Positions 1 to 64,000 of a stretch of 64,000 bases of DNA are shown one piece after another. The notes beneath the pieces were generated by a model. That model searched no databases. It was given only the letters and a program-made list of their open reading frames with translations, and was not told the DNA's origin. How positions within the stretch are numbered: position 1 is the first letter of the stretch; each line of letters begins with the position of its first letter. The stretch lies in assembly GCA_965235115.1 (NCBI GenBank), contig OZ249436.1, positions 1,924,001-1,988,000 of the forward strand, read 5' to 3'. Position numbers and translations under genes: made by a program. This DNA is from Laetmonice hystrix. Its lineage: Eukaryota.

Positions 1-99
1 CGGCCCACGGTTGAGATTTCACAAAATCCACGTATTTCTCGCGTAGACGTTATGCATGTATACAGTTGGTTCACACACATTTGTAACGCAAACAAAATC

Positions 100-1060
100 A
101 GCAAAAGAGATCGTTTTATACCGGAGCTCACAACAAAATGACTACAGTGTATCGGATTAAACATACGCTCCGGGCCCTTTTCAAACTGCTGCACATGTTC
201 GCGGACTAGATCATGGTATATAGCGGAGTTAGAGATTGAGTGGAGAAGGCGGCATCGTATGGCCACATTAGAGTGGTCGTCTCCAGGCATTGTGTTGACC
301 AACTCCTGCCACAGGCCACAGGAGCCTACTAATAATTGATTTATTCACAAGTAATTGAGAGTATCAAATGAGGCTGTGTGTCTGGCAACCACTGCTTCAA
401 GTGTGACTCTTTCATGGCTGCTGACTCTTGGCTTTTTATGATATACCGTCGCCCCGCTGATCGATAGATGTCGTATAGGCGTACAGCTCGGCGCTCATTT
501 CGATCGGGATTTTCAGATGTAGATTGGGTACGAGAGGCTCGACTTGTGCCTCTGGTGTTTGGTCATGTCTGCATGCCCAGCCCGAGCCAGCAGTGAAGAG
601 GAACATCCACCACAGCCTCAGTTAGTCGTTGTAAAACTGCAGCTTGTAAAAGCTGTGAGTGAGGACAGAGCGGCGCTGGGCCCCAACCTCGTCATTGTGA
701 ATCTCCGCCACCCTCAGTATACGTATGGACGGGACGGTGGGGGAGGTCGAGTCGACGATACATACACTCACCAGCCACTTTTTGTTCCCGTATCGGCCAG
801 GCCAGTCGTGTCGACTGTCCTGTGAGATAAAGTGTGCAGTCAGTACCAAGCTCTGGAGAACGGAGCCGCACAACTCCATCAACTAGTATTAGACCTACAT
901 TTCGGTCAGACGGAGGATGGGTGCTGCTCCTCGGCGGCCAACAGTCTTGTGTCACGCTTAAATCAATGTATTCATGTGGTCGATTGGATCGGAATGTTCA
1001 GCTCCGTTTTAAGCACAAATCCCTGCGACAATCTGACGTGCAGGACCTGGAAAAGTATTC
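100..1060 (-). mobile_element. Highly degenerate hAT-family (Ac/ZBED-like) transposase remnant
   Basis: Minus-strand fragments in different frames occur in hAT order: VGLILVDG then QSLVLTAHFISQD (cf. ALTTDxW...SYxxxTAHFI), RVTLEAVV...FDTL, and ELRYKTISF (cf. LDPRFK). Many stops and frameshifts; matched by eye only. Confidence 0.35.
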
Positions 1061-1388
1061 TGTACAGTAGGCCGGGGCATACACGAAGGAGTTACCAATG
1101 TGTGACCGGGCAGCTACGATGATGGTCGCTAAAGGTAGGAATAATTATATCATGTTAACGATCACATCGGCGTAATTTCACGCCTGTTACGTGACCCAAT
1201 GAGGCAAGTATTTCTGGGCGCCAAATGGATTGGGTATTGAAGAGGATTGCGTTCGACTGTCTGTTATTGCGATAGACACTATGTGGTATTTATTATAGGC
1301 CCTATAGCCTTCTTTATTACGGAATTGTACTTTGACTAATAGGTCTATCATGTTTGCATACGTACATAGGCCTACTCTCATGCTTGCT

Positions 1389-1392
<4 letters not shown>

Positions 1393-1470
<78 letters not shown>

Positions 1471-1474
1471 TCCC

Positions 1475-1531
<57 letters not shown>

Positions 1532-1532
1532 C
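1393..1532. repeat. (CT)n microsatellite
   Basis: Direct reading; source of the SL/ER pseudo-ORFs. Confidence 0.98.
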
Positions 1533-2004
1533 ACTTTGTTAATTGTAATTTTTTGGTAAACTTTCAGTTTGCTAATGATAGACCCTATTAGATCATCAAC
1601 TTCGGCTGCAAGCTAAACTCTGACTGATAGTTTTGCATACGGATCAGAGCCAGCCAAATCGACTTCCAACAATTGCCGACATATTCATATTTCATGATTG
1701 TTACCGGCGTGAGGCGTGGAGTGAGCAGTTTTAAAGGCACGCGTTATGTGTGGCCCCCTGACACTATACGATTGTGTAACGTCCCGGCGGCACGGCGTCA
1801 AAACAAATCTACGTCACAACGTCACGTAGGATTTTCCAATTTTACGAGGATAAAGCTTACAAATTACGAAGCGAAACGTATTTTTACCTTAGAATATCCA
1901 GAGAGCTGAGTCAATCTAATGTCAGTTACGTGCATGCGGTTATTGCGTTTGTTGATTACCCTATCATGTCTCTCATCCCCATTTCTCATTCCAGTCTCAG
2001 TCTC

Positions 2005-2158
2005 AGTCTGTCTGTCTGTCTGTCTGTCTCTCTCATTCTCTCTATCTATCTCTGCCTCTCTCTGTCTCTCTCATTCTCTCTCTATCTCTCTCTAATTCTG
2101 TCTCTCTCTGTCTCTCTCTCATTCTCTCTCTATCTCTCTCTCCGTCTCTCTCTCCGTC

Positions 2159-2204
<46 letters not shown>
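2005..2204. repeat. Degenerate (CT)n/(CTGT)n low-complexity tract
   Basis: Direct reading. Confidence 0.95.
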
Positions 2205-2208
<4 letters not shown>

Positions 2209-2374
2209 ATTTCACGATTGGAAGTTGCCAGTGAAAGGGAGGTTGCCCACCGAACGGGTTGAATTGATGGTTAGGAGTAGGTAGGGGCCTACAGTAAGGT
2301 GAAATTGATAGTGGTTAAAGGCCCCACGCCAAAGTTTGGATTCCATGTTTCTTTTTGTCACTAATTAGGCCCCA

Positions 2375-2445
2375 CGTGATTTTGTTTACGTGATTTTGTT
2401 TACATGATTTTGTTTACGTGATTTTGTTTACGTGATTTTGTTTTG
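2375..2445. repeat. 14-bp tandem repeat CGTGATTTTGTTTA, about 5 copies
   Basis: Direct reading. Confidence 0.9.
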
Positions 2446-2900
2446 CACACATGTGTGTAACAGTCACATCCTACTGCCATCCCCATGTAGTTCCAGCTGA
2501 CTATTATAGTCTTGTGTGCGGATGGGTGACGAGGAGTTAGGCCGGGCCGGGCCGGGCCGGTCCTGGGTGGTTTCTTGCCATACTTGATCCCCTGACGAGG
2601 GATACCGAGATAACGCGAGCGGTCACCAATAAATATTCAACTACTTCGTCCTCTTCATACCAATCTCGGCGACAGGATAAACTAGGTTCAACCATATACC
2701 ATCGTATACCACTTGACGCTCTCCGTTCTCTGCGATGACCCAGAAAACTTTGTGTGTAGGTCTGCCGCATAATGAAAGCAAACAGCAGCCAGAGAAGATG
2801 CGTACAATGTATGCTCCCCCACCCTCACCAGCCCAATCTCCCTCTAAGTTTGCAAGAACTCCCTGGATTACCATGCTCCTCTACGGCCACGTGCCGTATA

Positions 2901-3308
2901 TAGCCTGGTGCCCGGTCTAAACACTACGTATAGAGCCTGGCGAAGGCCAATCGAAGCGAGCGTTGTGATTGGTCCATCGAAAACATGGACGCAAACGAGG
3001 CAGTTCCGTACCCTCCGTATTTCTCCAACAAGATACAGATATTTTCGTCAATCCCTTTAAAATCCTCGCTTTTCTGGATGTAAACATAGCGTCATCAGTC
3101 CCCACACCTGCTACGGTCTGCATACGCATGGGCATGTTGGCCACTCCCGGCCACGCTCCAAGCAGAAGTCGGTCACTCTATTAACGCTGACCAACGGAAC
3201 GGAAGCGGAAGTGCTTGGAGATTAATCACTTCCGTTTCGCAGCTTTCTGTTAGCCATCACCTGGCCTAACATAGCGGATGCGTATGGTAGGCACAGGGCA
3301 CCAGGCTA
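2901..3308. mobile_element. Non-autonomous DNA transposon with TAG...CTA termini and 10-bp TSD (Academ/AcademH-like)
   Basis: TIR TAGCCTGGTGCCC / GGGCACCAGGCTA, flanked by direct repeats GTGCCGTATA (2891-2900) and GTACCGTATA (3309-3318), one mismatch. Superfamily is inferred from termini and TSD length. Confidence 0.75.
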
Positions 3309-3390
3309 GTACCGTATACAGTCCAATCTTTCTCTGGCTTTACGTCATGCCTCAGTTGTTCAAGTATACACGTATAAAGAAACTTAAGTA

Positions 3391-3907
3391 GCTCTCACAC
3401 TTGCACGTAGTCGGCACCGTAATTTCACGTAACATTAATACGTGGAATTACGGGAGGTGAGTACTTGAGCATTACGTGAGCATTACGTGAGAGTACGGGA
3501 GGCGAGGGGCAATACGGGAGAATACGTGAGGTTTTCAACATGTTCAAAATTTTCTGGATTACGTAGCTATTGTACGTAGCATTACGTAGCATTACGTGAG
3601 ATTACGTAGTGTTACGTATTAGTATTACGTAGACATGGCATCACGTATTCTCATGTAGTCGTGCGTAATCCTACGTAGCCTAATGTCTCACGTAATGCTA
3701 CGTAGATAGCGTCGTTTTTTTGTGACTGCCCTAACTTTACATGGCATTACGTGAGACATTACGTAGGATTACGCACTGACTACGTAGTGTTACATGCGAT
3801 TACCTAGAGATTACGTAGTACTACGTACTAGCCCCTAATAACTATCACGTATTTCTCACGAAAGTCTCACGTAATGATTACGGCACACTACGTGCAAGTG
3901 TGAGAGC
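3391..3907. mobile_element. MITE (PIF/Harbinger-like termini) with TACGTA/ACGT-rich interior
   Basis: Perfect 21-bp TIR GCTCTCACACTTGCACGTAGT / ACTACGTGCAAGTGTGAGAGC; TSD not clean. Confidence 0.8.
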
Positions 3908-4476
3908 CTATGCAAAATTGCCCCATATTCTCCAGAATACGCAACCCATCCCTTCCCTCCCGCACAGACAGTCCTGTGTATTAGGCTAAGCCTTGTCTAG
4001 TATTACGGGACCATTGGAGAAGATTTGCCTACTGCAGTATAAAGTAACCACTTAACCGATGTCACATAAGTATCGTGCAAGTCTATGACGGACCCATGCA
4101 CTTGGCGACGTGTCGGCTCAATCTGCACGTACGGTAAAACCGGCCAACTGTTACGTACATCTCCGCCGAATGTGGCACACAATCTGGACACGTGACACTC
4201 ACGTGATCTCAGACGAGATCAATGCGCGCCAGCTGTGCGTTCGATCTGCTCAGAAAGAGACTTCCACCAGCGTAACGAATCCACATTAAGCAAAGCGTCA
4301 ATTATCAAAGGGGAACTTTTCACGAATAATTAACAATTGCAGGTTCCCATCTCCCTTTCTCGCTCTGGTGTCATATGATGTTTCGTTAGAATTACTGGGA
4401 GAACAAAAGAAAGGGGATCAATGCTCACTCTGCATGAGGAATCAACATTTCTTTACAAGCCTTCTACGGTCTGAAT

Positions 4477-4595
4477 ATGTACATATCGCACCGAACTCAT
4501 TGCTGAATACGTAGAGGCTCAAGGTCTCAAGGAAAATGTACATATCGCACCCAACTCATTGCTGAATACGTAGAGGCCCAAGGTCTCAAGGAAAA
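4477..4595. repeat. 59-bp tandem duplication
   Basis: ATGTACATATCGCACC...AAGGTCTCAAGGAAA occurs twice. Confidence 0.9.
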
Positions 4596-4828
4596 CGTTA
4601 AATATTTATATCGGAGAGGAGTGACTTGCGACGTTTACTTACATCATTTTCAAAACGGTGCTGTAATGATGAAAGAATATGGACTCCATGGCTCTGTGTT
4701 GGAACTTGCATGTTTACCCCCCCCCCCCCCCCGACTACACTTCCTCTTTGGATCAAGTTTCTACAAATAGGTATAGGGCCTATATGTATACATCCATACA
4801 TGTAGACGTCTCATTTATATCTTTTACA

Positions 4829-4874
4829 TCTCTCTGCCTCTGTCTCTGTCTGTCTGTCTGTCTCCCTCTCTGTC

Positions 4875-4906
<32 letters not shown>

Positions 4907-5135
4907 CCTCTCTCTCTCTCTCCCTCCCTCCCTTTCCCTGTCTCTATGTCTGTCTCTGCCTCTCTCTCTGTCTCTCTCTGTCTCTCTCTGTCTCTCTCTG
5001 TCTCTCTCTCCCTCTGTCTCTCTCTCCCTCCCTCCCTTTCCCTGTATCTCTGTCTGTCTCTGCCTCTCTCTCTGTCTCTGCCTGTCTCTCTCTGTCTCTG
5101 CCTGTCTCTCTCTGCTCTCTCTCTCTCTCTCTCGT
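4829..5135. repeat. CT-rich microsatellite
   Basis: Direct reading. Confidence 0.95.
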
Positions 5136-5995
5136 CTCACTTTTTATTTTTCTACTCAGACAGCTTTGCCCCCCCCCCCAGATTCTCGGCGAACCGAACC
5201 AGAGCGCCACCTGGTTACCATGTCAATATAAAGGCACGGACACTTCAGAGTGGAGAATGCCGCCACATAGAGTTGAATGAAGCGCCGCCATTGGTCAAAC
5301 ACGTACGGCTTAGGATATTTCACACGACGATTAGCAGCTGGCAGAGATAGCTTGGTTGATGGATAGAGCCGGAATACCCTTCACACGAAGAACCTACTTA
5401 AATCGTTGGCCAACTCACAACAATCTGACCAATAGCGGAGGAAATTCTTGCTGCAAGTCAAAGAGTATAATACGTGTGCGCACTTATATGCTGGAGACGA
5501 TAGTGGTAGACAATTCGCAGACACTGAAATGAAAGTGATAAAAGTATTAACAATCACATTATGTTAAAGGTATTTGATATCGGAAATGAAAACGGTATAG
5601 GCAATGAACATGAAAATAGGGTAGCGCTTGGGTTGTATTTAGTTCAGAAGTTATAGGCTCTACAGAACTAAATGACTGTAAATCACAAACCATGGAATCG
5701 TTATGGGGGCCATCGGGCCAGAATTGTTAAGGGGGACCATGACCTACCATTGGCAGCCCAAGAGATGAAGCTATAATATATTTGATTGCTGATATAGACG
5801 TTTAACACACCCTGGGGCCATAGATATTGCCTCCTCCTCTGGTGCCCCATACAACCCGTCGTAACGGGGAGAATGGTTCTGCCAAGCTTCTCAGGCGAAG
5901 TGATGAGGTGCAGTTTCTGCCAATTTCCCATTCTAAACATACTGTATACTGATTAAATAGCGTGTACCACGCATGGTTAGAGTAGATGTTGGCTC

Positions 5996-8074
5996 GTCAG
6001 GCCAACCATATGTGTCCCCTTATATAGTCAGGCCAACCATATGTGTCCCCTTATATAGTCAGGCCAACCATATGTGTCCCCTTATATAGTCAGGCCAACC
6101 ATATGTGTCCCCTTATATAGTCAGGCCAACCATATGTGTCCCCTTATTATAGTCAGGCCAACCATATGTGTCCCCTTATATAGTCAGGCCAACCATATGT
6201 GTCCCCTTATATAGTCAGGCCAACCATATGTGTCCCCTTATATAGTCAGGCCAACCATATGTGTCCCCTTATATAGTCAGGCCAACCATATGTGTCCCCT
6301 TATTATAGTCAGGCCAACCATATGTGTCCCCTTATATAGTCAGGCCAACCATATGTGTCCCCTTATATAGTCAGGCCAACCATATGTGTCCCCTTATTAT
6401 AGTCAGGCCAACCATATGTGTCCCCTTATATAGTCAGGCCAACCATATGTGTCCCCTTATATAGTCAGGCCAACCATATGTGTCCCCTTATATAGTCAGG
6501 CCAACCATATGTGTCCCCTTATATAGTCAGGCCAACCATATGTGTCCCCTTATATAGTCAGGCCAACCATATGTGTCCCCTTATATAGTCAGGCCAACCA
6601 TATGTGTCCCCTTATATAGTCAGGCCAACCATATGTGTCCCCTTATAGTCAGGCCAACCATATGTGTCCCCTGATGTAGTCAGGCCAACCATATGTGTCC
6701 CCTTATATAGTCAGGCCAACCATATGTGTCCCCTTATATAGTCAGGCCAACCATATGTGTCCCCTGATATACCATATGGTCAGGCCAACCATATGTGTCC
6801 CCTTATATAGTCAGGCCAACCATATGTGTCCCCTTATATAGTCAGGCCAACCATATGTGTCCCCTTATAGTCAGGCCAACCATATGTGTCCCCTTATATA
6901 GTCAGGCCAACCATATGTGTCCCCTTATATAGTCAGGCCAACCATATGTGTCCCCTTATATAGTCAGGCCAACCATATGTGTCCCCTTATATAGTCAGGC
7001 CAACCATATGTGTCCCCTTATATAGTCAGGCCAACCATATGTGTCCCCTTATAGTCAGGCCAACCATATGTGTCCCCTTATATAGTCAGGCCAACCATAC
7101 GTGTCCCCTTATATAGTCAGGCCAACCATATGTGTCCCCTTATATAGTCAGGCCAACCATATGTGTCCCCGTATATAGTCAGGCCAACCATATGTCCCCT
7201 TATATAGTCAGGCCAACCATATGTGTCCCCTTATATAGTCAGGCCAACCATATGTGTCCCCTTATATAGTCAGGCCAACCATATGTGTCCCCTTATATAG
7301 TCAGGCCAACCATATGTGTCCCCTTATATAGTCAGGCCAACCATATGTGTCCCCTTATATAGTCAGGCCAACCATATGTGTCCCCTTATATAGTCAGGCC
7401 AACCATATGTGTCCCCTTATATAGTCAGGCCAACCATATGTGTCCCCTTATATAGTCAGGCCAACAATATGTGTCCTCTTATATAGTCAGGCCAACCATA
7501 TATGTCCCCTTATATAGTCAGGCCAACCATATGTGTCCCCTTATATAGTCAGGCCAACCATATGTGTCCCCTTATATAGTCAGGCCAACAATATGTGTCC
7601 CCTTATATAGTCAGGCCAACCATATGTGTCCCCTTATATAGTCAGGCCAACAATATGTGTCCCCTTATATAGTCAGGCCAACCATATGTGTCCCCTTATA
7701 TAGTCAGGCCAACCATATGTGTCCCCTGATATAGTCAGGCCAACCATATGTGTCCCCTGATATAGTCAGGCCAACCATATGTGTCCCCTTATATAGTCAG
7801 GCCAACCATATGTGTCCCCTGATATAGTCAGGCCAACCATATGTGTCCCCTTATATAGTCAGGCCAACAATATGTGTCCCCTTATATAGTCAGGCCAACC
7901 ATATGTGTCCCCTTATATAGTCAGGCCAACCATATGTGTCCCCTGATATAGTCAGGCCAACCATATGTGTCCCCTGATATAGTCAGGCCAACCATATGTG
8001 TCCCCTTATATAGTCAGGCCAACCATATGTGTCCCCTTATATAGTCAGGCCAACCATATGTGTCCTCTTATATA
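5996..8074. repeat. 31-bp minisatellite GTCAGGCCAACCATATGTGTCCCCTTATATA, about 67 copies
   Basis: Near-identical head-to-tail units with no spacers. Confidence 0.98.
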
Positions 8075-8957
8075 ATTGAAAAGAAAAGGATTAGATCTTA
8101 AGACGTCATGTTCGTTTGCGCTATTCTCAGTTTTACTCCGACTAAAAATGTAATTAGGCTCATCAAATTCGTCATTCTCACTTCCCACAGCAGTTATTGA
8201 TCCGCAAAGACCTTTTTTTTTGGAGGGAGGTCTTCTTTGATATTCGGATTCTTGTGATTCTCCCAAGCCATAAACACGTGTTGATGTACTTGAAAACGCC
8301 ATCGCACTTTGCTCTTCAGCTGCCCTACTCTTCCCAATCGGAGACGTTCAATACTTGGCGCCAAGTATAAGCGCCACGTATAAGCGCCGGTTTAGCTGGG
8401 TGGATGGACCCTGACTGCTGTATTGACGGTGTCTGATGTCGGTCGGCCGGTCGATGACGAACGTTCACATCGCGCCAATCGATGAGTCCAGACTCGGCAA
8501 CTGTTCGGTCGGCCAGCAACATACAATTGATAATGTACATGAACAAACGTTAGCAGTCTCCCATCTCCTCAAATTTAGTCCGATGTGGATCTTCTTATAT
8601 GATCCTTTCTCTATAGTCCCCCAAAGGTTAGCATTCACCACTTAGAAACTGGATATCGCCTATATAACCATACATGTCGGCAGTGTTGAATTAACAGGAG
8701 ACACTATTGAGCGTTTGACATTCGGCGTTCATAACTGTTTGTAGTAACCGAATGTATAGTTCAATATAGATCTATACGCATGTAGGATATGAGGATAGTG
8801 CGTATAGATAACATTATATACAGATCTGTAATTCTGTATCATCCGAAGTAAATGCTTGACACAAAAAGGTTCCATCATACATTGGGACTGGCATTAAAGT
8901 ATAAAAGTCTAAAAAATCAGGAAGTTAAAATTCAGAATCTAATGTCAGTTTGGTGTT

Positions 8958-9203
8958 GCGTAAAATCTACCCAGAGTTCTGGCATTACGTAAATTCTACC
9001 CAGAGTTTTGGTATTACGGAACATCTACCCAGAGTTCTGGCAGTACGTAAAAACTACCCACAGTTCTGGCAGTACGTAAAAACTACCCAGAGTTCTGGCA
9101 GTACGTAACAACTACCCAGATTTCTGGCAGTGGGTAAAAACTACCCAGATTTCTGGCAGTGGGTAAAAACTACCCAGATTTCTGGCAGTGGGTAAAAACT
9201 ACC
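8958..9203. repeat. 29-bp repeat AAAAACTACCCAGAGTTCTGGCAGTACGT, about 8 copies
   Basis: Direct reading; style resembles transposon subterminal repeats. Confidence 0.9.
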
Positions 9204-9915
9204 GAGAGTAAAAATAAATAAATTCCGTATAGGCACATTCTCGGACTCTTGTCGTGATTAGCATCAGCTCGTATAATCTGTATGCCAAATACTGTAATAA
9301 TAATTATACAAAAAACATTAGACCCTCCAGACCACATTAGATAAAATAATCTCAATTGAATCCATAGAATATATGGTACTATAGATTAATGCCATTTGTA
9401 TATTCAGCCTATATAATATACGTCTTTTACCGCTTTGCTGTGTCAAGAAGTGAAAATGCAGACATGGTTACCCAAACGTTCTGTAGATTTAGTATCTCTC
9501 TTGATACAATTCAGATATCCAAATGAGACAGGCGACGCACAGACCAATTCCCACAGCACATATATGTCTAGTGGCAAATTGATGCTACATCAGCTGGAGA
9601 CCTGATATTGCAGACACAATTTCTGCAATCTGATAGACGAAAGACTCGAAAAAATTATATACACGTCGCTTACAGAAGGATATTTTCTTCCAACGAGCTC
9701 TGGCGAGGAAATGTGTCACTAAAATTCTCACCGCGCGAGAACCCGCAATGTCTGGTTTGGGCGTTCTTGTGAAACACTATTCTGAACCCCAAGGAAATTT
9801 CTTTCCCAGAGATCCCTTTTTGATTGTGAAATGAACATTCCCATCTAGGCCTATAATAAGTCCGTTTAACATTCCATATAAAATACAAGGAACAAGGAAC
9901 AGCAGACTATCCCTA

Positions 9916-11700
9916 CACTCTAAAAACATTCCCGTAAAATTTACGGAAAAGGATTGGCAACGTAGGGTGCCAGAACTATTCCGTAAATTTTACGGTCAAC
10001 CGTAAACAAGTATTTTCCGTAAAGCATATGGAATATTTCCGTAAATTTTCTAAGAATTAAGCTTCATCCCTGTTATAGTTTACAGACAGTTTCAGTTGCT
10101 TATGAGTATGTATGGTTGTCTAGCCTCAAGAAATGCCTCATCTTATCAGGTAAGCCTAAATTCGACAAATTTTGAAGATTCGTGTGACTGTGGGGACGTT
10201 GACCCATTCTCTTTCAAAGGAGAGATAATGATTTTAGATTCGCAGAACATAGAATGTAGGCTACTCGGAGGTATAGGTTGTTCTTTGCTAGCACTGAAAG
10301 TCTTCAGAATTGTTTAAGTGGTGTACACATAATGTACCTTCCTTCAGCATTTTAGTCCATGTCTGCCTTGCTTCTAAATGCGCAAATCTTTTCAAAGCTT
10401 TTATAGGGTCTATGTGTATGCTGTTTGTGTAGAGTGGCCAAGGGCAGTGCCGCACTTAGCCTATAGGCTACTTGCCGCCTATAGTTCTCTTGCTTATAGT
10501 GAAAATGGGTGCTAAGCACTGTGTCAAAAGGGGTCACCGACTTCCTATGGCGGCAAAGAGAGAGACTAAGGACAATCGATATCCCACATTTTGCGAACAC
10601 CGAGCTCTGCCATTTGGTTTCGGTGTAATGTGGGGTTACACTAACTGTGATGGCGCCCTTGTTTCCTGTTCCGGTGGCGGAGAGTGGCCCTCTCCGGTCA
10701 CTTCAATCGATCTCCTCCTCCTTAGACTCCTTGCATAATAACATAAATCCTGCTGGGGTAAAACAATAACAGTTTGCAGACGATTCCACAGAGAGTCGTT
10801 CACAACTGTTTGAACTTGACGTTGTCAATTACCCCACCGGTAACCATCCAATCTCGAATATTGTCCCTCCTCTATCTTATAATGCTGTCTTATTTGTTCT
10901 AAAGCTGGGAAGAACCGATAACATTATGCCATTACTCATGGACGTTGGGCTAAACGTGCATATTTTTGCGCAAATTGGTTTGATTAAAATATCAACATTT
11001 AATGTCATGACTTATAATGTCAATACCTTCAAAAAGGACATCTTCCTGAATAGTGGCTGAGTTTCAGTAGGCCTAATTCTAAAACTCATTGACACCAAAC
11101 CTATATCGACATATACAGTAGCGTCTTCAGTGGCGCCACAGATGGGGATGGTTTTCGAAAGCCGACGTATAATGGTTCGATGTATACACAGGGGACAATG
11201 CACCGACCCGGCACCAGGAACTGAGGTTGGAGATAGTCAATGGGTCTGTTGTCTTTCACGGAATTATCAACCCAAGTGTCCAAACGTCATGTCTGCCCAT
11301 CTGTCTGTCTTCTACTTTGGGAGGGCGGGGGGGGGGGTCAGCTTTATTTGAAATGGATTGTGGCTTTTTACCCCCCCCCCTTCTCATATATTTCCGCTTT
11401 AGACCGCTGTATATTATCAGATCTGCATTATCTCTCATGATCTCAAGTCGGTTTTTTTTCTTCTTAGTAGAAACTGTAGTTGTTTGGGAATCTGCCAGAA
11501 TCATTGGACGTAAGCTAATTCCTATGTCCGGGCGTGTTGCAGCGTAACTTGCTGCCATGGCTTGCTGTGAGTCAATGATGAAACATATCATACCTCAGGC
11601 AGTGCTGTAGTCCATCAAGAATTCACGCTACGCTGCGTGCGACACATATTACAACGTACATGTATCTTGATCAATTTCCTGTCACACTAAACGCGTTCTT
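9916..11700 (-). mobile_element. CMC-EnSpm (CACTA-like) element end with adjoining degenerate transposase remnant
   Basis: Terminus CACTCTAAAAA at 9916 is followed by palindromic subterminal repeats CCGTAAAATTTACGG / CCGTAAATTTTACGG. Minus-strand fragments TLGLII...DPLTISNL...VY, RLSKTIPICGA, RFGVNEF...EGIDI loosely follow the animal EnSpm motif order. Inner boundary uncertain. Confidence 0.45.
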
Positions 11701-12170
11701 CACTGCGTGGCACCAGAATTCTTTGTGAAGCTACATTAGGCAAATGTTGAACAGACAAATCGCTCATTTAGTCTCCCGGTTCACGTCTCGGAGGGATACT
11801 GGTCGGTGTTCGTTGTTATTGGGTCAAATATGCACATCTTTTCTTCCCCTCCCTCCTGGACGATTCATCACTGGGCCCAGATTGTACATTTCTGAGGTTC
11901 TCCTGAGTTCCGCTCTGGGGCCCACCCACACGAGATGCTGGGAGGTGGCAGGCAGTGCTTGTAACCATCTCTCCTCTATAGTGGGTCATCTGTTAAAACG
12001 CCCCATATACCCGTATATCATGAATTTGGCATCACCCTTTGAGATTAAAAGAAACAGAAACAGGGAAAGTAAAGTGTGAAATTCCACCCTTAAATCCCCA
12101 AGTCGTATTGACGTCGCGCCTCAAGCTATATTTCAATATAAACCTGGAAATTCCAGTTTTAAGGCCGACA

Positions 12171-12270
12171 TTTCTTCTTCTTCTTCTTCTTCTTCTTCTT
12201 CTTCTTCTTCTTCTTCTTCTTCGTTTTCTTCTTCTTCTTGGTCTTCTTCTTCTTTTTCTTCTTTTTCTTC
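12171..12270. repeat. (CTT)n microsatellite
   Basis: Direct reading. Confidence 0.97.
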
Positions 12271-12544
12271 TACCTTTTAAGCTTATTTACCTCCTCCCCC
12301 ATCCTCCGCCTCCCTCCCCGCGGACCGACAAAGACTATATTTCTATTCTTCTTCTTGCGCATCATTCGAAACGATGGAACATGTCTTGGCGGATATACTT
12401 GTTGGACTATGTCTAGCTCTAGTAAAGGTCACTATAATTAGGTTTGTCACAGTTAAGGGACAGCGTCTATATGGCCCGATCTTATTGCAGATGTCCTGAG
12501 CATCAGACGAGGTCTGTTAGTAAGTAATATGTGACTCGCACGGC

Positions 12545-12866
12545 GGTCGGTCCTGGAGGGGTGTATTGATGAGTGCTGGTTTAGCCTGTTTGTGATTATG
12601 TTTCCTGTTATACTGTGGTCGGTCTTGGGTTGTATTCCTGGGTGCTGGTTTAGCCTTTTTGTGATTATGTTTCCTGTCATACTGTGGTCGGTCTTGGGTT
12701 GTATTCCTGGGTGCTGGTTTAGTCTGTTTGTGATTATGTTTCCTGTCATACTGTGGTCGGTCTTCGGTTGTATTCCTCGGTGCTGGTTTAGTCTGTTTGT
12801 GATTATGTTTCCTGTCATACTGTGGTCGGCCTTGGGCTGTATTCCTGGGTGCTGGTTTAGACTGTT
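12545..12866. repeat. 69-bp minisatellite, about 4.5 copies
   Basis: Unit GTGCTGGTTTAG...GGTTGTATTCCTGG; 23-aa periodicity in the ORF track. Confidence 0.95.
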
Positions 12867-13567
12867 ATGAGATGTTGATTGATCTGTCTTCTGTGATATT
12901 TCCTTGCGCGGGTCTGACTCCAGCGTGGGTATTCTAATTAATTTAATTACATATCTTGGTAACAGTTCTAGTAACAATGCTGATCTCTGATCATAGACCC
13001 CCGGAGATATTCAGAGGGGGGCAACTGGGCCCCTGAGGGGGGAGAAAGCGACCCTCAACTTGGGAGTTGCACTTCCCCCCTGCTCCCATCGGTTCCGGCG
13101 CCAAAGCCGATTGGTCCGCTGAGACAAGTCATATCTCGTTCTCTTCATTCCCAGAAACGATTTCAAAATACCCGTTTAACTGACGCGCCCTCTGTCGATT
13201 GTTGATAGAACTATAAAAAAAAGTAGTGAATAGTACATCTTAAAGGAAAGCCTCGAGTGTCCCATGCCTTCATACAGTCGAGGCGGGACCGAGAGCTCAG
13301 GACCGTAAATTCGAAGGGGATTTGGCCGGGGCGCGGGCCAAAGGCGCAAGTTGTTCATGTTGCAGGGTTCGGGGGGCCTCCCCCGATTTTGTTTATAATT
13401 TGGGCGGCTAAAAATGTTCGAAATTTAGTCGAGGCAGCTGCTTCTACTGCCTCAATGCGATGCCAGCGTGTGAATACGTTCGACATTTTGGCTGTATAGG
13501 GGTTTGTTTGGGTATAAATTATTGATATAAATATGACTAATTAGTTCATACATGACGACTCGCATGT

Positions 13568-14242
13568 TGATGGTGAGTTTGTGTGACAGCAAACGGTGGA
13601 GAGATTACATAGGACGTGCTGATGGTGAGTTTGTGTGACAGCAAACGGTGGAGAGATTACATAGGACGTGCTGATGATGAGTTTGTGTGACAGCAAACGG
13701 TGGAGAGATTACATAGGACGTGCTGATGGTGAGTTTGTGTGACAGCAAACGGTGGAGAGATTACATAGGACGTGCTGATGGTGAGTTTGTGTGACAGCAA
13801 ACGGTGGAGAGATTACATAGGACGTGCTGATGGTGAGTTTGTGTGACAGCAAACGGTGGAGAGATTACATAGGACGTGCTGATGGTGAGTTTGTGTGACA
13901 GCAAACGGTGGAGAGATTACATAGGACGTGCTGATGGTGAGTTTGTGTGACAGCAAACGGTGGAGAGATTACATAGGACGTGCTGATGGTGAGTTTGTGT
14001 GACAGCAAACGGTGGAGAGATTACATAGGACGTGCTGATGGTGAGTTTGTGTGACAGCAAACGGTGGAGAGATTACATAGGACGTGCTGATGGTGAGTTT
14101 GTGTGACAGCAAACGGTGGAGAGATTACATGGGACGTGCTGATGGTGAGTTTGTGTGACAGCAAACGGTGGGGAGATTACATGGGACGTGCTGATGGTGA
14201 GATTGTGTGACAGCAAACGGTGGGGAGATTACATGGGACGTG
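13568..14242. repeat. 52-bp minisatellite, 13 copies
   Basis: Unit GATGGTGAGTTTGTGTGACAGCAAACGGTGGAGAGATTACATAGGACGTGCT. Confidence 0.98.
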
Positions 14243-14810
14243 AGGAGATCTATCAATCAGAGTGACTGTTTATTCCGAGGCACCCACGAACATCTCATTG
14301 TGACATCATGCTCGACAAACACAGACCTTCTCCGACATGTAGCCGTCCATGCAGCACATATCTTCTCCAGTCCAGTCCCTCCCCGCCTGCTCACTCACAA
14401 ACCTGGTCGCCACACTTCCACGACATTGGGGCTAGGGGCTAGGAGCATGGCTATAGGAATAGCGGTGTTTTGATGGGGAGGTCTGAAGAAGTGAGGGTTA
14501 GATGAAATAATGGAAATATTGCCGTGGTCCATCTACCCAAAACCCTAGCAGTTAAATTAATGACACTCAATGCGCGGTTTTCCTTGCCCCCACCAGTTAC
14601 ATTAATGGCACTCCATGCAGGGGATTAAACATACTTATTGAGGCAGTGGGCTGACTTAAACAGTAATCCAGTGAGCTCCCCGCCACGTGAACACGCAGCT
14701 GGAGTCCCTTCGTCCTCAGACTGCCAAATAGACATGAAAAATCGGATTCTCCATGAACACAATCAGTGAGTCAGCAACACTGTATGCGTGTACACGTTAT
14801 CTGACTCGTC

Positions 14811-17800
14811 GTGACCGTACAGAGGCCTGCAGCATCCCGGCTACTGTACACAGTACACAGAGGCCTGCAGCATCCCGGCTACTGTACACAGTACACAGAG
14901 GCCTGCAGCATCCCAGCTACAGTGACTGTACCAGGGGGCCTGCAGCATCCCGGCTACAGTGACTGTACCAGGGGGCCTGCAGCATCCCAGCTACAGTGAC
15001 TGTACCAGGGGGCCTGCAGCATCCCGGCTACCGTGACTGTACACAGGGGGCCTGCAGCATCCCGGCTACCGTGACTGTACACAGGGGGCCTGCAGCATCC
15101 CGGCTACCGTGACTGTACACAGGGGGCCTGCAGCATCCCGGCTACCGTGACTGTAAGGGGGCCTGCAGCATCCCAGCTACTGTGACTGTACACAGGGGGC
15201 CTGCAGCATCCCGGCTACAGTGACTGTACCAGGGGGCCTGCAGCATCCCAGCTACAGTGACTGTACCAGGGGGCCTGCAGCATCCCGGCTACCGTGACTG
15301 TAAGGGGGCCTGCAGCATCCCGGCTACCGTGACTGTAAGGGGGCCTGCAGCATCCCAGCTACTGTGACTGTACACAGGGGGCCTGCAGCATCCCGGCTAC
15401 AGTGACTGTACACAGGGGGCCTACAGCATCCCGGCTACAGTGACTGTACACAGGGGGCCTGCAGCATCCCGGCTACAGTGACTGTACACAGGGGGCCTGC
15501 AGCATCCCGGCTACCGTGACTGTACACAGGGGGCCTGCAGCATCCCGGCTACCGTGACTGTACACAGGGGGCCTCCAGCATCCCAGCTACAGTGACTGTA
15601 CCAGGGGGCCTGCAGCATCCCGGCTACAGTGACTGTACACAGGGGGCCTGCAGCATCCCGGCTACAGTGACTGTACCAGGGGGCCTGCAGCATCCCGGCT
15701 ACCGTGACTGTACCAGGGGGCCTGCAGCATCCCGGCTACAGTGACTGTACCAGGGGGCCTGCAGCATCCCGGCTACAGTGACTGTACCAGGGGGCCTGCA
15801 GCATCCCGGCTACAGTGACTGTACACAGGGGGCCTGCAGCATCCCGGCTACCGTGACTGTACACAGGGGGCCTGCAGCATCCCGGCTACAGTGACTGTAC
15901 ACAGGGGGCCTGCAGCATCCCGCCTACCGTGACTGTACACAGGGGGCCTGCAGCATCCCAGCTACAGTGACTGTACACAGGGGGCCTGCAGCATCCCGGC
16001 TACAGTGACTGTACACAGGGGGCCTGCAGCATCCCGGCTACAGTGACTGTACACAGGGGGCCTGCAGCATCCCGGCTACAGTGACTGTACACAGGGGGCC
16101 TGCAGCATCCCGGCTACAGTGACTGTACACAGGGGGCCTGCAGCATCCCGGCTACAGTGACTGTACACAGGGGGCCTGCAGCATCCCGGCTACAGTGACT
16201 GTACACAGGGGGCCTGCAGCATCCCGGCTACCGTGACTGTACACAGGGGGCCTGCAGCATCCCGGCTACCGTGACTGTACACAGGGGGCCTGCAGCATCC
16301 CGGCTACAGTGACTGTACACAGGGGGCCTGCAGCATCCCGGCTACCGTGACTGTACACAGGGGGCCTGCAGCATCCCAGCTACAGTGACTGTACACAGGG
16401 GGCCTGCAGCATCCCAGCTACAGTTACTGTACACAGGGAGCCTGCAGCATCCCAGCTACAGTGACTGTACACAGGGGGCCTGCAGCATCCCAGCTACAGT
16501 GACTGTACACAGGGGGCCTGCAGCATCCCGGCTACCGTGACTGTACACAGGAGGCCTGCAGCATCCCAACTAACATGAGTCTACACAGGGGGCCTGCAGG
16601 ATCCCAGCTAACATGAGTGTACACAGGGGGCCTGCAGCATCCCAGCTACCGTGACTGTAAGGGGGCCTGCAGCATCCCGGCTACAGTGACTGTACACAGG
16701 AGGCCTGCAGCATCCCAGCTACCGTGACTGTACACAGGGGGCCTGCAGCATCCCAGCTACCGTGACTGTAACAGGGGGCACCAGCATCCCGGCTACAGTA
16801 ACTGTACACAGGAGGCCTGCAGCATCCCAGCTACCGTGACTGTACACAGGAGGCCTGCAGCATCCCAGCTACAGTGACTGTACACAGGGGGCCTGCAGCA
16901 TCCCGGCTACCGTGACTGTACACAGGGGGCCTGCAGCATCCCGGCTACAGTGACTGTACACAGGGGGCCTACAGGATCCCAGCTAACATGAGTGTACACA
17001 GGGGGCCTGCAGCATCCCGGCTACCGTGACTGTACACAGGGGGCCTGCAGCATCTCAGCTACAGTGACTGTACACAGGGGGCCTGCAGCATCCCGGCTAC
17101 AGTGACTGTACACAGGGGGCCTGCAGCATCCCGGCTACCGTGAGTGTACACAGGGGGCCTGCAGCATCTCAGCTACAGTGACTGTACACAGGGGCCTGCA
17201 GCATCCCGGCTACAGTGACTGTACCAGGGGGCTTGCAGCATCCCAGCTACCGTGACTGTATCAGGACGCCTGCAGCATCCCGGCTACAGTGACTGTACAC
17301 AGGGGGCCTGCAGCATCCCAGCTACCGTGACTGTATCAGGACGCCTGCAGGATCCCGGCTACAGTGACTGTACACAGGGGGCCTGCAGCATCCCGGCTAC
17401 AGTGACTTACACAGGGGGCCTGCAGCATCCCAGCTACTGTGACTGTACACAGGGGGCCTGCAGCATCCCGGCTACAGTGACTGTACACAGGGGGCCTGCA
17501 GGATCCCAGCTAACATGAGTGTACACAGGGGGCCTGTAGCATCCCGGCTACCGTGACTGTACACAGGGGGCCTGCAGCATCCCAGCTAACATGAGTGTAC
17601 ACAGGGGCCTGCAGCAATCCAGCTACAGTGACTGTACCAGGGGGCCTGCAGCATCCCGGCTACTGTGACTGTAACAGGGGGCCTGCAGCATCCCGGCTAC
17701 AGTGACTGTACACAGGGGGCCTGCAGCATCCCAGTTAACATGAGTGTACACAGGGGGCCTGCAGCATTACAGCTACAGTGACTGTACACAGGGGGCCTAC

Positions 17801-17958
17801 AGCATTACAGCTACAGTGACTGTACACAGGGGGCCTGCAGCATCCCAGCTACAGTGACTGTACACAGGGGGCCTGCAGCATCCCAGCTACAGTGACTGTA
17901 CACAGGGGCCTGCAGCATCCCAGCTACAGTGACTTACACAGGGGGCCTGCAGCATCTC
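14811..17958. repeat. 38-bp GC-rich minisatellite, about 83 copies
   Basis: Unit GTGACTGTACACAGGGGGCCTGCAGCATCCCGGCTACA with length variants. Confidence 0.98.
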
Positions 17959-18367
17959 AACCAATAATGCATGATATCGTGAAGTGTTATTTACATCTAT
18001 AGAAATTATTAACGTTAGGCCTATTCTGCACCACTTTTTTCAAGTTGGGGGTTGTTCAGTTTGGGATAACACTTTAAAAGTGGCATTTTATTGGACAGTT
18101 TGGAATTGAGGGTTAAACTATTTTATCAAGAAAAAAATATATATCCTCATGATAGAAAACAGATTTAGAAAAGGGAATCGCCTGGAGAATATTTCCGCTG
18201 CCCGCCCCTCTACCATTAGGGGGCGCACTTGTTCCTCCTACAAACACTGCAGGCTGACATTATAGCGACATCAGGATCAGCGGATTACCATGTTAAATAC
18301 CTCCGGCGAACATCTGTCCCACAAGTAGGTCACTGGGTTCATCCGGCTTCCCGTCAAATTGTGGCCT

Positions 18368-18784
18368 GGGGGCGGGGGGGGGCAAGTCATGGGAGGGGCC
18401 GGGGGGCGGGGGGGCAAGGGATGGGAGGGGCCGGGGGCGGGGGGGGGCAAGTCATGGGAGGGGCCGGGGGGGCAAGTCATGGGAGGGGCCGGGGGGGCAA
18501 GTGATGGGAGGGGCCGGGGGGCGGGGGTGGGGGGCAAGTCATGGGAGGGGCCGGGGGGGCAAGTCATGGGAGGGGCCGGGGGCGGGGGGGGGGGGGCAAG
18601 TGATGGGAGGGGCCGGGGGCGGGGGGGGGGCAAGTGATAGCAGGGGCCGGGGGCGGGGGGGCAAGGGATATGGGAGGGGCCGGGGCGGGGGGGGACAAGG
18701 GATGGGAGGGGCCGGGGGAGGGGGGACAAGGGATGGGAGGGGCCGGGGGCGGGGGGGGGGGCAAGTGATTGGAGGGGCCGGGCG
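18368..18784 (+). repeat. G-run-rich minisatellite (GGGGCAAGTCATGGGAGGGGCCGGGGG...)
   Basis: Dense G3+ runs; G-quadruplex-forming pattern. Confidence 0.95.
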
Positions 18785-18845
18785 GCAGAGAAGGGCAGGA
18801 GATTCGTTTGTATACATTGTGAGCTCTAAGATAATACTCATATTT

Positions 18846-20114
18846 ATCATCTCATGTATTATAGTCACTGAGTATTAGGCCAGACTGACGGGTACAGATA
18901 TTATCTCATGTATAGTCACTGAGTATTAGGCCAGACTGACGGGTACAGATATTATCTCATGTATAGTCACTGAGTATTAGGCCAGACTGACGGGTACAGA
19001 TATTATCTCATGTATAGTCACTGAGTATTAGGCCAGACTGACGGGTACAGATATTATCTCATGTATAGTCACTGAGTATTAGGCCAGACTGACGGGTACA
19101 GATATTATCTCATGTATTATAGTCACTGAGTATTAGGCCAGACTGACGGGTACAGATATTATCTCATGTATTATAGTCACTGAGTATTAGGCCAGACTGA
19201 CGGGTACAGATATTATCTCATGTATAGTCACTGAGTATTAGGCCAGACTGACGGGTACAGATATTATCTCATGTATTATAGTCACTGAGTATTAGGCCAG
19301 ACTGACGGGTACAGATATTATCTCATGTATAGTCACTGAGTATTAGGCCAGACTGACGGGTACAGATATTATCTCATGTATAGTCACTGAGTATTAGGCC
19401 AGACTGACGGGTACAGATATTATCTTATGTATTATAGTCACTGAGTATTAGGCCAGACTGACGGGTACAGATATTATCTCATGTATAGTCACTGAGTATT
19501 AGGCCAGACTGACGGGTACAGATATTATCTCATGTATTATAGTCACTGAGTCTTAGGCCAGACTGACGGGTACAGATATTATCTCATGTATAGTCACTGA
19601 GTATTAGGCCAGACTGACGGGTACAGATATTATCTCATGTATAGTCACTGAGTATTAGGCCAGACTGACGGGTACAGATATTATCTTATGTATTATAGTC
19701 ACTGAGTATTAGGCCAGACTGACGGGTACAGATATTATCTTATGTATAGTCACTGAGTATTAGGCCAGACTGACGGGTACAGATATTATCTTATGTATTA
19801 TAGTCACTGAGTATTAGGCCAGACTGACGGGTACAGATATCATCTCATGTATTATAGTCACTGAGTATTGGGCCAGACTGACGGGTACAGATATTATCTC
19901 ATGTATTATAGTCACTGAGTATTGGGCCAGACTGACGGGTACAGATATTATCTCATGTATTATAGTCACTGAGTATTAGGCCAGACTGACGGGTACAGAT
20001 ATTATCTCATGTATTATAGTCACTGAGTATTGGGCCAGACTGACGGGTACAGATATTATCTCATGTATTATAGTCACTGAGTATTGGGCCAGACTGACGG
20101 GTACAGATATTATC
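18846..20114. repeat. 51/54-bp minisatellite, about 24 copies
   Basis: Unit ATAGTCACTGAGTATTAGGCCAGACTGACGGGTACAGATATTATCTCATGT(ATT). Confidence 0.98.
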
Positions 20115-20270
20115 AGTTCGCTTGATCTAAGCCGAGTTAAAGTACGGATGTAAGAGAGAGCCAGGAGAAATCGAAGGATGATTGTTCCCTTCTTGGGAAC
20201 GATCGATCCATTATGGTAATATTCTACGACATTTTGTAGGACGAAGAAAACATACCAAACCTTGCACCTT

Positions 20271-23200
20271 CCCCTAACCCTCATACCCCGGGACTCCAGG
20301 TCTCACCCTAACCCTCATACCCCTGGACTCCAGGTCTCACCTACCCCTAACCCTCATACCCCTGGACTCCAGGTCTCACCTACCCCTAACCCTCATATCC
20401 GGGACTCCAGGTCTCACCCCTAACCCTCATACCCCTGGACTCCAGGTCTCACCCTAACCCTCATACCCCGGGACTCCAGGTCTCACCTACCCCTAACCCT
20501 CATACCCCGGGACTCCAGGTCTCACCTACCCCTAACCCTCATACCCCGGGACTCCAGGTCTCACCCCTAACCCTCATACCCCGGGACTCCAGGTCTCACC
20601 TACCCCTAACCCTCATACTCCGGGACTCCAGGTCTCACCTACCCCTAACCCTCATACCCCGGGACTCCAGGTCTCCCCTACCCCTAACCCTCATACCCCG
20701 GGACTCCAGGTCTCACCTACCCCTAACCCTCATACCCCGGGACTCCAGGTCTCACCTACCCCTAACCCTCATACCCCGGGACTCCAGGTCTCACCTACCC
20801 CTAACCCTCATACCCCGGGACTCCAGGTCTCACCCCTAACCCTCATACTCCGGGACTCCAGGTCTCACCTACCCCTAACCCTCATACCCCGGGACTCCAG
20901 GTCTCCCCTACCCCTAACCCTCATACCCCGGGACTCCAGGTCTCACCTACCCCTAACCCTCATACTCCGGGACTCCAGGTCTCACCTACCCCTAACCCTC
21001 ATACCCCGGGACTCCAGGTCTCCCCTACCCCTAACCCTCATACCCCTGGACTCCAGGTCTCACCTACCCCTAACCCTCATACCCCGGGACTCCAGGTCTC
21101 ACCTACCCCTAACCCTCATACCCCTGGACTCCAGGTCTCACGTACCCCTAACCCTCATACCCCTGGACTCCAGGCCTCACCTACCCCTAACCCTCATACC
21201 CCGGGACTCCAGGTCTCACCCCTAACCCTCATACTCCGGGACTCCAGGTCTCACCTACCCCTAACCCTCATACCCCGGGACTCCAGGTCTCCCCTACCCC
21301 TAACCCTCATACCCCGGGACTCCAGGTCTCACCTACCCCTAACCCTCATACTCCGGGACTCCAGGTCTCACCTACCCCTAACCCTCATACCCCGGGACTC
21401 CAGGTCTCCCCTACCCCTAACCCTCATACCCCTGGACTCCAGGTCTCACCTACCCCTAACCCTCATACCCCGGGACTCCAGGTCTCACCTACCCCTAACC
21501 CTCATACTCCGGGACTCCAGGTCTCACCTACCCCTAACCCTCATACCCCGGGACTCCAGGTCTCACCTACCCCTAACCCTCATACCCCGGGACTCCAGGT
21601 CTCACCTACCCCTAACCCTCATACCCCGGGACTCCAGGTCTCGCCTACCCCTAACCCTCATACCCCGGGACTCCATGTCTCGTCTACCCCTAACCCTCAT
21701 ACCCCGGGACTCCAGGTCTCGTCTACCCCTAACCCTCATACCCCTGGACTCCAGGTCTCACCTACCCCTAACCCTCATACCCCTGGACTCCAGGTCTTAC
21801 CTACCCATAACCCTCATACCCCTGGACTCCAGGTCTCACCCCTAACCCTCATACCCCTGGACTCCAGGTCTCACCCCTAACCCTCATACCCTGAGACTCC
21901 AGGTCTTACCCCTAACCCTCATACCCCGGGACTCCAGGTCTCACCTACCCCTAACCCTCATACCCCTGGACTCCAGGTCTCACCTACCCCTAACCCTCAT
22001 ACCCCTGGACTCCAGGTCTCACCTACCCCTAACCCTCATACCCCTGGACTCCAGGTCTCACCCCTAACCCTCATACCTCTGGACTCCAGGTCTCACCCCT
22101 AACCCTCATACCCCTGGACTCCAGGTCTCACCTACCCCTAACCCTCATACCCCGGGACTCCAGGTCTCACCTACCCCTAACCCTCATACCCCTGGACTCC
22201 AGGTCTTACCTACCCCTAACCCTCATACCCCTGGACTCCAGGTCTCACCTACCCCTAACCCTCATACCCCTGGACTCCAGGTCTTACCTACCCCTAACCC
22301 TCATACCCCTGGACTCCAGGTCTCACCCCTAACCCTCATACCCCGGGACTCCAGGTCTCACCCCTAACCCTCATACCCCGGGACTCCAGGTCTAACCTAC
22401 CCCTAACCCTCATACCCCTGGACTCCAGGTCTCACCTACCCCTAACCCTCATACCCCTGGACTCCAGGTCTCACGTACCCCTAACCCTCATACCCCTGGA
22501 CTCCAGGTCTCACCTACCCCTAACCCTCATACCCCGGGACTCCAGGTCTCACCCCTAACCCTCATACCCCGGGACTCCAGGTCTCACCTACCCCTAACCC
22601 CCATACCCCTGGACTCCAGGTCTCACCTACCCCTAACCCTCATACCCCGGGACTCCAGGTCTCACCTACCCCTAACCCTCATACCCCTGGACTCCAGGTC
22701 TCACCTACCCCTAACCCTCATACCCCGGGACTCCAGGTCTCACCCCTAACCCTCATACCCCGGGACTCCAGGTCTCACCTACCCCTAACCCCCATACCCC
22801 TGGACTCCAGGTCTCACCTACCCCTAACCCTCATACCCCGGGACTCCAGGTCTCACCCTAACCCTCATACCCCGGGACTCCAGGTCTCACCCCTAACCCT
22901 CATACCCCGGGACTCCAGGTCTCACCCCTAACCCTCATACCCCGGGACTCCAGGTCTCACCCCTAACCCTCATACCCCGGGACTCCAGGTCTCACCTACC
23001 CCTAACCCTCATACCCCTGGACTCCAGGTCTCGTCTACCCCTAACCCTCATACCCCTGGACTCCAGGTATCACCCCTAACCCTCATACCCCGGGACTCCA
23101 GGTCTCACCCCTAACCCTCATACCCCGGGACTCCAGGTCTCACCTACCCCTAACCCTCATACCCCTGGACTCCAGGTCTCACCCCTAACCCTCATACCCC

Positions 23201-24004
23201 TGGACTCCAGGTCTCACCCCTAACCTTCATACCCCGGGACTCCAGGTCTCACCTACCCCTTACCCTCATACCCCGGGATACCAGGCCTCACCTACCCCTA
23301 ACCCTCATACCCCTGGACTCCAGGTCTCACCTACCCCTAACCCTCATACCCCGGGACTCCAGGTCTCACCCCTAACCCTCATACCCCTGGACTCCAGGTC
23401 TCACCTACCCCTAACCCTCATACCCCGGGACTCCAGGTCTCACCCCTAACCCTCATACCCCTGGACTCCAGGTCTCACCTACCCCTAACCCTCATACCCC
23501 GGGACTCCAGGTCTCACCCCTAACCCTCATACCCCGGGACTCCAGGTCTCACCTACCCCTAACCCTCATACCCCGGGACTCCAGGTCTCACCTACCCCTA
23601 ACCCTCATACCCCGGGACTCCAGGTCTCACCCCTAACCCTCATACCCCTGGACTCCAGGTCTCACCCTAACCCTCATACCCCTGGACTCCAGGTCTCACC
23701 TACCCCTGACCCTCATACCCCGGGACTCCAGGTCTCACCTACCCCTGACCCTCATACCCCGGGACTCCAGGTCTCACCTACCCCTGACCCTCATACCCCT
23801 GGACTCCAGGTCTCACCTACCCCTAACCCTCATACCCTGGGACTCCAGGTCTCACCTACCCCTAACCCTCATACCCCTGGACTCCAGGTCTCACGTACCC
23901 CTTATTAACCCTCATACCCCTGGACTCCAGGTCTCACCCTAACCCTCATACCCCGGGACTCCAGGTCTCGCCTACGCCTAACCTTCATACCCCTGGACTC
24001 CAGG
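20271..24004. repeat. 39/35-bp C-rich minisatellite containing CCCTAACCCT, roughly 100 copies
   Basis: Unit CCTACCCCTAACCCTCATACCCCGGGACTCCAGGTCTCA. Confidence 0.98.
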
Positions 24005-25256
24005 GCCCGGTTTTTTGGTCTACCCCCTTAGATATCTCTACCCCCTCCAGTTTCGTGGGGTTTAGCGTGTACCCGCCCGTGGATTGACTGACAGAGGTTG
24101 AATACAAGCACGAGATCCGACGACCACGTGTGTAGGATAACGATGGTGATTGGTGGATCGTTTCTATCGATACTGAGTGTACGCCAGGTCACGTGGTGCC
24201 CGCTCGGCCCGCACTTTGTACCACAGTACGCTCTATACGGAGGTTCCTTCTATATCCGGCAGGTGGCGGTGCTCTATGTCAAGTCGACATTCGCCGCCAC
24301 CTAGCGGCGGACGGGCAAAGATTTCAGCAATCTTGATGTGACTCTCATAGGGCTGACGCCAGGTCAGGCATTTCATATCGTCACAAGTTTGTGACAGCTA
24401 TAGTTATTATTTCAAATACGCTTCAAGTTCTTAAGTCTATACGTTCAGGGCCTATAGATACATACATGCCATATCTCACGTACTGAGTATGAGACTCGGC
24501 TAATTAAGTTTTCTTTCATGCTCTCCGGCTAATAAAACTCGTTTATATCAGGAGACCGATCTATAGGGGCTCTGGGAGCTAAAGTCCCCAAGCTTAGGCC
24601 TACTTGCTCAAATTCTAACTTTCTGGGGGAAGTCCCCAAGATCCCCTATAGTGTAGTACGCCCAAGGCGGACCTTATAGACTACTACCCCCCCCCCCCCC
24701 CCCCCCAATCTATTATCGAGCCCCCGTTACAAAAGCCTTGACCCCCCCCCCCCCCATCCCCTGTTATCGGTGAGTGGAACCCAGGAAAAAACACAAAATC
24801 TTTAAACCAAAAAAATAAAGCCTATAAGCTACCGTACCTTCCCATCGGGACCAACTCGGGGCAAATTATAAATTGGGCCTACATGTACTAGACCTCACAG
24901 TCATCAGAATGAAACCGTAACAATAAAACTATTAGTGTGGTTATAATATAGTTAAAACACAAGAGAGGCTCAGATGTTCCGGTCAGCCTCACAATGTAAT
25001 CATTACATACTCGGCATGTTGAGTTTTAATTGTTATCATGATTTTGTTCAGTTGGTCGGAAGTAATGACCAGCGGATTATCTACGCCAGCTCCTGAGTTT
25101 ACTCAGTTGTTGACAATGTTCAGTAGACTGTGATATTAATGGATTTATTGTCTCAGTTCACGTTATAACGGTGAATCACTGGTTCTGAATAATTTTAATA
25201 ATTATCTCAAATTAAAAAACAACAACAAATGATCGTATACCGCCATGTAGTTACCA

Positions 25257-25257
<1 letters not shown>

Positions 25258-25330
<73 letters not shown>

Positions 25331-25340
25331 GCTCTCTCTC

Positions 25341-25402
<62 letters not shown>

Positions 25403-25403
25403 T

Positions 25404-25435
<32 letters not shown>

Positions 25436-25520
25436 GTCTCTCTCTCTGTCTCTCTCTCTGTCTCTCTGTCTCTCTCTGTCACTCTCTCTCTGTCTCTCTC
25501 TGTCTCTCTCTCTCGCTCTC

Positions 25521-25565
<45 letters not shown>

Positions 25566-25644
25566 GTCTCTCTCTGTCACTCTCTCTCTGTCTCTCTGTC
25601 TCTCTCTGTCACTCTCTCTCTCTCTGTCTCTCTCTCTCTCTCTG

Positions 25645-25675
<31 letters not shown>

Positions 25676-25928
25676 GTCTCTCTCTCTCGCTCTCTGTCTC
25701 TCTCTGTCTCTCTCTCTCCTCTCTCTCTCTCTCTGTCTCTCTCTCTCTCGCTCTCGCTCTCTCTCCCCCTCTCTCTCTCCCTCTCTCTCTCTCTCCCTCT
25801 CTCTCTCCCTCTCTCTCATCTCTCTCTACCTCTCCGTCTCTATCTCTCTCTCACCCATCTCTCTCCATCCATCTCTCTGTCTCTCCCTATCTTTATATCT
25901 CTATATCTGTCTCTATCTGTCTCTCTCC
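25258..25928. repeat. Long (CT)n/(CTGT) microsatellite
   Basis: Direct reading. Confidence 0.97.
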
Positions 25929-26703
25929 CGATAGCTAGGATGTTTTACATCCTTTGAAGCTAATTTCCTTCGATCAAAGCTCGTATAACCTGATGGGCGT
26001 CCCAAGGATTTAGTACGAGAACCAGGGCCTATTTTGTCTCCTGATATGCCTATATTTTGAGGAATGTCACAATGTCTCAGATTCTCATTTATAAAAATGT
26101 CAAAGCTGGAGGCAATGCTCCAAGTGTGCGGCTCGATACAATATGTACAAGTTTCCAGGTGCGGCCGCGAGCGAAATCTGCGCTGCGAAACGCCTTGTAT
26201 ACTACTAGCTGCCTTAATGATAGAGGTGTAAGTAGTATGTAAAAAGTACCGTTATAGTCGGGCGTCTTTAATAAACTAATAACATGTGTGTATGCTGACG
26301 GGCAGCCCAGCTAAACGATATAAAATGCCAAATACTACTCATTATAATAGATATCTTTTTAAAAGATTATAGCTAGTATTGATTAGATTCAATTGCAAAA
26401 TTGTAAAAAAATGTGTGAAGTAATACTAGTTTGCCTACTATCCGCCAGAGGGGGTATTGGTACCCCTATTGTGTCCCATTGTTTGGCTAAGCTAACACCT
26501 GGCGGTAAAGTAAGGTATTAAGTTTACCGTGTCCGCGATCGGGTTAGTTTGGAGCCCCCCTTCCCCCACTAAAACTAACAAAATATCACCTGGTACAGAA
26601 GTAAATTCGTCCATCTTGATCTAAAATAAGCTTTAAAAAGTGGCAAAGAAATAATTTTAAAAAGAAGAACGTTTGAAGACAGCATGTAAGGCATTTTATA
26701 TAT

Positions 26704-26705
<2 letters not shown>

Positions 26706-26742
<37 letters not shown>
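26706..26742. repeat. (TAAA)n microsatellite
   Basis: Direct reading. Confidence 0.95.
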
Positions 26743-26743
<1 letters not shown>

Positions 26744-26849
26744 GATAAAGTCAGACAAAATGAAAAAATTTTGTTAGTAGAAAAAATTTAATTGTGTAGC
26801 AGTAAAATAAACTAGTCTACTAACTAGCGACACGGAGAACAAAGGCTAT

Positions 26850-27112
26850 TAGTTGCCTCAAAAATACACATTGCCGACATAGAGATATGATAACACAATT
26901 ATCATGTATATAGTTGCCTCAAAAATACACATTGCTGACATAGAGATATGATAACACAATTATCATGTATATATAGTTGCCTCAAAAATACACATTGCTG
27001 ACATAGAGATATGATAACACAATTATCATGTAGGCCTACATGTATATATAGTTGCCTCAAAAATACACATGGTCGACATAGAGATATGATAACACAATAA
27101 TTATTATCATGT
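26850..27112. repeat. About 61-bp repeat, 4 copies
   Basis: Unit TAGTTGCCTCAAAAATACACATTGCTGACATAGAGATATGATAACACAATTATCATGTATA. Confidence 0.93.
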
Positions 27113-27196
27113 AGAGGCCTGTGTACAACGGGGGAAACTCATCATATAAATGGAGTTTGTCTATACTGCAGGTGGATAAGTCATAGTTTAATAGCA

Positions 27197-27214
27197 GGCC
27201 ACCAGATGGCGCTC
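27197..27214 (+). promoter_or_regulatory. CTCF-like motif about 1 kb upstream of the unc-13 ATG
   Basis: GGCCACCAGATGGCGCTC matches the CCRSYAGRKGGCRS consensus. Confidence 0.5.
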
Positions 27215-28089
27215 GCTATAACCCGCTCTATAATATTCATCACACAAGGCATGTCCTGTCACGGCGCCTGGTGAGCCAAGTCTGTTTTTCTAGCCGTTTT
27301 TCTTTCTATTTGCCTCCACTCATGCAGGCTCATAACCGTTCCCTTGGCAACCTTATTTTACTTTGTTTCAATTAATTCTTGAATTAGCCTACTGGTCACG
27401 CATGTGGTCGTTAAATATAGATCGAAATCCATGGAACTGTGTAATGGAACATATAGCCCAAGAGGAGAGATGTGTCCAAGGTGATCATGAGCTTGATTAA
27501 AAATAAACCAGTTGGAGAAAATAAAAATGTTTAAAAATCCACGATTAAATGGGTTGGATAGGTTCTGAAGTCATCTCGTCTGGGCCTTCTTGTCCACCCC
27601 AACGGTAATATTACCCTTAGGCTTCCATTGGGATGTCATCGCAAAGGTAGCCTGCATAGGATTAGGCCTACGTAACAACACGTGTCTCACGCACACCAAA
27701 CATAGCAGGCCTGGACCTATGCCGCCTATAGATGACCAAAAGGTAGGCCCTGGGTTGAAATAAATTATAGAATGCAGTCCCTACTTTTGACCTTTCTTGG
27801 TGATTCCTCTTTAAGAGATTTCAACCTCTTTAATATCTTTGCGTGCTCAGCAAAACGCTCACGTGCAGATCTTGTCCGACTCGAAGCCGATCTTGACCAT
27901 TACCCTCCTAGGCCCCAGTTCACTTAATCCTACATCTGGATGTTAATAAACGCAAAACTGTCCTTTTTGAGGATTCCCTCGGGTTTTTTTCTACTTTATA
28001 ATACAATGAATCACGACTTACAGGGCACATTGCCATACTCACGCTTTATGAATGAATTATTATGTAATTAATATTTATGCTGATAAGTG

Positions 28090-28264
28090 TATGTTGTTGT
28101 GACGTCACGCCCCGTGCAGCCTTCCAAAATGGCGACTGTACGGGCTGAGCATTGATGGCAAGAGCGGCGAGGTGCCGTGTTACAGCCTGGAGAATGCCCG
28201 CACGCTTGGATTGTTACTCTAAAGTGTTTGATATGCGTTGGGAGTCAACGTAAACGTGGGAATT
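28090..28264 (+). promoter_or_regulatory. Putative unc-13 proximal promoter / 5' UTR (CpG-rich)
   Basis: Palindromic CRE GTGACGTCAC 28099-28108, YY1-like CAAAATGGCG 28125-28134, and local GC/CpG enrichment from about 28090 to 28500 in an AT-rich background. Confidence 0.6.
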
Positions 28265-28286
28265 ATGTCACTGTTGTGTATATGCG
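28265..28286 (+). CDS. unc-13: unc-13/Munc13 coding exon 1 (MSLLCIC + G)
   Basis: ATG TCA CTG TTG TGT ATA TGC G followed by donor GTGAGT; matches the Munc13-1/ubMunc13-2 N-terminus MSLLCV. Confidence 0.93.
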
Positions 28287-28544
28287 GTGAGTATTTCTGC
28301 AGAGAGCGGAGCTACAATGATTAGAGTGAGCGGTATACATGATGCGGCCGCCTAGGTTACCTGTTTCCTACGCTCGTGCTGCTGGCTGGCGGGCGGCCGC
28401 GCGTTCCCGTGACCGGGGCATTTAGTCGCAGCTATTCGAGGGAGCGTCGACCTCCCGACCACACTGCGCCTTTATTTACATGCTAGCGCCGTGCACATAA
28501 CATGGATTTGTACGATTCTGATGGTGTTATTTCTTCTGTTGCAG

Positions 28545-28574
28545 TGAAGAAAGCACGACTGACTGGACCTCCAG
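28545..28574 (+). CDS. unc-13: unc-13 coding exon 2 (30 nt; VKKARLTGPP)
   Basis: Acceptor TTTCTTCTGTTGCAG, donor GTAATA; phase 1-1 and in frame with exons 1 and 3 (cf. VKKAKFDGAQ). Confidence 0.93.
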
Positions 28575-29143
28575 GTAATATACACATCTCTTGTATTTAT
28601 ATATGTCTGTGTCGTGTTAACGCACGCAGTCGGCTTTCTCAGCGGTCGGTTTGTTTTGGTACTGAGTATGCAAGAGGTGGCACCACGCCCCCCCCCCAAC
28701 CGGACAGGTGCTCGCCCCAGGCCCCGATGATAGATATATAGTATAGCCTATAGCCCTGGTAATAAATAGACACCCTATAATGAATAAATAACAGTAGGGA
28801 AACTTTATTAGGATTCCACAATTTATAAATTTGTGACTGGGAGAAAAATTAGTCGCTTTTAAATCACTCCATGACTCTGAGTGACATGCCCTTAGGTCGT
28901 CAAAAGAGGGTTACAAGGATGTGGTCGCATGAAACCGCTAATAAACATGTAGAACCTACATTTATAGGAACCCCCAGGGTCATGGGTCAGAAGGTCAGGG
29001 AGCCAGCTCCCCTGACTCCATTTTCACAGGGCCCTGGGCAACAGGAGGGAGTAGGTAAATTAAATTAAATTAACAGCTTTGTAGGCTACACGTCAGACTC
29101 GGGTCTGTCTTTATCAGGCTTTACACACACCTCTTAGAAAGGA

Positions 29144-30041
29144 AATATTCCTGACTGGTGCCTCCCCCAGCCGGTATATTCCTGACTGGTGCCTCCCACA
29201 GCCGGTATATTCCTGACTGGTGCCTCCCACAGCCAGTATATTCCTGACTGGTGCCTCCCCCAGCCGGTATATTCCTGACTGGTGCCTCCCACAGCCAGTA
29301 TTCCTGACTGGTGCCTCCCCCAGCCAGTATTCCTGACTGGTGCCTCCCCCAGCCAGTATTCCTGACTGGTGCCTCCCCCAGCCAGTATTCCTGACTGGTG
29401 CCTCCCACAGCCAGTATATTCCTGACTGGTGCCTCCCCCAGCCAGTATATTCCTGACTGGTGCCTCCCCCAGCCAGTATTCCTGACTGGTGCCTCCCCCA
29501 GCCAGTATATTCCTGACTGGTGCCTCCCCCACCCAGTATATTCCTGACTGGTGCCTCCCCCACCCAGTATATTCCTGACTGGTGCCTCCCCCAGCCGGTA
29601 TATTCCTGACTGGTACCTCCCCCAGCCAGTATATTCCTGACTGGTACCTCCCCCCAGCCAATATATTCCTGAATGGTGCCTCCCCCAGCCAGTATTCCTG
29701 ACTGGTGCCTCCCCCAGCCGGTATATTCCTGACTGGTACCTCCCCCCAGCCAATATATTCCTGAATGGTGCCTCCCCCAGCCAGTATTCCTGACTGGTGC
29801 CTCCCCCAGCCAGTATATTCCTGACTGGTACCTCCCCCCAGCCAATATATTCCTGACTGGTGCCTCCCCCAGCCAGTATTCCTGACTGGTGCCTCCCCCA
29901 GCCGGTATATTCCTGACTGGTACCTCCCCCCAGCCAATATATTCCTGAATGGTGCCTCCCCCAGCCAGTATTCCTGACTGGTGCCTCCCCCAGCCAGTAT
30001 ATTCCTGACTGGTGCCTCCCACAGCCGGTATATTCCTGACT
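29144..30041. repeat. 29-32 bp minisatellite TA(TA)TTCCTGACTGGTGCCTCCCCCAGCCAG, about 29 copies
   Basis: Direct reading; local 3-unit higher-order pattern. Confidence 0.97.
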
Positions 30042-30249
30042 TTTGTCCCCCCCCCCATCCCAAGTGTTCCAGATGGGTGAACAGGGGTAGATGCAATAGC
30101 ACAGGGTCTGAGTGAACACGATATTTGTTAATTGTACAGAAATCTGTAAAACTAAAATTAGTAATACAATAGATATGAATGCTTGAATGGTCCCACTCAC
30201 TATGCAACTCAATACTTAGCAGAACCTCAGTTCTGGACTTGTTATGTTA

Positions 30250-30526
30250 TGGTAGTACATACAAGTGTGTCCCAAGTGTAGCAGATATATCTGGTGGTAG
30301 TACATACAAGTGTATCCCAAGTGTAGCAGATATATCTGGTGGTAGTACATACAAGTGTATCCCAAGTGTAGCAGATATATCTGGTGGTAGTACGTACAAG
30401 TGTATCCCAAGTGTAGCAGATATATTTACTGGTGGTAGTACATACAAGTGTATCCCAGGTGTAGCAGATATATCTGGTGGTAGTACATACAAGTGTATCC
30501 CAAGTGTAGCAGATATATTTACTGGT
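30250..30526. repeat. 45-bp minisatellite, 6 copies
   Basis: Unit GGTAGTACATACAAGTGTATCCCAAGTGTAGCAGATATATCTGGT. Confidence 0.97.
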
Positions 30527-30858
30527 GCTACAGATGCTAATTACTGGAGTCACGATAGGTTCTATTATAAAAGCAAGAGAAACTATTTTTGGAAGCCACC
30601 ATTATTTATGAATACCTTTTATAATCGTGTTTGTTTCATCAGAGACACATGCCCACGTGCCACAGGGGATGGTAATGAAAGTCCTTGAACCTGTCAGCCT
30701 AGATAGAAATAGCAGGTATTGGTCTGACATATCTACGCTGTGCTCTATATTTAGAGATTCCATAATTGGAAATAAGATTTATGTGAAAGAAGAGAATACG
30801 GACGCACGTGGTTTTTTTTATTTATAGACGGGGTTTCATAACGTCAGTTCAAATTACA

Positions 30859-31655
30859 GTGGATTGAGATAAACCGTTTGTAAAGTTTGTAAAGTGATTG
30901 AGATAAACCGTTTGTAAAGTTTGTAAAGTGATTGAGATAAACCGTTTGTAAAGTTTGTAAAGTGATTGAGATAAACCGTTTGTAAAGTTTGTAAAGTGAT
31001 TGAGATAAACCGTTTGTAAAGTTTGTAAAGTGATTGAGATAAACCGTTTGTAAAGTTTGTAAAGTGATTGAGATAAACCGTTTGTAAAGTTTGTAAAGTG
31101 ATTGAGATAAACCGTTTGTAAAGTTTGTAAAGTGATTGAGATAAACCGTTTGTAAAGTTTGTAAAGTGATTGAGATAAACCGTTTGTAAAGTTTGTAAAG
31201 TGATTGAGATAAACCGTTTGTAAAGTTTGTAAAGTGATTGAGATAAACCGTTTGTAAAGTTTGTATTAAAAGTGATTGAGATAAACCGTTTGTAAAGTTT
31301 GTAAAGTGATTGAGATAAACCGTTTGTAAAGTGATTGAGATAAACCGTTTGTAAAGTTTGTAAAGTGATTGAGATAAACCGTTTGTAAAGTTTGTAAAGT
31401 GATTGAGATAAACCGTTTGTAAAGTGATTGAGATAAACCGTTTGTAAAGTTTGTAAAGTGATTGAGATAAACCGTTTGTAAAGTTTGTAAAGTGATGGAG
31501 ATAAACCGTTTGTAAAGTTTGTAAAGTGATGGAGATAAACCGTTTGTAAAGTTTGTAAAGTGATGGAGATAAACCGTTTGTAAAGTTTGTAAAGTGATGG
31601 AGATAAACCGTTTGTAAAGTTTGTAAAGTGATTGAGATAAACCGTTTGTAAAGTT
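30859..31655. repeat. 34-bp minisatellite GTGATTGAGATAAACCGTTTGTAAAGTTTGTAAA, about 23 copies
   Basis: Direct reading. Confidence 0.98.
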
Positions 31656-31993
31656 CAAGGGAGCTTTACATTTTGTATTTGTTGTAACCCTCGTGCTGGG
31701 TGACAGTTTCTCATGTGTACGACCGACCGTACAAGGCTTACCCTAGGTCAGATTCTGGAAGGCTGAGGTAAAATAATTGTAGAATTCTGGTACCCGGATC
31801 AAATGTGGTCCAAACTCACCAACCAAAAGCTTTATGACAATAATATAACACAAGAGGTTTTGTGTCTTTAAATCTTCCTACTAAAAAATCCGGGTTAAAC
31901 AGTTATTGGGTGTAAGTAGGGACTTCAAACATTTTTCAAAGTCCTCGAGTACTTATTGCAGACTCAGCCTCGAATCTCCGGTGTCCGTATGGG

Positions 31994-32126
31994 CCAACTA
32001 TTTGATTTATGGTACAACTGGTATTTCTAGTTTGTATGTGCCAATTATTTGATTTATGGTACAACTGGTATTTCTAGTTTGTATGTGCTAACTATTTGAT
32101 TTATGGTACAACTGGTATTTCTAGTT
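31994..32126. repeat. 47-bp repeat, about 3 copies
   Basis: CTATTTGATTTATGGTACAACTGGTATTTCTAGTTT repeated. Confidence 0.92.
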
Positions 32127-32386
32127 TTAAGGCCATAAGAAGGAGATTAGTGAGGGACAAATGACCGTGCACATTATAAGTGTATTTTATTACCACTTAG
32201 CAGTTCGTTAACGTGAGGGTAAACTGGCAAAACTATCTGAAATCGACATTTTAAAAACTTAGATACTTGAGGTCTTACTATAGAATGCTGCAAGTAATTT
32301 CTTCATTTTCTGCATATTTCTTGCAAAGTTTTAAGGGAATAATAGGATATTTCCAATTGAATTTAAAGAGATGATTGTCTTTTTCA

Positions 32387-32520
32387 ATACATTATGTATA
32401 CATGGACATGTTCCTGTGTACATTATGTATACATGTTCCTGTGTACATTATGTATACATGTTCCTGTGTACATTATGTATACATGTTCCTGTGTACATTA
32501 CCCACGGTATACATGTTACT
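32387..32520. repeat. 25-bp repeat TACATTATGTATACATGTTCCTGTG, about 5 copies
   Basis: Direct reading. Confidence 0.92.
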
Positions 32521-34193
32521 GTATGTATAATGTTCCTGTATACTGCTACAGGAGAATACACAAGCCTAATCTAGTTCGTCTAATACCACTGTTATTACGA
32601 CAATTACCAAAATCGATTTTCCATAATTATTGCACTGGCTGTACTATTTCCAAACAGTGCCTCCATTTGTAAACTTATTAAGTATAGAAATATAGTACCA
32701 GTACCGTAAATACTAACAGTAATAAGGATCGTTAACCAGTGTTTAATTATAACTCGTCTATGGCAGTAACAGGAACAAAACTTCAAGATTACTGAGTGAC
32801 AAATATCGATTTATTGGACCTTTAAATACTAACATACAAAGATCAGTCTTTAAAAGTTAGTAATTATATGTGAAAGTTTCCAGTTGGCCCAGTTTTCTGA
32901 TAATCAGAAGTTACTTGAACTCCTTAGGAATGAGTGAACAGTTTGTATTGAGAATATGATACAATATTAGATCCTGGAGACGTTTGACCTGCGTTGACAG
33001 CTCAGCCTGTCTGACACCAGGTGGCACTGTTCTCACAGTTTTTAAACCACCTTCACACTCTGTAATCTGATTCCATGTATGACCAACACCTGTCCAACCT
33101 GCTTCAGTCCCATGACTCAGTATAATTCCCCTCATATTTGGATAGAGGTTCTGAAAGTTCTCGTTGCCACGGTGTTAAAGAAAGGGTTGTTTCTCATTAC
33201 ATTAAAATTATGATTCCAATTGGATATTTGTGAACTGTCCGTTACCCTTGAGAACATATCATTGCTCTGACTAGTTGCCTGATGTGAACCACAAGATATG
33301 ATATTGATCAGGCAGCTTTATGACTTATCAAGGCTTATAAAAGCTGAGCCCAATATTATTATAATCGTATTTCTTACATAATTTGGATCTTAGAAACTCC
33401 ATCAGTGACGCACAAATATACATTCAGCATGATGCTTGATTAATTTTCTCAGACCTGTACTGAATAACGCCTGGCTGGTGAAGATTACTGTTTAATAATG
33501 ACAGTACATTAATGACAGTACATGGTACTGGGTACACCCGGTACTTGGTTATTATATGGGAAATCTCAGCAGTCAGTGCTGACATCTGGTAACCACATGG
33601 CGTTAACATGCCTCCAGCATAGCAGTGTTTAAAATTCAGGTACAATTTTCGCCTGGCGACAACTTACACGAGGCCATGCTGTTATTTACATAGATCGGTA
33701 ATTTGACAGCAGTATTGCACCTATAGTGTTTGCATTTGGCCCTCGAGGTGGTTGAACTTTAAACCACTCAGGCTCAGACTAGCACCTTCTCTGTCCTATG
33801 TGGCTGTGAGTGGGACATAAACAAAAGGCTGGGATATTGAGAGATCCCGCAGGGGCAAGGATGACAGAAACCTACCAACTGGTAGAAACAAATATGTTAT
33901 AATCTGAGTTGTGGAATATTTCGTATAGTAGTATTATTTCTGTTTTAATTTCATCTATTTACAGTATAATATCATCCTAAATCCGAGTATAGCACACTGA
34001 TGTTGAAATTTACACATCATAAATCCTGCTGTGGTAATAGTGTCAATGCTTTCACAAGGTGAGCATCACCTGAAGGTTATAATATTGATTGTATCAGTGC
34101 CAGTGTGTGCATCCAGTGTTTCTTCTTCTTGTTTCCTATGAATTGGGAACTGTAGTGTCAGACCTATTTAAGCCTTTTGATGACACATTCTCC

Positions 34194-34462
34194 AGGGCCC
34201 GTTTTTTTTTGTTTACTTTTCCACCGTGAGCAAGGGTGAGCTGAGCTGAGCAAGGGGGAACATGAGCTCATTCTCACCGTTTTTGTGCTTTTTTTGGTTG
34301 TTTTTTTTTTCCATGAAGTGTGCTCATGGCAAGCTCGCTCGCGGAAAAACACCTCAAAAATCGAAAACAGTGAGCAAAACGGTGAGCATGAGGTTCTGCT
34401 CACCCTTGCTCAGCTCAGCTCACGCTTGCTCACGGTGGAAAAGTAAACAAAAAACCGGGCCT
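34194..34462. mobile_element. Near-palindromic fold-back MITE (about 270 bp)
   Basis: Left arm GGGCCCGTTT...GTTTACTTTTCCACCGTGAGCAAGGGTGAGCTGAGCTGAGCAAGGG is the reverse complement of right arm CCCTTGCTCAGCTCAGCTCACGCTTGCTCACGGTGGAAAAGTAAAC...CCGGGCCT. Confidence 0.85.
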
Positions 34463-34496
34463 AGGTATTAGTCTCTTTCCTGGTGTTGTTTGTTGT

Positions 34497-35920
34497 GATC
34501 TTGTCACTCAGGCAGTGTGTTTTGGTGTTTGCTATGATCCGGTCACTCAGACAGTGTGTTTTGGTGTTTCCTATGATCCTGCCACTCAGGCAGTGTGTTT
34601 TGGTGTTTGCTATGATCCGGTCACTCAGGCAGTGTGTTTTGGTGTTTCCTATGATCCTGCCACTCAGGCAGTGTGTTTTGGTGTTTGCTATGATCCTGTC
34701 ACTCAGGCAGTGTGGTTTGGTGTTTGCTATGATCCTGTCACTCAGGCAGTGTGTTTTGGTGTTTGCTATGATCCTGCCACTCAGGCAGTGTGTTTTGGTG
34801 TTTGCTATGATCCGGCCACTCAGGCAGTGTTTTGGTGTTTGCTATGATCCTGTCACTCAGGCAGTGTGTTTTGGTGTTTGCTATAGGGAACCCCAGTAAC
34901 TCACGCCAAAGTGCGTGAAAACGCGTGAAAACGGCGCAGTGGTGTCACCCTATTATCGCTTAACATAGGCGCAGATAGGACGTCTGTATTCAACCCATGA
35001 CTACACTTGCTGGGGTGACTATTTTGATCAGAAAGGAAGGTTAGACTGTGAAACAGAATGTAGGAAAGGCTTAGAAAAATGTTCGGTGCCCTAGCAACTC
35101 TTAGATATTTTAAAATCAATTAATTAGAATTAAAATCGAGAGACCCAATCAGCGACGTCAGGAACAATGCACAATAGCGCTACGTCACAATGGTCATTTG
35201 GAATGTGATCATAACGGGCCTAAATATTAATGGCGGACGGTGCTTCGCTTCGCCAGTTCAAACGTCTCTAACTGCTAAAATACACAAGGAAGAACGTTGA
35301 AGCGTGACATAAGGGGATAAAATATTGAACCAAACAATGTCACTGACTTAGAATTGTTTAGCAAGGTCCCCCCTTTCTTAATTCAAGCACTGTCATCGCC
35401 GGAGATCGGTGAAGTTTGTGACGTTACAATTTCGTACCCTCGTAATCTGACAGTTTTTCCGTAAATCTTGAAAAGATTAAGTAACAGATGAGAATGCCAT
35501 ATACTTTTATAGATCGAGGATTACTGTAAAATTCGGTCAGGATAGATTCTAAAATTAAGAGTTGTGGTTTAGTATTTCTAATGGGCCGTTTTTATTGGGG
35601 CCTGGCTTGACCCAAGCCAAAGTCAATGAGTGGGCGATAATGGACTGACACCATGCGACTGCGCATGTCCGAGACTTTGGTTCCCTATGATCCTGTCACT
35701 CAGGCAGTGTTTTGGTGTTTGCTATGATCCTGTCACTCAGGCAGTGTGTTTTGGTGTTTGCTATGATCCTGTCACTCAGGCAGTGTGTTTTAGTGTTTGC
35801 TATGATCCTGTCACTCAGGCAGTGTGGTTTGGTGTTTGCTATGATCCTGTCACTCAGGCAGTGTGTTTTGGTGTTTGCTATGATCCTGTCACTCAGGCAG
35901 TGTGTTTTGGTGTTTTCTAT
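34497..35920. repeat. 39-bp minisatellite CTATGATCCTGTCACTCAGGCAGTGTGTTTTGGTGTTTG interrupted by an 802-bp insertion
   Basis: About 10 copies at 34497-34884 and about 6 copies at 35687-35920. Confidence 0.96.
34885..35686. mobile_element. Non-autonomous DNA transposon with AT target duplication (ISL2EU-like)
   Basis: Short TIR AGGGAACC / GGTTCCCT. The array unit GCTATGATCC is split as GCTAT-[element]-ATGATCC, duplicating AT. Confidence 0.8.
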
Positions 35921-35990
35921 AAGGTTTTTTTTCGTGTTTCAGTGTTGTTCGTTATTGTTGTTTTTGTCACGGTCTGACTGCGTTTTCTTT

Positions 35991-38900
35991 TGGTGTTACC
36001 CACAACAGACAGTAAAGTGACCTGTATACATGTACATGACCTCAGACTGCCTGTAGGTCCTGGCGTTAGGCGGCCAATACTGGTGTTACCCACAACAGAC
36101 AGTAAAGTGACCTGTATACATGTACATGACCTCAGACTGCCTGTAGGTCCTGGCGTTAGGCGGCCAATACTGGTGTTACCCACAACAGACAGTAAAGTGA
36201 CCTGTATACATGTACATGACCTCAGACTGCCTGTAGGTCCTGGCGTTAGGCGGCCAATACTGGTGTTACCTACAACAGACAGTAAAGTGACCTGTATACA
36301 TGTACATGACCTCAGACTGCCTGTAGGTCCTGGCGTTAGGCGGCCAATACTGGTGTTACCCACAACACTGACAGTAAAGTGACCTGTATACATGTACATG
36401 ACCTCAGACTGCCTGTAGGTCCTGGCGTTAGGCGGCCAATACTGGTGTTACCCACAACAGACAGTAAAGTGACCTGTATACATGTACATGACCTCAGACT
36501 GCCTGTAGGTCCTGGCGTTAGGCGGCCAATACTGGTGTTACCTACAACAGACAGTAAAGTGACCTGTATACATGTACATGACCTCAGACTGCCTGTAGGT
36601 CCTGGCGTTAGGCGGCCAATACTGGTGTTACCTACAACAGACAGTAAAGTGACCTGTATACATGTACATGACCTCAGACTGCCTGTAGGTCCTGGCGTTA
36701 GGCGGCCAATACTGGTGTTACCTACAACAGACAGTAAAGTGACCTGTATACATGTACATGACCTCAGACTGCCTGTAGGTCCTGGCGTTAGGCGGCCAAT
36801 ACTGGTGTTACCCACAACAGACAGTAAAGTGACCTGTATACATGTACATGACCTCAGACTGCCTGTAGGTCCTGGCGTTAGGCGGCCAATACTGGTGTTA
36901 CCCACAACAGACAGTAAAGTGACCTGTATACATGTACATGACCTCAGACTGCCTGTAGGTCCTGGCGTTAGGCGGCCAATACTGGTGTTACCCACAACAG
37001 ACAGTAAAGTGACCTGTATACATGTACATGACCTCAGACTGCCTGTAGGTCCTGGCGTTAGGCGGCCAATACTGGTGTTACCTACAACAGACAGTAAAGT
37101 GACCTGTATACATGTACATGACCTCAGACTGCCTGTAGGTCCTGGCGTTAGGCGACCAATACTGGTGTTACCCACAACAGACAGTAAAGTGACCTGTATA
37201 CATGTACATGACCTCAGACTGCCTGTAGGTCCCCACAACAGACAGTAAAGTGACCTGTATACATGTACATGACCTCAGACTGCCTGTAGGTCCTGGCGTT
37301 AGGGTGGTGTTACCCACAACAGACAGTAAAGTGACCTGTATACATGTACATGACCTCAGACTGCCTGTAGGTCCTGGCGTTAGGCGGCCAATACTGGTGT
37401 TACCCACAACAGACAGTAAAGTGACCTGTATACATGTACATGACCTCAGACTGCCTGTAGGTCCTGGCGTTAGGCGGCCAATACTGGTGTTATCCACAAC
37501 AGACAGTAAAGTGACCTGTATACATGTACATGACCTCAGACTGCCTGTAGGTCCTGGCGTTAGGCGACCAATACTGGTGTTACCCTCAACAGACAGTAAA
37601 GTGACCTGTATACATGTACATGACCTCAGACTGCCTGTAGGTCCTGGCGTTAGGCGGCCAATACTGGTGTTATCCACAACAGACAGTAAAGTGACCTGTA
37701 TACATGTACATGACCTCAGACTGCCTGTCGTTAGGCGGCCAATACTGGTGTTATCCACAACAGACAGTAAAGTGACCTGTATACATGTACATGACCTCAG
37801 ACTGCCTGTAGGTCCTGGCGTTAGGCGGCCAATACTGGTGTTACCCACAACAGACAGTAAAGTGACCTGTATACATGTACATGACCTCAGACTGCCTGTA
37901 GGTCCTGGCGTTAGGCGGCCAATACTGGTGTTACCTACAACAGACAGTAAAGTGACCTGTATACATGTACATGACCTCAGACTGCCTGTAGGTCCTGGCG
38001 TTAGGCGGCCAATACTGGTGTTACCCACAACAGACAGTAAAGTGACCTGTATACATGTACATGACCTCAGACTGCCTGTAGGTCCTGGCGTTAGGCGGCC
38101 AATACTGGTGTTACCTACAACAGACAGTAAAGTGACCTGTATACATGTACATGACCTCAGACTGCCTGTAGGTCCTGGCGTTAGGCGGCCAATACTGGTG
38201 TTACCTACAACAGACAGTAAAGTGACCTGTATACATGTACATGACCTCAGACTGCCTGTAGGTCCTGGCGTTAGGCGGCCAATACTGGTGTTACCCACAA
38301 CACTGACAGTAAAGTGACCTGTATACATGTACATGACCTCAGACTGCCTGTAGGTCCTGGCGTTAGGCGGCCAATACTGGTGTTACCCACAACACTGACA
38401 GTAAAGTGACCTGTATACATGTACATGACCTCAGACTGCCTGTAGGTCCTGGCGTTAGGCGGCCAATACTGGTGTTACCTACAACACTGACAGTAAAGTG
38501 ACCTGTATACATGTACATGACCTCAGACTGCCTGTAGGTCCTGGCGTTAGGCGGCCAATACTGGTGTTACCCACAACACTGACAGTAAAGTGACCTGTAT
38601 ACATGTACATGACCTCAGACTGCCTGTAGGTCCTGGCGTTAGGCGGCCAATACTGGTGTTACCCACAACAGACAGTAAAGTGACCTGTATACATGTACAT
38701 GACCTCAGACTGCCTGTAGGTCCTGGCGTTAGGCGACCAATACTGGTGTTACCCACAACAGACAGTAAAGTGACCTGTATACATGTACATGACCTCAGAC
38801 TGCCTGTAGGTCCTGGCGTTAGGCGGCCAATACTGGTGTTACCCACAACAGACAGTAAAGTGACCTGTATACATGTACATGACCTCAGACTGCCTGTAGG

Positions 38901-39093
38901 TCCTGGCGTTAGGCGGCCAATACTGGTGTTACCTACAACAGACAGTAAAGTGACCTGTATACATGTACATGACCTCAGACTGCCTGTAGGTCCTGGCGTT
39001 AGGCGGCCAATACTGGTGTTACCTACAACAGACAGTAAAGTGACCTGTATACATGTACATGACCTCAGACTGCCTGTAGGTCCTGGCGTTAGG
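35991..39093. repeat. 90-bp minisatellite, about 34 copies
   Basis: 30-aa periodic pseudo-ORFs on both strands; occasional 2-bp insertions and internal deletions. Confidence 0.98.
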
Positions 39094-40083
39094 TCCTGGA
39101 GCCTAGAGGCTGCACCGTGCAGACTTATAGTAAGACGACTACCTCTGTATCGTGTAGTGTCAGTGTTACCGCATACATTGGTCGGCCAGAGTGCCGGGAG
39201 AAACGGACGATAACCCGGAGGGGTTGGGTGCAAGAACTGGAGACAGTGTGTGTCTTCTCAAATTACCAACCAACTCGATTCACATGGCACACCCCTTGAG
39301 CCTTTTTCTCTCTCTCTCTCTCTCTCCAGAATCTGAGCACTGTCAAAGTTCTTTTTGAGTTTGTTTTGAAACGTTATGTCACGCGAAGAATATAAATAGC
39401 AACCGTAAATTTTATTCACAATTCAGTACAATCAGTGCTTATTCCAGGATATCTACACGGGGCAAGGTAGGAAGTGAAAGGGTGGAATTCCGCTGCATCC
39501 TCCCGAGATTAGATCTACTCAGATTCTTTGAGTCCAAAGTGAAACCACACGAGTCCAAACTAACTGAGTAACAGGTAACTCAGCATATAATAGATACATA
39601 CGGTACCCGTATTTTCCGGCAGATATTTAAGAGGGCATAGCTGCCTTTTTCCCCAGTAATCTCATTCCATGTATGATTGTCCGGTCTAGTGATTGGACAC
39701 CCGTCAAAGCCTGTGTCTCATATAGTCATACAGTGTCTCATACAGGACTTGTGTAGGCAGCATTCTACGTTTGGCCTGATTAGTCGGTGTGAGGTGTGAA
39801 AACAGCTGGCACCCTACCAGTTATGTGATTCCTGGTGGTTGGTTGTCCTCCCCTGGTGGCACAGGGTGGTAGGTCACCACTAGAGTAGTGTATGGGAGGG
39901 TATTGTATGTATACACCCAGTCTACTTGGCATTGTGGTTGTGTCATACATTAAAGTAGCCCTATAATCGCCGGGCTGGCGGGGGGGGGGGGGTATATATG
40001 GGATTTAGCATCGCTCAGTCCCCCCTAATATAAATACCTTTCATGGAGCCCCATGCATTTAAAGAAAAACACTTGTTCGGGAA

Positions 40084-40189
40084 GTGGCGGTGGCCTAGTG
40101 GGCATGGATGTCGACACCTTATGCTATGCGAATGGGTGCAGTAATCTTGGGGCCGGGGTTCGATTCCTGTAGAGGACTATACAACTTTT
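40084..40189 (+). other. tRNA-derived Pol III-type element (SINE head or tRNA pseudogene)
   Basis: A-box TGGCCTAGTGG 40091-40101, B-box GGTTCGATTCC 40157-40167, TTTT at 40186-40189; no intact cloverleaf. Confidence 0.5.
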
Positions 40190-40276
40190 CTCTTTCCGGA
40201 CATTCTCAAAGTAACCGGGATACGCCTGATGCCCGTGCATTTAAAAAAAATCACTCACAGCGACACCACTGATTTG

Positions 40277-40461
40277 AAATATTATGTTGGTATTTCTTTC
40301 TGACGTCAAGGTCAAATATTATGTTGGTATTTCTTTCCGACGTCAAGGTCAAATATTATGTTGGTATTTCTTTCCGACGTCAAGGTCAAATATTATGTTG
40401 GTATTTCTTTCCGACGTCAAGGTCAAATATTATGTTGGTATTTCTTTCCGACGTCAAGGTC
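40277..40461. repeat. 37-bp repeat, 5 copies
   Basis: Unit AAATATTATGTTGGTATTTCTTTCCGACGTCAAGGTC. Confidence 0.96.
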
Positions 40462-40855
40462 GAGCCATTTGCATCTTTGCGGTTTTAAGTCTCTTCCTTG
40501 AACTTCCGTGTATACACGACCAAAACGTGTCGTCGGTCAGATCAGCTCCACCTCGAAGATATTTAAGGTTCAAACAAATGGGAACTGGTGGGAACTCTCT
40601 AAACCGCCCGTCAAGTTTGGGGATTTTGTGTGTCCCTTCTCCCTGTAGGAAGGACAATGGGGGGACACATTGATGAACGATGCATATCGAACAATATACA
40701 GTAACATATATCTTATAAATTTAGCAATAATTGTATATTTATGATGAAATATGTAACCTGACTTTGTCGGGCTGTATCTTGTTTAGCGGTCGCCAACCCG
40801 CCCGATGCGAGTCAAAAAAGAGTCAAAACATTTGTAAATGTAGGTGTAACTGTCT

Positions 40856-40988
40856 AATATATTATATTCTTGAATCTTATATTGGAGGAATATATTATAT
40901 TCTTGAATCTTATATTGGAGGAATATATTATATTCTTGAATCTTATATTGGAGGAATATATTATATTCTTGAATCTGATATTGGAGGA
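40856..40988. repeat. 33-bp repeat, 4 copies
   Basis: Unit AATATATTATATTCTTGAATCTTATATTGGAGG. Confidence 0.96.
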
Positions 40989-41593
40989 CAGCGGAGTAAA
41001 ACATCACTGATTATAAGCCGTCTTCTTGAAGTTACAACTTTTGGCCAGCTACGTCCTTGGTTCAGTGAGCCAGCAGGTTGGTGTGGATGGTTCCACAGTT
41101 GGCTGAGTGACAGGACAGTCAGATTAGAGAAAAATGTAGGTAATGATAGAAATCCATTGGGGAAATGGGATCCTTCCTGTATTGCTTGGCAATCAGAGTT
41201 TCCAGTTAAACACTGCTGTAGCTTGAGCAGAATTAGGATGTAGGCGGGTTTCCCGAAGGATATTTTTAAGGAGTCGTATTTTTGGCCCCAAATACGATAT
41301 TAGACCTTTCTGGAATTGATCGTATTGAAGTTTTGTCCATTGACACGGAGGTTACCTCTGCCAATTGTAGCCACCTAGTGTCCTATTTGCTAACTAGGAT
41401 CCTGTCTAAGAGCGTTAGCGGGACTTAAGACCACATGTCTATAAATAAATTACTTCAGTGGCCAGTTGTATGGCTCCTCTATCGTAAAGTGCTGAAAGGC
41501 GAAACTACCACTCTAAAAGGGAGCTGTCTCCAGTGTACAGTTAAGCTCAGCATTGGAATATTACATGTGTTTAAATTACCCTGGTGTTCTCAG

Positions 41594-42486
41594 CGACGGC
41601 CCTTCCCTTACATTTAGTCACAAATAGAACCAGCATGAAGCGCGTAATGACCAATACTGACTCAGTCTCAATTATACCCGTTTCACCGATGGCCCTTCCC
41701 TTACATTTAGGACATGGTCACAAATAGAACCAGCATGAAGCGCGTAATGACCAATACTGACTCAGTCTCAATTATACCCGTTTCACCGATGGCCCTTCCC
41801 TAACATTTAGGACATGGTCACAAATAGAACCAGCATGAAGTGCGTAATGACCAACACTGACTCAGTCTCAATAATACCCGTTTCACCGATGGCCCTTCCC
41901 TCACATTTAGGACATGGTCACAAATAGAACCAGCATGAAGTGCGTAATGACCAACACTGACTCGGTCTCAATAATACCTGTTTCACCGATGGCCCTTCCC
42001 TAACATTTAGGACATGGTCACAAATAGAACCAGCATGAAGTGCGTAATGACCAACACTGACTCAGTCTCAATAATACCCGTTTCACCGATGGCCCTTCCC
42101 TAACATTTAGGACATGGTCACAAATAGAACCAGCATGAAGCGCGTAATGACCAATACTGACTCAGTCTCAATAATACCCGTTTCACCGATGGCCCTTCCC
42201 TTACATTTAGGACATGGTCACAAATAGAACCAGCATGAAGCGTGTAATGACCAACACTGACTCAGTCTCAATAATACCCGTTTCACCGATGGCTCTTCCC
42301 TTACATTTAGGACATGGTCACAAATAGAACCAGCATGAAGTGCGTAATGACCAATACTGACTCAGTCTCAATTATACCCGTTTCACCGATGGCTCTTCCC
42401 TTACATTTAGGACATGGTCACAAATAGAACCAGCATGAAGCGCGTAATGACCAACACCGACTCAGTCTCAATAATACCCGTTTCAC
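41594..42486. repeat. 100-bp minisatellite, 9 copies
   Basis: Unit CGATGGCCCTTCCC...AATACCCGTTTCAC. Confidence 0.97.
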
Positions 42487-42724
42487 ACTAGAGTACATAA
42501 AGCGTATCGAAGCGCATTGTAAAATTCGAACTTTTCAGAATGCGGTTTTTTGCGCACTTGAAGTGCACCATGAAGCTAATTCTAGAATTCGCATACCCGA
42601 CGTGAATTACAGAATTCTCTTTGCTTTGTTGCGGTATTTCAGACTAGTGTGAATGGTGTGGATTCTGCAGTACGGTTTGCAGCGGTTCGAAACGGTTCGA
42701 TTCGGTTTGTAGTGTGAATGGGGT
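42476..42724. mobile_element. MITE with PIF/Harbinger-like TIRs
   Basis: ACCCGTTTCACACTA versus TAGTGTGAATGGGGT (13/15 inverted match). Confidence 0.6.
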
Positions 42725-43066
42725 TTGAGGTGTCTCCCAAATACTTGCCTCGCGGGAGAATTTGGTAACTGTTCTGGGGACTTCTCCGTTAAGTTAGTAA
42801 AACGGTTTCCGTCGCCAAGAAGTCCCCAGATATGGGAGGGGGGGGGGGGGGTTCGCGGGGCAATCTTAGCTAGGCAGGGCCACGTTACTTAGTTCATTGC
42901 TCTGATGGTTTCAACCTTGGAATCAGGCAAAAACTAAAGATAGCAATCTTGATTTTAATGAAAAGGCTTAAATCAAAAGGGCAGAGGCGGAGTTTCAACC
43001 TGAAAGGTGCTACATCGTTTTTTTTTACTCTCGGAGGCAGTACTGACTGAGCTTGTTTCAGATACA

Positions 43067-43192
43067 CAGTGGGGGATCCAGGGGGCTAGGGGGCCCCCCC
43101 TTAGATTTCCTTTTTCTTCTTTTTTACAGTCAACCCCCCCCCCTCCCCAATGTAGGTGGGCCCCCCTTATCAAAATCCTGGATCGCCCACTG
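43067..43192. mobile_element. Short hAT-like MITE
   Basis: TIR CAGTGGGGGATCCAG / CTGGATCGCCCACTG (14/15); no clean 8-bp TSD. Confidence 0.65.
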
Positions 43193-43379
43193 ATAGTGAT
43201 ACACCATTGATGTCGTAGAGGTTTCTGATTCTAAGGTTGGTTACCGGGGCACGGTATTTATGTATACCCATAACCCATATATGTATTGATGGAGAAAGGG
43301 TATAAAAGCTCTAACGGCAGCTGAGAAAGACCTGTTTTCACAGTGAATGAATCAATATAAAGAGCTTTGAGACTAATAG

Positions 43380-44380
43380 AACATTGACAGCCAGCAGTCG
43401 AGGTAAAGTAACACAGACAGGATGTTGTAACATTGACAGCTAGCAGTCGAGGTAACACAGACAGGATGTTGTAACATTGACAGCTGGCAGTCGAGGTAAC
43501 ACAGACAGGATGTTGTAACATTGACAGCCAGCAGTCGAGGTAACACAGACAGGATGTTGTAACATTGACAGCCAGTAGTCGAGGTAAAGTAACACAGACA
43601 GGATGTTGTAACATTGACAGCCGGCAGTCGAGGTAACACAGACAGGATGTTGTAACATTGACAGCCAGCAGTCGAGGTAACACAGACAGGATGTTGTAAC
43701 ATTGACAGCCAGCAGTCGAGGTAACACAGACAGGATGTTGTAACATTGACAGCCAGCAGTCGAGGTAACACAGACAGGATGTTGTAACATTGACAGCCAG
43801 CAGTCGAGGTAACACAGACAGGATGTTGTAACATTGACAGCTAGCAGTCGAGGTAACACAGACAGGATGTTGTAACATTGACAGCTAGCAGTCGAGGTAA
43901 AGTAACACAGACAGGATGTTGTAACATTGACAGCCAGTAGTCGAGGTAAAGTAACACAGACAGGATGTTGTAACATTGACAGCCAGAAGTCGAAGTAACA
44001 CAGACAGGATGTTGTAACATTGACAGCCAGTAGTCGAGGTAACACAGACAGGATGTTCTAACATTGACAGCCAGAAGTCGAAGTAAAGTAACATAGACAG
44101 GATGTTGTAACATTGACAGCCAGCAGTCGAGGTAAAGTAACACAGACAGGATGTTGTAACATTGACAGCCAGTAGTCGAGGTAACACAGACAGGATGTTG
44201 TAACATTGACAGCTAGCAGTCGAGGTAACACAGACAGGATGTTGTAACATTGACAGCCAGTAGTCGAGGTAACACAGACAGGATGTTGTAACATTGACAG
44301 CTAGCAGTCGAGGTAACACAGACAGGATGTTGTAACATTGACAGCCAGTAGTCGAGGTAACACAGACAGGATGTTGTAAC
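43380..44380. repeat. 44/49-bp minisatellite, about 22 copies
   Basis: Unit AACATTGACAGCCAGCAGTCGAGGT(AAAGT)AACACAGACAGGATGTTGT. Confidence 0.98.
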
Positions 44381-45004
44381 GACCTCGACTCTGTGTTCTA
44401 CCTACAGCAATGACAAACGTACACGGTTCAGGTTTACAAGATTGGCGCGATGGTACAAGACGGGTTTCCAAGAATCATTGATTTATACCATAATACTTCA
44501 TACAAATAGTTCTTCTTTACAGCAGCTCCAGCTTCTGGTGAAAGCGTCTGTGAAAAAGTTTTTTTTCTGTTCTGGCGATGTGTCAAAGTAAATATCGTAA
44601 GAGGGAATGATTTCAGTGTGGCAGGGTGGTTTAGTAGGTCGAGAAAGTTCAGCCTAGTTGGAGATAATTTGCTATTGTATAATGGCCACCAACTTGGTGA
44701 TACGGGAATACAGTTAAAGGCTCGGGATCGGGAGAGTGAAACAAGTGATAGAATTTTAGTTTTATAATTTGGTAGATATATTATAACGGGAATCTTCCCG
44801 ATTTAGGATAAAGCAAAGACAATGGTTTAAATATAATAAAAAAAAACATATTGAGCCCTCGGCAGTTACTGGCTGGCATTTCTGTAGGATTTACCGATTT
44901 TAAAATACAGATAGGTCATTACAAACCTCAATTCAAGATTGGACGATGGCAGTCATGACCATGATAACTTTGAACAGTTATGTGTTGTGATAAAGTGCAT
45001 GGCG

Positions 45005-46369
45005 TCCATGTTATGGTGGGCAGGGGTTATGTTACCAATGGTGACCATGTTATAGTGGGCAGGGGTTATGTTACCAATGGTGACCATGTTATAGTGGCCA
45101 GGGGTTATGTTACATGGTGACCATGTTATAGTGGGCAGGGGTTATGTTACATGGTGACCATGTTATAGTGGGCAGGGTTTATGTTATATGGTGACCATGT
45201 TATAGTGGGCAGGGGTTATGTTACATGGTGACCATGTTATAGTGGGCAGGGTTTATGTTACATGGTGACCATGTTATAGTGGGCAGGGGTTATGTTACAT
45301 GGTGACCATGTTATAGTAGGCAGGGTTTATGTTACATGGTGACCATGTTATAGTGGGCAGGGGTTATGTTACATGGTGACCGTGTTATAGTGGGCAGGGG
45401 TTATGTTACATGATGACCATGTTATAGTGGGCAGGGGTTATGTTACATGGTGACCATGTTATAGTGGGCAGGGCTTATGTTACATGGTGACCGTGTTATA
45501 GTGGGCAGGGTTTATGTTACATGGTGACCATGTTATAGTGGGCAGGGGTTATGTTACATGGTGACCGTGTTATAGTGGGCAGGGGTTATGTTACATGATG
45601 ACCATGTTATAGTGGGCAGGGGTTATGTTACATGGTGACCATGTTATAGTGGGCAGGGGTTATGTCACATGGTGACCGTGTTATAGTGGGCAGGGGTTAT
45701 GTATGATGACCATGTTATAGACATCGTGGGCAGGGGTTATGTTACATGGTGACAATGTTTGTTATAGTGGGCAGGGGTTATGTTACATGGTGACAGTGTT
45801 ATAGTGGGCAGGGGTTATGTTATATGGTGACCATGTTATAGACATAGTGGGCAGGGGTTATGTTACATGGTGACCGTGTTATAGTGGGCAGGGGTTATGT
45901 TACATGATGACCATGTTATAGTGGGCAGGGGTTATGTTACATGGTGACCATGTTATAGTGGGCAGGGGTTATGTCACATGGTGACCGTGTTATAGTGGGC
46001 AGGGGTTATGTATGATGACCATGTTATAGACATAGTGGGCAGGGGTAATGTTACATGGTGACAATGTTTGTTATAGTGGGCAGGGGTTATGTTACATGGT
46101 GACAATGTTATAGTGGGCAGGGGTTATGTTACATGGTGACCATGTTATAGTGGGCAGGGGTTATGTTACATGGTGACAGTGTTATAGTGGGCAGGGGTTA
46201 TGTTATATGGTGATCATGTTATAGACATAGTGGGCAGGGGTTATGTTGTATGTTGATATTGTTTGTTATAGTGGGCAGGGGTTATGTTACATGGTGACCA
46301 TGTTATAGTGGGCAGGGGTTATGTTACATGGTGACAATGTTTGTTATAGTGGGCAGGGGTTATGTTACC
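45005..46369. repeat. 37-bp minisatellite, about 36 copies
   Basis: Unit CCATGTTATAGTGGGCAGGGGTTATGTTACATGGTGA. Confidence 0.98.
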
Positions 46370-47349
46370 AGGGCACAGGTGGTTTAAACGGTCTCGGCCT
46401 TCAGTTTAATCCCCCCGGGTCGGCTGAGCTCCTGGCGGCCGCCTGGGCACCACTACTGGTATGATCCGCTAGGCTGTGTGTTTGAGCCGTGTGGTGAGGA
46501 GGGAGAAGGTGAGGGGCGGGGGCGGGGGGAGGGGGTCATTACCAGTAAGGTCACCTTGTGGTCGTATAGCCAGGTGGCAATCCCCATGGTACATCTCCAT
46601 GAAGTTCTGTTGTAAGATTCCGTTGTAAAAATCTACCACTATCCCTGCCCTACCCCTCACTTTCTCCCCATACACCCCTAACAAACATATCCCTAATCCT
46701 ATACCTGCCCTTTACCCTGGGGGTTCAACCCATGCTATAGTTTAGGAGAGCTACCATCGCTCGGACAGGTTCATGACATTGAGGAATTCATCCAACGATT
46801 TATGAACAGAAAGGGCCACCTCTTTCTGTTCGTGCATTGTACTAATATGATTAAAGGGAATAGGTTTAAAATTCTGTGATTGAGTTTTTCTCATGCCTTC
46901 CGTTGATGATTAGTGATGTCTCAAGCAGTGAATCAGTTATATGACGTAAACTGAGTGAGCATTTTACTTGTAGGTAATTTCCTGAGGACTATGTCAATCC
47001 TACTATTGCTAAGCTGACTATGACCGTAAAAAGCTCTGCCCTAACGAACTGGGGACTGAGACTTAGAGAATTAAACTGCTGCGACACATACCACATAACA
47101 CGGGTGACTTATGGATGGCTGCGGAAGGAGAGGTACTCTACAAAATTTGATGATAATCACTAAGAATCAAACACAATCCTTGGACCTTATCCCTTAACTT
47201 CCGTCCACAAATATCTCCCCCCCCCCCCATCGACATGATACACACACAAAATCTGATACTCTTCTTGAAGAAGGTGACACAGGCAGTTGTATCGGGTAGC
47301 AAGGCCGGCCAGTAGGTGGCTCTGTTTGCCTGCAGCCTTCCCGGTGTGT

Positions 47350-47612
47350 GGATGGGTGGGTCAGTGGTTCCCACAGAGCTGTGGGTGGCTGGGTGGTTCC
47401 CGCAGAGCTGTGGGTGGCTGGGTGGCTGGGTGGGGGTTTCCCCCAGAGCTGTGGGTGGGTGAGTGGTTCCCGCAGAGCTGTGGGTGGGTGGGTGAGGGTT
47501 TCCCCCAGAGCTGTGGGTGGGTGAGTGGTTCCCGCAGAGCTGTGGGTGGGTGGGTGAGGGTTTCCCACAGAGCTCTGGGTGGCTGGGTGGCTGGGTGGGG
47601 GTTTCCCCCAGA
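47350..47612 (+). repeat. G-rich compound repeat (CAGAGCTGTGGGTGGGTG...)
   Basis: Direct reading; multiple GGG runs. Confidence 0.9.
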
Positions 47613-48589
47613 GATGTGTGTGTTTAGCAGGGTGGGTGAGGGGGCACAGACAGTGTCACCCATACAAATTTAATTTCAACCGTTTGTGCGGGAATACTGT
47701 TCTCAATTCGATTATATTTGAAATTAGATTAACCTTTTATTAGCATGGTTCAGGTCGGATAGCAATGTATTCCTGTGAGAGAATCAAGGGAATGACATTT
47801 TTGCCCAAGATATACATTATTGAGGATTTCTTTACCCGAGAATATTGATTGGATAGAAGTGTCTTTCTCTTCGCAATGGTTGCTCGTCCCCTGTAGTTTC
47901 ACCTTCCATTCTCATGCGTCGGTTTTCATCTTTTATCAATAGTAACCTCTGGTTTCAGCCGACTGTGTTGAAGTAGATTCGTTGCCGTATGGCATTGTGA
48001 TGGGATAAACATATTATTTTATTTCAGACTCAGACATAATTATTTTGACAACTAACTAGTGAAGTGGTTTTTGAAGTACATGTTGTATATGAATATGTAA
48101 ACTGAGTATTTACATATTGAAACCCATCCCTGATAGTGTACCCACCCTGCAAAAATATCAACTGTAAGGGAACAAGACATTTGGAAAACTGATTGTCAGA
48201 CGAGCAGAATTCTCCCTTATAAATATCGTCTGGCTGTGACGAGCGGCAATGTTTATCATGCGCGGGTTGTGAACTTCCGGGGGGTAACATACTCAAACCC
48301 TCATTAGGCTTCCAGGGTTTGGCTAATAAACACTGCCGCTCGTCACAGCTAGACGATATTAGGTTCTGAGGCATGTGTATGGGAAATGTTGAACTTGTGA
48401 TTTACAGAATGATGTGCTTTAATTGTTACAATAATTGAGACATTGTGGTACATGTATATTAATATACTTTAATCTTGTGCTCACCATTGTCATTGTTGTG
48501 ATTTTACCTCATATATATGTAACCCAGTATTAACCTTCTACCTTCCTTCCTTCCTTCCTTCTCTCACTCCTCTCCTGTCCACCTAACAG

Positions 48590-48592
48590 AAG
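48590..48592 (+). CDS. unc-13: Candidate 3-nt alternative microexon (AAG) of unc-13
   Basis: 60-nt AG-free pyrimidine-rich tract, then CTAACAG | AAG | GTAAGA; frame-preserving. No transcript evidence. Confidence 0.35.
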
Positions 48593-48597
48593 GTAAG

Positions 48598-48900
48598 ACA
48601 AGATAATATATCCTTATACAAGATAATATATCCTTATACAAGATAATATATCCTTATACAAGATAATATATCCTTATACAAGATAATATATCTTTATACA
48701 AGATAATATATCCTTATACAAGATAATATATCCTTATACAAGATAATATATCCTTATACAAGATAATATATCCTTATACAAGATAATATATCCTTATACA
48801 AGATAATATATCCTTATACAAGATAATATATCTTTATACAAGATAATATATCTTTATACAAGATAATATATCTTTATACAAGATAATATATCTTTATACA
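48598..48900. repeat. 20-bp minisatellite AGATAATATATCCTTATACA, 15 copies
   Basis: Direct reading; C>T variant enriched in the last units. Confidence 0.98.
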
Positions 48901-49399
48901 AACTGACTTGACACACCAATTGGTAGACACCTAACCTCCGTGTGCCAGGTTCAGATCAATGCTTGCACTCGTTTCACGACCCAGTATAAACATGGCAAAC
49001 CTGGGAAAAAACTGACCAAAAACATTGTGAAGATATGTTCAACTCGGAATATAACCAGTCCCTTTCAAACCATTTGGCTCAGTTTTCTTAACGCCAGTTA
49101 CAAGATATGTTTGACCGAAGATGAAAAGATTTTAAAAGATGTATTGGTAGACTGCGTAACTATAAATTTTAGTTTGTTTGTTCATGTATTGTAGCCATGT
49201 TTTCCCGCAGGGGATAAATACTGATTTGAGTGCAGGCACCGGGAAAAAAATTGACTTTGGCACTGCACGCATGCCTTTACATTATACCTTCATCACATTG
49301 AACTGGATCGAATATAATCGTCTTCAGATTTTAAAGTGCTCAGAAAGACCATGCTGCAATTCGGCCTAGATTTGATGTGTGAATTTCAAAGAGGGGATG

Positions 49400-51800
49400 A
49401 CTCCCTGAAGAAGTCCTTTGATTGGTTAAATTTAGTCGTAGATTAGTAGGATTTAGCCAATCAAAAGACAGAGCAGGTAGAATAAAGTGTTTACGATGAT
49501 CCAGTATGATTTGGGACAGGTCCATGGCTCAGAAATGGCACCTAACACACACAGTAGCCCATAGCACAATGTCGAATCACAAAGTCGTGACACTTTAGAG
49601 TTTAGATCATCACATTTATTAATATTTCTTTTTAAATTCTCATCAGGTGAATGGTGAATCAACCGAAAGCATTAAAAACAATTGGAAGTTTTCACGATGT
49701 ACATTATTCAGGATAAAGTAATTTTCTTATATTTTCGATATATGAACGCTCATAATTTACATGAATCAGAAACTTGTTTTCATCCCAAGACTGGAATCGT
49801 GTAGCTTTTGAATTCATGAATTTATTAGGCACAAAAGTACACTTTACACTTACACTCCATGAGTATTATCAGATACGAGTGGTGCACCATTCACAACTGA
49901 AAGCGCGGTATCTTCACTGATTTAATTCTTTTGAGAGCTTCCGTATGACATTTATACCATCAGTATCATGTGGTCTACCCAATCCGTCTTTTAAATGTCA
50001 TTTTCTGAGTGACTCCTTGTCAGAGAAACCTCAATAGTAAGATGATTCCTATTTACATCATTCAGAGAATCGTAGATTCTTTTCTTTTATTAGGTAATCT
50101 GAACTGTGTATCAAGTGTCTTTCCCGAAGTTCAATATGCAAACGATGTCTTTCCGAAACAAAAGTGCAGTATCATATAAAATGTTTCAGAAACCAAAGAA
50201 TAAAATCTTTTTCAAATGCGGTAAGGCACCTTTTCAGTGACCGAAGAATAAAATCTTTGTCCAATCAAGACCTCAGATTTTAACCATTAGTCATGTCACT
50301 GGCAACAAGTGACAAAATCACCATAACTATCAACTTTTTCAAACAAATTCTACGTATATTTTCAACTGCTATTTTATACTCGGGTGCTGACTTTTATCAA
50401 CCGTAAAAGGCTTCTGATGCCATCTTTTGAAAATTTTTAAGAGGAACGCCCTTAAAACTACAGTGCACAATTCACGTAAACCCAAATTGCCATGGAATCG
50501 GTAAAACACGATTTTTTGGAATACGATTTATCTTTGACTACCGTACTATAGAAGCTACTTGCCAGCATATAAAATAATAACAATAATATACAAGCTCCGA
50601 CAGGCTATATGCAGCAGTTAGTTTTGCATAAGAATGCAAATTAGACTCGACAGATCCTTTCTTATATTGAATGGTGGTCTCCTTGTCACCCTAAAATTAA
50701 TAACGCTTGTTTCGCGTTATTTCTCTCATCGATTTGTTGCCAGAGGTATTCCTCCCAGTGCTCTTATCTTTGTTAACTGTGCCCCATGAACAATAGAACT
50801 TATCATGTTATCCATCTCCAGGATTAGGTACGGGAAACCCCCTCCAATGTAATTAAATTCAGGCCACTAATAAATCCATGAATCTCAGCATATCATCACG
50901 AATTCGTGCTCGAAGAAACAATATGTAACTAAAAACAACGATTGGTCAATAGAAAAATCTCACAGTCAGTAGCGATTGTACTCTGGCCTTGCAATATCAC
51001 ACGCATGAAATAAGCCAATCATGTCCGCTGATATTGCAGCTATTGACCTCTGTACCCATCTGTCTGGTAGAGTTAAATTTTGTATAAGTCTGCACGAAAT
51101 CCTTGAGTGGAGATGGAACAAATACCTGATATCTACGTAATCTGTTATATGATTGTGCTCCATGTGCAACAAGACTGTTATCTTGTTGCACATGGAATCT
51201 GCATGAGATGTGGAGTAAATACAAACGTTTCTGGTACCCTTTCAACAGATGGTTCCACCCCGGGTATGTAGTCTCTCTACTCTACGTACAGCCCTATTGA
51301 CGTCTTCATTGTCGCTACCTACATTGATTTTCTTCGTAAACAAAGAGCATGCCCCCAAGTAGACAGAAACCATATTTTATTCTTTGTGTGTTACAAAGCC
51401 AATGTCTACTGTATTGCTATATCGTATCTGTGGTTCGTTTCGTTATGGTGCCATGGCACAACTGTTCCAGTCTTGGAGCTGTATCCTCCCTCGTGTGTAG
51501 ATACTTAGCCGGGTGTTATATCATAAATGCAGTGTATTTTTTTGTTCATGTTTTCTTTTAATACGAAACTGTGTCTGTTGTGCGAGAATGAAAGATGTTG
51601 AAGTTTAGAATAAAGATAATCTTTGTCGTTCTCAGCTTTGGTGGAAAAAGCTTAGTTCTAAATTGTAGTCTGTGCTCGTAGATTTTTCTTTTGAGTGAGA
51701 GTAGCTGCATGATGACCCTGCATGAAAAAATGATTTTACTCCTGTGTCGCAGACAGGAATTCTGTGTTTCGCTCATTTTTGCAGCGACTTTGCATTTCAA
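49400..51800 (-). mobile_element. Degenerate CMC-EnSpm-like transposase remnant
   Basis: Minus-strand fragments in order: TSIGLYVE, KGTRNVCIY, PLKDFVQ, RSIAAISADMIG, TLEGV, APEYKI, GALPHL (cf. animal EnSpm LY.DD..NPLG, PLI.DL, GT....ADNLG, HDLLEG, GPL). Many stops; by eye only; limits approximate. Confidence 0.4.
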
Positions 51801-52073
51801 AAGGCTATGGTCCAGTCAGTTCTGGAACAGAAATTAAAACATCAACCACAATCGTGCAAAAAGGCAAAAATCCTTTTCAGTGTCGGAAGTCGCCTAGTCA
51901 ATGGAAATAACTGATGGTACTAATCGAGTCACAGAAGGAACTTGGTCGTTAACCTACTGACGAGACCGATGAAAATATTCACAGTTCACAGTCGACGGCT
52001 GAAAATGTCAGACAGAGCGTGTGGTGAGAGAAAAAGATATTGTTGGAGGAGATTCAAGGTGTCCGGCGTGGAG

Positions 52074-55000
52074 GCAGGCTGCAGTGATGGGGTTCACTGT
52101 CTCATAACACACAGTCAAACAATTCGCTCAGGTCAGGCCGGGCTGCAGTGATGGGGTTCACTGTCTCATAACACACAGTCAAACAATTCGCTCAGGTCAT
52201 GCCAGGCTGCAGTGATGGGGTTCACTGTCTCATAACACACAGCCACACAATCCGCTCAGGTCAGGCCGGGCTGCAGTGATGGGGTTCACTGTCTCATAAC
52301 ACACAGTCACACAATCCGCTCAGGTCAGGCCAGGCTGCAGTGATGGGGTTCACTGTCTCATAACACACAGTCACACAATCCGCTCAGGTCAGGCCGGGCT
52401 GCAGTGATGGGGTTCACTGTCTCATAACACATAGTCACACAATCCGCTCAGGTCAGGCCAGGCTGCAGTGATGGAGTTACTGTCTCATAACACATAGTCA
52501 CACAATCCCTCAGGTCAGGCCGGGCTGCAGTGATGGGGTTCACTGTCTCATAACACATAGTCACACAATCCCTCAGGTCAGGCCGGGCTGCAGTGATGGG
52601 GTTCACTGTCTCATAACACATAGTCACACAATCCCTCAGGTCAGGCCGGGCTGCAGTGATGGGGTTCACTGTCTCATAACACATAGTCACACAATCCGCT
52701 CAGGTCAGGCCAGGCTGCAGTGATGGGGTTCACTGTCTCATAGCACACAGCCACACAATCCGCTCAGGTCAGGCCGGGCTGCAGTGATGGGGTTACTTTC
52801 TCATAACACACAGCCACACAATCCGCCCAGGTCAGGCCAGGCTGCAGTGATGGGGTTCACTGTCTCATAACACACAGCCACACAATCCGCTCAGGTCAGG
52901 CCGGGCTGCAGTGATACGATTACTGTCACTGTGGTACTGTGTGAGTCTCATAACACACAGCCACACAATCCGCTCAGGTCAGGTAGGCTGCAGTGATGGG
53001 GTTCACTGTCTCATAACACACAGTCACACAATCCGCTCAGGTCAGGTAGGCTGCAGTGATGGGGTTCACTGTCTCATAACACACAGCCACACAATCACAA
53101 TCCGCTCAGCTCAGGCCGGGCTGCAGTGATGGGGTTCACTGTCTCATAACACACAGTCACACAATCCGCTAAGGTCAGGCCAGGCTGCAGTGATGGGGTT
53201 CACTGCCTCATAACACATAGTCACACAATCCGCTCAGGTCAGGCCGGGCTGCAGTGATGGGGTTCACTGTCTCATAACACATAGTCACACAATCCGCTCA
53301 GGTCAGGCCGGGCTGCAGTGATGGGGTTCACTGTCTCATAACGCACAACCACACAATCCGCTCAGGTCAGGCCAGGCTGCAGTGATGGGGTTCACTGTCT
53401 CATAACACACAGTCAAACAATTCGCTCAGGTTAGGCTAGGCTGCAGTGATACGGTTACTGTCTCATAACGCAGTCACACAATCCGCTCAGGTCAGGCCAG
53501 GCTGCAGTGATGGGGTTCACTGTCTCATAACACACAGCCACACAATCTCCGCTCAGGTCAGGCCAGGCTGCAGTGATGGGGTTCACTGTCTCATAACACA
53601 CAGTCACACAATCCGCTCAGGTCAGGCCAGGCTGCAGTGATACGATTACTGTCACTGTGGTACTGTGTGAGTCTCATAATACACAGCCACACAATCCGCT
53701 CAGGTCAGGCCGGGCTGCAGTGATGGGGTTACTGTCACTGTGGTACTGTGTGAGTCTCATAATACACAGCCACACAATCCGCTCAGGTCAGGCCGGGCTG
53801 CAGTGATGGGGTTACTGTCACTGTGGTACTGTGTGAGTCTCATAATACACAGCCACACAATCCGCTCAGGTCAGGCCGGGCTGCAGTGATGCGATTACTG
53901 TCACTGTGGTACTGTGTGAGTCTCATAATACACAGCCACACAATCCGCTCAGGTCAGGCCGGGCTGCAGTGATGAGGTTACTGTCTCATAACACACAGCC
54001 ACACAATCCGCTCAGGTCAGGTAGGCTGCAGTGATGGGGTTCACTGTCTCATAACACACAGCCACACAATCCGCTCAGGTCAGGCCAGGCTGCAGTGATA
54101 CGATTACTGTCACTGTGGTACTGTGTGAGTCTCATAATACACAGCCACACAATCCGCTCAGGTCAGGCCGGGCTGCAGTGATGAGGTTACTGTCTCATAA
54201 CACACAGCCACACAATCCGCTCAGGTCAGGTAGGCTGCAGTGATGGGGTTCACTGTCTCATAACACACAGCCACACAATCCGCTCAGGTCAGGCCAGGCT
54301 GCAGTGATGGGGTTCACTGTCTCATAACACACAGCCACACAATCCGCTCAGGTCAGGCCAGGCTGCAGTGATGGGGTTACTGTCTCATAACACACAGCCA
54401 TACAATCCGCTCAGGTCAGGCCAGGCTGCAGTGATACGATTACTGTCACTGTGGTACTGTGTGAGTCTCATAACACACAGCCACACAATCCGCTCAGGTC
54501 AGGCAGGCTGCAGTGATGGGGTTCACTGTCTCATAACACACAGCCACACAATTCGCTCAGGTCAGGCCAGGCTGCAGTGATGGGGTTACTGTCTCATAAC
54601 ACACAGCCACACAATCCGCTCAGGTCAGGCCAGGCTGCAGTGATACGATTACTGTCACTGTGGTACTGTGTGAGTCTCATAATACACAGCCACACAATCT
54701 CCGCTCAGGTCAGGCCAGGCTGCAGTGATGGGGTTCACTGTCTCATAACACACAGCCACACAATCTGCTCAGGTCAGGCCGGGCTGCAGCGATGATGTCT
54801 CATAACACACAGCCACACAATCCGCTCAGGTCAGGCCGGGCTGCAGTGATGATGTCTCATAACACACAGCCACACAATCCGCTCAGGTCAGGTAGGCTGC
54901 AGTGATTGGGTTCACTGTCTCATAACACACAGCCACACAATCCGCTCAGGTCAGGCCAGGCTGCAGTGATGGGGTTCACTGTCTCATAACACACAGCCAC

Positions 55001-56348
55001 ACAATCCGCTCAGGTCAGGCAGGCTGCAGTGATGGGGTTACTGTCTCATAACACACAGCCATACAATCCGCTCAGGTCAGGCCAGGCTGCAGTGATACGA
55101 TTACTGTCACTGTGGTACTGTGTGAGTCTCATAACACACAGCCACACAATCTCCGCTCAGGTCAGGCCGGGCTGCAGTGATGAGGTCTCATACACACAGC
55201 CACACAATCCGCTCAGGTCAGGCCGGGCTGCAGTGATGGGGTTCACTGTCTCATAACACACAGCCACACAATCCGCTCAGGTCAGGCCAGGCTGCAGTGA
55301 TGGGGTTCACTGTCTCATAACACACAGCCATACAATCCGCTCAGGTCAGGCCAGGCTGCAGTGATACGATTACTGTCACTGTGGTACTGTGTGAGTCTCA
55401 TAACACACAGCCACACAATCTCCGCTCAGGTCAGGCCGGGCTGCAGTGATGAGGTCTCATACACACAGCCACACAATCCGCTCAGGTCAGGCCGGGCTGC
55501 AGTGATGGGGTTACTGTCTCATAACACACAGCCACACAATCCGCTCAGGTCAGGCCGGGCTGCAGTGATGGGGTTCACTGTCTCATAACACACAGTCACA
55601 CAATCCGCTCAGGTCAGGTAGGCTGCAGTGATGGGGTTCACTGTCTCATAACACACAGCCACACAATCCGCTCAGGTCAGGCCAGGCTGCAGTGATGGGG
55701 TTACTGTCTCATAACACACAGCCACACAATCCGCTCAGGTCAGGTAGGCTGCAGTGATGGGGTTCACTGTCTCATAACACACAGCCACACAATCCGCTCA
55801 GGTCAGGCCAGGCTGCAGTGATGGGGTTACTGTCTCATAACACACAGTCACACAATCCGCTCAGGTCAGTCCGGGCTGCAGTGATGGGGTTACTGTCTCA
55901 TAACACACAGTCACACAATCTGCTCAGGTCAGGCCGGGCTGCAGTGATGGGGTTACTGTCTCATAACGCAGTCACACAATCCGCTCAGGTCAGGCCGGGC
56001 TGCAGTGATGGGGTTCACTGTCTCATAACACACAGCCACACAATCCGCTCAGGTCAGGTAGGCTGCAGTGATGAGGTTACTGTCTCATAACACACAGCCA
56101 CACAATCCGCTCAGGTCAGGCCAGGCTGCAGTGATGGGGTTACTGTCTCATAACACACAGTCACACAATCCGCTCAGGTCAGGCCGGGCTGCAGTGATGG
56201 GGTTCACTGTCTCATAACACACAGTCACACAATCCGCTCAGGTCAGGCCAGGCTGCAGTGATGGGGTTACTGTCACTGTGGTACTGTGTGAGTCTCATAA
56301 TACACAGCCACACAATCCGCTCAGGTCAGGCCAGGCTGCAGTGATGAT
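52074..56348. repeat. 64-bp minisatellite with interspersed longer (about 83-bp) variant, roughly 63 copies
   Basis: Unit GGCTGCAGTGATGGGGTTCACTGTCTCATAACACACAGCCACACAATCCGCTCAGGTCAGGCCA; the variant carries ACTGTCACTGTGGTACTGTGTGAGTCTC. Confidence 0.98.
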
Positions 56349-56869
56349 GTTCAACGACACTGTGATGTAACATCCAAGTACAAGTGGGAAAGAGTCTCCC
56401 CTATTATGCAGGTCAAAATATTGAAGCAGACTAAGTTTGTTATTAAGTGACCTGGCTTTCATAACCTCAATGAAATGGGGGTTTTTTGCGCTAAGGTAGG
56501 GTGATAAGTATCGGCATGCTACTTATTCCATAGTCTTACATCCAAATTGTAACAGATTTATAGAGCATTCTATGTAGGGCTGCCTAACTTTTACAACTGT
56601 ATCAACTTTTAGAACAAGAAAGTGATATAAAATCATGATGTGGGAATTTCTCATGTTTTGTAACCGTAATGTGATCATTTATTTCCTTCTAGTCGCTTGC
56701 ATTCAAGTGGATGAAGTTGTTAAAATGTGGCACATCTGGAAAAGTGCAAACAATAGAAAGCTTGGAAAGCCTCGGTTTAAAGAACAAGTTTCTACTGCCT
56801 TTTGGAAAAGAAAAAAACAATGCTTAAAGATCTGAACAAAGAGTTGGGAGTGTCAGGCACAGATGTATG

Positions 56870-57100
56870 AAAGAAATGTTTCAAAACCTGACCTAGGTCA
56901 ACATGAAAGTGCGAGTGGTTGGCCATTAAGGCGAGAATAGGGGAGAGAATGGCAAACATAGTCAACATTCCATTTCGTTTTGAATGCTGCCTTTCAGGCA
57001 TTGTGTCGTTTGTTCTGTGTCCATAATTCTGTTTCTGGATATTGCTTATCACGTCATGCAAACAAAGACTGGTACAAGTGTAAAACTGCCGTAAATCGCT
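56870..57100 (-). mobile_element. Possible hAT C-terminal dimerisation-domain remnant
   Basis: RDKQYP...PERQHS...LALMANHSHFHVDLGQVLKHF resembles CD...YPN...ERSFS...LA.M.IH....IDL..VI..F. Confidence 0.3.
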
Positions 57101-57625
57101 ATCAATGTATTGATGTCAAACTACTGTTGGCCGCCTTGTGCTATTATGGCAGCCATTCCTATTTCGACTTCAGAATACGCAGCCCTACCACTACAATTTG
57201 TCAGTTTATTTGTATTATATTACTTTGATGTGGTATGATTATTTCGATCTGGCATATTTTTCCTCATTTAGTCCAAAAAGATATGAATATTCGCGCAAAC
57301 TCAATGATTCGGGATCTGTTAGATCAGCACAAGCCAGTGATTTCAATGTTAAACCATTCTACAGTTTCTAGTCACCAAAAATATTTATCACTCTACTGGG
57401 TTTATTTGAATGCACACTGTTCATTAAGCGTGAATTAGAGTCTGGATAAAACAGACAAAAAAAAAAGAAAAAGAAAACAACTATCCGGTTTGTGTAGCCA
57501 TGATTCCAGGTTTAATAGTGCCGTAATACAAGAAAAATGAACGTGAATATGCAGCTCTTAGTTCAGGACTGTCCGTCTGAGAAAAGGAAAATCAATTTAC
57601 ATGACTGTATCTTTTGGTATAGCAG

Positions 57626-57641
57626 TGGTGCCCTCTGGTGG
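57626..57641 (-). promoter_or_regulatory. CTCF-like motif in intron 2
   Basis: Reverse complement CCACCAGAGGGCACCA matches the CTCF consensus. Confidence 0.45.
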
Positions 57642-58042
57642 GAGAACGTATAGTAGCCGACAAGAGGAATTTGTATTAAAAGCATTTTAAAATTGATTTT
57701 AGGCCTGTAACGATACTTGTATCATTTGAACATTCTGAACGATAGTAACGGGTAGTAATAGAACAGAGTCATGTTTTTGGTATCCTCCTCACCGAAATCT
57801 GTTTTGAAGATGTTATGGACGTCGTGACGCGTGCTTCACGTTGTTTATATTAACTGTGACGTAGTTACGACTGCAGGAAATCACGCTCATAAATGGTTCA
57901 GCAGCTATTACTGCAAATGGAATCGTACAATCTTAGACTCGATACAGAATGGTGTAATTGTGGGTAATTATAGTGCCGACGATTCTCGTCATCTGAAACT
58001 CTAAGTGGCGGAAGTCAGTTGTTCAGGGTACGAAGGAGAGAT

Positions 58043-58412
58043 TTGTTACACATAACCACCGAAACAACTCTAAATTCTAACCAATGTTACAGATAACCAC
58101 CGAAACAACTCTAAATTCTAACCAATGTTACAGATAACCACCTAAACAACTCTAAATTCTAACCAATGTTACAGATAACCACTGAAACAACTCTAAATTC
58201 TAACCAATTGTTACCGATAACCACCGAAACAACTCTAAATTCTAACCATTGTTACACATAACCATCGAAACAACTCTAAATTCTAACCATTGTTACAGAT
58301 AACCACTGAAACAACTCTAAATTCTAACCAATGTTACAGATAACCACCGAAACAACTCTAAATTCTAACCAATGTTACAGATAACCACCGAAACAACTCT
58401 AAATTCTAAACA
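58043..58412. repeat. 41-bp minisatellite, 9 copies
   Basis: Unit TGTTACAGATAACCACCGAAACAACTCTAAATTCTAACCAA. Confidence 0.97.
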
Positions 58413-59688
58413 ATTAGAATGCCCACTGATAACTCTCCATCATGAGTTTCGGATAGGCAGATGGTTTGCTGGCGTTTAACAGGACGAAACCTTCAAGTTG
58501 AAACTTAATGGATTATTCTCTGACTGTTTTTGGCTTGATTTTAATTGCACAATTTTCAGTAACGTTTCAATATAAAACAGTGATTAGTTGTATTTGATGG
58601 CGGTAGTTTGACCACATATATTCAATAATGACCAGTCATCTGACGGACACAAGCGATAAAATAATCATCTCCTACCATAATGAGCTATTGAAATCACACT
58701 CTCTTCACTATAACCATTTTACAATCTCTGCCTGATATAGATGTGGTAGAAAATGAGGTTTGTGCATGACTCGTTATACTAATTTGAGAATCTTTGATTA
58801 GACAATGTGTGCAATTTATTGTAGAATATTGAAATCACAATAAAGGAGGAACCTTTTCTCCTGTTAAGGAGTTTTCATGAGTGTGGCCAAATGGTTCTAA
58901 GTTAGTTTCTCCATCGTAGATATTGTTTCATTTCATTTACTATGTCAACAGTGAGGAAAACCTGGTACAGTTTTGCAGGGGGCAAAGTGAGCGACCCATA
59001 ACATGAGAAGTTGGTACTGAATCCTACCTCAATAAATCGCGTTTAGTAGATCCAAAGATCGTGAGGCCAGTTTAATACAGCGTCACCTTGGTTAGACTGT
59101 GCGGTGGGCGTCTAGCAATCACTGGTAATGAGGACATAGACCAGAGGATATGAAACAGATTGATAATGTCATTTACAGCCGGGATCTTGGGAGCTTTCAT
59201 AGATTTCAACCCATTCTTACGATATCAATATTCTACCATAGCCCGGCTGGTAACTGTTACTCCCAGTCAGGTTCAGCGCCTGCAGGGTGGCGTTCACATA
59301 TTTATTCATAGCTATGTCTAATGATATTATAGATCTGTAAACATCGGGTGTTAGTGTATGTTTCCGATATATACCGATGATATATTAACTACGACAGATA
59401 CTTTAATACCTTGGTACAGTGGTTTCATACGGCGTTCTGTACATTACTGTGGATGTAAGCACTAAGAAACCTGCACAGGTTGTTTTCTAACAATATACAA
59501 TGGTAATTAACTGATAGGTTATTTCTGTATGATGTTAATTGGTATTCACGATACCCATCGCTGTAAGGTTAAAAATCAGCTCGTGCTAAAGTTATAAATT
59601 TCTATAGATTCTTCACTTCATCTTGTAACAAAGTATGCCACTTCATGATCATGCTTGGGTTAATTAATATGTTTGGTTCATCTTTCAG

Positions 59689-59788
59689 ATAAGTTTCACA
59701 CGTATGTGACTCTCAAGCTACAAAATGTGAAGTCTACAACAATTGCCGTCAAAGGCAATAATCCTAGTTGGGAGCAAGACTTCATGTT
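59689..59788 (+). CDS. unc-13: unc-13 coding exon 3 (100 nt; [33 protein letters not shown] + TT), C2A domain
   Basis: Acceptor TTCATCTTTCAG, donor GTAAGT; near-identical to Munc13 [34 protein letters not shown]. Confidence 0.97.
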
Positions 59789-60453
59789 GTAAGTACAAAT
59801 TTTCATGTCTCTTTCTTTCTGAATGAACATTTTGTATGTCATGACTTTGTTTGGTTTTCAGTATCAAAAGCTACAGGATTCGGGAGTAATTAGTTACGTG
59901 TGCGGCTGATGGGGTACAGGTCGACCGGGATCATCCAGAGAAACATCATATTATCCTTAAATAGCAGGCTGTTTGGGGTGTTTTGGTACCCGCAGGGTTC
60001 AACAACAAAATTAGTCAAATGTAGGTCCATGCACTGCCAAAAGACTTTTGTATGAACATAATTGTGGACTCCTTGCCTTAAAAATCTTGCCGCTCCCAAC
60101 ATCTTTCTTCAGGGGGGATTCCCCCCTCGTTCACAAATTAGGAAACCACCCCGCATGGAGTATGCTCGTCTGAGACATCATTAGGGATGTTAACAGCAGC
60201 TCGCCCACCTGAAAACACATGATCCACGCCTACACACACACCGGCGATTTCACAGGAAATGGGCAAATAGTAAACTGGGTAAAACGTGAAAGTTGCTGAT
60301 TAAATCCATTCCTTAAAAAAAATTCCTGAGATCAGAAAATTAATTCTTGAGATATTTTTACATGATAGGATAAAAAAAAATCTCACCAAAGAAACGAGAG
60401 GGTATTGATTTACTGCTGCAGTGGGCTGGCTGTGTTCTGGTTGATAGAACGCA

Positions 60454-63400
60454 TGAAGGGACAGTGTTGTGGTACGTTATGACCCAAGGATAGCCGCTGG
60501 GTGACAGCAGTTAGAGGTGTGTACGAGGTGGCAGGCGTAAAGGGACAGTGTTGTGGTACGTTATGACCCAAGGATAGCCGCTGGGTGACAGCAGTTAGAG
60601 GTGTGTACGAGGTGGCAGGCGTGAAGGGACAGTGTTGTGGTACGTTATGACCCAAGGATGGCCGCTGGGTGACAGCAGTTAGAGGTGTGTACGAGGTGGC
60701 AGGCGTGAAGGGACAGTGTTGTGGTACGTTATGACCCAAGGATGGCCGCTGGGTGACAGCAGTTAGAGGTGTGTACGAGGTGGCAGGCGTGAAGGGACAG
60801 TGTTGTGGTACGTTATGACCCAAGGATAGCCGCTGGGTGACAGCAGTTAGAGGTGTGTACGAGGTGGCAGGCGTGAAGGGACAGTGTTGTGGTACGTTAT
60901 GACCCAAGGATGGCCGCTGGGTGACAGCAGTTAGAGGTGTGTACGAGGTGGCAGGCGTGAAGGGACAGTGTTGTGGTACGTTATGACCCAAGGATGGCCG
61001 CTGGGTGACAGCAGTTAGAGGTGTGTACGAGGTGGCAGGCGTGAAGGGACAGTGTTGTGGTACGTTATGACCCAAGGATGGCCGCTGGGTGACAGCAGTT
61101 AGAGGTGTGTACGAGGTGGCAGGCGTGAAGGGACAGTGTTGTGGTACGTTATGACCCAAGGATAGCCGCTGGGTGACAGCAGTTAGAGGTGTGTACGAGG
61201 TGGCAGGCGTGAAGGGACAGTGTTGTGGTACGTTATGACCCAAGGATAGCCGCTGGGTGACAGCAGTTAGAGGTGTGTACGAGGTGGCAGGCGTGAAGGG
61301 ACAGTGTTGTGGTACGTTATGACCCAAGGATAGCCGCTGGGTGACAGCAGTTAGAGGTGTGTACGAGGTGGCAGGCGTGAAGGGACAGTGTTGTGGTACG
61401 TTATGACCCAAGGATGGCCGCTGGGTGACAGCAGTAGGAGGTGTGTACGAGGTGGCAGGCGTGAAGGGACAGTGTTGTGGTACGTTATGACCCAAGGATG
61501 GCCGCTGGGTGACAGCAGTTAGAGGTGTGTACGAGGTGGCAGGCGTGAAGGGACAGTGTTGTGGTACGTTATGACCCAAGGATGGCCGCTGGGTGACAGC
61601 AGTAGGAGGTGTGTACGAGGTGGCAGACGTGAAGGGACAGTGTTGTGGTACGTTATGACCCAAGGATGGCCGCTGGGTGACAGCAGTTAGAGGTGTGTAC
61701 GAGGTGGCAGGCGTGAAGGGACAGTGTTGTGGTACGTTATGACCCAAGGATGGCCGCTGGGTGACAGCAGTTAGAGGTGTGTACGAGGTGGTAGGCGTGA
61801 AGGGACAGTGTTGTGGTACGTTATGACCCAAGGATGGCCGCTGGGTGACAGCAGTTAGAGGTGTGTACGAGGTGGCAGGCGTGAAGGGACAGTGTTGTGG
61901 TACGTTATGACCCAAGGATGGCCGCTGGGTGACAGCAGTTAGAGGTGTGTACGAGGTGGCAGGCGTGAAGGGACAGTGTTGTGGTACGTTATGACCCAAG
62001 GATGGCCGCTGGGTGACAGCAGTTAGAGGTGTGTACGAGGTGGCAGGCGTGAAGGGACAGTGTTGTGGTACGTTATGACCCAAGGATGGCCGCTGGGTGA
62101 CAGCAGTTAGAGGTGTGTACGAGGTGGTAGGCGTGAAGGGACAGTGTTGTGGTACGTTATGACCCAAGGATGGCCGCTGGGTGACAGCAGTTAGAGGTGT
62201 GTACGAGGTGGCAGGCGTGAAGGGACAGTGTTGTGGTACGTTATGACCCAAGGATGGCCGCTGGGTGACAGCAGTTAGAGGTGTGTACGAGGTGGCAGGC
62301 GTGAAGGGACAGTGACCCAAGGATGGCCGCTGGGTGACAGCAGTTAGAGGTGTGTACGAGGTGGCAGGCGTGAAGGGACAGTGTTGTGGTACGTTATGAC
62401 CCAAGGATGGCCGCTGGGTGACAGCAGTTAGAGGTGTGTACGAGGTGGCAGGCGTGAAGGGACAGTGTTGTGGTACGTTATGACCCAAGGATGGCCGCTG
62501 GGTGACAGCAGTTAGAGGTGTGTACGAGGTGGTAGGTGTGAAGGGACAGTGTTGTGGTACGTTATGACCCAAGGATGGCCGCTGGGTGACAGCAGTTAGA
62601 GGTGTGTACGAGGTGGCAGGCGTGAAGGGACAGTGTTGTGGTACGTTATGACCCAAGGATGGCCGCTGGGTGACAGCAGTTAGAGGTGTACGAGGTGGTA
62701 GGTGTGAAGGGACAGTGTTGTGGTACGTTATGACCCAAGGATGGCCGCTTGGTGACAGCAGTTAGAGGTGTGTACGAGGTGGCAGGCGTGAAGGGACAGT
62801 GTTGTGGTACGTTATGACCCAAGGATGGCCGCTGGGTGACAGCAGTAGGAGGTGTGTACGAGGTGGCAGGCGTGAAGGGACAGTGTTGTGGTACGTTATG
62901 ACCCAAGGATGGCCGCTTGGTGACAGCAGTTAGAGGTGTGTACGAGGTGGTAGGTGTGAAGGGACAGTGTTGTGGTACGTTATGACCCAAGGATGGCCGC
63001 TGGGTGACAGCAGTTAGAGGTGTGTACGAGGTGGTAGGTGTGAAGGGACAGTGTTGTGGTACGTTATGACCCAAGGATGGCCGCTGGGTGACAGCAGTAG
63101 GAGGTGTGTACGAGGTGGCAGGCGTGAAGGGACAGTGTTGTGGTACGTTATGACCCAAGGATGGCCGCTGGATGACAGTAGTTAGAGGTGTGTACGAGGT
63201 GGCAGACGTGAAGGGACAGTGTTGTGGTACGTTATGACCCAAGGATGGCCGCTGGGTGACAGCAGTTAGAGGTGTGTACGGGGTGGCAGGCGTGAAGGGA
63301 CAGTGTTGTGGTACGTTATGACCCAAGGATGGCCGCTGGGTGACAGCAGTTAGAGGTGTGTACGAGGTGGCAGGCGTGAAGGGACAGTGTTGTGGTATGT

Positions 63401-63454
63401 TATGACCCAAGGATGGCCCCTGGGTGACAGCAGTTAGAGGTGTGTACGAGGTGG
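60454..63454. repeat. 84-bp minisatellite in unc-13 intron 3, about 36 copies
   Basis: 84-bp period gives the 28-aa periodic minus-strand pseudo-ORFs. Confidence 0.98.
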
Positions 63455-64000
63455 TTGTAATAAAGGACCCCGCCCCCTCCCAGGAAGTAGTAAATTATCC
63501 GGATCACCCGGACATCCTAATACCCGTAGGATTGGACACTGTTCGCTGGGAGGTTTGACAGCCACACCATGGTACCTGAATCGACATGAGTCCCAATTTC
63601 CAATCCTCGTAACATCAGTGTCGCTTAACCACGGATTGTTCACAAGGACATGCTGACTTGTGCCGTAAGCTGTAATTGTACTGATCGTAGGAGTAAGTCC
63701 AGTCAAAGAATCGTGATTCTTGCCTCAGAAAATACAGCGCCGGAGACGTCTTAATGTAGATGTTAAGATATTGCTGGAATAAGTGAAATATGATGTTACT
63801 GGTGGAGTCATGATTATGTTCTCTGGCCTTTGTATTTGTGCTGGGGAAGGGGTGAGGACCGTACATCTCCACAGATGATCTTCGCCCCCTGACACGAGTC
63901 GACTGTTGGAAGGTTACATCCTCGTGGTAAATCTCCACGGAATTTGGTGATAAAAAGTAACAATTGAACCTCACCCTAACCCTCCACCCCCCCTTCCCCA

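What the first reader, a model, noticed from the sequence alone, without database searches (positions are those of the whole stretch)
48528..48600. Candidate 3-nt AAG microexon that would insert one glutamate into the Unc-13 C2A domain
Seen: branch-point-like TATTAAC (48528-48534), a 60-nt AG-free pyrimidine-rich tract, acceptor CTAACAG, exon AAG (48590-48592) and strong donor GTAAGA. Inclusion converts CCA G|AT (P-D) to CCA G|AAG|AT (P-E-D), giving GPPEDKF in frame. A 20-bp array starts right after the donor. Known: neural microexons have long tracts and strong donors, a 3-nt AAG exon exists in NCAM, and microexons occur elsewhere in unc-13/Unc13b genes. Inference: a possibly undescribed single-residue switch in the dimerisation/RIM-binding domain, or alternatively a zero-length recursive site (AAG|GT). 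Part of the tract is a (CCTT)n repeat, so chance is possible.
Basis: partly seen in the sequence, partly recalled or inferred. Interest (0 to 1): 0.7.

Follow-up and report, generated by a model that had tools for sequence, protein, structure and literature searches.

The report
Candidate three-base exon in unc-13
A long intron of an invertebrate's unc-13 gene, which controls neurotransmitter release, holds unusually complete splice signals around three bases that would add one glutamate to a surface loop of the protein; no RNA evidence is yet available, but clams and scallops insert extra residues at the same junction.

Summary
The motif is exactly as described: TATTAAC, a 60-nt AG-free pyrimidine tract, CAG|AAG|GTAAGA, 20 kb into the 31-kb intron 2 of an invertebrate unc-13. 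It is the only strong acceptor-like site in that intron, and such a site followed by a MAG|GTRAG donor arose in 2 of 1000 simulated introns (32 of 1000 with loose thresholds). Inclusion gives P-E-D in the beta1-beta2 loop of C2A, which is not among the interface residues named for the Munc13-1 homodimer or the RIM complex. Splicing is not shown: no RNA run was available. The site is missing from 17 of 17 complete orthologous introns (all short) and 0 of 714 proteins show a +1 acidic isoform. New support: RefSeq isoforms of scallops (+4 aa) and of clams and Dreissena (+23/25 aa) carry optional inserts at this same exon 2/3 junction. Best reading: a lineage-restricted alternative 3-nt microexon (about 0.55). 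Rivals: unused chance site (0.33); zero-length recursive site (0.1). It is not the known unc-13 microexon, which lies between the CaM and C1 domains.

The parts
28265..28286 (+). unc-13 exon 1, coding part (MSLLCIC + G), donor GCG|GTGAGT
   Evidence: matches N-termini of named Unc-13 proteins
28545..28574 (+). unc-13 exon 2, 30 nt (VKKARLTGPP + G), donor CAG|GTAATA; phase-1 end
   Evidence: same 30-nt exon in orthologous loci
28575..59688 (+). intron 2, 31,114 nt, about 48% tandem repeats; the candidate splits it into 20,015 and 11,096 nt
48528..48534 (+). branch-point-like TATTAAC (TTAAC 60 nt upstream of the exon)
   Evidence: motif match only
48535..48582 (+). pyrimidine tract: (CCTT)n then CU-rich TCTC/CTCT; inside a 60-nt AG-free zone; no TGC
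48583..48589 (+). acceptor CTAACAG, first AG after the tract
48590..48592 (+). candidate 3-nt microexon AAG (also the distal AG of a CAG-AAG tandem acceptor)
   Evidence: not seen in RNA
48593..48598 (+). donor AAG|GTAAGA, 7 of 9 matches to the CAG|GTAAGT consensus (constitutive donors here: 6, 7, 6)
48598..48901 (+). 20-bp tandem array, 15.2 copies, no GT in the unit; one of 19 arrays in this intron, probably incidental
59689..59788 (+). unc-13 exon 3, 100 nt ([33 protein letters not shown]), beta2-beta4 of C2A

Best explanation
A lineage-restricted, alternatively spliced 3-nt microexon. The distal branch point and long CU-rich tract load U2AF/SF1 (and give PTB-type repressors a site), the first AG after the tract (CAG) is the acceptor, and U1 binds the strong AAG|GTAAGA donor. 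Because both sites cannot be occupied at once across 3 nt, one flanking intron is removed first. When included, probably in neurons, G|AAG|AT adds Glu between P17 and D18 in the beta1-beta2 loop of C2A. Shown: the signals, their rarity, the reading frame, the loop position. Inferred: that the site is used, that use is neural, and any effect on the protein. The likely effect is small and indirect: the loop lies at the same tip as the beta5-beta6 loop that carries homodimer residues I70 and D72, and at the tip opposite the RIM contacts at residues 31-33 (inference from strand order, not measured).
For: Only strong acceptor-like site in 31 kb and immediately followed, in frame, by a 7/9 donor; 2 of 1000 simulated introns give this, 0 of 1000 in frame; 0 of 32 antisense control sites have an in-frame donor. 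Long AG-free zone, CU-rich tract, distal branch point and strong donor match the described neural microexon layout (passages of 10.1101/2021.02.24.432780 and 10.1101/2024.09.17.613571). The constitutive acceptors of this gene also have long AG-free zones (56 and 53 nt). The junction takes optional inserts elsewhere: Mizuhopecten +4 aa in 12 of 13 listed entries, Mercenaria +23 in 7 of 8, Ruditapes 1 of 7, Dreissena +25 in 13 of 15, Mya 10 of 12. 36 of 504 scorable proteins, arthropods where named, have one more residue here constitutively, so +1 is tolerated. unc-13 genes carry microexons in worm, fly and mouse (PMC12287369). Fly and mouse microexon sets are almost wholly different, so absence in distant taxa is expected.
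Against: No comparable 3-nt element in 17 of 17 distinct complete intron-2 sequences, 12 of them from loci whose exon 3 is 94-97% identical; these introns are only 0.1-4.6 kb. 0 of 714 proteins show a +1 acidic form, and the closest transcript contig (L033) has the skipped form. No TGC between branch point and AG, whereas 74-79% of human SRRM3/4 targets have one. Part of the tract is a (CCTT)n microsatellite in a genome full of pyrimidine repeats. Thresholds are post hoc; loose ones give 32 of 1000, and a weaker CAG-TAT-GTAAGT turned up in another locus (L043). The bivalve inserts are known only as annotated proteins; the scallop one could be an alternative acceptor rather than a cassette.
Confidence: 0.55

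Rival explanations
1. Unused or barely used chance site: a degenerate (CCTT)n microsatellite happens to be followed by CAG-AAG-GTAAG, and the spliceosome ignores it or uses it only as noise.
For: Absent from 17 of 17 complete orthologous introns; no +1 isoform in 714 proteins; intron is 48% tandem repeats and the window has long TC arrays; no TGC; found by a scan over very many windows; 32 of 1000 under loose thresholds.
Against: Four independent signals line up in order and in frame; 2 of 1000 under strict thresholds, 0 of 1000 in frame; 0 of 32 antisense controls; same junction is alternatively extended in bivalves.
Confidence: 0.33
2. Zero-length recursive (ratchet) site: exon 2 is joined to the distal AG of CAG-AAG, recreating CAG|GTAAGA, so the 31-kb intron leaves in pieces of 20 and 11 kb with no change in the protein.
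For: AG|GT is present; intron and segment sizes fall in the fly range (introns 11-133 kb, segments 2.6-64 kb; 10.1101/006163); the shorter orthologous introns would not need one.
Against: The first AG after the tract is the CAG, 3 nt upstream; positions -6/-5 of the distal AG are CA, whereas 196 of 197 fly ratchet points have TT; fly sites need a cryptic exon of about 50 nt with its own donor (PMC8605326), but the first GTR downstream is 330 nt away and weak.
Confidence: 0.1

Closest known systems
Neural microexons under SRRM3/4 (eMIC) control, 3-27 nt (PMC4387716; 10.1101/2021.02.24.432780; 10.1101/2024.09.17.613571; passages read)
   Same: Length a multiple of 3, long AG-free zone, CU-rich tract and branch point set back from the AG, strong donor, synaptic host gene.
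   Different: No UGC near the acceptor; neural inclusion and eMIC dependence untested.
Known unc-13/Unc13b microexon (9 nt VLK in C. elegans and fly, 6 nt in mouse; PMC12287369, PMC4387716; passages and one section read)
   Same: Same gene family, microexon adding a few residues.
   Different: That exon lies between the CaM site and C1 and is conserved; this one is in C2A and was not found in other taxa. Lingula isoforms show the known one as 0, 1 or 2 VMQ units.
Optional inserts at the unc-13 exon 2/3 junction in bivalve RefSeq isoforms (e.g. XP_021362642.1 with and XP_021362643.1 without, Mizuhopecten)
   Same: Same junction, same loop, in frame, present in some isoforms and absent in others; the scallop insert also ends in Glu.
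   Different: 4 or 23-25 residues, not 1; genomic basis not seen; no sign of homology beyond position.
Drosophila ratchet points (10.1101/006163, whole text; PMC8605326, passages)
   Same: AG|GT inside a long intron after a strong tract.
   Different: Competing upstream CAG, no TT at -5/-6, no evident cryptic-exon donor.

Membership tests
Unc-13/Munc13 with N-terminal C2A | Sequence match to Munc13-1 C2A and conserved 22/30/100-nt exon layout | tested here: met
   model of a close relative matches 2CJS/2CJT
Alternative microexon (<=27 nt) | Flanked by acceptor and donor, frame-preserving | tested here: met
Alternative microexon (<=27 nt) | Present in spliced mRNA | not testable with these tools
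   No RNA holder listed; the three runs behave as DNA
Alternative microexon (<=27 nt) | Conserved in relatives | tested here: not met
   0 of 17 complete intron-2 sequences; no close relative with a long intron was available, so this excludes deep conservation only
eMIC/SRRM3/4-dependent neural microexon | Long AG exclusion zone, CU-rich tract, distal branch point, strong donor | tested here: met
   60 nt; 5 TCTC/CTCT; TTAAC at -60; donor 7 of 9
eMIC/SRRM3/4-dependent neural microexon | UGC between branch point and AG (in about three quarters of human cases) | tested here: not met
   no TGC in the 70 nt upstream (frequency)
eMIC/SRRM3/4-dependent neural microexon | Neural-specific inclusion that depends on the eMIC factor | not testable with these tools
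   needs tissue RNA-seq and knockdown
Conserved unc-13 CaM-C1 microexon (VLK type) | Position between CaM site and C1 domain | tested here: not met
   site is between codons 17 and 18 of C2A
Fly-type ratchet point | Juxtaposed AG|GT in an intron over 11 kb | tested here: met
Fly-type ratchet point | TT at -6/-5 and AG being the first after the tract | tested here: not met
   CA at -6/-5; CAG lies 3 nt upstream
Fly-type ratchet point | Sawtooth coverage and exon-to-ratchet junction reads | not testable with these tools
   no total-RNA data

The most novel reading that the evidence does not exclude
The beta1-beta2 loop of Unc-13 C2A is a repeatedly and independently recruited splicing switch in invertebrates: +1 Glu through a 3-nt exon here, +4 in scallops, +23/25 in clams and Dreissena, fixed +1 in arthropods. 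Neuron-type-specific inclusion would tune C2A homodimer stability or C2A-MUN autoinhibition, and so release probability, giving unc-13 a second regulated microexon site that is not in the papers I could search.
Probability: 0.15. Interest if true: 0.65.

Novelty: new member of a known kind. Interest (0 to 1): 0.36.

Why it matters
C2A sets whether Unc-13 is an inhibited homodimer or bound to RIM, so an optional residue in it would be a minimal way to tune vesicle priming by cell type. A 3-nt exon in a 31-kb intron is also likely to be missed by routine annotation, and it is a clean test case for how such exons are spliced without a UGC motif. The bivalve isoforms make the junction worth testing even if this site is a chance match. 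As it stands it is one unconfirmed example of a well-known class.

Tried and rejected
No whole genome is held. Run search: no RNA holder listed; this says nothing on expression. Laying the three runs on 47650-48640 showed flat depth and DNA-type behaviour, and the tool skipped 48532-48640 as repeat, so alleles at the element were not seen; two 344-nt contigs starting at 48284 would end at 48627, just where the array begins to repeat, which fits no indel across the tract but the letters were not shown. No named annelid protein came up in three homolog searches, so the organism is not placed: closest are unnamed metagenome loci (exon 3 94-97% identical), then Glandiceps 30/33 and Lingula 29/33; 'annelid' is my guess from recall. 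A single-sequence fold failed (pLDDT 35) and was redone with a 36-row alignment (pLDDT 85). Other AG-NNN-GTRAG sites in the window (26681, 46504, 59056) lack any tract and were rejected. A 7-bp pairing of the branch region with the exon appeared in a 106-nt fold but vanished in a 181-nt fold; rejected. The donor does not derive from the 20-bp unit. Fish proteins with longer junctions (P0060, P0662, P0686) begin with Gly and look like donor read-through or mis-annotation; not counted. No passage on loop residues 17-19 in 10.1101/2024.01.24.577102. Earlier scan findings: nothing on this gene or place. No complex prediction was run.

Full report
Gene and observation. The window holds the first three coding exons of an invertebrate unc-13 on the + strand: 28265-28286, 28545-28574 and 59689-59788. 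Exon 3 matches the Munc13-1 C2A structures 2CJT and 2CJS. Intron 2 is 31,114 nt, about 48% tandem repeats. At 20,015 nt from exon 2 and 11,096 nt from exon 3 lie, in order, TATTAAC (48528-34), a tract with 47 pyrimidines in 53 bases inside a 60-nt AG-free zone, CTAACAG, AAG (48590-92) and GTAAGA. Skipping gives GPPDKF and inclusion GPPEDKF. The organism is not identified: no named annelid protein came up, and the nearest sequences are unnamed metagenome loci, then Glandiceps and Lingula.

Chance. It is the only YAG in intron 2, on either strand, with an AG-free zone of 40 or more and 75% pyrimidines. Markov copies of the intron gave such a site with a GTRAG within 27 nt in 7 and 8 of 150 runs and in frame in 5 and 4 of 150. 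With the full MAG|GTRAG donor the figure was 2 of 1000 at any offset, 0 of 1000 in frame, and 32 of 1000 under loose thresholds. In 288 kb of antisense sequence (36 of the 58 loci, near-duplicates and some short loci dropped, plus the window), 32 acceptor-like sites had 1 donor within 27 nt and none in frame. The thresholds were set after seeing the site, Markov models under-produce microsatellites, and the site was chosen from a very large scan, so this is suggestive, not proof.

Architecture. The donor matches the consensus (recalled) at 7 of 9 positions, against 6, 7 and 6 for the constitutive donors. The tract is richer than those of exons 2 and 3 (0.83 against 0.63 and 0.60), has five TCTC/CTCT words, and the branch-like TTAAC is 60 nt upstream; there is no TGC. 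Passages of 10.1101/2021.02.24.432780 list long AG exclusion zones, UGC, UCUC-rich tracts and strong branch points for eMIC-dependent exons, and say that the fly and mouse sets are almost wholly different. Passages of 10.1101/2024.09.17.613571 add strong donors and UGC in 74-79% of cases. So the site has the general layout but lacks UGC. Passages of PMC10250204 report both splicing orders, with UGC more prevalent where the downstream intron goes first; upstream-first splicing here is my inference.

RNA. None was reachable. The run search listed no RNA holder. The three runs laid behave as DNA, show a high-copy element at about 48.2-48.36 kb and single-copy depth up to 48531 in two runs, and the tool skipped 48532-48640. 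Use of the site is therefore untested.

Conservation. A metagenome scan gave 58 loci. Nineteen hold exon 2 and exon 3 with the whole intron, 17 after removing two duplicates of L008: 12 with exon 2 of the VKKARL(S/I)GP(P/S) type, L035, L043 and three arthropod-like. None has a 3-nt element with a tract and a GTRAG donor; the only 3-nt hit under loose rules is a weak one in L035. These introns are 105 to 4,564 nt, and their distance from this species is unknown. L033, a transcript contig and the closest spliced sequence (31/33 and 9/10 identical), has the skipped form. Deep conservation is excluded; conservation among close relatives is untested.

Proteins. Of 713 proteins gathered, 42 had no C2A motif and 167 no recognisable exon 2; of the other 504, 414 have the standard spacing and 36 have one more residue. 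The named ones among the 36 are arthropods, and arthropod-like loci start exon 3 further upstream, so this is a fixed extension showing that +1 is tolerated. None of 714 sequences has a +1 acidic form. Annotation does capture 9-nt exons in this gene (Lingula); whether it captures 3-nt ones is unknown. The unexpected result is in bivalves: optional inserts at exactly this junction, +4 (AAEE) in 12 of 13 listed Mizuhopecten entries and in Pecten and Argopecten, +23 in 7 of 8 Mercenaria and 1 of 7 Ruditapes, +25 in 13 of 15 Dreissena and 10 of 12 Mya entries (clusters were listed only in part, at most 15 members each). Listed oyster, mussel, gastropod, Lingula, Glandiceps, amphioxus and lamprey isoforms lack them. 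These are computational annotations, and the scallop insert could come from an alternative acceptor.

Protein position. A model of the L033 C2A (pLDDT 85; top matches 2CJS and 2CJT) has strands at 2-12 and 21-28, so the residue goes into the beta1-beta2 loop. Numbering equals that of rat Munc13-1 at Y23, K32, S33, E63, W65 and D72. PMC1472246 (parts 2-4 of 8 read) names Y23, K32, S33, E63, W65, I70 and D72 for the homodimer and V31, S33, the residue-32 carbonyl, strands 3-4 and the C-terminal helix for RIM; its Figure 3 with the full contact list is not held. By strand order the loop is at the tip opposite the RIM contacts and beside the beta5-beta6 loop, so at most an indirect effect on the homodimer is expected (inference).

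Rivals. A recursive site would use the distal AG of CAG-AAG. Sizes fit the fly range (10.1101/006163, whole text), but the CAG comes first, the TT at -6/-5 seen in 196 of 197 fly sites is missing, and no good cryptic-exon donor follows (PMC8605326 passages). I give it 0.1. An unused chance site gets 0.33, resting on the lack of conservation, the microsatellite part of the tract and the selection effect. The 20-bp array is one of 19 in the intron and looks incidental.

What is known. The published unc-13 microexon is 9 nt (VLK) in worm and fly and 6 nt in mouse, between the CaM site and C1 (PMC12287369, passages and section 14, with no occurrence of C2A; PMC4387716 passages). Three-base exons are known (PMC4387716, PMC4674806 passages); the NCAM case is recalled only. 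Searches for a C2A microexon found no paper: unc-13 + microexon + 3-nt, 0; Munc13 + C2A + microexon, 0; unc-13, microexon, 3 nt, C2A, one paper with three terms and no C2A (PMC8378409, listing only); microexon + unc13 gave 21 papers, 19 listed, of which I opened two. The library lacks most subscription papers, and supplements and VastDB were not read.

Verdict. A real and well-formed candidate, more likely than not a lineage-restricted 3-nt alternative exon (0.55), unconfirmed in RNA and not deeply conserved; a new member of a known class. The switch function is speculative. Interest 0.36.

Noticed in passing
proteins P0277, P0423-P0436 (scallops); P0292, P0329, P0334, P0511-P0546 (Mercenaria, Ruditapes, Dreissena, Mya): Bivalve Unc-13 isoforms carry optional 4-aa or 23/25-aa inserts at the exon 2/3 junction (C2A beta1-beta2 loop); the long insert is similar across four genera.
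   Followed up: partly
proteins P0270, P0375-P0385 (Lingula): The known CaM-C1 microexon position shows 0, 1 or 2 copies of VMQ, which suggests a tandemly duplicated 9-nt microexon.
   Followed up: no
L043:7953-7955: CAG-TAT-GTAAGT, a weaker 3-nt candidate, in the intron at the known CaM-C1 microexon position of another unc-13; may be real or chance.
   Followed up: no
window 48222-48360: MITE-like element: 35-nt inverted arms, 94% complementary, with read depth up to about 25-45 times that of the flanks.
   Followed up: partly
window 28100-28134: TGACGTCA (CRE-like) at 28100 and CAAAATGGCG (YY1-like) at 28125, 140-165 nt upstream of the start codon, suggest the promoter (motif names recalled).
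   Followed up: no
window 28575-59688: Intron 2 is 31 kb with 19 tandem arrays covering 48%, whereas 17 orthologous introns are 0.1-4.6 kb.
   Followed up: partly
L054, L057: Two loci lack intron 2 altogether (exons 2 and 3 fused) and have a divergent loop.
   Followed up: no
window 47890, 47915, 48047, 48068: Runs X2 and X3 differ from the window at two bases, and X2 by two 1-nt indels, while X1 matches it: the locus is polymorphic.
   Followed up: no
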